Shown piece after piece: positions 1-47,244 of a stretch of DNA of 47,244 nucleotides. The stretch spans positions 1 to 47,244 of the IMG/VR virus record IMGVR_UViG_3300037760_000081, one strand, 5' to 3'. Every line of letters starts with the position of its first letter. The stretch's first letter is position 1. The notes under the pieces were generated by a model. That model worked only from the letters and a program-made list of their open reading frames with translations. It was not told the DNA's origin and did no database searches. Made by a program: the position numbers and the translations under genes. The stretch is from a virus. Its lineage: Duplodnaviria > Caudoviricetes.

Positions 1-194
1 CTAGGGTGACTTTGGGGATTGGGCGGCGTGCCATGGCAACCTCTCCTAGTGTCGCGCTGGAAACGCAGGTTGCCGTATGCCATCATATCAGACATACGGG
101 AAAGTCGCGCAGAAACATGGAGTTCTCTGGGGTATCCCGACGTACCTGCATCTACCAGGCAATATTGACGTTGGTGACTAGCAGTTTTGACCCT
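1..194. repeat. Terminal overlap copy 1 (matches 47050..47244); circular contig
   Basis: Direct comparison: identical except GG at 68-69 vs GGG at 47117-47119; the overlap includes the 5' end of the integrase. Confidence 0.95.
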
Positions 195-282
195 AGGGGT
201 CATTTCGTCGTTTGTCAAGTCGATGCTTATCTATCCGGTCTGTACCTGAGCGTTTTACATGACCAGCGGTCCCCCGTTTGGC

Positions 283-604
283 TGACTTGCCAAGAGACCC
301 CCACCCCTGGTTAGCTCTTGGTCAGGTCACAGGCCGTCACCCTGGGAAGCGGGGGGCTCTCTTGTCCGGGAGCCAGGGCGGCGGCGGTGGCGCACTGAGG
401 GAGCGGGGCCGCTTGCGTCCGAGGGGCCGCAAGCGGCCCCTTCTCTCTCCACAGGCCAGGAGTGCGAAAACGGTGCGCATTCCTGATGGGGGGGTCGTCC
501 TCTAGGTGCGGGGCGGCCCCCCCGACTCGCCAGAGTCCAACCCGACAGCTCCCCTGAGAACTTCCTGATACCCTGACTCGGTTCGGAAACCTTAAGAGGG
601 GAGC
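283..604 (+). other. Highly structured non-coding leader upstream of the LPXTG gene
   Basis: Consecutive inverted repeats, e.g. GGGGCCGCTTGCG/CGCAAGCGGCCCC; GCTCCCCT (548-555) pairs with the RBS AGGGGAGC (597-604). Confidence 0.5.
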
Positions 605-608
605 CTTA

Positions 609-1529
609 GTGTTAAACAGATTCCGGCATGCCGTCGTAATTGCGGCGGCACTAACCATCGGGGGCATCCTGTCACCCCAGCCGGCGCAAGCCGAGTACGA
701 GCCCGGTATCACCGTGGACATCACCGCACTCAAGTGCGGGGCGGAAATCGTCTTCACGAATGACACCGAGTGGTACTTCTGGGGCGACTTCCGGGGGGCC
801 AACGATGTCGGGACTCCCGACTCCGAGCTGCCCCCCCTGCCGGCCGATCCGGTCGACTACGGCGACGCGCATGACCACGGGGTAGCGCCCGGTGACCGCA
901 TCAGCGAGGGACCGGCGGCCGGCAAGAGATTCGGGCGCCAGTTCAACCCCGTTCTACTCGCCCCCGGCGCACGGCGCGTCGTAGAGGTGGATGTGATGGA
1001 GCCGATGGCCGTGTGGGCGGCTGTCCTGCGGGGACCAGAACAGTCGCGGTACGTGCCGTGGCAGAAGCTGCGGGGCATCGAACCGTGCAGCGACCCGGGC
1101 GTGGTGTTCCGGGACCTCTGCGAGGGCACGTTGGTTTATCTCGCCAACGGCCCGGGGGCGTACGCCAACGCCCGTTTCCAGCTTGAGCCCACCATTGAGG
1201 GCGTGGCCGTGGTGGTGGAGCTGGAGCCGGGGCGCCACCCCGACCCGCTGTTCTACCCGGCGGATGCCGGCGCCATCGCTGTTACGGACCTGACCTCCGG
1301 TGAGGCGTTCGTGCACCAGTGGACCTTCCCGGAGGAGTGCGAGGAGGACCCTTCCACTCCGCCTGTGGGCGACGAGGAGCCGGACACCGAACCGGTGCCG
1401 GTGGGGGAACTGCCGGAGACCGGCAACTCACCGCTAGTGCCGCTGGTGGCCGGCGGTCTCGTGGCTCTGGCCCTGGGTGGCGGGCTCTACCTGTTCGCCC
1501 GGCGGCGTCGGATCACGTTCGGGGCCTGA
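609..1529 (+). CDS. Sortase-anchored (LPXTG) cell-surface protein
   Basis: N-terminal signal peptide ending AQA, acidic Pro-rich stalk, LPETG, transmembrane helix and RRRR tail; RBS AGGGGAG. Confidence 0.88.
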   Translation: MLNRFRHAVVIAAALTIGGILSPQPAQAEYEPGITVDITALKCGAEIVFTNDTEWYFWGDFRGANDVGTPDSELPPLPADPVDYGDAHDHGVAPGDRISEGPAAGKRFGRQFNPVLLAPGARRVVEVDVMEPMAVWAAVLRGPEQSRYVPWQKLRGIEPCSDPGVVFRDLCEGTLVYLANGPGAYANARFQLEPTIEGVAVVVELEPGRHPDPLFYPADAGAIAVTDLTSGEAFVHQWTFPEECEEDPSTPPVGDEEPDTEPVPVGELPETGNSPLVPLVAGGLVALALGGGLYLFARRRRITFGA

Positions 1530-1640
1530 CCGTTGAGAAGCTGGTCGGGTTAGGCTGCCTGGTGGTGGGCGCAGTTGCGCTAATACTGCTGGGGAGATCA
1601 ACAACTAAATAGTCAGGTGTAGAGGTTTCGCACGCGCAGG

Positions 1641-1670
1641 AGAGAGGGGGGCCAGCGGCCCCCCTCTCTT
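1641..1670 (+). terminator. Intrinsic terminator
   Basis: AGAGAGGGGGGCC/GGCCCCCCTCTCT stem downstream of the LPXTG gene. Confidence 0.65.
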
Positions 1671-1692
1671 CGCGCCTGGCGGCCCCGAATCG

Positions 1693-1721
1693 TTGACAGG
1701 TCGCCTCCGCTGGGTGAGAAT
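1693..1721 (+). promoter_or_regulatory. Sigma70/HrdB-type promoter
   Basis: TTGACA-N17-GAGAAT, followed by a ~90-nt hairpin (1722-1813) and an RBS. Confidence 0.55.
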
Positions 1722-1949
1722 CGGGGACAGGACCAAGGGGGAGGCCGGGGAGCGGATGGCGCCCCCCTTGGGGACGGGGATGCAGCCGCCCCGGCCTCCC
1801 TTGTCCAGCCCCGCAGGACAGGGAGGTTCGATGATCGTTTTCGTTGAGGGTTGGCTTCGCCGCATCATTGGCCGCCGGCTGCCGGCGCCACACGACCCGC
1901 GCCAGCGTCACACTTGGGCGAGTCTGGTCAGCGACAGGGGGTGGCTCTG

Positions 1950-2240
1950 ATGCCTAACCCGCTGGTCATTCTCGAAGAGCGGGACCGGGGAAAAACCTGG
2001 AAACCGGTTGATTCCAACGCCCCGGCCCGGGTCGTGATACGGCTACTGCCGAGCACGGCAGAGCCTATCGAGAGCCACCCGGACTGGATAGTGTGCTCCG
2101 GGTGGCAGGAGCGGGAACCCGGCCCCCGGTACACCGCTGTCTGGCTGCTCAAGAGGATTGCGCCTCAAGTCGTTAAGGATGCGGCGGTGCGGGTGCGCAA
2201 AAACCGGCAACGACACGAGACCGCCTACCGGTCACGGTAG
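1950..2240 (+). CDS. Hypothetical protein
   Basis: ORF with ATG overlapping the stop (TGATG) of a small ORF at 1831..1950. Confidence 0.6.
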   Translation: MPNPLVILEERDRGKTWKPVDSNAPARVVIRLLPSTAEPIESHPDWIVCSGWQEREPGPRYTAVWLLKRIAPQVVKDAAVRVRKNRQRHETAYRSR

Positions 2241-2282
2241 ATTTCTGGACCACTCTAGGGGACGCGCCTACGGCACGTCCCC

Positions 2283-2444
2283 TTAATGCTGCTCATGGTC
2301 ATCGGGCCTTGGCCGCCCGTCCCGTTCCAGGTCTTCCCTCGCCCACCGGGCTACAAGCCACGCGGCCACCGCGCCAATGAGCAGGCAGCCACCGAGGAAA
2401 GCCCCGGCGCCAATGAGCAGGTCACCTAAGATTCTTTCCGCCAT
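2283..2444 (-). CDS. Small membrane protein
   Basis: MAERILGDLLIGAGAFLGGCLLIGAVAAWLV hydrophobic helix; RBS GGGAAG. Confidence 0.55.
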   Translation of the reverse strand: MAERILGDLLIGAGAFLGGCLLIGAVAAWLVARWAREDLERDGRPRPDDHEQH

Positions 2445-2625
2445 TGTTGCTGCCCACTTCCCGCCATGCCACGATCTGCGGCGCCCCGTCAACCCAGGTA
2501 ATCACCGGCTCCGGAGCGGCGAATCGGAACCGCCCGGAAGCGGCGACAGTCCATCCAGCGTACACGGCGGCCCGGATCAGCTCGGCCACCTGCTCACGGC
2601 TATAACCCCCGTCAGGCTGTCTCAC
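2422..2625 (-). CDS. Hypothetical protein
   Basis: Tightly packed ORF in the leftward operon. Confidence 0.45.
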   Translation of the reverse strand: MRQPDGGYSREQVAELIRAAVYAGWTVAASGRFRFAAPEPVITWVDGAPQIVAWREVGSNNGGKNLR

Positions 2626-2631
2626 CGGCGC

Positions 2632-2877
2632 TCACCGGCTCCATCCCTTTTCCATCAGTTCTTCGATTACGCCCACCCGGTACCGGTAGTGCCCGCTGGG
2701 CAGGCGCACGACGGCGGCAAAGAAAGGGTCTGGGGCCAACTTCGGGTCAACCCTGCATGCCTCGTGTCGTTCGATTGCCGCGTTACGCCAGCGGGCTAGC
2801 GTGGACCGGTTTATCCGCAACCGCTTGCACAGCTCGTGTGGCATGTAGAGCGGTTCCGGTTCGAGCATTTGCGTCAT
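2632..2877 (-). CDS. Excisionase/MerR-like winged HTH DNA-binding protein
   Basis: EPLYMPHELCKRLRINRSTLARWR...RLPSGHYRY resembles the Xis/BldC-type HTH. Confidence 0.7.
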   Translation of the reverse strand: MTQMLEPEPLYMPHELCKRLRINRSTLARWRNAAIERHEACRVDPKLAPDPFFAAVVRLPSGHYRYRVGVIEELMEKGWSR

Positions 2878-3290
2878 CGCTTTGCCCCGGGGGTTTTCAG
2901 AAGATGCACTATGGTGGCAACCACCGAACGCATTATGATGCAAAGCATTTTGTATTGCTCGGAACCGGGCAGCTTTTCCTTAGACCACTCGGCAATGATG
3001 CGGTTGCACGTGCCCTCGTCGTCGCACAGTAGGGCACGCACGTAATGCGAAATCTCGTCGCGGCGCTCGTATCCGGGCTCGGGCTGGACAATGTCATCGT
3101 CTAACAGCTCAACGTAATCCAGCGTCTGGCCCATTCCCGCAAGAGTGGCGACAAGTAGGGCCGCAAGGCGGGGGTGTCGTGCGTAGTCCGTGATCTGTTC
3201 CTCGGCGGCCGTCAGATCGCCTTTCACGTAAAGGGCGATCATGTTGGTTGCTATCTTGTCTATGTCCGCGACCGTTAGTGCAATGACCAT
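2874..3290 (-). CDS. Hypothetical helical protein
   Basis: ORF overlapping the HicA-like gene and coupled by ATGA to the Xis-like gene. Confidence 0.65.
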   Translation of the reverse strand: MVIALTVADIDKIATNMIALYVKGDLTAAEEQITDYARHPRLAALLVATLAGMGQTLDYVELLDDDIVQPEPGYERRDEISHYVRALLCDDEGTCNRIIAEWSKEKLPGSEQYKMLCIIMRSVVATIVHLLKTPGAKR

Positions 3291-3631
3291 GGAATTTCCC
3301 TCATCATGCAGTTGAGCGCGTTCAGCTCTTTCTCGCGCCGCACGTTCACCGGTTCGGCCGGCGGGATCACCGCTTGACGCCGGGGGCGTGGGGCGGACTT
3401 GACCCGGCGTTGCCCTATCCGGGCTGGCGCGCCCCGGCGGGTCAGCCCTAGCTGGCGCCGGATTACCGCCTCGGTGTTCGCTAGCGCCCGACCCTCGCCG
3501 GGGGTACTGGACACGACGACAGGACGGCTCAGGGTTCGGTGGTAGGCGCGCAGGTGTGATCCGCCCGTCTGTTCCACCCTGTGAAAGCCGTACTCCCGCA
3601 ACAGCGCGTACAGCTCAGCCCTGGTCGACAT
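3275..3631 (-). CDS. HicA-like mRNA interferase domain protein
   Basis: LLREYGFHRVEQTGGSHLRAYH...VVVSSTP matches the HicA dsRBD-like GSH motif; basic C-terminal extension. Confidence 0.65.
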   Translation of the reverse strand: MSTRAELYALLREYGFHRVEQTGGSHLRAYHRTLSRPVVVSSTPGEGRALANTEAVIRRQLGLTRRGAPARIGQRRVKSAPRPRRQAVIPPAEPVNVRREKELNALNCMMREIPWSLH

Positions 3632-3773
3632 GTGACCTCCGCCTCCGGGCCTGGATTTTCCGCCGATTGTCGTCCGCCACAGATGGCGGTTTGTGCTGGC
3701 AATCGCACCAGGTGCTACCGGGGCACTCTTGGTGTCTGTTTTCGTTGCCTGGGCGGCAGGAATGACAGATCAT
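3615..3773 (-). CDS. Small Cys/His-rich putative zinc-binding protein
   Basis: Hand translation MICHSCRPGNENRHQECPGSTWCDCQHK...; ATGA coupling. Confidence 0.55.
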   Translation of the reverse strand: MICHSCRPGNENRHQECPGSTWCDCQHKPPSVADDNRRKIQARRRRSHVDQG

Positions 3774-3931
3774 TGCCCTGCCCACATTGCCCAACCCGCA
3801 GCGGCGGTAAAGAACGCCACGAACAGGGCGCCTACCGACAGGATGACCGCGACGAGGGCGGCCACCCTTGCCATCGGGTCAACCCCGGAGTGCTCATCCG
3901 GTATTGGATCGCGTTTCTCTTTCGCCTTCAT
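3770..3931 (-). CDS. Small membrane protein
   Basis: Hand translation MKAKEKRDPIPDEHSGVDPMARVAALVAVILSVGALFVAFFTAAAGWAMWAGQ. Confidence 0.55.
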   Translation of the reverse strand: MKAKEKRDPIPDEHSGVDPMARVAALVAVILSVGALFVAFFTAAAGWAMWAGQ

Positions 3932-4047
3932 GTTTCACCCCGTGCCTTTGGCCAGCTCGGAGGTAGTACGGCTACGGCCATGCTCCCCCGGCACATCCCC
4001 TTAGCCCCCCAACGAGGGGGTTGATCTTCGGGCTACCGCCCGCGCTA

Positions 4048-4063
4048 TGTGACGCAGGTCACA
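4048..4063. promoter_or_regulatory. CRP/GlxR-family binding site
   Basis: TGTGA-CGCAGG-TCACA, perfect consensus, in a divergent intergenic. Confidence 0.65.
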
Positions 4064-4149
4064 TTGTGATCGTTTGGCTGCGGACAGTGACCAAAATCGT
4101 CACTCTGGGTAGTGGCTACGGAGCAACCCGTTAAACAAGGGGGACACCT

Positions 4150-4341
4150 GTGGCCAATCTGCTACCGCCGCACCTCAGCTACTCGGCGCTCACGGACTAC
4201 ACCAAGTGCGGCAAGCTCTACCAGCTCAACCGGGTACTGAAACTCCCGGAGCGGCCCGCCTGGTGGAGCCTCGGCGGTCGCGCCGTCCATGCGGCGACCG
4301 AGGCACACGACAGGCGCCTCTTCGCCACCATCGGCGTGTGA
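4150..4341 (+). CDS. Cas4/RecB-like PD-(D/E)XK exonuclease, N-terminal part
   Basis: HLSYSALTDYTKCGKLYQL...WWSLGGRAVHAATE is the typical N-terminal motif. Confidence 0.75.
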   Translation: MANLLPPHLSYSALTDYTKCGKLYQLNRVLKLPERPAWWSLGGRAVHAATEAHDRRLFATIGV

Positions 4342-4344
4342 CCC

Positions 4345-5046
4345 ATGGGACACATCACGCCAGCGGCAGCAGGGCTATTCGCCGACGCTTTCAACGCTGA
4401 ACTGTCCGATGCCGTAGAGGGCGGGCTAAACCCGGCTGAGTTTAGGGCAGGCGGCAAGCGGGTCACCAAGGCCAACCCCGACCCGGCCGGGGAGGACGAA
4501 ACGTGGTGGCGCCGCGAAGGACCCCAGATGGTACAGGCGTGGATCGACTGGCGGACCAGGTACCGGTGGCGGGTGTGGGCAGCCCCCCCGGACGGAGACC
4601 CGGCGGTAGAGCTGGGCATCGTCACAGAGATCGCGGGTATGCCACTCAAAATGGTAATCGACCGGGTAATGGTAATTCCCGGCTCCGAAACCCTCTGTAT
4701 TGTCGACCTTAAGGCCGGCGCCCGCACACCAGAATCAGACCTACAGTTGGGTGTCTACCGGCTCGGGTTATGGCGACAATATGGGCTGTCCGTCGACTAC
4801 GGCGCCTACTGGATGGCCCGCAAAGGCGAACTGAGCGAAATCGTCAACCTCACCCGGTTCACGGAGTTTGCACTCGGTAACTGGTTTGCCAGCCTGCGTC
4901 GCGGCATTGAGGCGCAGGTGTTCATCCCCCACCTGACGTCAATGTGCCGCGCGTGTGGGCACAACCGCTTCTGCCTTGCGTTCGGTGGCGACCTGGCACA
5001 CCTGGACCCTGACCACCCGCAGCACAAAAAGGAGGAGACGAAGTGA
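4345..5046 (+). CDS. Cas4/RecB-like PD-(D/E)XK exonuclease, catalytic part
   Basis: IDRV...IVDLKAG...QLGVY and C-terminal CRACGHNRFC Fe-S cysteines. Confidence 0.85.
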   Translation: MGHITPAAAGLFADAFNAELSDAVEGGLNPAEFRAGGKRVTKANPDPAGEDETWWRREGPQMVQAWIDWRTRYRWRVWAAPPDGDPAVELGIVTEIAGMPLKMVIDRVMVIPGSETLCIVDLKAGARTPESDLQLGVYRLGLWRQYGLSVDYGAYWMARKGELSEIVNLTRFTEFALGNWFASLRRGIEAQVFIPHLTSMCRACGHNRFCLAFGGDLAHLDPDHPQHKKEETK

Positions 5047-5417
5047 CCGAACCAATCCACCTGGACACTCCAACCGTACTCAAGGTATTGGAGGAATGCG
5101 TCCGGGATCGCGGCCCCGACTACGTGTACCGGGCTGTTCACAACGTATGCCTGTATTGGCACGGAGACGAAGACGCGCCCGGGTGCATTGTCGGCCTGGC
5201 GTTATACAAGCTGGGCGTTTCGGCAGACGAGCTTCGCACGCACAACAGCATAGATGCAGCGGCCATTCTGTCACAGCTCAGGGAGTCCGGCACGGTCACC
5301 TACACGGGCGAGGCGCTACACCTACTCCTGTCCGTCCAGTCTGACCAGGACATCGGCATTCCGTGGGGCACGGCACTGGCAGACGCATACCACTACCTGG
5401 AATTGGAGCACGCATGA
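5043..5417 (+). CDS. Hypothetical phage protein
   Basis: Coupled ORF with RBS GGAGG; CLY...PGCIVG motif. Confidence 0.7.
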   Translation: MTEPIHLDTPTVLKVLEECVRDRGPDYVYRAVHNVCLYWHGDEDAPGCIVGLALYKLGVSADELRTHNSIDAAAILSQLRESGTVTYTGEALHLLLSVQSDQDIGIPWGTALADAYHYLELEHA

Positions 5418-5845
5418 CCGACGAATACACCTACCAAGTTTCCGTCAAGTTTGGCGGGCACGACGAATCCATGGTGAACCTTCGCGCAGGAACGGAGCAG
5501 GAACTTGACACGCGCCTTCGGTATCTCATCGACAATGCGGGCACTATCGTCCTGGCTGCGGACACGCTACGTGCCACTGCTGTGGAACGTCAGCCTATGG
5601 CTGCCGCTACTGCCAGTACACCGCATGCCCACAACTACGGGGCGCAGGTACCTCAGCAGCCACCCGGCGGGCCGCCGCCGCCTCCTGCTCAGCCCGCATA
5701 TCAGCCACAACCAGCCGCCCCCACCTGTGCCCACGGGCCAATGATCTACAAGTCGGGCGTGTCCAAGACCAGCCGCAAGCCGTACTCGGCCCACTTCTGC
5801 CCGGCACCACAGGACCAGCCACGGTGCGCCCCGGTGTGGGGCTGA
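5414..5845 (+). CDS. Phage protein with Pro/Gln linker and C-terminal zinc-binding domain
   Basis: PTCAHGPM...KPYSAHFCP...RCAP; ATGA coupling. Confidence 0.7.
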   Translation: MTDEYTYQVSVKFGGHDESMVNLRAGTEQELDTRLRYLIDNAGTIVLAADTLRATAVERQPMAAATASTPHAHNYGAQVPQQPPGGPPPPPAQPAYQPQPAAPTCAHGPMIYKSGVSKTSRKPYSAHFCPAPQDQPRCAPVWG

Positions 5846-5894
5846 CGTGTCGAACACGTTCATTCCAGGCTCTCTACTTCGGACAGGAGAAACG

Positions 5895-6653
5895 ATGGCC
5901 GACAAGTACCCGACCTTTCCGAAAATCCCCCGGTGGAACCGTGAAGTGGTCCTGACGGAGAAGCTGGACGGCACCAACGGCCTGGTGGCGGTGTGCCCGC
6001 CGGAGTCCAACTGGCAGGACCAGCTCACCGGGCGCACCCATCCGCCACGGTTCCGCATTCTGCCGGACGGTTGGCAGGTGGCGGCCGGTTCCCGCAAGCG
6101 TTGGCTGAACCCGAATTCTGACAACTTCGGGTTTGCCCAGTGGGTGTGGGACCACGCCGAAGACCTGGCATCGCTTGGCCCCGGCTGCCATTATGGCGAA
6201 TGGTACGGCAAGGGCATCCAGCGCGGCTATGGGCTACCCGACCGGCGGTTCGCCCTGTTCAACGTTTCCCGGTGGGAAGACCCGGACATTAGGCCACCCG
6301 GTGTTGAGGTGGTGACTGTGCTGTCCCGCTGTGACGCCCGGGAACTGTCCGATGTACTCGGCTTCTGGCTCAAGATGCTGGAATCCGAGGGCTCTAGCCA
6401 TGTCCCCGGATTCGCGCGCCCGGAGGGGGTTGTTCTCTACCACACCGCCGGAGGCAGCCTCTACAAGGTGACGTTGGAAGGCGACGAGGCCAAGACGCCG
6501 GAAGGCTTCGTGGTTAAGTCGGCAGGCGGCCAGAGGGACATTGGGCTCAGTCCGGAGCAGCAGGCGGCTGAGGCGCTGAACAACTGGACCAACAAGAACT
6601 GGCAGCCGAGACCAGTTGGCGTCGACCAGTTTGTGACAACGTTGGCGGCCTAG
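5895..6653 (+). CDS. RNA ligase (Rnl2-like nucleotidyltransferase)
   Basis: Motif I TEKLDGTN, plus YGEWYG, FALFN and EGVV motifs. Confidence 0.85.
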   Translation: MADKYPTFPKIPRWNREVVLTEKLDGTNGLVAVCPPESNWQDQLTGRTHPPRFRILPDGWQVAAGSRKRWLNPNSDNFGFAQWVWDHAEDLASLGPGCHYGEWYGKGIQRGYGLPDRRFALFNVSRWEDPDIRPPGVEVVTVLSRCDARELSDVLGFWLKMLESEGSSHVPGFARPEGVVLYHTAGGSLYKVTLEGDEAKTPEGFVVKSAGGQRDIGLSPEQQAAEALNNWTNKNWQPRPVGVDQFVTTLAA

Positions 6654-7487
6654 ATGCCGGTGTCTCTGCTGCGGGCGGCCAGCGCTACGCAAGCGGGGCA
6701 ACTGCCAGACCCGTTTCCCGGGCTCGGCAGTAGCAGGTTCGAGGTCCATCTCCGGCGGGGGCAACTGGCGATGTTGGCCGGACCACCGGGGGCGGGGAAA
6801 ACGATGGTTGCGCTTATCGCCGCATTGCGGATGGGGGTTCCCACCTTGTACGTGTCCGCAGATAGTGACGAGTGGACGATGGCGGCCCGTGCGGCGGCTG
6901 CCATCACCGGACACCCGACAAAAAGCATAGAGGAGGTGATTAAGCATGGTCTATACGCTGACGAATACGGCGCCGTCGTGTCTGCTCTACCCGTCAGGTT
7001 CGTTTTCGAGCCCTCTGAACCGTCTGTGGAAGACTTGGCCCGTGCCCTCACTGCATGGCTGGAAGTTGAGGGCAGCCCGCCGCATCTGGTCATCGTAGAC
7101 AACCTGATGAACGTACGCGCCGACGAGGGGAACGAATGGACCGCCATGCGGCAGGTCACAAAGGACCTGCATTGGCTGGCACGCAGTTCTAAAGCCTGTG
7201 TCCTGGTGCTGCATCACACCAGCGAACAAGACTCGGGGCACATTACCTCGGCTCCGCCGAGGTCAGCGATCCAGGGGAAAGTGGCGCAGTTGCCGGCTCT
7301 GATCCTGACCATTGCCAACAATCCTACAACAGGGGAAATGTGGGTGGCGGTTGTTAAGAATCGGCACGGACTGTCCGATCCGCATGCACGCAACCCCCTC
7401 CGGTGGGAAATAGATTTCACCCGCTGTCAGATCAACGATTCGATACCTAAGGGGTGGATTGTCAATGACCACTATGCACAACGGTAA
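6654..7487 (+). CDS. DnaB/RecA-family replicative helicase
   Basis: Walker A GPPGAGKT, Walker B VIVDNL, LHH and VKNRHG arginine finger. Confidence 0.88.
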   Translation: MPVSLLRAASATQAGQLPDPFPGLGSSRFEVHLRRGQLAMLAGPPGAGKTMVALIAALRMGVPTLYVSADSDEWTMAARAAAAITGHPTKSIEEVIKHGLYADEYGAVVSALPVRFVFEPSEPSVEDLARALTAWLEVEGSPPHLVIVDNLMNVRADEGNEWTAMRQVTKDLHWLARSSKACVLVLHHTSEQDSGHITSAPPRSAIQGKVAQLPALILTIANNPTTGEMWVAVVKNRHGLSDPHARNPLRWEIDFTRCQINDSIPKGWIVNDHYAQR

Positions 7488-7788
7488 AACGGTGTGGCAT
7501 GAGCGGTTCTACCTTTACAGGCAGACTGACCCGGTAGGGGTGTCCGGCACGGGGGTAGTGGCGGAGGGGGTGAGGTTTGAGGATGGCCGATGCGTTATCC
7601 GCTGGTGCGTTCCCGGTAAGCCAAGGTCGACTTCCGAGTTTGATTCTATCGTGGAACTTATGGAGATCACCGGCCACGGTGGGTCAACTGTTGTCATGTG
7701 GCTGGATACCACCGAGGAGCCGCCGGAGGACCAGGCCGGCGTGACGGTTCACGGCAAGGCGACCGCCAGCCTGGGCGCCCTGGTGTGA
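7465..7788 (+). CDS. Conserved actinophage hypothetical protein
   Basis: DPVGVSGTGVVAEGVRFEDG...GHGG motif. Confidence 0.75.
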   Translation: MTTMHNGKTVWHERFYLYRQTDPVGVSGTGVVAEGVRFEDGRCVIRWCVPGKPRSTSEFDSIVELMEITGHGGSTVVMWLDTTEEPPEDQAGVTVHGKATASLGALV

Positions 7789-8267
7789 GCCGCAAACAGC
7801 GGGGCATGCGGACACAGGCGTTGCTGGCAAGAACCTGGCAGTCCAACGGCTTGTTTCCGCACTGCACCGATACCGGCGCAGGCCGACCCGGTAGAGACCT
7901 GCTGAACACCCCGGGCCTGTTCGTGGAAGTCAAGGCTCGGGGGTTGGTGAGCTTGCCGGCGACGCTGACCAAGGCGGAACAGGACAAGGAGGCCGGCGAG
8001 CTGGCCATAGTGGTTTGGCGGCACAACGGCCAGGGGGAGAAGTCGATCGGCCGGTGGACCGTGACGATGCGGCTGAGCGACTTCCAGGAGTTGTGGGTTT
8101 ATCGGGAACTGATGAGGAGGGCAGGGACAAGTGGCGAGTTCGACAATCGAGTACGGACGCCGGCCAGTGGTGCGAGAAATGCGAACGGGGGTGAATCTTC
8201 GGTTAAGCAACGAGGAGGCGGTAACGCTCGCAACGGTTCTGCGTCAGGTGTCCGGCGACCGCGCTAA
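7785..8267 (+). CDS. Holliday junction resolvase-like PD-(D/E)XK nuclease
   Basis: RKQRGMRTQ...GRDLL...VEVKAR; GTGA coupling. Confidence 0.75.
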   Translation: MSRKQRGMRTQALLARTWQSNGLFPHCTDTGAGRPGRDLLNTPGLFVEVKARGLVSLPATLTKAEQDKEAGELAIVVWRHNGQGEKSIGRWTVTMRLSDFQELWVYRELMRRAGTSGEFDNRVRTPASGARNANGGESSVKQRGGGNARNGSASGVRRPR

Positions 8268-8439
8268 CAGCGCCCGGCTGCACGCAGGCGCTATCAGTAG
8301 CGCCCTTGCCGATGCTGCGATACCGCACATTTCCCTTTACCACGGCGCCGGGAGCGGTCAGGTGCACCTAACTCCCGAGTCCCTGGAGGAGATCAACGAG
8401 GTGGCGGCTGACATCGCACGCATGGAGGTGGCGCAGTGA
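8131..8439 (+). CDS. Hypothetical protein
   Basis: ORF coupled to the next gene. Confidence 0.6.
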   Translation: MASSTIEYGRRPVVREMRTGVNLRLSNEEAVTLATVLRQVSGDRANSARLHAGAISSALADAAIPHISLYHGAGSGQVHLTPESLEEINEVAADIARMEVAQ

Positions 8440-8810
8440 TGCCGAGCAAGGGCGATGTTGTTTCTGCCACGGTGGTTGGTACGTACAGCCACTGCGGTAA
8501 CCGGGAGGAGCACAAGACCGGCTATCACATTGTGGACGTTGGCAAGGGTCGCCAGGTGGCGCTGCCGCCCGACACCGAGTTCGGCGTTGTAGCAAAGTGG
8601 CGTCTCCCCGAGCCGCCCGTGGGTTGCGTGGTGACCATGCCCGATGATGCCGGGCCAAGTCGGCATCTTGTCTGGCGGCGCGAAGCCTTTTTCGGCATGT
8701 CCAGGTGGTTTCCACTGCACCTGGCGCCCAACCTGAGTATCACATGGGAGAGCATTCTCCACCGGTCCAACATGGGGCGCGACCTGACCGTTTACCAGCC
8801 GGAGCGGTAG
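8436..8810 (+). CDS. Hypothetical protein
   Basis: ORF with RBS GGAGG and coupled ends. Confidence 0.6.
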   Translation: MMPSKGDVVSATVVGTYSHCGNREEHKTGYHIVDVGKGRQVALPPDTEFGVVAKWRLPEPPVGCVVTMPDDAGPSRHLVWRREAFFGMSRWFPLHLAPNLSITWESILHRSNMGRDLTVYQPER

Positions 8811-9187
8811 TGAAGTTCGACATGGGGGCGGTTCTGGTCCACTACGGGGCCGCCCCCTTCTCTCCTCGCACAGGTGGATGGACGCCCGTGCGGTGCCCGT
8901 TTCACGAGGACAGGCACGCATCGGCAGCAGTGAATGGTGCCGAAGGCCGGTTCCATTGTTTCGTGTGCGGCATTCATGAGGATGTGATCGGTCTGATTAT
9001 GGAGCGTGAGCATGTCAGTTTTCAGACTGCCGTCACGGAGGCTGAGGCGATCACTGGCCAGCGCGCAGAAGCGGTACGCGACCAGCCGGAGCTTGGCGGA
9101 TGGTTTCCTCAACGCCAGAGGCATTCCCCCGGGGTGGGCAGACAGGTGGGGGCTTGGCGTAGTCGCCTCGCCGGCGCCCTCGCATGA
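8810..9187 (+). CDS. DNA primase zinc-finger (CHC2) subunit
   Basis: RCPFHEDRHASA...FHCFVCG. Confidence 0.85.
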   Translation: MKFDMGAVLVHYGAAPFSPRTGGWTPVRCPFHEDRHASAAVNGAEGRFHCFVCGIHEDVIGLIMEREHVSFQTAVTEAEAITGQRAEAVRDQPELGGWFPQRQRHSPGVGRQVGAWRSRLAGALA

Positions 9188-9683
9188 GCGGTTTGCCGGC
9201 CGGCTATGCATCCCCTACCGCAACCGGGCGGGTGTGATAGCACTCAAGTTTCGATGTATGCAAGACCACAACTGCAAAGACGAAGGTCACAGTAAATACG
9301 ATCAGCCCGCCGGGCAGACACAGTTTCTGTTCAATGTGAGCGCGGTTGACGGGAAAGAGCAGACGATACATGTTGCAGAGGGCGAAATGGACGCGCTTGT
9401 TTTGTCGGAAGTGTTGGGCGAACCGGTTGTCGGCGTGCCTGGGGTGGACCATTGGCATGACCACTGGCCGGCGCACTTCGCAGGGTTCGGACGAATAGTG
9501 CTATGGCAGCAGGGCGACAAAGCGGGGCGAACCATGGGCTCCCTCTGGGGACGGAAACTTGGCGCGGAACTGGTGGAGCTGCCGACAGGTCACGACGTTA
9601 ACTCCTACTACCTGGAGGTTGGCGACGCCGGCATTCGACAACTAAACGGGGGCGACGATGAAAACCTGGCGGATCACGATTGA
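9012..9683 (+). CDS. DNA primase TOPRIM subunit
   Basis: GRLCIPY...KFR...VAEGEMDAL...GVPG...DVN; start uncertain. Confidence 0.85.
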   Translation: MSVFRLPSRRLRRSLASAQKRYATSRSLADGFLNARGIPPGWADRWGLGVVASPAPSHERFAGRLCIPYRNRAGVIALKFRCMQDHNCKDEGHSKYDQPAGQTQFLFNVSAVDGKEQTIHVAEGEMDALVLSEVLGEPVVGVPGVDHWHDHWPAHFAGFGRIVLWQQGDKAGRTMGSLWGRKLGAELVELPTGHDVNSYYLEVGDAGIRQLNGGDDENLADHD

Positions 9684-9834
9684 ATGCAACGGCCTCCCGG
9701 CGGGGCAGTACGAGAGTGACATCCCACCTGATCTGGTCAGGTGGATGCGACAACAGGCGGAGCTGATCCGCAAAGAGTCGCATTACGCGGTGCCCCGGTT
9801 TGAGGGTGAAGTGCCATTGGAGGGGTTGGAATGA
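9658..9834 (+). CDS. Small hypothetical protein
   Basis: Hand translation MKTWRITIECNGLPAGQYESD...; ATGA coupling to the next ORF. Confidence 0.5.
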   Translation: MKTWRITIECNGLPAGQYESDIPPDLVRWMRQQAELIRKESHYAVPRFEGEVPLEGLE

Positions 9835-9992
9835 TACGAGACGAACTGGGTTGCGTTTATGACACCACATACTACCCCGAGGACTACCACAACGACGATG
9901 ACGACTGGTCGAACCTGTTTGAGCCCGACTACCGGGACGGCGCAGTCCAACTGATTGAGAGGCTGCGCAATGGCGACCGTGATGACGACTAG
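9831..9992 (+). CDS. Small acidic hypothetical protein
   Basis: Hand translation MIRDELGCVYDTTYYPEDYHNDDDDW...; RBS GGAGG. Confidence 0.45.
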   Translation: MIRDELGCVYDTTYYPEDYHNDDDDWSNLFEPDYRDGAVQLIERLRNGDRDDD

Positions 9993-10458
9993 CGAAGGTT
10001 CGGCCGATCTCGCAACCGCCGCCTACCAGGTGTACCAGCGGTACAAGGGTTGGGTGTCGTTTCACGCGCTACGTGCGGCGGTAGGCGCCTACTACGACAG
10101 CCACCCGGAGCTGGAGACCGAACCTGCCGGCATTGTGCATAGCCGCCTCAGGCAGGCGGCCGAACGGACTGCAAGAACGGCGAAGGCCGAGTCGGCCGGC
10201 TACCACCCGACCGACGAGTATTTCTACTCCCTGTCCCAGGTGGAGCGGCTGTTGCCGTACGCCATGGACCCGCAGGCGACCCCCCCGCCCACCTTGGCCG
10301 ACGAATTGGAGGTTAACCGCCACCACGCCGGCAAAGAGGGCTACGGGGGGTGGGAGGCGGCAATAGCCGACATCCGCAAGGCGATACAGCATGTGGGTAC
10401 CAGGCCGGGGGCCATACAGCACTTCCTAGGGGGGCCGAATCCGCATGTTCACGCCTGA
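9970..10458 (+). CDS. Sigma-factor-like protein, apparently lacking the region-4 HTH
   Basis: AKAESAGYHPTDEYFYS...LLP...ADIRKA...FLGG resembles actinophage sigma-like proteins as I recall them. Confidence 0.5.
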   Translation: MATVMTTSEGSADLATAAYQVYQRYKGWVSFHALRAAVGAYYDSHPELETEPAGIVHSRLRQAAERTARTAKAESAGYHPTDEYFYSLSQVERLLPYAMDPQATPPPTLADELEVNRHHAGKEGYGGWEAAIADIRKAIQHVGTRPGAIQHFLGGPNPHVHA

Positions 10459-10726
10459 CATCTGTTACGTCCACTTCCAGAACGAAACCGCCGGGCTGGA
10501 CCGGTGGTATCTGCGGTGTGGCGAATGCGGGCATGTGTTTCGTGAACCGAAAGACCTGCGCAAGGCTGCCCGGCACACCATCTGGTCGACCTGTTCAACC
10601 GACCCGAGGCGGCCGTGGTTCAAGTCGAGTCCGTTTGCCGTTTCGTGGTGCCGGGCCTGGTGGGAATGTGTGAAGGTCCGTTCTTCTAAAGTGTTCTTCT
10701 GCCCGGAGTGTTCTCATGACTTCTGA
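10445..10726 (+). CDS. Zinc-finger protein
   Basis: CYVH...CGECGH...CPECSHDF. Confidence 0.6.
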   Translation: MFTPDICYVHFQNETAGLDRWYLRCGECGHVFREPKDLRKAARHTIWSTCSTDPRRPWFKSSPFAVSWCRAWWECVKVRSSKVFFCPECSHDF

Positions 10727-10871
10727 CAACGCCCAAACTGTCGAATGCCGGTGCAGAAGCACCTACCAGGATGCGCTGTACGGCCCCGGTAGGCGGCTCC
10801 ATAACAGGCTACAGGGGCAGAAGAGGAGGGGCTGGCGGTGTACCGTGTGCGCAGATGAGAAGCTTTCCTAG
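10716..10871 (+). CDS. Small zinc-binding protein
   Basis: Hand translation ECRCRSTYQDALYGPGRRLHN...WRCTVC. Confidence 0.6.
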   Translation: MTSDNAQTVECRCRSTYQDALYGPGRRLHNRLQGQKRRGWRCTVCADEKLS

Positions 10872-11047
10872 TGGATTGCCAGCATTGCGGGCAGCAGTTC
10901 GACCCGATCGCCACTAGGTGGCTGTGCCCCTACTGTAGAATGAAAAACACCTGCTGTGAAGGGAGTAGCGATGAAGCCGGAATGCCACCTAGGGTTGACC
11001 CGGGGCCAGGTTCTGGACCTGGTAGGAGACCGCCTGGGGGAGTTTGA
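10871..11047 (+). CDS. Small CxxC zinc-finger protein
   Basis: Hand translation DCQHCGQQFDPIATRWLCPYCRMKNTCCEG. Confidence 0.55.
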   Translation: MDCQHCGQQFDPIATRWLCPYCRMKNTCCEGSSDEAGMPPRVDPGPGSGPGRRPPGGV

Positions 11048-11207
11048 CAAATGGATGACCGGGCAGACCGGGGGGCTGTGTCTGGGCAGGCAGTACAACA
11101 CCACCACCCTGGCATGGGAGACCGCCTGCGGGGGCGTGTCGCACGGTCCGGTGTACTACCCGGAGGATGTGAGCCGGTTCCTCAACGGGCAGCCGGTAGT
11201 GGACTGA
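10971..11207 (+). CDS. Hypothetical protein
   Basis: RBS GGGAG; last gene before the terminator. Confidence 0.6.
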   Translation: MKPECHLGLTRGQVLDLVGDRLGEFDKWMTGQTGGLCLGRQYNTTTLAWETACGGVSHGPVYYPEDVSRFLNGQPVVD

Positions 11208-11218
11208 ACCAGGGCACA

Positions 11219-11255
11219 AAAATAGAGGCCGACCCGGGTGGGTCGGCCCCTATTT
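11219..11255. terminator. Bidirectional intrinsic terminator
   Basis: AAATAG-AGGCCGACCC/GGGTCGGCC-CCTATTT between convergent operons. Confidence 0.75.
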
Positions 11256-11256
11256 C

Positions 11257-11649
11257 CTATTCGGTTCCCTTGGTCGCTGCCAGCAGTGCCGCCCGGCGGG
11301 TAAACTCTGCCCTACTCACCCTGGCTTTCCTGGCGGCTGCCGTTATCACGCGGTCTTCCTCCAGGGTGAGGCGCATTTCCAGGCGCCTTACCGCCAGCTC
11401 GGTCCGACGTAGCGGCCCGCCGAAATGGGCCAGCCAGGCCATCACCTGGCCACGGGTCCGCTTGTCGATGCGGATTTCCTGAGCGTCCCGGACGTGGACA
11501 CATATCCGGTTGAACCAGTACCGTTCGTTGTCGGCCGGCAGCCGGCCGGCTGCCACGTCGCGAGCCCGGTCACGCATGGGTCGGTCCGAAAGCTTGCCGG
11601 CCAACGCGCCGGCAAGCGTTCTCATTTCGTCCCTGTCGGGCTGCATCAC
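11257..11649 (-). CDS. Protein with C-terminal ribbon-helix-helix domain
   Basis: RRLEMRLTLEEDRVITAAARKARVSRAEFTRRAAL. Confidence 0.6.
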   Translation of the reverse strand: MMQPDRDEMRTLAGALAGKLSDRPMRDRARDVAAGRLPADNERYWFNRICVHVRDAQEIRIDKRTRGQVMAWLAHFGGPLRRTELAVRRLEMRLTLEEDRVITAAARKARVSRAEFTRRAALLAATKGTE

Positions 11650-11828
11650 GTGTCCGCGATGACGGTCAGTTCGGCGGCCGGGTAGAACCCTTCTCCGCCC
11701 TGGTCCCAGACGACAGGGTAGACGTACACCCCGTCATCGTCCAGACCGGCGCCCACCATCCGTATGGCCTCCACCACCTCACCGGTACGCCCGGTGGCGC
11801 GGCGCTTGACCCTGGTACCAACGTCCAT
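11646..11828 (-). CDS. Small SH3/KOW-like protein
   Basis: VGTRVKRRATGRTGEVV...VVWD. Confidence 0.6.
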   Translation of the reverse strand: MDVGTRVKRRATGRTGEVVEAIRMVGAGLDDDGVYVYPVVWDQGGEGFYPAAELTVIADT

Positions 11829-11829
11829 T

Positions 11830-12261
11830 TCACTCCTCCCCTAGTTGGATTGCGATCTCTTGCAGCCGGGCAAGCAGCGTGACCCGCTCGGCTTTCAGTG
11901 TGTCAACGTCCGGCACGATAGGGGCGATCAGGTCCGCGATCTGGTCTCGCACCTTGAGCGCCCAACCGTCCGAACCGTCCAGCCGCCACTCTTGCACCTT
12001 CACGAGCTGGTTACCGGCTACCCGGTACAACACCACGTCACGCCCGTACAGGCGCCCGCTACTCGACTTGTCCTCTACGTAGGAGAGGAAATAGGTGCCC
12101 TCGTCCGCTTCTACGGTCGCGTTGAACTTGTGGAAGGTTCCAACGAATGCGTAGCCGGTGCGGGCGGTCCGGTCCACATAGGCGAGTTGCTTGATCCAGT
12201 GCTTACTAGACCGAGCCTTGCTATTGCTTAGCCCGTGGTCCGGCAATTCCACGATTGGCAT
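11830..12261 (-). CDS. Hypothetical protein (array unit)
   Basis: Preceded by GGGAGGGTTGGCAT-ATG. Confidence 0.75.
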   Translation of the reverse strand: MPIVELPDHGLSNSKARSSKHWIKQLAYVDRTARTGYAFVGTFHKFNATVEADEGTYFLSYVEDKSSSGRLYGRDVVLYRVAGNQLVKVQEWRLDGSDGWALKVRDQIADLIAPIVPDVDTLKAERVTLLARLQEIAIQLGEE

Positions 12262-12426
12262 ATGCCAACCCTCCCTATCTTGCACGGGGCCGGGGGGTCC
12301 GGCCCTGAGGCTTTGTCGTTCCGACTAGCCTTAGCAGCGGACAGACGGTTGCCCGCCTGTCCGCCACTAGGATCAGTCAGTCCGCAGCCTTGCCTCCGTT
12401 CTAGCTGCCGCCGTGGTCCTCCCCGG

Positions 12427-12555
12427 TCAGTTCGTGTCGACGCGGTAGGCGAATGCGTCCCGGGCGATAGCTTCTGCGTCGTAGTCGGCGCCGTCTGCGC
12501 CCAACGCGGGGATGACGGCCCGGTCGACCGCGTCGGCGATGGTGGCATAGCGCAT
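12427..12555 (-). CDS. Small hypothetical protein, possibly truncated
   Basis: RBS AGGAGAG; hand translation MRYATIADAVDRAVIPALGADGADYDAEAIARDAFAYRVDTN. Confidence 0.5.
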   Translation of the reverse strand: MRYATIADAVDRAVIPALGADGADYDAEAIARDAFAYRVDTN

Positions 12556-12567
12556 TAGTCTCTCCTG

Positions 12568-12933
12568 TCAGGTGGTGGCGGTCCGTGCGTCCCGCTGAGA
12601 GTCGTTCTCGACTTGCAGGAACTGGGAGCCTTCCGCACCGATGGGGGTGCACAGATAGACGCGCTTCCCTACGTCACCTGGCCGGATGCGCCCCATGAAA
12701 TCCGCGACCTGCCAGTTACGACCGAACGCCCGAAACGCTTTCTTGCCCACGTCAGCCGACGTGATCTCGCGGTACATGCGCCCGGTGCTGTCCTGCTGTT
12801 CGCCCTCCGGGTGCCCGATGAGGTTGCGGATGTCCACCAGCCGGCTAGCGGCCTGTTCGGGGCGCCTCTCGGCGCGTGCATCCCCATACGCCACAACCAG
12901 CTCTACCAGTTTGCCGGCTTCCCAATCGTTCAT
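12568..12933 (-). CDS. Hypothetical protein (array unit)
   Basis: GGGAGGATTGGCAATG start; internal ADVGK/GDVGK repeat. Confidence 0.75.
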   Translation of the reverse strand: MNDWEAGKLVELVVAYGDARAERRPEQAASRLVDIRNLIGHPEGEQQDSTGRMYREITSADVGKKAFRAFGRNWQVADFMGRIRPGDVGKRVYLCTPIGAEGSQFLQVENDSQRDARTATT

Positions 12934-13010
12934 TGCCAATCCTCCCTCTTAGACCAGCCTTGGTGACCAGCCTTAGCGGCGCGCAGACCGAAGCCTGCCC
13001 ACCACTAGGA

Positions 13011-13163
13011 TCAGTCAGCCATGCGCCTTTCCTCTACTCGCCGCCAGACCCCCCGCCGGTCCGCCTGGTCGCGCAGGAACCACGCCATCGTAGATGCCTG
13101 CCATAGTTCGGTGTAGGTGTAGGTGCGGGACCCGTCAGAATCCCGCACCGTCACCCGGTGCAC
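13011..13163 (-). CDS. Small hypothetical protein
   Basis: Hand-translated 50 aa ORF after lsr2 that ends in a hairpin element. Confidence 0.45.
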   Translation of the reverse strand: MHRVTVRDSDGSRTYTYTELWQASTMAWFLRDQADRRGVWRRVEERRMAD

Positions 13164-13166
13164 CCC

Positions 13167-13988
13167 TCACCCCTTGCGGGGTGGCAGTAGCGACGGATCG
13201 TTGTTGAACTGGGCCACGTAGTACGGCTCCGGGATACGCCCCCCCGGCTTGAGGTCATGCCCGTGCAGCTTGGCGAATGCCCTGACCTGTTCGCACAGGT
13301 CCCGCTTCTGCGTGAGCGTTAGCCCCGCCCGGCTTGGTGGCGTCTGCGGTGCCGGCTTAGCCGGTGACGCCGAAGCCTTGGCCTGCCGCATGCCCTCACC
13401 AGCCGCCCGCATGCCCTGCGCGTACTGGGTGCCGTTCGGGTTGTCCCGGAGCCATCGGCGGATCGTGTCTATCTTCGCCCGGGTGATACTGCTAGCGCCG
13501 CGTTCCTGCGCCAGTGCCAGCAGGGCAGGCCGTTTCATGCGGTCGTACTCGTCCGGCTCCACGGCCGGCTCCGGCTTGACCTCCGGCACTGGCGCCGGCT
13601 CCGGCTTTGGCTCCGGCTTTGGTGCCGGAGGCCGGGAACCGTTGGCCATTGCCGCCGAATACTCAGCCATGATCCTAGGCGAAACTCGCCCCTTGTTGGC
13701 TACCGGGTAACCCTCGCCGCGTGCCCATTCACGCACCAGCCGGTTGTGGTCCCGGTCGCGGCCACCGTTGCCGTTGGACCGCTTGCCGTTACCGGTAGCC
13801 GATGCCGATGCCTGCGCCCGGCGCGCGACATACCGGAAAGGCTCCAGCGCAGCCCGCAGTTCCTTTGCGTGCCGGCTGGTGAGGTCAATCTCGTATTGCA
13901 CCCCGTCCAGCCCGAACCGCACGGTTTCGGCCGCCTCTTGCTCCGGGTTCAGGTCATCCAACAGCCGGATAATGGTATGTTTTGCCAT
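13167..13988 (-). CDS. lsr2: Lsr2-family nucleoid-associated protein with a second Lsr2 DNA-binding domain
   Basis: LLDDL...AETVRFGLDGVQYEIDL dimerisation domain; VREWARGEGYPVANKGRV and VRAFAKLHGHDLKPGGRIP DNA-binding domains. Confidence 0.92.
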   Translation of the reverse strand: MAKHTIIRLLDDLNPEQEAAETVRFGLDGVQYEIDLTSRHAKELRAALEPFRYVARRAQASASATGNGKRSNGNGGRDRDHNRLVREWARGEGYPVANKGRVSPRIMAEYSAAMANGSRPPAPKPEPKPEPAPVPEVKPEPAVEPDEYDRMKRPALLALAQERGASSITRAKIDTIRRWLRDNPNGTQYAQGMRAAGEGMRQAKASASPAKPAPQTPPSRAGLTLTQKRDLCEQVRAFAKLHGHDLKPGGRIPEPYYVAQFNNDPSLLPPRKG

Positions 13989-14081
13989 TGCCCTTTACCT
14001 TTCCCTTGCCGGCTAGCCTTTTGTGACTAGCCTTGACAGCACACCCGGCGCGTGTCCGGGTGTGCCATCAGGGTTAGTCAG

Positions 14082-14375
14082 TCATTCACTTCTGGGTCGC
14101 TGGTCGCCACGGTAAATGTCACCCTCCACATAGGTGATGAGGTCCCCGTTTGGGGCCTGCGCCACCCAATAATAGGGGGCCTCCATCCACACCAGCACCC
14201 AGCCGGCATCGGTCAGGCTTTCCAGCACGGTCCCATCGCCACCACCCCCAGCGAAAAACCCGTCACCCGATGACGTGCCCGGCGCCACGGTCAGGATGCG
14301 CAAGACATCATCCGCTGTCACTGCGGTACGCAACTCGTCTAGTTGAGTCTCGATCGCAGCCCAAAAACTATTCAT
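14082..14375 (-). CDS. Hypothetical protein (array unit)
   Basis: GGGAGGGTTAGCAATG start. Confidence 0.78.
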   Translation of the reverse strand: MNSFWAAIETQLDELRTAVTADDVLRILTVAPGTSSGDGFFAGGGGDGTVLESLTDAGWVLVWMEAPYYWVAQAPNGDLITYVEGDIYRGDQRPRSE

Positions 14376-14448
14376 TGCTAACCCTCCCTGTTTGAGTGTC
14401 TGACACACTCCCTAGGCGCACAGGTGACCTGTGCGCCACAGGTTAGTG

Positions 14449-14763
14449 TCAGCGTGACGGGAGAATGCCCCTCCCCGCCAGGTAGCGCGCCCAATAGCGC
14501 GACGCGCTAGCAAGCCAGAATGTCTGGCTCGGTGCCACCGTGACCGGCTCGGTTGACGCCATGTCCAGTTGCACGAATACGTACCGCAGCGCTATCCGTG
14601 CCCGGTGCCGACTAACCTGTACCGTTTCCCTGCCGACGATGCGGACCGGGGTGGTTGTCTTACCCTTGCGGGTAGCCGGGCGCCATTCGTCCCCGATTTC
14701 TTCCAGTAGCACGATATCGCCGTGCTGGATACGCGACGCCGTAATCTTTCCTTCGGCTGTCAT
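14449..14763 (-). CDS. Hypothetical protein (array unit)
   Basis: GGGAGGGATAGAGCATG start; TGA lies in the hairpin arm. Confidence 0.75.
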   Translation of the reverse strand: MTAEGKITASRIQHGDIVLLEEIGDEWRPATRKGKTTTPVRIVGRETVQVSRHRARIALRYVFVQLDMASTEPVTVAPSQTFWLASASRYWARYLAGRGILPSR

Positions 14764-14845
14764 GCTCTATCCCTCCCTTACGGAATCTCTGATGACTCCC
14801 CTAGGGTGCCGGTTGAAACCGGCACCCGTAGGCAACCGCCAGCGA

Positions 14846-15280
14846 TTACCGCCCGGCCATGATCCGACGGAACACGTACAGCGCGAACACCTCGCGACTG
14901 AACGGGCTAGCGTCGGCTATCGACTCCAAGAGGGGCGCCAGGATGGCGTCTAGCGCCGAATCGTCCTTCGCCTTACGCTCTGTAGCCTTGACCCGCAACA
15001 CCCGCTCTGCAACGGCGTGGGCTGCCTCTAGGCGAGCCCGTAGCGCGTCGTCACCGTGGCGCCGGTAGAATTCGGGCGTACCGTACCGGGTGATAGCGGT
15101 TTCACCCCGCACCACCTTTACCCGGTACTCGCTACCGACCGCGTGACTGCCCTTTGCCGCATAGAGCAGCACCGGGTCAGGCTCGCCCAGGTCAGCTACC
15201 GGCAGCCACGCATGCACCCGTTTTCCCTGATTAATCCGGGTACCGCCGAACACCCATATTTCTTCCTGCGGTTCACCCAT
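14846..15280 (-). CDS. Hypothetical protein (array unit)
   Basis: GGGAGGGTTAGCAATG start. Confidence 0.78.
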   Translation of the reverse strand: MGEPQEEIWVFGGTRINQGKRVHAWLPVADLGEPDPVLLYAAKGSHAVGSEYRVKVVRGETAITRYGTPEFYRRHGDDALRARLEAAHAVAERVLRVKATERKAKDDSALDAILAPLLESIADASPFSREVFALYVFRRIMAGR

Positions 15281-15357
15281 TGCTAACCCTCCCATTGTTG
15301 CCCGTTAGAACAATCGGGTACCCGCACCCTGTCGGGCACCCTCGTTGCCACAACGGA

Positions 15358-15846
15358 TCACCTCGCCGCGAGCCGAATCTCTCGCACGATGCGAATGATG
15401 GAACGTTGCCGGTAGCCCGCTAGGCACCGGTCGCACACCCGGTCATAGGTGACCTCGGGATCGGACGGCGGCATGCTGTACGCCATTTCCGTACTAGCGT
15501 GCCCTTTGCAGCCGATCGTTTCGCAGGACCCCGGCATGCTCGGATGCCGTAACGCCCATGTGCTCAGCATATCCAGGCACCATTGATCTATGGTGGTGTC
15601 CGCGTACCTCCGCACTGCCGCAATGCCGTCAACGAGCGCGGCAAGCTCCACCCGCCCGGTAGTGGACAGTGCGGCGAACGCCCTGCCCTCTGTGCCGGCT
15701 GACTGCCACCATGAGGCAATCGTGACCGCGGCGGCATCCGTGATTTCGCGGACACCGTTGCGTGTCCTGACTTGCACGGTGACCTCACCCGATGACAGGT
15801 GATCCGGCACGCGACCGTTCACGCGGCAGTCGATCATTTTGCCCAT
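15358..15846 (-). CDS. Hypothetical protein with C-terminal Cys motif (array unit)
   Basis: GGGAGGGTTAGCGATG start; CETIGC...CDRC. Confidence 0.75.
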   Translation of the reverse strand: MGKMIDCRVNGRVPDHLSSGEVTVQVRTRNGVREITDAAAVTIASWWQSAGTEGRAFAALSTTGRVELAALVDGIAAVRRYADTTIDQWCLDMLSTWALRHPSMPGSCETIGCKGHASTEMAYSMPPSDPEVTYDRVCDRCLAGYRQRSIIRIVREIRLAAR

Positions 15847-15921
15847 CGCTAACCCTCCCAATCGTTTGAGCGTCTGACGCACTCGCACAGGGCACAGATG
15901 GCCTGTGCCCCGTAGGCAGTG

Positions 15922-16227
15922 TCAGTCAGGCAGCACGCCGGTACGCACGGCCGTAGTAAGCCGCGCCGTTACCTCGCGTGCGGCATGATGCTCCACAACC
16001 CGCACACAGTGTGCAACGGGCGCGGGCGTGTAGCGCGCGCTCCAAGCCTCTAGCACCCTGTCCGGGTCGACATGGGGGTATGCCGCCGCAACAGCGGCCA
16101 GGAGCAGTACCGCGCTACGCCTGTACGGCCCGGACTCTGGATTGCTGATGTACGAATCCAGCGAGGTAACGGTGTGGTAATGGTGCCGTGCCGCGCTCTC
16201 TGCCAGATCCTTCAGATTGACAATCAT
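15922..16227 (-). CDS. Hypothetical protein (array unit)
   Basis: GGGAGGGTTAGCAATG start; TGA lies in the hairpin arm. Confidence 0.75.
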   Translation of the reverse strand: MIVNLKDLAESAARHHYHTVTSLDSYISNPESGPYRRSAVLLLAAVAAAYPHVDPDRVLEAWSARYTPAPVAHCVRVVEHHAAREVTARLTTAVRTGVLPD

Positions 16228-16300
16228 TGCTAACCCTCCCAATCGGAACCCTGATGATTCCCCTAGAGTGCCGGTCGGGACCGGCACCCGTAGGCAGTCA

Positions 16301-16714
16301 TCAGGCTTTCGCGCAACGCTCAAGCCACGCTAGCCGGTAGCGCACGGCAGACAGGACAGCCGGACTGGCGCCGTACACATGCGCCGCTAGCCGAATCTCC
16401 TGCCCGGTGTAGTGGCTGATGATCTCGGAATCGCAGGCGTAGAAAGTGCCACGCTCTGAACCCTCTTCCGGCAACCCGATGCGGCTGATGATTGTATCCG
16501 TCACCCATTCAATGAGCGGACCGTTCTCCGGATCGTATGCGTCCGGGCAGACATCATCGTGGCTTTCCCGAACCTCGCTCAGTGTCCAGTCAGGATCGAC
16601 CCAACCATTCTCCAGAGTGAACCCGCTACCCGGTTCGCACCCGTCACCGTAGCAGTCTGTGTCACTGCCGTCCGGTGTCATCAGGTCACCCGTGTAGTAA
16701 ATCTCGACCGTCAT
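16301..16714 (-). CDS. Acidic hypothetical protein (array unit)
   Basis: GGGAGGGTTAGCAATG start; Asp/Glu-rich. Confidence 0.78.
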   Translation of the reverse strand: MTVEIYYTGDLMTPDGSDTDCYGDGCEPGSGFTLENGWVDPDWTLSEVRESHDDVCPDAYDPENGPLIEWVTDTIISRIGLPEEGSERGTFYACDSEIISHYTGQEIRLAAHVYGASPAVLSAVRYRLAWLERCAKA

Positions 16715-16786
16715 TGCTAACCCTCCCGATAGACTCTGATTGGTCCCCTAGACACACGGAACCGTTCCGCGTGCCGTAGGCACCCG

Positions 16787-16936
16787 TCAAAGTGCGACAT
16801 CACGCTTATAGAGCGCGTGGCAGCGCATAGCCTGACCGATGAAATACCGCCTGGTCACCGGATGCAAACCAGGCTTACGTGATGACCGCAGCCAACTAAT
16901 GGCATCGGTACGCCCGTATTCTGCCCAATAAGTCAT
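16787..16936 (-). CDS. Small hypothetical protein (array unit)
   Basis: GGGAGGGTTGGCAATG start; TGA lies in the hairpin arm. Confidence 0.68.
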   Translation of the reverse strand: MTYWAEYGRTDAISWLRSSRKPGLHPVTRRYFIGQAMRCHALYKRDVAL

Positions 16937-17022
16937 TGCCAACCCCTCCCAATCATGTTGACCCGTAAAGATCGTACGCGCGACAGACCGTAGGCTGTCA
17001 CGCATACATCCCCTACGCGCGT

Positions 17023-17304
17023 TCACCAGTCATAGCGGCAAAACTCGGCCGTTGCAACTTGTGCCATCAACTCACTGACCGGCCAGAAAGCCTCCATTCC
17101 CCCTTGTGTGGTGACACGGAGGTACCCGTCGCGGATATCCACCGTTGGCGGTAGGAAGTTGCCGTTTACATCCGACACGGCGCGTGCCGTTCCGTAGATC
17201 ACGTAACCATCGATCAGCCGCGCGATTTTGTTGCAACCTTGTGCAGCGTGCACGATTTCGCAGAGTAAAACGGTGTCGTGAACACTTAGCGGCTTGTGAC
17301 TCAT
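17023..17304 (-). CDS. Hypothetical protein (array unit)
   Basis: GGGAGGGTTAGCAATG start. Confidence 0.75.
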   Translation of the reverse strand: MSHKPLSVHDTVLLCEIVHAAQGCNKIARLIDGYVIYGTARAVSDVNGNFLPPTVDIRDGYLRVTTQGGMEAFWPVSELMAQVATAEFCRYDW

Positions 17305-17377
17305 TGCTAACCCTCCCAATATTGAGTGACTGACACACTCGCTAGGGGCACGTGCGAGACGCGACCCTAAGGCAGTG

Positions 17378-17563
17378 TCAGGCAAACCGCAGACAACGCC
17401 CACAGGGCCTGCCATCCCTGCCACAGATACCGCTTTCGTGTGGCGCGTAGTCGACTGACGGGCCGAACTTCCCAAGCCACCAGGCGACTACGCGAGCCAC
17501 CTGTTCACCCGGCACGCGCACCACGTACCCGGTTGCTTCCGCAGGATCAAACACATACCACAT
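17378..17563 (-). CDS. Small hypothetical protein (array unit)
   Basis: GGGGAGGTTTGGCAATG start; CGRDGRPCGRC. Confidence 0.68.
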   Translation of the reverse strand: MWYVFDPAEATGYVVRVPGEQVARVVAWWLGKFGPSVDYAPHESGICGRDGRPCGRCLRFA

Positions 17564-17617
17564 TGCCAAACCTCCCCAATCGTTTGAGTGACTGACACAC
17601 TCGCATTGGGTACGGCG

Positions 17618-17677
17618 CCAAGATCAAGACCTGGCGCCGTGTCACCATGGCACCCCAAGATCAAGACCTGGCGCCGT
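17618..17677. repeat. 23-bp direct repeat inside a hairpin element
   Basis: CCAAGATCAAGACCTGGCGCCGT at 17618-17640 and 17655-17677. Confidence 0.9.
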
Positions 17678-17692
17678 ACCCAATAGGCAGTG

Positions 17693-17863
17693 TCAGACAG
17701 TATCCAGCGGAAGAACATGCCACCCGCGTACGGGGACAAACCTGCGCACCACATTGCGTGACCTAGGCGCAGCCGCAATACGGTCCGACTGCTCTCTAGT
17801 CAGATTCACGGCCACCGTGCGGTATGTCTTGCCGTAATCCTCGCTGAACAGATAGTCAAACAT
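17693..17863 (-). CDS. Small hypothetical protein (first array unit)
   Basis: Hand translation MFDYLFSEDYGKTYRTVAVNLTREQ... (56 aa); GGGAGGGTTGAGCCATG start. Confidence 0.65.
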   Translation of the reverse strand: MFDYLFSEDYGKTYRTVAVNLTREQSDRIAAAPRSRNVVRRFVPVRGWHVLPLDTV

Positions 17864-18695
17864 GGCTCAACCCTCCCAATCATGTAACGATGGCGCGGCG
17901 GCATACGAGGACAGAACGCCAGAACAGCATGCCGCCCACCAACCAAACACGATTTCATTCTCGGTAGGAAGGTAGGAAGGTAATCAAGCAATCCGGCAGA
18001 CACAGAAACGACAGATCATCATGCGGCTGATTTCGATACACGCTCCCGTGATTCATGCAAAGCATATAAACGATCATGGCATGCTATCGCGACCCTACGC
18101 ATTCACTGCGCTGTGTCTCACCGTGTATCCAGATATCAACCTGCAATCTCACGCCCGGGACTTCCAAGCCTCTCGCCTAGCGCTCCCAGGTGGAGCACCC
18201 CTCACGCTACCCGCTAGCGCCGTAGGCCACAAACCCTACGGCACGCCGTTACGCAATCGTTATGTGAACGCTCAAACAAGGGTGTGGCCAGCATAGATAG
18301 ACAGCCATCAACCCCCGAGCTCTGCCCTGGTGTGCAGCCTGGTGGGTAGGGCAGGGAATGTCACGTCACCGCTATAGGCAATATCCCCACATCACGCCCA
18401 TATGTGTGATTCCGGACATCCGCACCAGGGCAAACCAGGACATCCCGGGCGCAAGATCATAGCCTCGAACCAGGTCAAACCAGGCACCCCGGGCACACCC
18501 ACACATATGTGGTCGACCCGGGGTTTTTAACGCGCGCGCGATCTCACTCTCATATACCCCCTCAGGTATACGTGTGCAGGTTGGGCATGGTGACGGCTTT
18601 GATTTGCAGTAGGAGTCCGTATAGGCCGGTTCCGAGCGTGGTTAGGAGTAGGGGCGCCGGGTAGGCTATGTGTAGGTACGCGGCGACGAGGGCTG

Positions 18696-18914
18696 TCATG
18701 GGTATTGGTGGAGGTCGGGTTCTGTGGTGTAGCTGATTTCGCCGCCTACTACGTCGGCGTAGTGTTCGACTTCGATCCTGTATGGGTCAACTCCACTGGT
18801 TTGGGTGACGGCCTGGTCGGCTAGGGGTGCCTGGACGTACCAGGTGTGGGTTACGCGCCACCAGGTGATGTCTGGGGCGGGTTTTGGGGTGGTTGTGTCG
18901 TTGACTTCGGTCAT
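18696..18914 (-). CDS. Hypothetical protein
   Basis: RBS AAGGAG. Confidence 0.65.
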   Translation of the reverse strand: MTEVNDTTTPKPAPDITWWRVTHTWYVQAPLADQAVTQTSGVDPYRIEVEHYADVVGGEISYTTEPDLHQYP

Positions 18915-18938
18915 GTTTTCTCCTTAGTAGTCGGGGCC

Positions 18939-19457
18939 TCACGCGGCCCCTGGGTCGTGTCCGTTTGTCGGGGGTTGTTCGTCGGCCGGCTGGTCGATTT
19001 CTTCTGCGATGGTCTCAACGACGGCTACCTCCAATTCGGCGAGGGCATCCTGCCACCTTTTGGCCATGTTGATCGGTTGTTCCTGGGCTACCGTGGCAAG
19101 CGTTTTGGCGTACTGTTCCGGAGCCCGGAAGTAGAACGTGGCGTAGGTGGAGTCGAATGTGCAGTCCGCGTCCCGCAGGTAAAGCGGGTGGTTGGGGAGT
19201 TTGACGGTGGCGATGCAGCCGGTACAGTCGCAGTTGTCGGGGGTTTTGGTTTCTCCGGCCAGGATGGCGTGGCAGGTTCGGTTGGAGCCTCCGTTGCGGG
19301 TGTAGACGGCGATCCTGATACCGTCGTCGCTGTTTTCTACCCACGAGTCGCAGTAGCGTCCCACTTGGCTGAACTTGGTGAATCCAAGTGCGGAGAGCAG
19401 GAGTTTGCCGCGTATGCGGGGTTCGCGGTGGCCGAACGCAAAGTTGTAGAAGCTCAT
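18939..19457 (-). CDS. Conserved hypothetical phage protein
   Basis: GRYCDSW...VYTRNGGSNR...HPLYLRDADCTFDSTYATFYF; ATGA coupling. Confidence 0.75.
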   Translation of the reverse strand: MSFYNFAFGHREPRIRGKLLLSALGFTKFSQVGRYCDSWVENSDDGIRIAVYTRNGGSNRTCHAILAGETKTPDNCDCTGCIATVKLPNHPLYLRDADCTFDSTYATFYFRAPEQYAKTLATVAQEQPINMAKRWQDALAELEVAVVETIAEEIDQPADEQPPTNGHDPGAA

Positions 19458-19783
19458 TCTGCCTTCTTTCGTAGTGTAGCCACTAGGTTTACTAGCCAGT
19501 TATGCGTGGTTTCGGCTTCGGCCCTGGCGTAGCTGTGACGGTGTATGATTCTGCCGATTGGCGTCCCGGTAATCATGGTTTCCCAGAGCCTGGGAGTGGA
19601 CCCACCTGGGCCGTGGTTGACTCCTAGGAACACGGTTGATACTTCGATTCCGTCTAGGCTGGCGTGGGCTAGCTTTAGCTTTGCGCTGTCGAACCAGTTG
19701 GCCCATTCCAGCAGGTTGCTTTCTGGCTCCGGTTCTCCTTGTTTGTTGAGTCGGTATAGGCTGAATGGGGCGAGCTCGTTCAT
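19454..19783 (-). CDS. Conserved hypothetical phage protein
   Basis: VSTVFLGVNH...LWETMI motif; RBS GGAGAG. Confidence 0.7.
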   Translation of the reverse strand: MNELAPFSLYRLNKQGEPEPESNLLEWANWFDSAKLKLAHASLDGIEVSTVFLGVNHGPGGSTPRLWETMITGTPIGRIIHRHSYARAEAETTHNWLVNLVATLRKKAE

Positions 19784-19913
19784 CTCTCTCCAGGGTATCG
19801 GGTCGCGGTGGCAGGAGCACCAGGGGAAGTGTCTGTCCCATGGGATGTAGCGGGCCGCTAGGCACCAGGAGTGGTGCCAGTGTCCGTGTAGGCGGATGTA
19901 TATGCCGCACATG

Positions 19914-19998
19914 TGGCGAGGTGGGGATTTGAACCCCGTATCTCCACCCTGGGCGATGTAGGTCGCATGGGAACCCATTGTGGGGCTGATTCCTCGCC
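19914..19998 (-). ncRNA. tRNA-like element (degenerate tRNA)
   Basis: 7-bp acceptor GGCGAGG/CCTCGCC-A and T-arm GGGG-TTCAAAT-CCCC; non-canonical D and anticodon arms. Confidence 0.55.
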
Positions 19999-20005
19999 GG
20001 GTCGG

Positions 20006-20629
20006 TTACGGCCCTACGGGCAGTAGGGGTTGTAGCTGTTCTAGCAGGTGTTCGACTTCCAAAAGGCCCTCGCATCCGTCTTCTGCCGCCAGCTCCCGCA
20101 GGGCTGGCATGCCGGCCTCTATGGCGTCGGTGACTTCCTTTCTGAGCGCCGGGCGGCCTTCGCACCACCACTGGACCTCGCTGGGTGGACCGACGTGGAA
20201 CAGGGCTCCCTTGCCGTCCGGTACTGCCCGCCAGATGCGGGTGGTCCACAGCAGCGCTACCCCGGGGTTGTGTAGCAGTGGGATGCCGGGGGGTGGGGCG
20301 ATGGCCGCCGGGTCGACAGGGCGGCGCCGGGCGTTGGGGCGGGTGAGGAATGGGCAGATGCGCACCGACCAGACGGCGCAGTCGTGGTGGCAGGGGGGTT
20401 CGGCGGTTACCCGGTTGACGCCACACATGGGGCCGAGAACGAACGTGCCCCACACGCCGCGTACCCGGCCACAGACCCAGCAGAGGTTGAATCGGATGGC
20501 GTCCCGGAGCTTGTCTGTGATGCGGTATTCCGGCTTGCCGTCCTTCCAGGCGACGAACCAGGGGACTCGGGTCCTGCGTCGTGGGTCTATGGGTAGGTGC
20601 CGGACGTTTGCCGGCTCGGGGTGGGTCAC
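20006..20629 (-). CDS. Conserved actinophage Cys/His protein
   Basis: VPWFVAW...LCWVCG...EPPCHHDCAVWSVRICPFL. Confidence 0.8.
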   Translation of the reverse strand: MTHPEPANVRHLPIDPRRRTRVPWFVAWKDGKPEYRITDKLRDAIRFNLCWVCGRVRGVWGTFVLGPMCGVNRVTAEPPCHHDCAVWSVRICPFLTRPNARRRPVDPAAIAPPPGIPLLHNPGVALLWTTRIWRAVPDGKGALFHVGPPSEVQWWCEGRPALRKEVTDAIEAGMPALRELAAEDGCEGLLEVEHLLEQLQPLLPVGP

Positions 20630-20805
20630 GGGCGGGGGATTTGGCGGGGGGTTGGCTGGGGCCGGGCCGACTTCGGGGTGCTCAGGCGGGCTTCGAGCTG
20701 CCCCACCCGCCGGTACAGGCTCCGGAGCGTGAACGCGCTGAGGAGTTGGCCGGTGACAAGCCCGGAGAGTAGTAGCCAGAGCAGGATGGTAGCGATTGTG
20801 TCCAT
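20626..20805 (-). CDS. Small membrane protein
   Basis: MDTIATILLWLLLSGLVTGQLL; GTGA coupling. Confidence 0.5.
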   Translation of the reverse strand: MDTIATILLWLLLSGLVTGQLLSAFTLRSLYRRVGQLEARLSTPKSARPQPTPRQIPRP

Positions 20806-20849
20806 ACCGGGTATGACTACCGAGGCCACTGTTAGTGGCGGGGTATTCG

Positions 20850-20865
20850 TGTGATCTGCGTCACA
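20850..20865. promoter_or_regulatory. CRP/GlxR-family binding site
   Basis: TGTGA-TCTGCG-TCACA, perfect consensus, in a divergent intergenic. Confidence 0.65.
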
Positions 20866-21071
20866 CCCAGGATTGGTCTGCTACACAATGAAGCGAATGC
20901 AACAGTTGCCCCTATTGACAAGGTTCGTACAATGAGGGGGAAGGGGGTAGGGGGATAGGGGAGTAAACCCTACAAACCCATTAACCCAATTACCTAACTA
21001 CCCTACTAACGAGTCGAACCCTATCAGGGTTCGACTCTTCTTAGTTTATACCCATAGGAGAGTAAAACAAC

Positions 21072-21320
21072 ATGCCAGTTGACTTTGTACAGTACGGGTT
21101 TGATCAGTCGTCGATGCTGGACCTCGTTCTGGTGAACGATGTCGGTGGTCTCACCAACTTCACCCCTGACTCGGTTGAGTTCACTCCGGTGGGTGTTCTT
21201 GCCAAGAAGGTCGACGAGTCCCCCACCGGGGACGTTGAAACCACCTGGTTTGTCCCGTGGACCAATCTCAGGGTAGCCAAGCAGGTTGTGGGTAACACCA
21301 TATCGCCTCCGGCGGGTTAA
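21072..21320 (+). CDS. Hypothetical protein
   Basis: RBS AGGAG. Confidence 0.7.
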   Translation: MPVDFVQYGFDQSSMLDLVLVNDVGGLTNFTPDSVEFTPVGVLAKKVDESPTGDVETTWFVPWTNLRVAKQVVGNTISPPAG

Positions 21321-21414
21321 CAAAACCTTACCCCCCTCCTCCCTCTCTTCGTTCGGTCGTCGGGGGGTACCAGGGGGGTTTTGAGAACCCTTTCACTTCC
21401 CAAAGGAAACCATT

Positions 21415-22065
21415 GTGGCGACCGCAGCGTATTTCACCTGGGTCGCCGAAGGTAGTGCGTGGGACCTGGCCCGCCCGGTGCGGGAGCTGCGCAACTGGGC
21501 CGAGGCGAACGCGGTGCCCGTGCTCGGCACCATAGGCAACGAGGCCCATCTGACCTCCGGCTTCCCAGAGGACCACACCCCGTTTTCGGTCACGGCCTGG
21601 CCGGTGCCGCTACCCCGCTACGTGGTGACCGCGATCGACCTGGGCGACGTTGACGGCCTCGGCTGGGCGATCCTGGCAATGGCGCGCCGGGGCAAGCTGC
21701 CCTGGTTGAAGTACATGAATGTGCAGAACCGCCATTACGTCTACTCGGATGGGTTCACCGAGTATTGGCCCAACGGCGATGCGCATATCCACCTGAGCGT
21801 TTTCTCCGACGACCTGGACACATCCATTGAGCCGTTCGACCCGTGGGAGGACAGTGGGATGGAGCTGGAGACGGCCACGGTAAGGCGCCCCCGGGACGGG
21901 GCTCAGATCAACCTCTTGGACACGATTGCGTGGACGGAGGAACGCACCTATCGGATTGCGCAGCAGCTTGAGGCGCTTACGCGGCTGGTACGGGAGCTGG
22001 GTGCCCCCGAGGCGGCTTCTGCGGCCGAGATCGCCCCACAGCTTGAGATTCGGGCCAAGCCGTGA
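21415..22065 (+). CDS. Endolysin (zinc peptidase/M15-like catalytic domain)
   Basis: EDHTP...TAIDL...YMN...HIHLS metal-binding pattern; adjacent to membrane genes. Confidence 0.65.
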   Translation: MATAAYFTWVAEGSAWDLARPVRELRNWAEANAVPVLGTIGNEAHLTSGFPEDHTPFSVTAWPVPLPRYVVTAIDLGDVDGLGWAILAMARRGKLPWLKYMNVQNRHYVYSDGFTEYWPNGDAHIHLSVFSDDLDTSIEPFDPWEDSGMELETATVRRPRDGAQINLLDTIAWTEERTYRIAQQLEALTRLVRELGAPEAASAAEIAPQLEIRAKP

Positions 22066-22265
22066 CCCTGGGCGAGCTGGCGACGCTGGCGACTGCCCTG
22101 ATCGTGGCGCTACTGGCCTGGTCCGCCCGGCGGCAGGTGCAGAAAGTTCATGTGTTGGTGAATTCGCGCATGTCAGACATGGAGAAACGGGTACGGCAGT
22201 TGACTGCCGCTTTGGAGGGGTCTGACACCCGGGTACCGCCAGCCCCCGAACGTGAAGGGATTTAG
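22062..22265 (+). CDS. Membrane protein of the lysis cassette
   Basis: One transmembrane helix followed by VHVLVNSRM coiled coil. Confidence 0.7.
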   Translation: MTLGELATLATALIVALLAWSARRQVQKVHVLVNSRMSDMEKRVRQLTAALEGSDTRVPPAPEREGI

Positions 22266-22266
22266 C

Positions 22267-22467
22267 ATGCGAACAGCTAAGGCATGGCTCGGTGCCGCGT
22301 CGATCCTGGTCACCAGCCTCACGGCGATCCTCGCCGACAACGTTTTTGAAATGAGCGAGATCGCGGTTCTGGCGGCCGTGTTGATCGAGGCCGTGGTGGG
22401 CGTGTGGGCCATCTACCGGGTGCCCAATGCGGGCTTTGTGGAACGGCCCCTCCCAGAGCGGCTGTAG
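22267..22467 (+). CDS. Holin-like protein
   Basis: Two transmembrane helices; AKAWLGA...VWAIYRVPN. Confidence 0.7.
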   Translation: MRTAKAWLGAASILVTSLTAILADNVFEMSEIAVLAAVLIEAVVGVWAIYRVPNAGFVERPLPERL

Positions 22468-22777
22468 GGCCTCCACAAGGCTCACCCTTACGAACGAACC
22501 TACCCTAACCAACGGTCAACGCCCCTGTGTGGCTCTCAGCGGGGTTTTCGGGTGGGTTTTGTTGAATGCGACCCCCCCCCCAATGCGCCTCACGGCGTAG
22601 GGGGTCGCTCTAGCGCGCTGATCCTGTAGTGGGCAGGTGGTCAGTTAGCCCTGGAACAGCGCCGCAAGTCATGACAGGCCGGAGGTGGGCTCGGATGGGC
22701 CGAAAACGCGCGTCTCCTCCTGCGCGCGCACACGCGCGCACGCGCGAGGCCGGTTCGAGGAACGGGGTAGCGCCTGC

Positions 22778-24208
22778 ATGACTCTCACCAGAAAACAAAA
22801 AGCCGCCAACACCCGCAAGCGAAACAAGTTCCTGGAACTTGTCGCCGCCGGCATGAGCGTCAAAGAAGCATGCCGTGAAATCGGCGTACACCGGACCACC
22901 TACCAGCGGTGGAGGTCAGAAAACCCCGACTGGTCCATTCGGATGGACCAGGTGCAGTCCGCCGGAATCGCCGACGCATCCAATGGGCGCGTGCCCGGCT
23001 TCGCCGAATTCTGCAAACGGTACCTGCACCAGCCGATCTACGCCCACCAGCAGAAATGGGTGGATCTGCTCGAAGGCAAAACCCTTCACAACCTACACCC
23101 CTCCATGGTCTACGAACAAGGCTCCCCCAACCACATTCTCATTAATACCCCGCCGGAACACGCCAAGTCCACCACCCTCTCAATCAACTACCCGACCTGG
23201 CGGCTATTGCGCGAACCCAACATCAAAATCATGTTGGTTTCCAAACGGGCCGAACTGGCAGCCGAATTCCTCTACGCAATCAAACACCGGCTGACGCACC
23301 CCCGCTACGCCGAATTGCAGAAAGCGTTCGGCCCCCCCGGTGGATTCAAAGAGGACGCCCCCATCTGGGCGGCCGACCGAATCTACCTCGGATCACAACG
23401 CGACTCCGGCGAAAAAGACCCAACCGTGCAAGCCGTCGGCCTAGGCGGGCAGATTTACGGAGTCCGGTCCGACCTGATCATTGTTGACGACGCCGTGATC
23501 CTCTCCAATGCCCACGAGTTCGAGAAGCAAACCCGCTGGCTGCAACAAGAGGTCATTACGCGACTCGGCACCTACGGCACTTTGCTTGTGGTCGGAACCC
23601 GCGTCGACGCGATCGACCTGTACCGGCACCTACGCACCCCCGACCTGTATCCCACCGGGGAATCACCCTGGACCTACCTGGCGCAGCCGGCGGTGCTCGA
23701 ATACGCCGAAGACCCGAAACTGTGGGTCACTCTCTGGCCAAAGGCGCAAGAACCCTGGCCCGGGTCCAAGGACGTTAAACCCGACGACGACGGGCTGTAC
23801 CCGAAGTGGACCGGTCCGTACCTGGCTCGCCGGCGAGGCATGATCGCCTCCCGCACCTGGGCGTTGGCATACCAACAGGCCGAAGTCGAAGAAGACGCCG
23901 TGTTCCCCGCCGAAAAGGTCAAGGCGTGCCTGTCCCAACGCAACGCCGGCAACCTGCGCCGGGACGAATGCGGGCGCGACATGAACGGCCTCTACGTCAT
24001 CGGCTCCATGGACCCTGCCATGGTGGGCGACACCGGAGTTGTCGTCAAGGCGGTCGACCGGCACACCCGGAAACGGTGGATACTCGACGGCCGGCTACGC
24101 ACCGGAGCCACCCCCGGCTGGATTCGTTCCACAATCAAAGAGCTGACCACGATGTACGGTATCCATGAATGGAGGATTGAAAAGAACGCCTTCCAGGCGT
24201 TCTTATAG
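22778..24208 (+). CDS. terL: Terminase large subunit, part 1 (N-terminal HTH, ATPase, start of nuclease)
   Basis: HTH (VKEACREIGVHRTTYQRWR), Walker A PPEHAKST, LIIVDD, VGTR and nuclease GSMDPA; ends EKNAFQAFL-stop. Confidence 0.92.
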   Translation: MTLTRKQKAANTRKRNKFLELVAAGMSVKEACREIGVHRTTYQRWRSENPDWSIRMDQVQSAGIADASNGRVPGFAEFCKRYLHQPIYAHQQKWVDLLEGKTLHNLHPSMVYEQGSPNHILINTPPEHAKSTTLSINYPTWRLLREPNIKIMLVSKRAELAAEFLYAIKHRLTHPRYAELQKAFGPPGGFKEDAPIWAADRIYLGSQRDSGEKDPTVQAVGLGGQIYGVRSDLIIVDDAVILSNAHEFEKQTRWLQQEVITRLGTYGTLLVVGTRVDAIDLYRHLRTPDLYPTGESPWTYLAQPAVLEYAEDPKLWVTLWPKAQEPWPGSKDVKPDDDGLYPKWTGPYLARRRGMIASRTWALAYQQAEVEEDAVFPAEKVKACLSQRNAGNLRRDECGRDMNGLYVIGSMDPAMVGDTGVVVKAVDRHTRKRWILDGRLRTGATPGWIRSTIKELTTMYGIHEWRIEKNAFQAFL

Positions 24209-24209
24209 C

Positions 24210-24623
24210 TTAACCCAAGACCCGGAACTGCAAGAATGGCTCGGCTCGCAAGGTGTCAGACTATCCGAACACCACACCGGCAAAAACAAGTGGGACCCGA
24301 TGTTCGGTGTGGCATCCATGGCGATCCTGTTCGAGCTGCAACTCATCGACATCCCCGGACTCAACCGGCCAGAGGCCATCAAGCAGCTAGTTGAACAACT
24401 TATCGTCTGGTCACCGGAATCTCAGGCAAAAGACGACATGGTAATGGCCCTCTGGTTCGCCGAAATCCGGGCACGCGAAGTATGCCAAGCCGTGTCACTC
24501 GACGCAGACGGCCCCAGTCCCTACCAGCGGAACCGCTGGCTATCAAAGCGAGGGCGCAGAAACCAAGTCGTCATAAACCTGAACGACCTGGCGGCGGCAA
24601 AGGTGCAACATGCTGGACGCTGA
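24210..24623 (+). CDS. terL: Terminase large subunit, part 2 (C-terminal nuclease), in the +1 frame
   Basis: TQDPELQEWL...HHTGKNKWDP...KDDMVMALWF; joins part 1 as FLTQD if the 7 nt at 24206-24212 are skipped. Confidence 0.88.
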   Translation, partial: LTQDPELQEWLGSQGVRLSEHHTGKNKWDPMFGVASMAILFELQLIDIPGLNRPEAIKQLVEQLIVWSPESQAKDDMVMALWFAEIRAREVCQAVSLDADGPSPYQRNRWLSKRGRRNQVVINLNDLAAAKVQHAGR

Positions 24624-26418
24624 ACAGATCCACAAAAAGCTGCTGGTACTCAGGCGGCGCAACCATACCACAGACCAGAAGTGGGAAGATGTTCACGCCG
24701 CCCGTCGCGGCGACCTTGCCATGGTGGCGCCCGACATGGTGTCCGAGGACTTCCCGAGGCAGATTGTTGCCAATTTTGTCGACACCGTAGCTCGCGACCT
24801 GGCCGAAGTGTTCGCACCCATGCCCTCGTTCAACTGCTCATCGGCCACAATGGCATCCGACAATGCCCGCAAGTTCGCCGACAAGCGCACCAAGATTGTC
24901 CATTGGTATGTGAACCATTCCAAGCTTGCCGAACAGTCTCTGTACGGGGCCGACCATTACGTCACTTACGCCCGGCAGGTGTTCTACCTGGAGCCGGATT
25001 TCGAGGCGAAAGCCCCGAGGATCGTGGTGGAGGACCCCCGGGGTGGGTATCCTGAGTTCGACCGCTGGGGCAGAGTGGTCACCTACACCCGGCGAACCTA
25101 CTGCGATGCTGAGGTGTTGGCCTCCCTCTACCCTGAGTACGCGGGGTTAATCCGGAAGCATGCCAAGTCCACTCCTCACACGGGCGAGACACAGATCGAA
25201 CTGGTTCGCTACTGTGATGCGGATCAGATTTCGCTGGTGCTGGTGGCGCAACATCCGGTGATGTTGGAGGACATTCCCAATCCGCTGCACGAATGCCCTG
25301 TGGTTGTCATGCGGAAGCCCTGGGTCGATGAACACATGCCTAAGGGTCAGTTTGATGACGTGATCTGGGTGCAGATTGCGCGGGACGTGCTTGCCAAGCT
25401 CCAGATGAGTGCAACCGAAAAGCAGGTGCAGGCGCCGCTGGCGTTGCCCAACGATGTTCAGGAGCTGCCTTACGGGCCTGATGCCTATATCCGAACCAAC
25501 ACGCCTGAAAAGGTTCAGCGGGTGGGTTTGGAAATGGGCACCACCGCTTTTGCGCAACAGGAGCTGATGGTTCAGGAAATGCAGCGGGGGGCGCGTTACT
25601 CTGAGGCGCGGACCGGCGGCATTGACGCCAGCATTATCACCGGCAAGGGCGTCGAAGCCCTGATGGGCGCTTTTGACACGCAGATCAAAACCTACCAGGT
25701 CGCCGCACAGGTCGCGTTGGAGGACGTGATCCGGCTCTGTTTCAAAATGGACACCACGTACTGGCCGGACTTGGAGCGTACGATCCGTGGCCAGTCCCAT
25801 GGCGCCCCATACAAGGTGACCTACAAGCCCTCTAGGGATATCCAGGGCGACTTTAGTTGCAATGTGTCGTTTGGGTTTGCGGCCGGGCTTGACCCGAACC
25901 GGGCCGTGGTCATGATGTTGCAACTACGCGCCGAAAAGGTCTTCTCCCGCGACTTTTTCGCCCGCAGCCTGCCGTTCGACTTTGACGTGAATTCGGAGCT
26001 GTCGAAAGTCCAGGTTGAGGATGCCCGTGACGCACTGTTGCAATCGATGTTCGCGTTGGCGCAGGCGATCCCGGCCTATGCGCAGCAAGGTATGGACCCC
26101 GCGCCCGTGGTGCACCAGATGTCTCAGGTGATCCAGGGCCTGCAAAAGGGGCGCCCGGTGGAGGAAGTTGTGTCGGAGGTGTTCGCGCCCCCTGAGCCGG
26201 CCGCCCCTCCGGGGTCAGAAAGTCCAGTAGAGGGCGGGGCCTCTGAGGGCGGCCCCGGTGGCGGGCTCACCAGCTCCGGCCTGATGACCGGCGTCCCGGC
26301 GGGGCAGGCGGGGCAGGCACCGGGGGGCCGGCCGGACCTGTCGGTCATGCTGGCTGGGCTCACCGGCTCGGGTCAGCCCCAGATGTCCGCCTCCACGATG
26401 CGGCGACGGCGTTTCTAG
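24610..26418 (+). CDS. Portal protein
   Basis: 602 aa directly after the terminase; IVANFVD...ARDLAEV and ITGKGVEALMG motifs. Confidence 0.85.
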   Translation: MLDAEQIHKKLLVLRRRNHTTDQKWEDVHAARRGDLAMVAPDMVSEDFPRQIVANFVDTVARDLAEVFAPMPSFNCSSATMASDNARKFADKRTKIVHWYVNHSKLAEQSLYGADHYVTYARQVFYLEPDFEAKAPRIVVEDPRGGYPEFDRWGRVVTYTRRTYCDAEVLASLYPEYAGLIRKHAKSTPHTGETQIELVRYCDADQISLVLVAQHPVMLEDIPNPLHECPVVVMRKPWVDEHMPKGQFDDVIWVQIARDVLAKLQMSATEKQVQAPLALPNDVQELPYGPDAYIRTNTPEKVQRVGLEMGTTAFAQQELMVQEMQRGARYSEARTGGIDASIITGKGVEALMGAFDTQIKTYQVAAQVALEDVIRLCFKMDTTYWPDLERTIRGQSHGAPYKVTYKPSRDIQGDFSCNVSFGFAAGLDPNRAVVMMLQLRAEKVFSRDFFARSLPFDFDVNSELSKVQVEDARDALLQSMFALAQAIPAYAQQGMDPAPVVHQMSQVIQGLQKGRPVEEVVSEVFAPPEPAAPPGSESPVEGGASEGGPGGGLTSSGLMTGVPAGQAGQAPGGRPDLSVMLAGLTGSGQPQMSASTMRRRRF

Positions 26419-26749
26419 CTGCTGGAGCAGCGCAAGGCTTACCCCGAATAGGGGCAAAGCCGCCACCATGAGCAGTATGCCTGGGTGTGGTGCAATTGCG
26501 TACGCCCACATTGGGCCGGCAATGCAGGCGAATATGCCAAAGTGGTTCACGGCTTTAGCCAAGCGTATCAGTGTGGACATGAGCGGGATTGTATCAAGCT
26601 ATGCCTTTTAGGAGCCAGGCTCAGCGGCGTTGGATGCACGCCAACCGGCCAGACATGGCCCGTCGTTGGGAGGAAGAGACCCCCACCGGGCGCCGGGTGC
26701 CGAGGAAGCTCGGCAAGAAAGCCCGCCCGAAGAAACGGAGTAAGTAGGA

Positions 26750-27007
26750 ATGCCAAAGAATGCAGGATATAAGCCATCTGCGGGGAGTGCCAGCTCGCCG
26801 CTGACCGAACCCCGGCTACCGAAGCCGGGCAACCAGGGCGACGCGAAGGCTTCCGGACCGGGCTCAGGCAACCTCAAGCCGAGCATCCGGGGCGGCAACT
26901 CGATGAGCAAGCCCGCCCGGGGCCGGCTGGCGACCAGGCCAACCAAGTCGCCGGGCGCGGGCACCCGGGGTAGCGGGCGTACAAGCAACAGCATCCGCCG
27001 CACCTAA
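26750..27007 (+). CDS. Small basic low-complexity protein
   Basis: K/R/G/S/P-rich ORF after the portal; RBS GGAG. Confidence 0.6.
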   Translation: MPKNAGYKPSAGSASSPLTEPRLPKPGNQGDAKASGPGSGNLKPSIRGGNSMSKPARGRLATRPTKSPGAGTRGSGRTSNSIRRT

Positions 27008-27424
27008 AGGGAGCCTGGCGGCATCCTCACCGCAACCGCCAGGATCACCACGGGTGAGCGTGGCCCCCCGGGGGGAAAGCCGCGAGACCCCCCCGAGGGG
27101 CTGTCAGGGTAGCACATCCGGGAAGTGCGCGCGGCACGGCTGGCTGCTGTCGCACCCCGGACCCGGGCACCTGGCCGCGACCTCGGCACGGTGCCCCGCC
27201 CACGCCAGCGCCGCCAGCATTCCCACGAACACGAACACGCCGAACCAGTTGACCCCTTCTACCCAATGGAACATGGTTCCCCCTGTATGCTGTCCGCTGG
27301 TGCCGTCCTGGCCCCTGAGAGGAATGCTAACCCTCCCAAACCAGGATTGCCCACAGAACCCCCACACGTGGCCGCCCCCCGGCCCGGCGTGGGGGTTCTG
27401 CTATGCCCCGCGAAGGGGACTCGT

Positions 27425-27892
27425 ATGACTCAGCCCTCCGGCCGGGGCGGCTACCGCCAGCCCCGCCATCCGGCCCCAGCGTCGGGACCAGGGCGCCTCT
27501 CTCGCAGAACCGATGGCGGCCCGGGTGACCGACGCGGCCGGCAACCGGTCCGCGATTTGCCCAACCCCGACTACGGGGAGCAGCAGACGTTCCGGGACAT
27601 CCAGACCGGCGCCCCGATGGCCAACGCGGACGGGCAGCCGGCGGTGCAACCCGTCGACCTGTCCCGCGTAACCCCCCTGGGCGCCCCCACGGGCAACCCT
27701 GACATGCCGGTGACGGCCGGCGCCGACTCCGGCCCCGGCCCCGGCAGTGCCGCACTCGGCCTGGGCGCCACCAGTGACCCGGGGGTGCAGACGCTGCGCG
27801 CCTACCTGCCCGGCCTGGAGGCCATGGCCGAGAGTCCGCAGGCGTCGCGCGGTTTCCGCATGTGGGTCCGCCAGCTCCGGGCGGTGCTCTAG
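27425..27892 (+). CDS. Pro/Gly-rich virion-associated protein
   Basis: GRGGYRQP..PAPASGPGRLSRRTDGGP...PVTAGAD.GPG motif. Confidence 0.75.
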   Translation: MTQPSGRGGYRQPRHPAPASGPGRLSRRTDGGPGDRRGRQPVRDLPNPDYGEQQTFRDIQTGAPMANADGQPAVQPVDLSRVTPLGAPTGNPDMPVTAGADSGPGPGSAALGLGATSDPGVQTLRAYLPGLEAMAESPQASRGFRMWVRQLRAVL

Positions 27893-30800
27893 TGGGATTC
27901 TTTGAGCGTTTCACCTCCACCTTGGATGACTGGAATTTCCGCTGGTCTGACGCGGGCACCAGCCTTGGCAATTCGTGGGATGCTGTGCGCGGGGGTTGGG
28001 CCGAGCAGCAGGCCATTGTTAGTAACCTTTGGGGCACCGCTTTCGGTGGGCACGACGCGAAGGAAAGCGCTGACGCCTTTTGGGCCTCCAAGGGCCTACT
28101 GGACCGGGCAATGGGCCAGTTCGATTTTGCCGGCGAAGCCGTTGGAGGTGTGGTTGGCGCCGCCACACAGATGCCCGGCATTCGGCAGGGGCTGGCGTTC
28201 GCCGATGCGGCACAGCGGGAATTGGTGGGTAGGCCGCTTGCCACGGCGAGCCTGATGCGCGGTGACGCGGTTAACGAACGCGACTCGGGCATTTTCCTTG
28301 ACGCCGATCGATGGAAGCAGGCGTACAACAGCACAACGTATGTCACGCCCGGCCAGGCGTTGGTATTCGCCACGGGCAGCACGGCTCACGGCTTCGTTGG
28401 CGCGTTCGGTGTGGAGCCGACCGCCGAACAGCGCAAGTCGCTCATAGTCGCCAGCCCGCTTCTGGGTACACTTCTCCAGGACCCGAAAAACTACGACCCC
28501 CGGGTACGCGACGAGGGCCGCCGCGCCTACTACGACAACGCGCTACTAAAAGGCGTCTCCGGCACTATGGACGTGGGGATCACCATTTTTGGCGACCCTA
28601 CCGTCATTGGTGGCAAGGCTGCCAGGCTGGCGAAGCTGCGCTACGTGTCGGATGAGATGTCAGCGGCGGCTATCCAGTCAGGCCGCCTCGAATCACACAT
28701 CGACAGCAAGAGCTACCGCCAGGCGAAAGACTTCATCGGCACTGCTGAGAACAGTGAAGTTGTGCGCCGCCGCATGTTCAACAACCACTACGACGGGGGG
28801 CTGGTTTCGGCGCTGTTGTTTGACGCCGCCCGCACCCAGGACGCCTACGAGAAACTGGGCGGCACCGTCGACCTATACGACACCACGTTTCGTGCGTTGT
28901 ACGGCGAGGTGGAAGCGTGGGAGACACTTACCCGGGAGGCCCGGCACTACGCCGATGCAATCGGTAGCGAGAGGGCAAACTATTCGATCGCGGAAGCGGC
29001 TAAAAGGTACGGTACCGGCGATGGGGCCGTTGATGCCCGGGTAGAGACCCTGATCGAAACCAAGGCCGAGGCGTGGGTTGACGCCACCGCTAATGGCTAC
29101 GGCATGTGGGGCAAGGTTGAGGATGCGCCATTGGCCGGACAGGCTGTCCCCCGCCTGCGTGCCACTTCGGCATGGCGTACCGGGGTTCACAGTTTCGTCC
29201 GCAACAAGGTGCCGACCATTGCCGGACATTGGGCAAGGCGGGCCGCCTACGCCCTGCCGTCTCAGCGTAGCGGCAGGATGCTTGACCTGAACGACGCCAA
29301 CTCGGCCAGCGTACTCCGGAACACGCTGGCGCTGTCCCGGATGAGTCAGCATGAGACTGACCGCTGGGTGGGTGCCTACGCCCGTGCCACCTCGCCGGAG
29401 GCCCGGTTCAACATCTACAACGCGGCCGAAAACTATGCTTTCAGGTTGCACGCGAGGGCCTACGGGTTGACCCGTGAGCAGCTTGACGCGCTGATACCTG
29501 TGATGAACCGGCACCGCAAAGGCAATCGGCAGATTTTGTCGGCGAACCGGCGGTACGCCTCAGAGGACGTGCAGAAAGCCTACGAGCGGGCGTTGCAGGA
29601 GAACCGGCTACAGTCTGCCGCTCAACTACAGACGATCCGGCACAACATTGACGAGGCGGTGAAACGGGGAGAGCACCCGGACGCATTCTTTGCTTTGCCG
29701 GACGAGCATGGCCAATTGACTTTGATCCCGCAGGACTCGAATCTCCGCCTGGACCAGCCGATCATTCTCAGCCAGCATGCCGACGTGGTGCCGGTGGTGG
29801 ACTGGAACGTTCTGGAGAATGCCCTCTGGTGGCATGTCGGGTTTGGGCGTGGCAAGCCGGCGAAGTTCGGTGGCCAAAAGGGTGAGGCCGCGCTTGCCAA
29901 GCTCGGGGAAATAGGTTACTCGGTTCAGGACATCAGTCGTGGTGCCCTTGAGGCGGCCATGTCCGTGTGGAAAGTCACGGCCATTCTGCGCCCCGGCTAC
30001 GTTTGGCGCACCTTGTCTGACGAGCTTGGCCGCGTGTGGTCATTGCAGAAGTCTTTCACCTCACTAGCCACAATGGGCCGTGGCGTGGCCAACACCTCTC
30101 ACAACATGCGCACCAGGTCTGGCCGCCTCATGGGTGAGGGGCTGTCTCGTCGGGTGACTGCCGCCCGCGCCCGGGGTGAAGTCATTGAGGTTGACGCCGA
30201 CGCGGTTGAGACGGGCGCCTCGGTGGAAGTGCCGGACGGGGTGCGGCTTACCGCTGACGACGCGGCGGGCGTTGGTGCGGACCTGACCTATCCGACGTTG
30301 GAGCATATGCTTGGCGATGGCGTGCTAGGCGTGCCCGACTATATCGCCCGCGTGGAGGCGATGGGCGAGGCGGGCACGCTGCCACCTCGTATTGCCGAGA
30401 TTTTCGACTCCCACCGGAACGGTATCAAGCCTGACGACGAATACCGACGTGACCTCATTGACGAGGCGTTGCTGTCGGTGAACCGGGCGGCTTACACAAG
30501 CCCTGCGTGGCAGCAGGTCATTCTTGGTGGTGTTCTCCGGGAACGTCAGATGCGTTCGGCTGGCACGGCCGTTGGTGTCCCTGCCGCCTCGCTTGACGCG
30601 AGCGAGATTGCCCGCATTAAAGAGAAGGTGTCCGAGGGGATGTCGCTTGACGACGCAGCCCCCCGGGCGCTGTCCGCCGACGAGTACCGGATTTTGCGGG
30701 AGGGTTTGGCCGCCGGTAAGAACGCCAAGAGGCTCCGGGTGGAGCTTTCCTCCCTGACTCCGGCGCCGGCAGGTGGTAGGCCGGCAAAGTGGGGCGAGCC

Positions 30801-33594
30801 GACGCTTGTGGACCCGCTGACCGGCACCACCCCTGACCTGACCCGGACTCAGGTGGAGAAGTTCGTCATTGTTGACAGGCGCACGGAGTTCCGGCCAGAC
30901 CCTGACGGGTCGTTCCAGCTTGACATGCTTTACCATTTTGTTGCCGATAACATTGACGAGCTGATGAAGCCGAGGCGCATGCTGCATGTGCAGTTAACGC
31001 CACATGGCAATCTGTCTCTTGGTGTTGGGCGTAGTATTCACCCTGAGGCGCCGGTAAAGCCGACCGGCGGTGTGCGGGTGGAGCTTCCGTGGCGCGATAA
31101 GGACCGGGACGCTTTTCGTGATTCGGGTTCGGCGGATATCGTGGTCAACACGCCCGCTGGCCGTATCGCGGTGCAGGGTGCGTTTATCGGCGGCGAGGGT
31201 GCGCGTTTCCGGGCGCAGGCGTCGAACCGTGGCCCGGATGATGCCTGGGTGGATACGAAAACGGATATCGAGTTTGGGCGGTTCACGGCCAATTCGGGTC
31301 GGTGGACCGACGTTGGCCCGGACACCTGGGCCGACTACCGGGGGGCGTGGGCACGCGCCGTCAACAAGCAGCTCGGTAACGACGAGGTAGCCAGGCAGTT
31401 CATGCAGGGCAAGTCGTACAACGACGTGCTGTTGTGGATGTTCAATACCCCCCAGGGGCGGGCTTATCACTGGCGCATGGGGCCGCTGCGGTCCCAGTTC
31501 GCCGAACAGGTTTCCATGGTTCAATCCATGGTGAACACGTACGTACCTATGCGGGAGGCGAAACTAACCGAGTCGATCACCCTACGCGAAAAGGTGATGC
31601 GCGGGGACGCTACAGCCGACGACCTTGAGGCGGTTGTCGGCCGCAGCGAAATGCCGAAAGTCCACGGCGCCAGCCTTGAGTACGCCACCGGCCGTGGTCC
31701 CATCATGGACGGTATCAAGCGCACCACGGACAAGGTGTTCCGTATCCTGTCGGACCTTCCAAACGACAAGTTGGTTCGGTTCCCGTTCGCAGCTGAGCGT
31801 TACACCGCGCATGTTCAGGAACTGGCCAACGTCAGGGGTGTGCACAAAGCCCGCGCCGGGCAGACGTTCACCCCGGATGACCTGCGTTCCATTGAGCGTG
31901 TGGCGCGGCGTCGCGCGCTACAGGATGTGCAACGCTACCTGTTCCAGACAAACGCAACCCTGGACCTTTCCAAGGCTCTACGGCTGGCGGTGCCGTTCGG
32001 TAGCGCCCTCAGTGACTCGTTTCTCAAGTGGGGGCTGGTGCTGCGAGAAAACCCGACCTCGCTGATCCAGGTGTGGAAAGTGTGGAATTCCCCGGAGCGG
32101 GCCGGGCTGGTGGCCGACCAGGACGGCAACGAGCTGGAGCTGGAGGACGGCCGGGAAGCGTGGTACTCGGTTGACCCGTCAACCGGCGAACGTACCCGCC
32201 TGGAGGACCACCGGCCTAAGGACCGCTTCATCACGTTCCGGCTTCCGTCTTGGCTCTCGGAGCGTTACTACGGGGACGATGTGCGCCCGCAGGTGCGTAT
32301 CAACAAACGGGTTTTCCGTACCGCTCTTGACCTGCCAACCGCCGGGCCGCTTGTGGCGGTCCCGGCCAACAAGTTCGCTTTGGACAACCCCGAGTTCGCC
32401 GAAAACGAATTCGTGAAACAGTGGATTCTGCCGCTTGGTGCCACGTCGGATAGTTCGGCGGTCATCATCCCGTCTAACGTGCAGAACTTGCGCCGCACCG
32501 TGTTTCCCGAGTTTGCTGAACAGGACCGCAGAAGCGCGGAGGCGCAGGCTATCGCCATTTTCGCTGCTGACATGACCAGTCACAGCCTGGGGCAGCGCGC
32601 CAACCCGCCCACGTTTGAGGAGGCCAGGGAAAAGGCAGCGGCGATGCGGGGTATCCGCTTCTGGGCGTCGTTCTTCGGTGTGTCTCCGCAGATTCAAAGC
32701 CCGTACCAGCCGTACGTGGACTACTACCGGCAGCTCAGGACGCAAGAGGCCGAGCTGCGCCGTAAGGCGGCGGAAGAGGGCCGGGACCAGGCGGAGGTGC
32801 CGGCAGCCGATCAGCTTTTCTACGAGCAGATGGGCGACGAGTATTTCGCCCTGACCGCCCGGGTCACCCGTAACGCACTTGGCATCCCGGCCACCATTGG
32901 CAGCCATCGCGCGTACAAGAAGTACCAGGACCTGATTGACAAACATCCCGACATCGCTTCCCTGATTATCGGTCAGGAAGGCGCGGGCGAGTTTTCCCGG
33001 TCGGTGTACGAGGCACAGAAGCTACAGCCGCTACGCCCCGGGTCCGCCGAGAAACAGCGTGAGCGGCTGTCGCCTGAGGAGTCCTGGGCGGACCAGCAGA
33101 GGCGCCGGGGGTGGTTGGAGTACGGAAAGTTCCAGGACATGGTCACGAATGACCTGATCCGGCTCGGGCTGACCAGCGTGGAACAGAGGGGGGCGGAACG
33201 GGTCAAGGCGTTTCGGGACGCTTGGATCACCGAGCGGCAGTTTGTCAACTCTCCGTGGGGCGAAACCGTACTCAACCCGTGGTTTGAGGATTTCCGCACG
33301 ATTGACGGGTCGCGCATGACTGGGCGGCTGCACAGTTTGCGGGACATCGTGCAGGACCGCCGGCTACAGGGCCGGGACGAGATTCGGGGCCTGGCCGCGT
33401 ACTTGCAGCTCCGTACCCGATTCCGTAACACGCTTGAGCGTAACGGTTTCGCCTCGTTGGCTTCGCCTGGTGCGGAGGCTTTGCGTGGCGAGTGGCAGCG
33501 GACCGTGTTTGAGCTGAGGGAACAGAGTCCGTCGTTTTCGGCGCTGCATGACCGGTGGCTTACCGGTGACGAAACGCTAGCGGCCAGGGAGTAG
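27892..33594 (+). CDS. Large internal virion (DNA ejection) protein, ~1900 aa
   Basis: Very long ORF between portal and capsid in a podovirus-like layout; start approximate. Confidence 0.75.
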   Translation: MGFFERFTSTLDDWNFRWSDAGTSLGNSWDAVRGGWAEQQAIVSNLWGTAFGGHDAKESADAFWASKGLLDRAMGQFDFAGEAVGGVVGAATQMPGIRQGLAFADAAQRELVGRPLATASLMRGDAVNERDSGIFLDADRWKQAYNSTTYVTPGQALVFATGSTAHGFVGAFGVEPTAEQRKSLIVASPLLGTLLQDPKNYDPRVRDEGRRAYYDNALLKGVSGTMDVGITIFGDPTVIGGKAARLAKLRYVSDEMSAAAIQSGRLESHIDSKSYRQAKDFIGTAENSEVVRRRMFNNHYDGGLVSALLFDAARTQDAYEKLGGTVDLYDTTFRALYGEVEAWETLTREARHYADAIGSERANYSIAEAAKRYGTGDGAVDARVETLIETKAEAWVDATANGYGMWGKVEDAPLAGQAVPRLRATSAWRTGVHSFVRNKVPTIAGHWARRAAYALPSQRSGRMLDLNDANSASVLRNTLALSRMSQHETDRWVGAYARATSPEARFNIYNAAENYAFRLHARAYGLTREQLDALIPVMNRHRKGNRQILSANRRYASEDVQKAYERALQENRLQSAAQLQTIRHNIDEAVKRGEHPDAFFALPDEHGQLTLIPQDSNLRLDQPIILSQHADVVPVVDWNVLENALWWHVGFGRGKPAKFGGQKGEAALAKLGEIGYSVQDISRGALEAAMSVWKVTAILRPGYVWRTLSDELGRVWSLQKSFTSLATMGRGVANTSHNMRTRSGRLMGEGLSRRVTAARARGEVIEVDADAVETGASVEVPDGVRLTADDAAGVGADLTYPTLEHMLGDGVLGVPDYIARVEAMGEAGTLPPRIAEIFDSHRNGIKPDDEYRRDLIDEALLSVNRAAYTSPAWQQVILGGVLRERQMRSAGTAVGVPAASLDASEIARIKEKVSEGMSLDDAAPRALSADEYRILREGLAAGKNAKRLRVELSSLTPAPAGGRPAKWGEPTLVDPLTGTTPDLTRTQVEKFVIVDRRTEFRPDPDGSFQLDMLYHFVADNIDELMKPRRMLHVQLTPHGNLSLGVGRSIHPEAPVKPTGGVRVELPWRDKDRDAFRDSGSADIVVNTPAGRIAVQGAFIGGEGARFRAQASNRGPDDAWVDTKTDIEFGRFTANSGRWTDVGPDTWADYRGAWARAVNKQLGNDEVARQFMQGKSYNDVLLWMFNTPQGRAYHWRMGPLRSQFAEQVSMVQSMVNTYVPMREAKLTESITLREKVMRGDATADDLEAVVGRSEMPKVHGASLEYATGRGPIMDGIKRTTDKVFRILSDLPNDKLVRFPFAAERYTAHVQELANVRGVHKARAGQTFTPDDLRSIERVARRRALQDVQRYLFQTNATLDLSKALRLAVPFGSALSDSFLKWGLVLRENPTSLIQVWKVWNSPERAGLVADQDGNELELEDGREAWYSVDPSTGERTRLEDHRPKDRFITFRLPSWLSERYYGDDVRPQVRINKRVFRTALDLPTAGPLVAVPANKFALDNPEFAENEFVKQWILPLGATSDSSAVIIPSNVQNLRRTVFPEFAEQDRRSAEAQAIAIFAADMTSHSLGQRANPPTFEEAREKAAAMRGIRFWASFFGVSPQIQSPYQPYVDYYRQLRTQEAELRRKAAEEGRDQAEVPAADQLFYEQMGDEYFALTARVTRNALGIPATIGSHRAYKKYQDLIDKHPDIASLIIGQEGAGEFSRSVYEAQKLQPLRPGSAEKQRERLSPEESWADQQRRRGWLEYGKFQDMVTNDLIRLGLTSVEQRGAERVKAFRDAWITERQFVNSPWGETVLNPWFEDFRTIDGSRMTGRLHSLRDIVQDRRLQGRDEIRGLAAYLQLRTRFRNTLERNGFASLASPGAEALRGEWQRTVFELREQSPSFSALHDRWLTGDETLAARE

Positions 33595-33596
33595 GC

Positions 33597-34847
33597 ATGA
33601 GCAACGCAGGTCCCCCTGAGCCTTCTATCTGGCAGCGGCTCAGTAGAAAGCGCCTCCCGTCCATCTGGGATCGGATGGCCTCTAGCGCTGGGAGCGCGAC
33701 TAGGAGGGCTCAGCCGCTTGATGCCAACTTCCCGGTACAGCCGCCGACCCCGGTCGGTCCGCAGCAGCCCAACCTACTGGAGTTGTTCCCCAACCAGCCG
33801 GAGCTAGGCGCGAAGCCGGGGCCGTTCGGTCAGGAACGCCTCAATCTCGATCTGAAACGCAACCCTCACAAGCCTGGCACTCCGGCCTATGACCGGTGGG
33901 TAATGGGTTTGCGTGAGGACCCGGAGGACCCCGCCTACAACATTGCGCTACGGGTGGTGCAGGGGCCGGCGCATCGTCGTGAGCAGATGCGCGGCGATAG
34001 CGCCACGTTTGGTCAGCAGGTGAGCGACCCGGATGTGACTCCGGAGGGATTCGCGGCCCGGCAGCAGGTTATGGAGGATCGAGACCGACTTCGGACGGTT
34101 CTGGTGGGGCCGGACGGGGAGCCTCTACGCGAACAGCAGGTCGTTTTGGACACCACGGGGCAAGAAGTCCCGTTGGGCACGGAGGCGGCTGCCGGCGCCA
34201 GCCCCCCTCTGATCGTCAATGCTGAGGATGCGGCCAGGTCGGGCCAGTTCGTGTGGATGGGGGGGATGGGGGCGACGGAGGACGCCGGCCGGTTCGGCCA
34301 GTTGCAGGTGGGGGCCGATGCTTACATGTCGGCTGAGGATGCGCTGATGCTGCCTTACCGTTGGGGGCCTGAGCAGATCGCCTATGCGCAGGAAGCGATG
34401 GGCTTGGATATCACCGGGTTCGCGGACCAGTCGCTCATTAGTGGTTGGGCACATCTTGTGGCCTCAGCGGCCGGTTACGCTCAGGCCGGGCGCAAGGTTG
34501 ACCCGTTCATGCTGCTGGACATGACGTTTGAGGCCACGCAGGCGGCCCGTCGCGGGTCGGGTGGTGGCGGCGGGGGTGCCGCTGGCCCCAGCCTTTCCCA
34601 GACGACGGCCATTCTCAACTCGGTCATGTTGGAAGAGGCTGGCCGGGAGGCCACCCGCGATGAGGCTCAGCAGTTCCACGCGGCGTTTTCTGGTGCCGGT
34701 GAGGTCGACCCGTCGCAATTCGCTACAGACTGGATTCGCGGGGTTGTCGGTGGCGAGGCCGCCAGTTTCCAGGCCGCCACGGATTATTACCAGGCGATGC
34801 TGTCTGTCCTAGGTGCGCAGACGCAGGCGGAGGGGGGTCCGCAATGA
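33597..34847 (+). CDS. Putative internal virion protein
   Basis: Position and coupling. Confidence 0.65.
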   Translation: MSNAGPPEPSIWQRLSRKRLPSIWDRMASSAGSATRRAQPLDANFPVQPPTPVGPQQPNLLELFPNQPELGAKPGPFGQERLNLDLKRNPHKPGTPAYDRWVMGLREDPEDPAYNIALRVVQGPAHRREQMRGDSATFGQQVSDPDVTPEGFAARQQVMEDRDRLRTVLVGPDGEPLREQQVVLDTTGQEVPLGTEAAAGASPPLIVNAEDAARSGQFVWMGGMGATEDAGRFGQLQVGADAYMSAEDALMLPYRWGPEQIAYAQEAMGLDITGFADQSLISGWAHLVASAAGYAQAGRKVDPFMLLDMTFEATQAARRGSGGGGGGAAGPSLSQTTAILNSVMLEEAGREATRDEAQQFHAAFSGAGEVDPSQFATDWIRGVVGGEAASFQAATDYYQAMLSVLGAQTQAEGGPQ

Positions 34848-35896
34848 GCTATGACCTTTCAATCGCCGACACCGGCAAGTTTGCGCCCTCGGGTAAGATC
34901 AGGCCAGACAGGGTGAGTACCGGTCCGCAGGTGCCGTCCAATTCGGGCGCGGGTCCGTCCGGTGGCGGTGGCGGCCCTGGCCCCGGTGGTGGACCACCCC
35001 GGCCGGAGTCCGAAAAGGAGCTTTCGCTATCTGAGCTGGCCGCACAGTACGGCTATGCGGCTGCGTTTTTCCGGTCTGATGCCGAGCTGAAAAAGCTCAT
35101 TCAGCAGGCGGTCAAAGAGCAGTGGTCGACCGCCAAGTTCCAGGCCAAGTTCATGGCGTCCAAGTGGTACAAGAGGCATACGGCATCGGCGCGTACCTGG
35201 CTGGAGCTGGAGGCGAGAGACCCGAAGGAAGCGGGTAGCCGGATAGCCGAGCAGACCCGGGCTATTCGCGCTCAGGCAAACCAGATGGGGATTTCCCTGT
35301 CGGGCGGTAGGGCTAAGAAGATGGCCCGCGAGTCTCTGATGTTGGGTTGGTCACCGCAACTACTCACGGATGCGATTGCCGATGAGTTCAAGTACCGCCC
35401 TGGGGAGACCTCCGGCCAGGCGGCCAGTATGGAGACGTTTATCTCGTCTACTGCGGCCGACTACGGGGTGAAGGTTTCGGATTCGCGGGTGGGTAGCTGG
35501 TTGGGTCGCACGCTACGCGGCGACTTCACCGAAGAGAACATTGTGGACCTGGTGACCGACATGGCACGGACCCGGTATCCGGGGCTGGTGGAGCTGTTGG
35601 ACCAGGGGCGCACGGTTGCCGATGTGGCCGAACCTTACCGCGACAGTTATTCCAGGTTGCTGGAGGTGCCGATCTCAGCGGTGGACCTGTTTGACCCGCA
35701 TCTGCAAAAAGCATTGCAGGGCACCCGTTCAGCCACAAAGGCCGGGTCCGCTAGCGAGCCGCCACAAATGCAGAACATGTTCGACTTTGAGCGGGACCTT
35801 AGGCGTGACGCCCGTTGGCAGCGCACCCGCAACGCACGCGATTCGGTTATGAACGCGACCCATGGCGTTCTCAAGGATTGGGGCCTCTATGCCTGA
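34844..35896 (+). CDS. Putative internal virion protein
   Basis: Position; MFDFERDLRRDARWQRT motif. Confidence 0.65.
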   Translation: MSYDLSIADTGKFAPSGKIRPDRVSTGPQVPSNSGAGPSGGGGGPGPGGGPPRPESEKELSLSELAAQYGYAAAFFRSDAELKKLIQQAVKEQWSTAKFQAKFMASKWYKRHTASARTWLELEARDPKEAGSRIAEQTRAIRAQANQMGISLSGGRAKKMARESLMLGWSPQLLTDAIADEFKYRPGETSGQAASMETFISSTAADYGVKVSDSRVGSWLGRTLRGDFTEENIVDLVTDMARTRYPGLVELLDQGRTVADVAEPYRDSYSRLLEVPISAVDLFDPHLQKALQGTRSATKAGSASEPPQMQNMFDFERDLRRDARWQRTRNARDSVMNATHGVLKDWGLYA

Positions 35897-36710
35897 TGAG
35901 GGTGCCTTTGACCTTATGCGTGCCACGTTGCGTGAGTGGGGGTTGGAATCCTTGCTGCCGGATGTGCGTGAAATGTTGGAGGACGGCCGGGCGCCGGAGC
36001 AGATTTCTGTTCTACTCCAGGACACGGAGGCGTATAACCGCCGCTTCGCAGGTAACGAGCTGCGCCGCCAAAAGGGTCTGGCGGTGTTGTCGCCGCGTGA
36101 CTACCTGCAAACGGAGCTGGCGTACCGGCAGATCATGGAGTCGGCCGGGTTGCCTTCCGGTTTCTACGACTCGCCGGAGGATTTCGCCGACTGGATCGGC
36201 AACGACGTGGCGCCCTTGGAGATCAAAACCCGGGTGGATGAGGCGTTGGATGTCGCGTTCCAGTTGGACGAGCCGACCGCACAGGCTTTCCAGGACTTCT
36301 ATGGCATCAGCCGTGACGGCCTTGCGGCCTACTTTTTGGATCGGGAGCGGGGCCTCCAGGAGCTGGAGCGCACTGCCAGGGCCGGCCTGATCGGCGGGGC
36401 GGCGCGCGCTCAGGGGCTCAGTGTTGGCCGGGGGCGGGCCGAGGAGCTTGCCGGCAGCACCACGGTTGCCCGCGACGACTACCGCCGGGCTCTAGGCCAG
36501 GTGGCGGGGCTCACTGAGGACGCTGGCCGGCTGTCGGGCCTCTACGGTGGCGTGGACTACGGCCAGGACCAGGCCGAGCAAGAGGTGTTCTTTGCCGACG
36601 AGGAAGCGAGGCGGAGGCGCCGCAAGTTGATCGGCCTTGAGGAAGGCGAGTTCAGCGAAGGTTCGGGGGCTTCTCCGGCGGCTTTGGCGAGATCGCCTGG
36701 TCAGGTTTAG
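35889..36710 (+). CDS. Putative internal virion protein
   Basis: Position; YNRRFAGNELR..KGL.VLSP..YL..E motif. Confidence 0.65.
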   Translation: MPDEGAFDLMRATLREWGLESLLPDVREMLEDGRAPEQISVLLQDTEAYNRRFAGNELRRQKGLAVLSPRDYLQTELAYRQIMESAGLPSGFYDSPEDFADWIGNDVAPLEIKTRVDEALDVAFQLDEPTAQAFQDFYGISRDGLAAYFLDRERGLQELERTARAGLIGGAARAQGLSVGRGRAEELAGSTTVARDDYRRALGQVAGLTEDAGRLSGLYGGVDYGQDQAEQEVFFADEEARRRRRKLIGLEEGEFSEGSGASPAALARSPGQV

Positions 36711-36719
36711 CCCTTTAGG

Positions 36720-36791
36720 CGCGGGTAGGTGCGTCGGTCGCACACAGGGCTCATGTCCCTGCGTTAACCGGTTCGACTCCGGTACCCGCAA
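36720..36791 (+). tRNA. tRNA-Met(CAU), initiator-like
   Basis: CGCGGGT/ACCCGCA acceptor with C1:A72 mismatch, anticodon stem CAGGG-CTCATGT-CCCTG, T-arm ACCGG-TTCGACT-CCGGT; short D-loop, no encoded CCA. Confidence 0.75.
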
Positions 36792-36922
36792 CTCCGCACC
36801 CGTTTACACCGGCAACGGGATCGCGTGTATTGGACCGGGAGTCGTGGACGCCGGCTGACCTATCCCCACGGGTTGGCTGTTGGTTCACGCAAACACTTTC
36901 TCTCCAAAGGTGGGTGTTTTGT

Positions 36923-37441
36923 ATGTCTGAATGGAACCAGCCGGACGATTTCGATGACCTCGAAGAGGGCGAAGAGGGTAAGGGTAAGAACCCTGTTCGT
37001 GATCGGATGAGGAAGTTGGAAAAGGAAAACAAGGAGCTGCGGGAGACCAATGCGAAGCTGTCTAGCCAGACGCGCAAAACGTCTGTGGAGCGGCTTCTGG
37101 CCGACGCGCATGTGAAGCATGCTTCCAAGGTGGCCGGGCTTGTGCCGGGTGACGTGGAGGCGACTGCTGAGGGTGTCAAGCAGTGGCTGGACACCTACGC
37201 TGACGTGTTTTCCATCGAGACTGAGGACGACGCCGGCGAGGGGGGCGACTCCGATGGGGAGCCGACTCCGGAGCAGGTTGAACAGGCTCAGAAGATGGGC
37301 CGCATTGGCAAGGCTACGGCGTCGAACACGACGCCCACTAAGCAGGCTGATCTGGCAAAGCGTCTGGCTGATCCGAAGCTGACCCGTGAGGAACTTCTCG
37401 GGATGATCGAGGAGGCGGGCGGCGGTTTTGGTTCTGGCTGA
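36923..37441 (+). CDS. Capsid scaffolding protein
   Basis: Acidic N-terminus and coiled coil, directly upstream of the capsid gene. Confidence 0.8.
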   Translation: MSEWNQPDDFDDLEEGEEGKGKNPVRDRMRKLEKENKELRETNAKLSSQTRKTSVERLLADAHVKHASKVAGLVPGDVEATAEGVKQWLDTYADVFSIETEDDAGEGGDSDGEPTPEQVEQAQKMGRIGKATASNTTPTKQADLAKRLADPKLTREELLGMIEEAGGGFGSG

Positions 37442-37481
37442 TTCCTTAAACGAACCCACTTTAGGAGAGGGGGTGTAAACA

Positions 37482-38453
37482 ATGTCTGATGACTATACTG
37501 ACATTCTGTCTGGTACGTCTCTCGGTCTTGAGCTTGTGCAACAGGCGTTCGATCGACTGGTAGAGTACGCGCTCCGTGCGCAGCCTCAGTACCGGGCGGT
37601 TGTGGACAAGCGTCCAGCTCAGCAAGCGATGCCGGGCAGTTCGGTCGTTTTCAATATCTACGCCGATCTGGCTCCGAACACCGCAACGCTGACGGAGACC
37701 ACAGATCCCGACGCGGTGGCGATACCGTCGACCACGCCGGTAACGGTGACGTTGAATGAATATGGCATGGCGTCGCTGGTGACTCGGAAGCTGCGGCTTC
37801 TGTCGCTGTCTGACGTGGACCCGGGCATCGCGGACATCATCGCATTCAACATGCTCGATTCCGTCGATATCCTGGTGCGGGACACCGCGCTTGGCGGGAC
37901 CAATGTGGTCCGGGTGAACGGCGGCTCTGTGCTCATCAACTCGGGCACTACCGGTGCCGTTGTCAGCGGGGACATCATGGAGTCTGCGGTGGGACGGTCC
38001 ACCGTGGCTGTTCTGCGGAACTTCAAGGCCATGCCCCGTGTGGACAACCTGTACGTGGCGTACGTCAACCCGGATGTGAGCTACGATCTCCGAAGCGAGA
38101 CCGGCACGTCCAACGCGACGTGGCGGACACCGCACGAGTACAGTGCGGCCGGAAACATCTGGGGCGGCACGATCGGCGAGTACGAAGGAGTGCTCTATGT
38201 GGAGACTCCGCGTACGTTCTTCGCTGATGACGGTGGCACTTCTGAGACCGTTCACCGGTCTCTGGTGTTCGGCCGGCAGGCCATCGCCGAGGCGGTTGCC
38301 GAAGAGCCGGGCGTTCGTATTGGGCCTGTCACTGACAAGCTCATGAGGTTCCGACCCATCGGCTGGTATGGATTGCTTGGCTGGAACATCTACAGGGACG
38401 AATGTATCGTCCGCTGGGAAACCGCCAGCTCCATCAACACCACCAGCCTGTAA
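37482..38453 (+). CDS. Major capsid protein (N4-gp56-like)
   Basis: VTLNEYG, PDVSYDLR and DKLMRFRPIGWY motifs; strong RBS; followed by a terminator. Confidence 0.92.
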   Translation: MSDDYTDILSGTSLGLELVQQAFDRLVEYALRAQPQYRAVVDKRPAQQAMPGSSVVFNIYADLAPNTATLTETTDPDAVAIPSTTPVTVTLNEYGMASLVTRKLRLLSLSDVDPGIADIIAFNMLDSVDILVRDTALGGTNVVRVNGGSVLINSGTTGAVVSGDIMESAVGRSTVAVLRNFKAMPRVDNLYVAYVNPDVSYDLRSETGTSNATWRTPHEYSAAGNIWGGTIGEYEGVLYVETPRTFFADDGGTSETVHRSLVFGRQAIAEAVAEEPGVRIGPVTDKLMRFRPIGWYGLLGWNIYRDECIVRWETASSINTTSL

Positions 38454-38462
38454 CGGCAACTA

Positions 38463-38495
38463 GAGGGGAGCCCTCCGGGGCTCCCCTCGTTCTCT
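38463..38495 (+). terminator. Intrinsic terminator
   Basis: GAGGGGAGCCC/GGGCTCCCCTC stem. Confidence 0.75.
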
Positions 38496-38512
38496 CCCCA
38501 TTGGAGTAACAC

Positions 38513-38878
38513 ATGGCAGTAGGCTGGTCGACCACGGCTGCCGACGACGCGCTAGACACGCTGGTCGGCACCTACGACTTCATTCAGCTCCACACCGGAG
38601 ACCCGGGTGCCGCCGGAACCTCCAACATCGCCACCGAGAACACCCGCGTACAGGCCACGTTCGGGGCATCCTCCGGGGGTACGGTCACCACCACGGCAGA
38701 CCTCGAATGGCTGTCGGTACCAGCGGTCGAGGACTTCACACACTTTTCGGCATGGTCCCTTGTCACCGCCGGGGTGTTTGGTTTCTCCGGAACAGTAGCG
38801 GCAAACGAGGTCGGCATCGGTGACGACTTTGTTGTCCAGACCGGTGATCTGACGGTATCTGTCGACGTAGCGGCGTAA
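38513..38878 (+). CDS. Virion structural protein (decoration/tail-fibre-associated)
   Basis: IQLHTGDPGAAGT...THFSAW motif. Confidence 0.7.
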   Translation: MAVGWSTTAADDALDTLVGTYDFIQLHTGDPGAAGTSNIATENTRVQATFGASSGGTVTTTADLEWLSVPAVEDFTHFSAWSLVTAGVFGFSGTVAANEVGIGDDFVVQTGDLTVSVDVAA

Positions 38879-38881
38879 GCC

Positions 38882-40192
38882 GTGGCTGTCCGTGCGTTCG
38901 ATGGCAGCTCCCGGCTAGAGTTCGACCTAGGCAACGTCGGTGATCTGAACAAGGGCGCCTTTACCGTTGCCGCCATCGCGAAACGCACGTCGGACGGTGG
39001 CGACAACCGGACCGTGCTGTCCGCGCAGCACAGCGGTTCGTCCCGCCGTTCGTTCATGACAGCGCTAGACAACGATCTACTTCTCGTGTCGGGTGGCATC
39101 GGGGTTGAGTCGTCCGTTAATTGGGTCAGCGCCGACGACTGGTGCCTGGTCGCCATCACGAAAGCCGCCGGAGACTCGACCCCCCGGTTCCACCACTTTG
39201 AATACGACACAACCACCTGGACACACCAGGACGGTCCAAGCACACGCGAAGACGACGGCATAACCATCCTCCATATCGCCATCGGTCAGACTGACCAGGA
39301 CTTTGGCTTTATTGGCCGGATGGCGGTTGTCGGCGCCTGGGAATCCGAACTGTCAGATGGCGCCCTGGAAGCACTGACGGACGAACTGTCGGCCTGGGTG
39401 AGCGCCACCCCGGACGCCCTGTGGCCACTCAATCAGACCAGCGTTTCCACCGCTGTTACGGACATCACGGGCGGGGGGGCCGACCAGTCGGCCCGCGTTG
39501 GCACATCGGTGGCAACCGGCGATGACCCGCCGGGGTTCAATTTCAACCTGACCGAGACCGTTACCGGCACGGCGACGGCAGACCTTGGCGCCCTGACCGC
39601 CACGGCCACCGGCCAGACGGTTGTGGGCGGCGTAGCCCTGGCAGACCTGGGGGGGCTCAGCTCCACGGCCACCGGCCAACGGACTGTTCACGGCACGGCG
39701 GTTGCCGACCTCGGGTTCACGGCCACGGCCCTGGCGGTCACCCGGGGGGTTGCGGTAGCCGACCTGGGGGCGCTGGCCGGGCAGGCGACAGGCAGTCTCA
39801 CCCGCTATGGAACCGCCCTGGCCGACCTGGGGGCATTGGACGCGACCGCCAAAGGTCCGGTCACGGTTGCCGGCGTCGCGGTGGCAGCCCTGGGGGCGCT
39901 TGCCGCAACCGCAACGGGAGACCGCAGCCAGCTTCCGCGATTCTTGCTTGAGGGGCCGACGTACGTGGAGAACCTTTGGACCACGGACCGGCTGTTCTCA
40001 CGGTACAAACTGAGGCGCGGAATCACCTTGGCCATGGTTGACGGTGTTGTGTCTGAACTGCGCTACCCGTATCAGGAAGACCTGGAGGCGTACGACTTTG
40101 TATACCTGGGTGGGCATGTCCACCGGGTTTCCAGTTTTGAGGCGCAGCTATTGACGGCTGCCGGCTACGGGGCGTTTCTGACCCCGATCTAG
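38882..40192 (+). CDS. Virion fibre protein: LamG/ConA-like domain, ~21-aa ADLGAL repeats, C-terminal anchor
   Basis: WCLVAIT...IGQ...FIGRMAVVGAW; six G-A-ADLG repeats. Confidence 0.7.
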   Translation: MAVRAFDGSSRLEFDLGNVGDLNKGAFTVAAIAKRTSDGGDNRTVLSAQHSGSSRRSFMTALDNDLLLVSGGIGVESSVNWVSADDWCLVAITKAAGDSTPRFHHFEYDTTTWTHQDGPSTREDDGITILHIAIGQTDQDFGFIGRMAVVGAWESELSDGALEALTDELSAWVSATPDALWPLNQTSVSTAVTDITGGGADQSARVGTSVATGDDPPGFNFNLTETVTGTATADLGALTATATGQTVVGGVALADLGGLSSTATGQRTVHGTAVADLGFTATALAVTRGVAVADLGALAGQATGSLTRYGTALADLGALDATAKGPVTVAGVAVAALGALAATATGDRSQLPRFLLEGPTYVENLWTTDRLFSRYKLRRGITLAMVDGVVSELRYPYQEDLEAYDFVYLGGHVHRVSSFEAQLLTAAGYGAFLTPI

Positions 40193-40201
40193 GAGTTTTG
40201 G

Positions 40202-40351
40202 ATGGCTAAGAAGATGAAGGTCCCGCCGGCGGCTGCAAAGATGGCCGGCGTCAACAATCCTAAGTCGTACAAGGCGATGCCCCCTAAGGGTAAGTCGGCT
40301 GCTGCCAACAAGGGTGGCGGCCGTGCCCTCCGGGCACCGAAGAAGAGGTGA
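40202..40351 (+). CDS. Small basic protein
   Basis: RBS AGGAG; hand translation MAKKMKVPPAAAKMAG...KKR. Confidence 0.55.
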   Translation: MAKKMKVPPAAAKMAGVNNPKSYKAMPPKGKSAAANKGGGRALRAPKKR

Positions 40352-40354
40352 CCA

Positions 40355-40996
40355 ATGGCTTACTCTACTATCGCTACCAGCGTTGGCAGCAACGATGACG
40401 TTGAGCTACTTCAACCGGTGTTGGGTGCTACAACGGCCGGCGACAACGTTTTCCTGCATGTGTTCTGGGGCGATCCGAGCATCACTGTTGACGACCTAGG
40501 CCATTGGCTTCTGGTGCCCGGCACCAATGTTACCGGGCCGGAGTACAAGTCCGCTATCTACTACCGCACGCTTACCGGCATCGATGACATCGTTTTGGGT
40601 TGGGATGCGGCTTGCGATGTCGCCTGGCAGACCATTAAGTGTCGCGGCCTGGGCGCTGTGCCCACGGTGACCGCTGCTACCCGCATGAGCAATTCGGCTG
40701 CTCTCCTGCCGCGCGTGTCCGGCCTTTCCGGCACGGACCTTGTGCTCTGTTTTGCCGCCGGGGTGAGTACGGCGGGGAAGGCCGAAGTTAAGGCGACCCC
40801 GGACGTTGGGTTTATCACTTCCGAGGCAACCACTTCAATCGCCGGCACTTCCTTCACCTCGGCTGTCCCTACCCTGTGGGTTGGTCGGTTTAATGGTGCT
40901 ATTGGGGACCTGGAGACCACGTTCCCGGCTGCCGTGTATTTCGACCCACCGCCGACCCATGCGGTCGGCCACACCGTGGCGATCAGTGTCGCCTAA
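40355..40996 (+). CDS. Beta-rich virion/minor tail protein
   Basis: Position and Thr/Gly/Val-rich composition. Confidence 0.6.
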   Translation: MAYSTIATSVGSNDDVELLQPVLGATTAGDNVFLHVFWGDPSITVDDLGHWLLVPGTNVTGPEYKSAIYYRTLTGIDDIVLGWDAACDVAWQTIKCRGLGAVPTVTAATRMSNSAALLPRVSGLSGTDLVLCFAAGVSTAGKAEVKATPDVGFITSEATTSIAGTSFTSAVPTLWVGRFNGAIGDLETTFPAAVYFDPPPTHAVGHTVAISVA

Positions 40997-41277
40997 TGGG
41001 CGTTACGTGCACATGCGGAGGTGGGCATCGCACTTTTGGTGCCTGTCTCCGTGCCAAGAACTTTTCGGTCGGCTACTGCCGCTCCCATATCGACAAGAAC
41101 CCGGCCCGGCACGACTACACGTCCAACCGGTCGCATGAGCGTGAGCTGGCGCTGTACCACCAGACGCGAATGCAGGGGATCAGGCCGGGTGGAACCAACA
41201 CCGCCGCGATCCGTCACGCGCTGGACCGGTCTGACCAGCTCGGTCGGCCGTACAACGCCGCTAAGCCTTTGGAGTGA
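40996..41277 (+). CDS. Conserved late-region small protein
   Basis: HRTFGACLRAK...ELALY...QGIRPGGT. Confidence 0.7.
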   Translation: MGVTCTCGGGHRTFGACLRAKNFSVGYCRSHIDKNPARHDYTSNRSHERELALYHQTRMQGIRPGGTNTAAIRHALDRSDQLGRPYNAAKPLE

Positions 41278-41284
41278 GTGAGAC

Positions 41285-42172
41285 GTGACTGTCGAATCCC
41301 CCTTCACTTTGCGTGCGATCACAGAAGAGGCACGCGAATCGCTGCACTCGTTTGTTGGCCAGGAGCAGAAAACGTCACTGGCTGCGCCCATGACCGACAG
41401 CGAGTTGACGTTCCAGGTTGCGGGCGAAGTGCTGGTGTCTCGGGGGATGGTGGAGATTGGCGACGAGCTGGTTTATGTGGCTGCCGTCGACACAACCACC
41501 GGGACGGCCACGGTTGAGCCGTGGGGGCGGGCACAGTCGGGTAGTACCGCAGCCAGCCACGCCACGGGCGCTAAGGTGACCATGGCGCCGCTGTATCCGC
41601 TCCAAAGGCTCGCCGGTATCACTGCGGCTATCATGCGGGAGATTTTCCCAATGGTGTTCGCGGTTGACGAGACCGAACTTGACATTAATCCAGCTCGGTC
41701 GAACTACGTGCTGCCATCGGACGCCTACCAGGTCTTGTCGGTGGAGTGGAATTGGCCCGGACCTTCGGGCATGTGGGTGCCGGTGCAGCGGTGGCGGCAG
41801 AACAAGCCGGTGGCGGGCTTGGAGCTGGAGATTCTTTCGCCGGTCTGGCCGGGCGAGGGCCGGGTGCGTGCCAAGTATGCGAAGACCCCTAAGTCGTCGT
41901 GGGACTTGGACGATGACCTCAGCACGTACGGCTACGATTTCGAGATTCGGGATGTGGTTGTGCTCGGCACGGTGGCGCGTGCAATGGCCTACACCGAACC
42001 TGGCCGGATACAGGCGCAGTCTTTGGAGTCGCATGGCAGGTCTGAGGCTGTTCCGGCTGGTGCCGCCCACACTGCCGCCCGCTACTTTTTGGCCCTGTTC
42101 CGTCAGCGTCTGGACGAGGAACGGGCGCAGATCCTGCTACGGCATCCGATCCAACCGCATAGGACCCGCTGA
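41285..42172 (+). CDS. Tail tubular protein A / head-tail adaptor
   Basis: GMVEIGDELVYV...PWGRAQSGSTAASH...F..RLDEE motifs; position. Confidence 0.7.
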   Translation: MTVESPFTLRAITEEARESLHSFVGQEQKTSLAAPMTDSELTFQVAGEVLVSRGMVEIGDELVYVAAVDTTTGTATVEPWGRAQSGSTAASHATGAKVTMAPLYPLQRLAGITAAIMREIFPMVFAVDETELDINPARSNYVLPSDAYQVLSVEWNWPGPSGMWVPVQRWRQNKPVAGLELEILSPVWPGEGRVRAKYAKTPKSSWDLDDDLSTYGYDFEIRDVVVLGTVARAMAYTEPGRIQAQSLESHGRSEAVPAGAAHTAARYFLALFRQRLDEERAQILLRHPIQPHRTR

Positions 42173-43188
42173 TGGCACGTAAGTATTCTAATGTCTCCGT
42201 TGAGACCACGCTAACGTCGGGCATCGACTCGTCCCAGACATCTATTGCGATCAACGACACCGGCGGCTTGCCGGCGTCGTTTCCGTACTCGCTGATTATC
42301 GACTTCGAGGCGGCAACCGTTGAGGTTGTCACGGTCACGAACCTTTCCGGTGGCACGCTCACTGTGGTACGTGGTGAGGATGGCACTGCCGCTCAGTCTC
42401 ACGATGCCGGCGCAGAGGTGGTACACGGGGTTACCGCGCGGGACCTGTCGGAACCCCAGCAGCACATTGACGCCACGGACGAAGTGCATGGCCTGCCAAC
42501 GGGTAGTGTCATCGTGGGCACGTTGGCCACGCAGACGCTGACCAACAAGACGATTGACGCGGCGTCCAACACGTTGACGAACATTGGTGGCGACTCTTTG
42601 GCCACCACCCTTAGTGCCCCGACTGTGGATGCCACGTTCCAAAGTGTTACCCTGTCCGGTCCTGACCCTGATGTCGATGTCGCCACGGAACTTGCCGGCC
42701 TGCGCACCGATCTTGTCGACCTGGGTACTGAGGTTGACGACAACGCAACCGACATCAGCGCCCTTGAGGCCCTTTTCCCTCCGTCACAGATTGCGGAGGT
42801 CGCCACGGATTTCAACAACTTCACCAGCGCTGCCTTCACTGCCACGAGTACACCTTGCGAGATCACCTTTACGGCAAACTCGGTGGGTCGAGGTATGATC
42901 CACTACGCCGTACAGGCTGATGCCGACAACCCGGGCGAGCGTTTGCGTGCGGACATCGCCGTACACGAGGATGACATAGGTGGGGCCGTTGTGGCCACCC
43001 CCAATAGCAATGACTGCATCAACAAGTATTTCGACCCCGAGGCCCCACAGGAGGAGTCGTTCTCCTACTGGCGTCGCCTGTCTGGCCTCACCCCCGGTGG
43101 GACCTACTTTGCGCAGCTCCAATTCTTCACGGGGAGCACCACCGTTGACATCCTGAATCAGAAGATGACCTACGTCCCGGTGCCGTAA
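42172..43188 (+). CDS. Tail fibre protein
   Basis: RKYSNVS...VRGEDGTAAQSH...QTLTNKT; coiled coil and C-terminal head. Confidence 0.72.
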   Translation: MARKYSNVSVETTLTSGIDSSQTSIAINDTGGLPASFPYSLIIDFEAATVEVVTVTNLSGGTLTVVRGEDGTAAQSHDAGAEVVHGVTARDLSEPQQHIDATDEVHGLPTGSVIVGTLATQTLTNKTIDAASNTLTNIGGDSLATTLSAPTVDATFQSVTLSGPDPDVDVATELAGLRTDLVDLGTEVDDNATDISALEALFPPSQIAEVATDFNNFTSAAFTATSTPCEITFTANSVGRGMIHYAVQADADNPGERLRADIAVHEDDIGGAVVATPNSNDCINKYFDPEAPQEESFSYWRRLSGLTPGGTYFAQLQFFTGSTTVDILNQKMTYVPVP

Positions 43189-45099
43189 ATGAGAATCCCA
43201 GCTATGCTCCCGGGGAGCCTAGCCCGTAGGCTGGGCTCCGGTGACCTTTTCTCCCGGTCCGGTGTCGCGTACAACTATGCGATTGCCGGGCTGCCATTCA
43301 TGTCTGCGGCGTCACGGGACCGGCCGATCGTACGCGAAACGGCGCCGATCAGTAAGGAACAGTTCGACAACCAGCGGCTTCCCGGTGAGCAGACACTGGA
43401 GCACTGGTGGATCAGGTCTCAGCAGTCTTTTCATGGTGGCGCAGGGCAGGTGTTTGCCGACCCCACGGAGGACAACCCGTTTAATGCGATCAGGTTCCGC
43501 ACGTCTCGCAACGTTAACGTGTGGGCGCAGGGGGAGGTCAAGCTACTCAATGCCGTTGAGTCGGTTGACAATGGGACACCAACGCCGGGGTTGTTGGACG
43601 CGACCGAGTTTACGTTTGGCGACGGCGAGCACGCGGCGGCAGCCATCGACGCAACCGACATCCACTTTGTCACCTCCGGTGACTATGTAGCGCACACGCT
43701 GACCGTTACCACGTCTGCCGCAACGGTTACCTCTAACGGAACCCATCTGTTTGTGGCGGCACTGGACGGGGTTTGGTCTGCCCCGATCCCGGCGGATTTC
43801 AGCGCCGCGCCTTCGTGGACGAAGGAATACAACGTTTCTACGTCGGACCCGGTGTTCATGGCGTTTGTCAAACAGCGGCTCATTCTGGCGGTCGGTCCGG
43901 TGCTGTATCAGCTTGTGCCTCACCCGACCACGCCACCGGTAGCCTTGCCCACCCCCCTGTTTACCGAGGTAAACGACAGTTGGGAGTGGACTGGCATAAC
44001 GGAGGTTGCCGGCGCGATCCTGGTGGCGGGCAACGCGGACGGGGTTCGCGGGGCTATCCTGCGTCTCACCTTGGATGTTGACGGGGAGCTGCCGACACTC
44101 ACGTCGGCCGCGACGGCTGCCCAACTTCCCTCCGGTGAGGTGCCGCATTCCATCATGGGATACCTTGGCCGGTTCGTTGGCATCGGAACCAACAAGGGTG
44201 TCCGGGTCGGGGTGGCTGACTCCACCGGCAACATCGAGTACGGGCCGCTGCTGTTCGACACTACCGCGCCCGTACGCGCCTGGTCCGCCCGTGACCGGTT
44301 CCTTTGGTGCACTGTCAGTCGGGGCAACGAAGGTGACTCGGGGTTGTACCGTATCGACTTGTCAACGGAAATCGCCGATCTGCGGTTCGCCTACGCGACA
44401 GACCTGGTAGCCGGCGGGGACACGTCGGACTGTGTTGCCATTTCGCACCTGGGCGCATCGGATCAACTGTTCTTTGCGACCGCATCGGACGGTTATCGGG
44501 AGAATACCGGGGCGTTGGCCGTTTCGGGTACGTTGCAGACGAGTCGCATCCGGTTCAACACGATTGAGCCGAAAGTGTTCAAGCTGATCCGTGTCCGTGG
44601 TCCTGTGCTAAAAGGGCCGCTGACGATGCAAACGGTCGACCAGGGCGACAACATTGCCACCGGGCATACGTACAGTGCCGGGCGTTCACCGGGCGATTCC
44701 GACGTTAAGGTGGTCACACCTTCTGAGCCGGTGGATTTCATGTCGCTGTTGTTCACGTTCAACCGGACGTTGTTGTTGAATGGGCCGGTGCTCTGGGCCT
44801 ATCAGCTCAAGGCGTTGCCGGGTTCACCCCGCCAGAGGGTCATCCAGCTACCTCTTTGGTGTTTCGATTGGGAGGTTGACCGGCTGGGGCAACGGCGCGG
44901 CAGCGACGGTAGCGCCTGGCGGCGCATTCGGGCGTTGGAAGAGGTTGACGAGGCCAGCGATACTGTCGTGTTGCAGGATTTCGATATTGCGGAGAATGTC
45001 GAATGTGTGATCGAACGGTTAAACTTCGAGCAGACGGCACCCCCACCGAGCGCGGAGGGGTGGGGCGGGGTAATCACGCTGACGCTGCGGACCGTGTGA
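43189..45099 (+). CDS. Tail tubular protein B / nozzle (beta-propeller)
   Basis: KEQFDNQ...GEQTL..WWIRSQQSFHGGAG; IRFNTIEPK; 636 aa. Confidence 0.72.
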   Translation: MRIPAMLPGSLARRLGSGDLFSRSGVAYNYAIAGLPFMSAASRDRPIVRETAPISKEQFDNQRLPGEQTLEHWWIRSQQSFHGGAGQVFADPTEDNPFNAIRFRTSRNVNVWAQGEVKLLNAVESVDNGTPTPGLLDATEFTFGDGEHAAAAIDATDIHFVTSGDYVAHTLTVTTSAATVTSNGTHLFVAALDGVWSAPIPADFSAAPSWTKEYNVSTSDPVFMAFVKQRLILAVGPVLYQLVPHPTTPPVALPTPLFTEVNDSWEWTGITEVAGAILVAGNADGVRGAILRLTLDVDGELPTLTSAATAAQLPSGEVPHSIMGYLGRFVGIGTNKGVRVGVADSTGNIEYGPLLFDTTAPVRAWSARDRFLWCTVSRGNEGDSGLYRIDLSTEIADLRFAYATDLVAGGDTSDCVAISHLGASDQLFFATASDGYRENTGALAVSGTLQTSRIRFNTIEPKVFKLIRVRGPVLKGPLTMQTVDQGDNIATGHTYSAGRSPGDSDVKVVTPSEPVDFMSLLFTFNRTLLLNGPVLWAYQLKALPGSPRQRVIQLPLWCFDWEVDRLGQRRGSDGSAWRRIRALEEVDEASDTVVLQDFDIAENVECVIERLNFEQTAPPPSAEGWGGVITLTLRTV

Positions 45100-45710
45100 C
45101 CCCGGAACCGTTTCCGCTTCCCACCGGACACCTGTTTGGCCCGTCGCGGTTTCACTTGCACCACCATGACGGGCGTGCCCGGCTTGAGGGTGCGGCGCTG
45201 CGCAGGTGGCAGGCAAGGTTCTGCTCAGCGTGGCGGCGGCCGTGGATGCACCCCTCCGGGCTCTACGACGGCCACACGCAACGCGCGGTGGTGGAGGTGC
45301 AAGAACGGGCCGGCCTGTCCCGCACAGGGCTTCTGGGGCCGCGCGAGTGGGCGGCCGTGTGGACGCACACCCCCGCGCCCAAACCCCCACCGAAACCGCC
45401 GGAACGTAGGAAGTTGACCCGGCAGGAGCTACGGGAGCGGCGACGCTACTGGAAGCGGGTTTCAGAGTGGCAGGTGGAGCCTGGCACAAGCCCCGACGCG
45501 CCCGCCTGGTACCCGGGCAGGCCGTTCGGCCCCCGTCACGAGGGAGAGCACGTCAAGGCGGTCCAAGAGGTGTTGGGGTTTCATGTCTCCGGCCGGTTCC
45601 AGGTGGCTTTGGCACGCCGGGTCGCCGGCGTGCAGCGGGCACACGGGCTGCCGGAGTCTGGCGTTGTGGACGCCCGGACCGCGACCCTGATCGAGTCTCT
45701 GCGGAAATAG
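45096..45710 (+). CDS. Peptidoglycan-binding domain protein (two PGBD repeats)
   Basis: SGLYDGHTQRAVVEVQERAGLSRTGLLGPREW and VKAVQEVLG...VQRAHGLPESGVVDART. Confidence 0.75.
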   Translation: MTPEPFPLPTGHLFGPSRFHLHHHDGRARLEGAALRRWQARFCSAWRRPWMHPSGLYDGHTQRAVVEVQERAGLSRTGLLGPREWAAVWTHTPAPKPPPKPPERRKLTRQELRERRRYWKRVSEWQVEPGTSPDAPAWYPGRPFGPRHEGEHVKAVQEVLGFHVSGRFQVALARRVAGVQRAHGLPESGVVDARTATLIESLRK

Positions 45711-45759
45711 AAGAACGCCCCACCCGGAAATCCCTCATTCCCCGGGTGGGGCGTTCTTT
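45711..45759. terminator. Bidirectional intrinsic terminator
   Basis: AAGAACGCCCCACCCGG/CCGGGTGGGGCGTTCTT between convergent genes. Confidence 0.8.
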
Positions 45760-45880
45760 GGCGTCCTGGTGGAGGCGCTATCACACCCACCTGACGCCGC
45801 ACCCTCCGTTCCGGGAGAGTGCCGGGGGTTCGCATCGAGTTGATTCCCTTGTGGGGAAACCGCTCGGGGTTTCTCAGACG

Positions 45881-47083
45881 TTAAGCTACCCGTCGCCGGC
45901 TGAACAGGTCAACCACCGTAGCCAACGGTTCACTCGGTTGGGGGACCTCACGGCTAATTTGGTCATGGTTAGCCACAGATTGGCCATCGGGTTGTGAAAC
46001 CGGCTCAGGCTCAGGGTCCGGTGTCCCGAACCGCATCGCCTCGTCCAAAGCCGCATCCTCTTCGTTCCAACCGATGTAGCGCCTTGTCATCTCTGGCGTG
46101 GTGTGGTCCAAAAGCCGCTGCGCGGCGTGAATGCCCCAGTTGGCGGCAACCCACCTGCCGCCGGAACGGCGCAGCGTGTGACCGCCCTCCCCCGACAGGT
46201 CAACCTCGGGGCCGTAGAAGTCGCGCAAGACGCGCTGTATGGAGCGCGTGACGTTTTCCGGCGTCATGGGCTGATCCGGGTAAATGGGCCATGTGGCCCG
46301 CGCCTTCGTCACCCCGGCGGACAGGTGGTGGGTGTGCAGCTTCTTGGCCAGCACCGGCCAAGAAGGTTCGGGCTCGCCGTACAGCGGCACGAACCATGCC
46401 AGGTACGCCTCTAGCTCCCGCGCGATGACTGGCCCTATCGGCACCCGCCCCCCGGCCACGACCCGCCTCATCTTGACGTTGTAGAGCCGCGCCCACCCCT
46501 CGTCCCGATGGAGGTCTTCCCAGCGAATCGCAGCCAGGCTGGACGAACGCAACGCCCACCACAATCCCAGGGTCACCATGAGGCGGTCTCGGGGGTGAGC
46601 GGCACAGTCGATGACCTGGCCCCACTGTTCGTGGGGGATTCTCAGGTGGGTGGGTTGGTCGCGGCGCTCCCCCTCTTCCCGCTTGGCCTTGGTGGTGCTG
46701 ATTTCGTGCTCAGCTCGGAACCCCGGGTCGATCCACCCCTCCCGACGCAGCATTTCGACGAAGTACCGGAGCGTGCTCCGGTCCAGGGTTAGGGTGCTGC
46801 CCTTGCGTCCGGTGCGGGGACGACCCCGGTTGGTGACGACCCTTGCCGCCTGGGCGGCCGGTGACTCTCCCGTCCAGAGGTCCAGGATCGCGTCCTTGAT
46901 GTGGTGCGGGGTGAGGTTCCGGGTGGCGGTGTGCTCCCCCCGGGGGGCCTGCCGGGCGAGCGCGGCGAGGGTGCGCCGTTGGATGCGGATGGTGCCCGGG
47001 TCTAGCCCCCGGTCGGCTTCACCCCGCAGGAACGCCTCCGTGGCCTCGGCTAGGGTGACTTTGGGGATTGGGCGGCGTGCCAT
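45881..47083 (-). CDS. int: Tyrosine recombinase / integrase
   Basis: Catalytic R (ALRSS), K (NVKM), HxxR (GHTLRR), H (LLDH) and Y (TRRY); RBS AGGAGAGG. Confidence 0.9.
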   Translation of the reverse strand: MARRPIPKVTLAEATEAFLRGEADRGLDPGTIRIQRRTLAALARQAPRGEHTATRNLTPHHIKDAILDLWTGESPAAQAARVVTNRGRPRTGRKGSTLTLDRSTLRYFVEMLRREGWIDPGFRAEHEISTTKAKREEGERRDQPTHLRIPHEQWGQVIDCAAHPRDRLMVTLGLWWALRSSSLAAIRWEDLHRDEGWARLYNVKMRRVVAGGRVPIGPVIARELEAYLAWFVPLYGEPEPSWPVLAKKLHTHHLSAGVTKARATWPIYPDQPMTPENVTRSIQRVLRDFYGPEVDLSGEGGHTLRRSGGRWVAANWGIHAAQRLLDHTTPEMTRRYIGWNEEDAALDEAMRFGTPDPEPEPVSQPDGQSVANHDQISREVPQPSEPLATVVDLFSRRRVA

Positions 47084-47244
47084 GGCAACCTCTCCTAGTG
47101 TCGCGCTGGAAACGCAGGGTTGCCGTATGCCATCATATCAGACATACGGGAAAGTCGCGCAGAAACATGGAGTTCTCTGGGGTATCCCGACGTACCTGCA
47201 TCTACCAGGCAATATTGACGTTGGTGACTAGCAGTTTTGACCCT
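47050..47244. repeat. Terminal overlap copy 2 (matches 1..194)
   Basis: Direct comparison; one extra G. Confidence 0.95.

Follow-up and report, generated by a model that had tools for sequence, protein, structure and literature searches.

Three kinds of described element lie closest to the connectors reported here: the early RNase III sites of phage T7, the PeSLs of T4-type phages and the SAS/ESAS motifs of Cluster K phages. The T7 sites are irregular hairpins that extend over about two helical turns, contain internal loops and separate the cistrons of a polycistronic early transcript; once cut, the hairpin stays in place as a 3′ stabiliser. PeSLs are promoter-early stem-loops of T4-type phages (PMC2839356, PMC4122927). 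SAS/ESAS, start-associated sequences and their extended form, are found in Cluster K mycobacteriophages, and similar motifs in Microbacterium Cluster EF phages; in the cited sections, the Cluster K authors regard an mRNA hairpin as little supported, departures in one repeat being uncompensated (PMC3203893, PMC7302621).

A leftward operon and its connectors

The window, that is the whole stretch of DNA analysed, is an entire phage genome of 47,244 bp, and no DNA match to it was found among 50,697 phage records. Its capsid protein is 52% identical to that of Streptomyces BI-cluster phages. The presence of Lsr2, a G+C content of 62% and these distant Streptomyces phage relatives suggest an actinobacterial host. 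Fifteen small ORFs, here called the array, were placed on the minus strand from 17863 down to 11830, and 14 of the encoded proteins lack a Pfam or PHROG match, the exception being Lsr2. None of the ORFs scanned matched an RNA-binding or ribonuclease family above threshold; the one hint is a HicA-like match at 3275-3631 that falls short of it.

A hairpin is present in 12 of the 14 junctions between array ORFs, in line with the roughly 12 hairpin-separated units described in the initial annotation, whose hairpin coordinates and three subfamilies (A, B and C) also agree with our re-analysis (Table 1). The hairpin-bearing junctions span 72-165 nt and the remaining two 3 and 12 nt. Seven hairpins belong to one family (A/B), three to a second family of like plan (C), and two are unrelated. 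Along the coding strand, each connector runs from stop codon to interrupted hairpin to a strong ribosome-binding box, the latter 8-20 nt 3′ of the hairpin. The upstream ORF ends in, or a few bases from, the base of the hairpin, which has about 19 pairs over 24-25 rungs, internal loops included. As previously claimed for at least six units, the upstream TGA is part of the 5′ arm, which holds for six of the seven A/B units. The stop lies inside the hairpin or at most 7 nt from its base in 7/7 A/B copies of the window, and in 5/5, 2/2 and 1/1 copies of the relatives G001, G002 and L172, respectively. The core follows the plan UGCCUACGG-stem-loop-CUAGGGGA, in which the inner stem is flanked by a constant segment, UGCCUAC / CUAGGGGA, carrying fixed mismatches. 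The element is confined to the promoter-proximal half of this one operon.

The shared start motif seen initially is equally real: on the + strand, CATTGCTAACCCTCCC occurs 11 times in the genome with up to three mismatches (0.36 expected), and nine of the 11 are GGGAGGGTTAGCAATG-like boxes adjoining the start codon of an array gene. In most units the ribosome-binding box is predicted to be only moderately accessible, at 0.34-0.66 unpaired.

Table 1 Positions of the operon, its hairpins and start boxes, and the integrase gene
Feature	Position	Strand	Remarks
Conserved leader 5′ of first array gene	17864..18190	-	About 80% identity to G001 and L043
Leftward operon, 15 small ORFs (42-273 aa) linked by connectors	11830..17863	-	
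Hairpin, family A	17592-17696	-	48-nt inner-stem insertion; TGA in 5′ arm; model R2, 17.2 bits
Hairpin, family A	17330-17381	-	TGA in 5′ arm; 60.3 bits
Junction hairpin, sequence unrelated to A/B/C	16955-17012 (about)	-	GCCUACGG in apical loop
Hairpin, family B	16736-16790	-	Core UGCCUACGG-stem-CUAGGGGA; TGA in 5′ arm; inner stem with two G-U pairs; 60 bits
Hairpin, family B	16251-16304	-	CUGAUGA double stop in 5′ arm; 79% identity to G001 47588-47658; 67 bits
Hairpin, family A	15874-15925	-	TGA in 5′ arm; 58.3 bits
Junction hairpin, sequence unrelated to A/B/C	15300-15355 (about)	-	Weak T-rich tail follows, as at no other array hairpin
Hairpin, family B	14789-14842	-	TAA 4 nt before arm; 65 bits
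Hairpin, family A	14400-14452	-	TGA in 5′ arm; 90% identity to G001 829-885; 64.7 bits
Hairpin, family C (ACUGACU..CCUxxUGG-stem-GCUxxAGGCUAGUC)	14024-14080	-	
Lsr2 gene, sole recognisable array ORF	13167-13988	-	
Hairpin, family C	12964-13015	-	G001 counterpart after Lsr2
Hairpin, family C	12323-12378	-	Second GC hairpin next, before last gene; 12.2 bits
Start box GGGAGGGTTAGCAATG, exact	17302-17317	-	
Start box, exact	16712-16727, 16225-16240, 15278-15293, 14373-14388	-	
Start box, 1 mismatch	15844-15859	-	
Start box, 2 mismatches	17561-17576 and 12931-12946	-	
Start box, 3 mismatches	16934-16949	-	
Tyrosine integrase	45881-47083		

Folding, covariation and strand of the hairpins

RNA folding z-scores of the 12 junctions range from -1.6 to -7.2 against dinucleotide shuffles, with 10 at or below -2.7. 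In an alignment of six window copies, 93.9% of the pairing cells can pair (78.5% in shuffles), and 18 cells differ on both sides of the pair where 6.9 are expected, a count that none of 500 shuffles reached. Extending the alignment to 13 copies from four phages raised the both-side changes to 35 cells, against 11.5 ± 2.6 in shuffles and again with 0/500 as high. The covariation is limited to the inner stem, where seven of nine pairs have changed on both sides. RNAalifold independently gives the same inner stem, with compensatory change in eight of its ten pairs. The inner stem is thus free to vary provided pairing is kept, in agreement with the earlier claim that inner stems differ yet pair.

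The signal is also directional. For 17 of 20 elements, folding is more stable as mRNA sense than as antisense, and G-U pairs number 50 in the sense and 17 in the antisense orientation. A model of the core (R2) scores 36-46 bits on the sense strand for all 14 copies of the training type, and its scores on the opposite strand do not exceed 18.7 bits. Between 11500 and 18700 we found no sigma-70-like promoter (1.9 expected), although the E. coli consensus used could miss an actinobacterial one, and U-tailed terminators are at chance (4 vs 3.9 expected). A search of 11000-19000 against Rfam, both strands, brought up nothing beyond two matches that lie far below their gathering scores (E about 0.5).

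We therefore favour, with moderate confidence, a reading in which the connectors, lying between cistrons and lacking promoters, function at the RNA level, within a single long leftward transcript that is predicted to be early, as sites of RNase III-type processing or as 3′ stabilisers. Transcript, transcript ends and cleavage are all predictions. The folded hairpin would be cut by a double-strand-specific endoribonuclease of the RNase III type, or would form a barrier to 3′ exonucleases, so that each small gene could acquire its own stabilised message and, from its own ribosome-binding site, be translated independently. The second model of the initial annotation, RNase III-type processing or translational control, fits the position, size, strand bias and covariation of the elements.

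Stable GC-rich hairpins after nearly every gene, on the transcribed sense strand, might instead serve as intrinsic terminators or attenuators which, being leaky and lacking a U tail, would grade transcription along the operon. Graded transcription by such terminators has been reported for the early region of the Streptomyces phage phiC31, whereas mycobacterial RNA polymerase reportedly requires a U tract, which tells against hairpins of this kind. PeSL stem-loops, too, are described as terminating transcription (PMC2839356). However, a single array hairpin out of 12 (15341-15316) is terminator-like, the regional count is at chance as given above, and past a succession of at least seven terminators little transcription would reach the distal genes, the conserved Lsr2 among them. 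We consider this explanation quite improbable.

Conservation and exchange among relatives

Three relatives carry the core at an equivalent place in the operon. In the nearest, G001, four-fold degenerate sites are only 39% identical to those of the window (422 of 1073), which amounts to saturation, and the hairpins are 79-90% identical. They stand out as islands of similarity: the two phages share only four array genes, in the same order, and the genes upstream of the most similar hairpin pair (14400-14452 in the window) share only 44% of residues. The G001 counterpart of hairpin 12964-13015 likewise follows Lsr2 (from 43664, minus strand) and has a different inner stem that still pairs. G001 has the hairpins without the start box. 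Further away, G002 (terminase 43% identical, 53% G+C) keeps the core in the same operon place and has no array protein in common with the window, and L172 (terminase 45%) keeps it once, between a TGA and the ribosome-binding site. The Streptomyces phage Immanuel3 has the same layout with other hairpins. A pattern search of bacterial genomes gave about 120 matches, none of which represented the element; only one had at least six end pairs, and it looks like chance.

RNase III requires no fixed sequence, and the invariant UGCCUAC / CUAGGGGA is therefore unexplained by RNase III; it points to a more specific reader. Conceivably, the hairpin is an operator, at which one RNA-binding factor of phage or host reads this segment and jointly sets translation, read-through or decay of the promoter-proximal genes. 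The persistence of the constant segment and its fixed mismatches past synonymous saturation, beneath a stem that varies freely, the strong strand specificity of model R2 and the restriction of the element to the promoter-proximal half of one operon would all suit such an operator. Our search yielded no candidate reader, however, with RNA-binding and ribonuclease families absent from the scanned ORFs apart from the HicA-like hint, and the window and G002 have no array protein in common. On balance we regard an operator as unlikely.

Evidence for exchange comes from G001 and a close relative, L043, which are 98.5-99.8% identical around one replacement. Here a ribosome-binding site plus ORF has been replaced between connectors (G001 489-165 vs L043 908-437), from a left edge 6 nt 3′ of the hairpin at 496-550 to a right edge at the TGA preceding the next junction hairpin. 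Across 1.6 kb, 19 of the 25 other differences fall in three hairpins making up 11% of the length, and 17 of these represent one swapped inner core in which pairing is retained. The swapped patch is internal, with both flanks identical in the two phages, so that it looks like conversion or template switching rather than a single crossover. The evidence consists of a single ORF replacement and a single hairpin swap, the identical flanks masking the true crossover points, and breakpoints at junctions could be explained by selection for intact genes alone. Within our preferred account of the connectors as RNA elements, exchange may be a by-product of their recurrence: because the same 50-75-nt connector is repeated between unrelated genes and in related phages, it supplies short homology, and recombination between copies could swap an ORF or a hairpin core, and so shuffle genes, leaving the neighbours undamaged.

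The shuffling inferred in the initial annotation is thus borne out in this genome pair; its accompanying model, a true gene-capture array in which the phage tyrosine integrase recombines integron attC-like sites as single-stranded DNA, is not. attC sites have core consensus sequences at their two ends (R′ GTTRRRY, R″ RYYYAAC) and fold from the bottom, non-coding strand. The likeness in plan is loose: each small promoter-less ORF comes with a single imperfect hairpin, whose proximal stem is conserved, with fixed mismatches near its base, and whose terminal stem-loop varies. ORF replacement between elements and the encoded integrase agree with such a model. Against this, GTTRRRY / RYYYAAC occur in 0/12 units on either strand, folding favours the coding strand, the altered hairpin differs by an internal patch rather than by a one-sided exchange, and the element was not seen in the bacterial matches above. 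The integrase is of generic phage type (phrog_1) and has no integron-integrase match, its only NCBIfam match at E ≤ 0.01 being archaeal XerA at 18.7 bits (cutoff 220). An attC-like array is accordingly highly improbable.

A connector without RNA function, either a recombination linker or a self-propagating palindrome spread by gene conversion, would accommodate the core swap between near-identical phages, the interleaved subfamilies and the sharing of one inner stem by two copies of the window and one of G001. A DNA-level linker, though, needs neither covariation nor G-U strand bias nor a fixed placement of stop and ribosome site, and the conservation extends to the relative with 43% terminase identity; we give this explanation very little weight. 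There is also a small chance that the UGCCUAC / CUAGGGGA hairpin is an address tag, through which one factor recognises every connector and controls the whole operon and which also guides precise ORF replacement. If so, a structured linker would serve the phage as a platform for gene capture, without integron parts.

Comparison with described elements

In size, the hairpins are comparable to the RNase III hairpins of T7 early mRNA. Both are irregular intercistronic hairpins with internal loops. RNase III sites are marked by some 20 bp or more of irregular duplex within a polycistronic transcript; here the 19 pairs over 24-25 rungs form its counterpart, both the transcript and the cleavage being predicted. 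The connectors differ in having the invariant UGCCUAC / CUAGGGGA; we know of no comparable segment shared by the T7 sites.

PeSLs, as described in the cited sections, share with the connectors the order of stop codon, stem-loop, Shine-Dalgarno and start ahead of small ORFans in a plastic region, G-T pairs in the stems, and insertions, deletions and replacements between close relatives that are bounded by the motifs (PMC2839356, PMC4122927). The array has this layout, with a stem-loop in 12/14 junctions and 14/15 proteins without a family, and motif-bounded differences in the single case of G001 and L043. The proposed replacement of ORFs and hairpin cores via connector homology would work as PeSLs do. 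Unlike the connectors, in which the E. coli consensus finds 0 promoter-like sites, PeSLs are reported to combine a strong sigma-70 promoter with a terminating stem-loop.

SAS/ESAS, in the corresponding sections, resemble the connectors in having the ribosome-binding site covered by an asymmetric, conserved box that lies a few bases 5′ of many starts, in imperfect inverted repeats with a variable middle that precede the box in enlarged intergenic gaps, and in being kept across subclusters ahead of unrelated genes (PMC3203893, PMC7302621). The Cluster K box measures 13 bp and is placed 3-8 bp from the start codon; in the array, nine starts carry a box of this kind, with a spacing from ribosome-binding box to ATG of 6-7 nt in 11 of the 15 array genes. 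The sequences are unrelated (GGGATAGGAGCCC vs GGGAGGGTTAGCA), the Cluster K consensus box being different and DNA matches lacking among the 50,697 phage records. Moreover, the middle of the connector is here a co-varying stem, and relatives conserve the hairpin rather than the start box.

Start-associated and intergenic repeats of actinophages (Clusters K and EF) have been catalogued, as far as the cited sections go, without an assigned function or RNA-structure evidence (PMC3203893, PMC7302621). To these the present lineage adds clear compensatory change, strand asymmetry and an invariant segment kept past synonymous saturation, together with a natural ‘before and after’ pair, G001 and L043, in which an ORF and a hairpin core have been exchanged at connectors. 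Because of these four features, the role of the connector is now directly testable in a short synthetic operon, and, for those who build multi-gene constructs in hosts of high G+C content, the connector itself offers a stop/hairpin/ribosome-site insulator that is compact and portable.

Structure and covariation of the connector hairpins

The array comprises 15 ORFs of 42–273 aa, running from 17863 to 11830 on the minus strand, of which only Lsr2, with both of its domains, has a family match in Pfam or PHROG; a 162-aa array protein has two unnamed homologues among 5.8 billion clusters. Twelve of the 14 junctions between these genes, each 72–165 nt long, fold into hairpins, with fold z-scores of −1.6 to −7.2 (≤ −2.7 in 10 of the 12). 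The hairpin coordinates and three subfamilies of the initial annotation (here families A, B and C) proved correct on re-examination of the window, and two more junction hairpins, at about 16955–17012 and 15300–15355, are unrelated in sequence to all three. An upstream TGA had been reported to open the 5' arm in at least six units; we find this in six of the seven A/B units, as CUGACAC or CUGAUGA. The shared start motif also holds up: the start box, 16 nt over the ribosome-binding site, has 11 genome matches compared with 0.36 expected, nine of them at array starts, and it lies 6–7 nt from the ATG in 11 of the 15 array genes. Searching IMG/VR for the exact box gave four single matches.

On the sense strand, the A/B hairpin has an outer stem of seven pairs, a constant segment (5'-UGCCUAC...CUAGGGGA-3') and an inner stem of 9–10 bp, free in sequence, closed by a loop of 3–7 nt, giving in total about 19 pairs over 24–25 rungs. 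Pairing within the constant segment may take either of two registers, CCU/GGG around a 2x2 loop or CCUA/UAGG leaving a bulged C, between which the invariance of these pairs does not discriminate.

The initial observation that inner stems differ yet still pair is borne out by the six window copies, in which 93.9% of cells pair compared with 78.5% in shuffles. Both-side changes occupy 18 cells in these copies against 6.9 expected (none of 500 shuffles was as high), and sliding the partner by 1–3 columns lowers pairing to 29–48%. Covariation, whose absence would have counted against the initial annotation, is also seen across 13 copies from four phages: double changes occur in seven of the nine inner-stem pairs and occupy 35 cells versus 11.5 ± 2.6, again with 0 of 500 shuffles as high. 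RNAalifold, unprompted, returned the same inner stem.

Of 20 elements, 17 are more stably folded as the mRNA-sense strand, which has 50 G–U pairs versus 17, a bias inflated somewhat by the G-richness of that strand. The core covariance model of the hairpin, R2, scores every copy at 36–46 bits on this strand, compared with a maximum of 18.7 bits on the other. Because a dimeric DNA-binding site would need no co-varying middle, and an attC-like site would favour the other strand, we read the element as acting as RNA. The attC core sites of integrons follow the consensus GTTRRRY / RYYYAAC. The suggestion that the hairpins are attC-like sites of a phage gene-capture array fails, as this consensus occurs in none of 12 units, the integrase is of generic phage type without an integron-integrase match, and the better-folding strand is the wrong one for attC. 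The feature is not a phage integron.

Other candidate structures were set aside. An alternative 3' hairpin (GAGUGU / ACACUC) and a GUUAG–CUGAC pairing are window-specific, both being absent from the related phage G001 and its near-identical fragment L043. The family B sequence CUGAUGA recalls the hammerhead core; a self-cleaving ribozyme was rejected because family A has CUGACAC in its place and an Rfam search gave no ribozyme and no credible match to the element. N4-like hairpin promoters for a virion RNA polymerase were rejected at the sequence level, the 1910-aa protein having no PDB sequence match and lacking RxxxKxxxxxxYG, the motif expected of such a polymerase.

Genome setting of the array

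The genome is complete at 47,244 bases, has a G+C content of 59–69% and comes from a sediment metagenome. Megablast and blastn searches of 50,697 phage records found no DNA-level relative; the capsid protein is 52% identical to those of Streptomyces BI-cluster phages such as Immanuel3. From Lsr2, the G+C content and the Streptomyces phage relatives, we infer an actinobacterial host. No terminase relative in metagenome contigs exceeds 51% identity, none was found in genome contigs, and a 24-nt leader string had no match in metagenome contigs.

Features of the window and of related phage records carrying the hairpin
Record	Feature	Position	Strand
Window	Replication genes: PD-(D/E)XK nuclease, RNA-ligase-like protein, DnaB/AAA_25 helicase, primase zinc finger		plus
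Window	ORF with HicA-toxin-like match	3275–3631	minus
Window	Leftward block	about 22.5 kb down to 11.3 kb	minus
Window	GC hairpin with T-rich tail	11592–11617	
Window	Array gene common with G001	11257–11649	
Window	Array gene common with G001, Lsr2	13167–13988	
Window	Array gene common with G001	14449–14763	
Window	Array gene common with G001, 61 aa	17378–17563	
Window	Connector with direct repeat	17592–17696	
Window	Leader	17864–18190	minus
Window	Hairpin just upstream of leader	18219–18242	
Window	Structural genes: terminase, portal, 1910-aa protein, capsid	from 22.7 kb	
Window	Large terminase	22685–24208	
Window	1910-aa ORF	27862–33594	
Window	tRNA-Met gene	36720–36792	
Window	Tyrosine integrase	45881–47083	
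G001, complete 48-kb IMG/VR phage	Five hairpin copies	1231–1303, 833–884, 496–550, 47589–47645, 47047–47100	minus
L043, fragment nearly identical to G001	Three hairpin copies		
G002, 27-kb fragment, 53% G+C	Two hairpin copies		

Several features of the genome were recorded alongside. The large terminase has an N-terminal helix-turn-helix matching small-terminase PHROGs, which suggests a fusion of small and large terminase, and PHROG 10618, of unknown function, is the sole family matched by the 1910-aa ORF of the structural block. The structural genes are interrupted by one tRNA-Met gene; at the equivalent place Immanuel3 carries 22 tRNA genes in a block. The HicA-toxin-like match is weak and sub-threshold (19.4 bits versus a cutoff of 27), in an ORF opposite in direction to its plus-strand neighbours. 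The GC hairpin at the meeting point of the rightward replication genes with the leftward array is likely a terminator shared by both blocks.

The leader, a stretch of roughly 300 nt ahead of the first array gene, shares about 80% identity with G001 and L043, a similarity that persists despite saturated synonymous sites, and no sigma-70 consensus promoter was found in it. The hairpin just upstream (GCCGUAGG...CCUACGGC) carries the CCUACGG word of the connectors, and the first array gene has a ribosome-binding site predicted to be fully paired (unpaired probability 0.0). One connector has a 21-nt direct repeat (GGCGCCAGGTCTTGATCTTGG, two copies) within its stem; in G001 and L043 the hairpin behind the homologous gene has this word in inverted orientation.

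Copies in related phages and exchange at connector borders

Relatives were found by a constant-segment pattern search followed by the covariance model R1. G001 is collinear with the window, with 65–75% DNA identity over replication and structural genes, and G002 (also L039) is syntenic, with a terminase only 43% identical; the G002 copies come after genes one and two of the same leftward operon and retain the core alone. Run over about 165 terminase-relative loci, R1 and R2, models of the kind initially proposed, recovered copies in G001, L043 and G002 and no further confident one. Among the weak scorers L172, L178 and L181 (about 18 bits), only L172 is convincing (terminase 45% identical), with one copy reading TGA-GAGCCUACGGGGCCC-GAAA-GGGCCCCUAGG, then a ribosome-binding site and ATG. 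Of 25 IMG/VR loci matching the hairpin pattern, 17 come from a single coding stretch conserved in low-G+C phages and were taken as chance. Among 120 pattern matches in prokaryotes (one genome per species), only one has at least six pairs at the ends of its middle, and it looks like chance; these searches indicate that the element does not belong to the hosts.

Two sediment runs from other studies, X2 and X3, contain 151-nt contigs identical to the window within 13237–15330, and diverged relatives of the 61-aa gene, with a further inner-stem variant in their hairpin. No RNA run was among the data sets listed for this DNA, and the contigs of three sediment runs provided no RNA and no usable joints across the array; an apparent joint from 14420 to 17366 was rejected as a deletion, being a relative's hairpin, a third inner-stem variant, with arms matched over 19–24 nt only. 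In G002, TTTAAA is strikingly frequent over 15800–18700 (minus strand), often as ATTTAAAT, and lies over several start codons as GTGATTTAAATG and even in a hairpin loop; possible explanations are a start-associated box peculiar to this lineage and a signature of methylation or restriction.

In five conserved genes, the window and G001 agree at 39% of four-fold degenerate sites (422/1073), which is saturation. Hairpin 14400–14452 is nevertheless 90% identical to G001 829–885, where the preceding genes share only 44% of residues, and the identity of hairpin 16251–16304 with its counterpart in G001 is 79%. Set against saturated sites, such identity points either to purifying selection or to movement of the hairpins between phages.

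Only four array genes are common to the window and G001; their order is conserved, unrelated genes separate them, and in both phages the Lsr2 module is followed by a family C hairpin, with differing inner stems. Over the array, G001 and L043 are 98.5–99.8% identical, with one segment replaced (G001 489–165 versus L043 908–437). The left edge lies 6 nt after hairpin 496–550 and the right edge at the TGA preceding the next junction hairpin, so the exchanged unit is exactly a ribosome-binding site plus ORF. Neither the window nor G001 nor G002 encodes a convincing relative of the incoming L043 protein, whose best match is an unrelated 416-aa protein (E 1e-4, 59 aa). The other differences number 25 in 1.6 kb, of which 19 fall within three hairpins (11% of the length); 17 amount to an exchange of the entire inner core in hairpin 833–884, where the new core pairs and the outer arms and flanks are identical. 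The shuffling first suggested from interleaved subfamilies gains support from this ORF replacement and core swap, and in the single G001/L043 replacement unit content differs with breakpoints at connector borders. Patches with identical flanks are what double crossovers in short homology, template switching or gene conversion produce, and not the pattern of site-specific single exchange.

Proposed function and comparison with known systems

The connector, lying between a stop codon and a strong ribosome-binding site, is structured, strand-specific and under selection; exchanges occur at its borders, and it has no recognisable promoter or terminator. A promoter scan of the array found none, a soft negative given its E. 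coli consensus, and U-tailed terminators in the array region are at chance level. The whole operon would form one early transcript, in which each hairpin may be cut by a ribonuclease or shield against one, so that each small gene would have its own stable message. The ribosome-binding box would allow independent translation of each gene, and the repeated connectors could supply homology for recombination. As the stop codon sits tight against the hairpin base, a terminating ribosome must melt the hairpin; we speculate that this could set the time of cutting or promote re-initiation. RNase III does not account for the invariant segment, whose recognition by a sequence-specific RNA-binding reader is conceivable, though we consider it rather unlikely.

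PeSLs (PMC2839356, PMC4122927) share layout and evolutionary behaviour with the window connectors but contain a strong promoter, whereas none is seen in the window array. The SAS/ESAS of Cluster K and EF phages (PMC3203893, PMC7302621) show a box-plus-inverted-repeat layout as in the window; their function is given there as unknown, and the Cluster K authors describe repeat arms without compensation. Word-based literature searching, which cannot detect a sequence motif, found no description of this hairpin family.

Immanuel3 (record L321) has the same operon style, a stop followed by one or two GC hairpins and then CAAGGGGAGAGAnnATG, although its hairpins are other than those of the window. 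Gaps of 65–270 nt with GC hairpins separate its leftward genes gp14–gp28 (37000–44900, minus strand), one of which carries an anti-restriction annotation, and many starts have CAAGGGGAGAGAnnATG; we found no mention of these hairpins and starts in the literature. The shared style implies that the layout is general in this phage group, of which the constant-segment hairpin is one lineage's version. The feature is real and deserves a bench test: it is a new and unusually well supported variant among the connector repeats of phage early operons, which are poorly understood.

Follow-up and report, generated by a model that had tools for sequence, protein, structure and literature searches.

Natural programmed bypassing has, in the parts of the literature used here, been established for T4 gene 60 and for the mitochondria of Magnusiomyces (related bypass literature: PMC12664050). 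In gene 60, a UAG stands directly 3' of the take-off codon and the take-off and landing codons are identical (PMC5009743), the gap being approximately 50 nt long and 20 nt in the shortest clade (bioRxiv 2022.08.31.505936). It has been proposed that mRNA pairing on exit from the ribosome, at a 5' stem-loop, could push the ribosome (bioRxiv 2024.12.09.627546). Hops over stop codons have been obtained from artificial constructs in E. coli (Weiss et al., 1987, as presented in PMC5009743), unstimulated stop hops occur at a low level (bioRxiv 2024.12.09.627546), and according to a 2016 review in-frame stop hopping is not known from nature (PMC5009743).

The closest precedent is the terminase of the Streptomyces phage phiHau3, which a sequence-only reading of this DNA had named and which does exist (PMC10732093). 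According to this source, UUA-led bypass in the large terminase gene, terL, occurs in phiHau3 and in the StrepC.1 and S. catenulae prophages (citing Smith et al., 2013), and the phiHau3 terminase bypass is supported, with 3 interrupted genes among 100. The phiHau3 gaps read GGC, then TTA CTCC GGT, and TCT, then TTA ACGG TCC; the take-off codon precedes UUA, the UUA opens the gap and stays unread in the A site, and bypass takes place when the tRNA is missing (PMC10732093). The cassette was silent in E. coli, and changing UUA to UAA gave bypass, with the junction peptide detected by mass spectrometry (PMC10732093, sections 3.5-3.6). UUA is decoded normally in E. coli. The literature searched, mostly openly readable, contained no description of a gap in the terminase family studied here or of natural stop-led short gaps in actinophages, and no phage content was found in the passages used of the MosaicProt paper.

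The locus described here lies in terL of a tailed-phage genome represented by a stretch of 47,244 nt, hereafter the window. On the plus strand, the 5' open reading frame runs from ATG 22778 to TAG 24208, encodes 476 residues and matches phrog_38, terminase large subunit (E 2.5e-56); it is the sole DNA-packaging motor gene found in the phage. At the break the gene reads TTC (24200-24202), TTA (24203-24205), TAG (24206-24208), C (24209), TTA (24210-24212) and ACC (24213-24215). Beyond the TAG, the +1 frame remains open to TGA 24623, where it overlaps the start of the portal gene (24610..26418, plus strand; phrog_104, E 5.1e-22), which is intact. This 3' part of terL (24213..24623, plus strand, 136 codons) shares 89.6% identity with the C-terminal end of L001, an intact terminase, and has a dN/dS of 0.034 against it. 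Skipping 7 nt (24206..24212, plus strand) joins FQAFL to TQD, as the sequence-only reading had proposed from the TTA-TAG-C-TTA interruption, and, in alignment with homologous terminases, regains the F-L-T-Q-D spacing of the terminase family. A Logan contig of run X1 (47,080 nt, mean word depth 14) has no other letters and no gaps between 22700 and 26500; this contig is a second assembly, probably of the same sample, and is neither an independent occurrence nor a record of rare variants, which contigs drop. Its identity argues against an error of one assembler; run X2 gave short pieces only, which leave the site uncovered. The insert in terL is confirmed as a real feature of the sequence.

The genome is a circle of approximately 47 kb, since the first bases of the window recur near 47,050 and the X1 contig wraps round. 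It has 62.7% G+C and one tRNA-Met. The phage is probably temperate, judging from a tyrosine integrase gene (45881..47083, minus strand; PF00589, E 2.3e-9; phrog_1), and its host is likely actinobacterial in view of an Lsr2-like gene (13167..13988, minus strand; PF11774, E 1.4e-20, and PF23359; phrog_1223) and of the related phages. The nearest cultured terminases, with 45-47% identity, are those of Beephvirinae Streptomyces phages; FlowerPower and its kin have been assigned to cluster BF (PMC9753666), one phage of which is termed a podovirus (PMC13097060). One homologue, P0070, is named from Longispora urticae. A search for the terminase in GTDB genomes gave 16 pattern matches and no confirmed one, 401 sampled Actinomycetota genomes gave no match in a search run without a positive control, and the integrase had no match among cultured phages or in the 5 genomes searched.

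The protein has the makeup of a phage large terminase, a Walker A ATPase followed by a nuclease with conserved acidic residues. The 5' part (22778..24205, plus strand, 476 codons) carries an N-terminal helix-turn-helix region with Pfam matches, the ATPase and the first half of an RNase H-like nuclease, and the 3' part carries the rest of the nuclease. An alignment of 42 proteins shows D412, E468 and D551 to be invariant residues, which, going by the fold, would be catalytic; the truncated 476-residue product would be without D551. On an intact homologue, PF17289 starts at residue 410 and runs across the position of the break. The modelled structure of P0123, an intact relative (pLDDT 84), has a fold that matches the solved terminases of T4, D6E, Sf6, G20c and P22 and their nuclease domains, and in a profile search the window's protein matches T7-like terminase chains.

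The break falls within the nuclease fold, with conserved strands and helices on either side, which speaks against terL being a split gene whose 476-residue part assembles with a separately initiated C-terminal piece, from ATG 24165 in the +1 frame or from a later start. That frame is open from 24165, gene callers predict pieces of 152 and 107 residues, and the downstream piece is kept in both broken lineages known to us (see below). Also against a split gene, ATG 24165 has no clear Shine-Dalgarno (SD) sequence by eye and would add 16 foreign residues, the called starts in the second lineage lie at least 19 residues downstream, and the matched codons around the stop would be left unexplained. 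We regard a two-piece terminase as very improbable.

Relatives show what an uninterrupted gene looks like at this position. The 166 loci examined include 163 that span the site, many of them duplicates (79 distinct 56-nt segments); 160 are gap-free, 3 are shorter by two residues and none has an insert. Of the best 119 homologous proteins, with the window's own left out, 118 cross the site without a change in length, the exception being P0009, which is truncated. The closest relatives (86-90%) read TTC CTG ACT. We enumerated 18 ways to pair a take-off with a landing codon, two of which yield exactly the homologue sequence, UUA to UUA (3/3 match) and UUC to AGC (1/3 match), both over 7 nt; the former alone combines the exact sequence with a full codon match. 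Neither an intron nor a homing element fits into the window's 7 nt, and the site has no homopolymer run for transcriptional slippage.

Taking these observations together with the gaps described below, we consider a stop-led 7-nt translational bypass by peptidyl-tRNA-Leu(UAA) to be the best explanation of the locus, and a probable one. The ribosome would wait at UAG, and the leucine tRNA would release the first UUA (24203..24205, plus strand; Leu476), slide seven bases and pair again with the second UUA, after which decoding would resume. A minority of passes would give the predicted full-length terminase of 612 residues, the others would release the 476-residue product lacking the nuclease end, and the net effect may be to throttle terminase output. 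The all-A/U pairing of UUA, an upstream hairpin and an SD-like stretch may assist take-off.

A +1 frameshift at a shifty stop, UUA-UAG-C, would also use the frame that is open through the gap, and the order codon, stop, C resembles the RF2 shift site, in which an SD sequence lies 3 nt away. Re-pairing on UAU would be 1/3, though, the SD-like stretch here is 26 nt away, and the product would be two residues longer when none of the relatives (163 loci, 118 proteins) has an insertion at the site; there is hardly any likelihood in this reading.

The choice of UUA for take-off calls for comment. TTA is the rarest codon of the window, 7 of 10,395 codons in 34 selected open reading frames; the complete relative G001 has 18 in 8,041. 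At the position of Leu476 the nearest intact relatives for which DNA is available have CTG, so that the window's codon is two changes away, toward its rarest codon, and these changes created the match between take-off and landing. A simpler reason for UUA than host signaling would be that it has the weakest codon-anticodon pairing among leucine codons and adds two pairs to the hairpin.

To place the gap among Hau3-type ones, terL loci of that type were collected from GTDB; at least 30 were found in 25 of 64 parts scanned, and 27 were kept after three weak partial matches were dropped. A gap is present at the g6/g7 site in 11 of the 27, six being TTA-led and five led by a stop (TGA, TAA or TAG), and in 10 of these 11 the last triplet is a Gly codon, making the landing synonymous. 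At the g7/g8 site, 5 of 26 parsed loci have a gap that is led by TTA and whose last triplet codes for Ser. The total is 16 gaps, five of them stop-led and 15 with a synonymous landing, and the common layout is a take-off codon, a slow codon (UUA or a stop), 1-4 nt and a synonymous landing codon. Six of the 16 are 7 nt long and consist of the slow codon, one base and the landing codon; the window's TTA, then TAG C TTA, then ACC follows this layout, its slow codon being a stop. The bypass that the phiHau3 cassette gave in E. coli after the change of UUA to UAA agrees with a stop in this role. Decay may have affected some of these prophages, but the repetition of the design at fixed sites argues for function.

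What the window and phiHau3 have in common is an insert of 7-10 nt in the terL of an actinophage that carries an integrase, take-off and landing codons that are synonymous (matched 3/3 in the window), an SD-like stretch upstream, perhaps with a hairpin, and a product predicted to equal the intact homologue. It differs in belonging to another terminase family and in the site, which is in the nuclease domain of a Beephvirinae-like phage, so that the earlier suggestion of independence from phiHau3 agrees with the unrelated site and lineage. It differs also in that the gap is led by a stop rather than by UUA, and in that UUA would serve for both take-off and landing, with the rare tRNA needed rather than absent.

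A bypass on a hungry codon as in phiHau3 would instead have tRNA-Phe leave UUC while UUA stands empty in the A site, and land on UUA (10 nt, 2/3 match) or on AGC, tying terminase to the bldA state. The spacing of TTC, then TTA TAGC TTA, then ACC equals the 10 nt of both phiHau3 gaps, TTA is the rarest codon, and an integrase-bearing member of the window's own family, L216, carries a TTA-led 7-nt insert in Walker A with an unmatched landing codon, which indicates that breaks in this family need not obey the matched-codon rule. However, the 10-nt hop would delete Leu476 from a predicted helix (473-477), a single-residue deletion seen in none of the 163 loci and 118 proteins, and UUC to UUA is not synonymous, as the landing is in 15 of 16 Hau3-type gaps. 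The 7-nt version would resume on the starved codon itself. Moreover, the portal (in-frame TTA at 25147) and five other genes would need UUA to be decoded. We find this reading quite unlikely.

The same evidence bears on the earlier proposal that the hop ties DNA packaging to host tRNA-Leu(UAA) status or development. Gating by the bldA tRNA in the sense of phiHau3 is unsupported, the UUA being here a take-off and landing codon and not a hungry trigger. Because the gap opens with UAG and UUA must be decoded, any dependence on the tRNA would be opposite in sign to that of phiHau3; a shortage would block terminase rather than switch it on. Six further TTA codons are in frame within stretches that align with G001; they lie in conserved genes, one of them the portal, and terL is therefore not a unique UUA gate. 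Of the sequence-only reading as a whole, the short hop between matched codons, which our enumeration and the Hau3-type gaps make the best parse, and its phiHau3 precedent hold, whereas developmental gating via host tRNA is unsupported.

With T4 gene 60 the window shares the UAG directly 3' of the take-off codon, the identical take-off and landing codons, and a 5' stem-loop through which the exiting mRNA could push the ribosome. Gene 60 differs in its gap of 50 nt as against 7 and in the take-off stem-loop within it, which the window lacks, and no sequence relation was found or expected. Compared with the synthetic stop hops of E. coli, the window's candidate hop is natural, lies in an essential gene and is out of frame, with 10 nt for one residue instead of 9. 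The window's gap would work like the Hau3 and gene 60 bypasses, but the features that define each of them keep it outside both groups; the parses in which UUA opens the gap match in 1/3 or drop Leu476.

Two elements upstream of the gap are candidate stimulators. The first is a perfect 10-bp hairpin with a 3-nt loop (24182..24204, plus strand), in which the 3' arm ends with the second base of that codon at which take-off is predicted. The fold of 24175-24235 has a z of -3.53, with none of 200 shuffles as good, and the hairpin is stronger than those of all 79 relative segments and equalled in strength at 2% of 800 random codons. Eight of its 10 pairs are already in the intact L001 and L002, and hairpins at gapless Hau3-type loci are as strong as at gapped ones; the hairpin is for these reasons not diagnostic. 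Its register is the same as at 6 of the 11 gapped g6/g7 sites, and it may have been there beforehand and made the site permissive, in which case two origins at a single residue would be accounted for. The second is an internal SD-like stretch (24168..24176, plus strand; GGAGG 24171-24175), ending 26 nt before the take-off codon as compared with 22 nt at most gapped g6/g7 sites. Its score of -9.3 kcal/mol, computed with a generic anti-SD, is equalled by 1 of 79 relative segments and exceeded by none, and 5.4% of 800 random codons are as good. Both elements together occur at 2 of the 800 random codons. In local folds the gap itself stays unpaired, and the folding of 24206-24280 is not stronger than that of shuffled sequences (z 0.87). 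By analogy with gene 60, pushing by the exiting mRNA may also act at the window's site. No promoter- or terminator-like site was found near the gap.

The age of the insert is relevant to whether terL is simply dead. The sister P0123, in the same 90% cluster as the window, has an intact terL, so the insert is young, and its exact form is known from no more than a single sample. In IMG/VR, the exact 18-nt junction pattern gave 6 matches, none in a terminase or window-like, which we ascribe to chance, and the degenerate pattern E-x-N-A-F-Q-x-F-L-stop gave none in a search that possibly left out the window's own record. G001 and G413 both have an integrase and an intact terL, and the gap is accordingly not required by a temperate lifestyle.

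A recent 7-nt insertion, forming a CTTA repeat around the TAG, could have killed terL, with the phage persisting as a prophage or episome or using the terminase of a helper. The single sample, the intact sister and the integrase would all suit such a mutant, a near-palindrome with the site at its foot is possibly a mutation hotspot, and ordinary-looking 1-nt breaks and point stops occur at a low rate in the family. Yet the insert is no simple tandem duplication, the change from CTG created a codon match, and terL is the only frame break against G001 among open reading frames of at least 80 codons giving a match. Window-only changes number 3 of 130 after the break and 16 of 476 before it, showing no relaxation, a comparison that is uninformative if the break is very recent. 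In addition, of approximately 610 residues, it is the same one at which a second lineage stops. Taken together, these points make a dead gene unlikely, and the insert could still be an evolutionary dead end.

P0009 (61% identity), on a 46,724-nt contig, and P0125, a variant of it on a 7,241-nt contig, make up the second lineage; both stop at the same F-L as the window and, known here from their protein sequences, could owe this break to an intron, to a longer insert or to a point stop. In a quick maximum-likelihood tree of 63 N-terminal parts, the window and P0009/P0125 fall in separate, well-supported clades, each beside intact genes, and with the starred branches forcing two changes the broken terL would need at least two origins. 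The C-terminal halves P0263 and P0254 are on contigs of the same two sizes, 46,724 and 7,241 nt, and it is on these equal sizes that their pairing with P0009 and P0125 is based. Before the break the two variants have 4 differences in 508 residues, and after it 1 in 100, when a dead C-terminal half would be expected to have approximately 13, 8 or 4 changes at a dN/dS of 0.059, 0.1 or 0.2 (P 2e-5, 0.003 and 0.10), the value of 0.059 being that measured between the window and L001 with dS saturated. This comparison favors continued selection after the break, to a degree that hinges on the assumed ratio, significance being gone at 0.2.

Among 130 shorter homologues, only P0009 ends exactly at residue 476; P0218, on a 3.3-kb contig, ends one residue after the site. 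A search for relatives of P0009 in IMG/VR gave 39 loci, 38 of them new; the junction is seen in 34, all intact, and the contig of P0009 was not found. Representatives of 50% clusters gave 104 matches, 100 of them new and none ending at the site, with P0320 ending three residues later. A distant relative stopping at the same residue, together with a 7-nt insert between identical leucine codons, makes a hop over the stop likely.

Other breaks in the window's family were sought in 299 loci, duplicates included, 253 of which have a portal gene. In the portals of four contigs, CCG-TAG-CCG or CCG-TAA-CCG stands where four close relatives (83-89%) have a single CCG; this is a candidate in-frame stop hop, or possibly a readthrough giving two extra residues. 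The remaining cases were set aside: the split terL of JXY1 has a 1-nt shift elsewhere and no TTA, the stop in L161 is a point change from AAG to TAG, those in L141 and L189 lie before the start, and the portal shifts in L010, L052 and L175 are deletion-like.

A wider view, which we put forward tentatively and hold to be doubtful, is that very small cassettes for hopping (a take-off codon, a slow codon, 0-4 nt and a landing codon) have arisen again and again in the terminase and portal genes of temperate actinophages, where they would act on head assembly as a general throttle or as a sensor of host state, stops and UUA being interchangeable triggers. The window would then invert the logic of phiHau3, making terminase only with charged tRNA-Leu(UAA) and slow release factor 1. 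Hopping over a stop is a mode of gene reading that has seldom been observed in nature. If the stop-led reading is true, a hop of 7 nt that arose on two occasions at a single residue in an unrelated family of terminases would widen what is known of bypassing, as would stop-led gaps in prophages of cultured Streptomyces and Actinoplanes and in-frame stop hops in portal genes. The trigger need not be UUA in that case, which would weaken the view of such gaps as bldA sensors as such, and essential genes of this kind would be mis-annotated as split genes or pseudogenes.

Among Hau3-type terminases, gaps of 8-9 nt whose first codon is a stop lie at the g6/g7 site of five loci (L312, L316, L317, L318, and L337, at ~692-700), which belong to prophages of cultured Streptomyces and Actinoplanes. 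The same site holds six UUA-led gaps alongside these five, and a further five UUA-led gaps, one of them in Actinorhabdospora, occur at the g7/g8 site. The phiHau3 study gives three interrupted genes only, with UUA in all three (PMC10732093).

A TTA-led insert of 7 nt was also found within the Walker A motif of a TerL homologue (L216:2479-2491) belonging to a complete, integrase-bearing phage of 48 kb. This TTA is the only one across that terminase gene and its portal gene, and the insert offers no landing codon that matches the take-off codon. Four TerL homologues (P0139, P0140, P0145, and P0264) start at their N terminus immediately past Walker A, as does the 3' piece of L216; these starts may represent additional breaks or mere contig edges. 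Other homologous terminases, including P0280, P0282, P0290, P0292, P0297, and P0300, reach 860-1270 residues versus the usual 610-660 and are possibly intein-bearing or fused. The annotation of Streptomyces phage JXY1 (NC_048854.1) divides terL between two genes owing to a 1-nt frame shift (L081:2430-2432), which shows neither TTA nor matched codons and is probably a sequencing error.

Elsewhere in the window, the DNA primase is divided between two ORFs that overlap but are read in different frames (8705-9187 and 9006-9683), and that of the complete relative G001 is split in the same way. A single tRNA-Met(CAT) gene (36720-36792) is flanked by structural genes. The termini overlap (1-195 and ~47050-47244), and an exact end match fails because the two copies shift by one base part-way.

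Within the window's phage family, portal genes carry in-frame inserts of 6 nt, reading CCG-TAG-CCG or CCG-TAA-CCG, at L303:3960-3971, at L308:4417-4428 (on the same contig as L341), and in L342 and L343 at ~2595-2603. Their close relatives L344-L347 have one CCG at this site, and the inserts are candidates for a natural in-frame stop hop.
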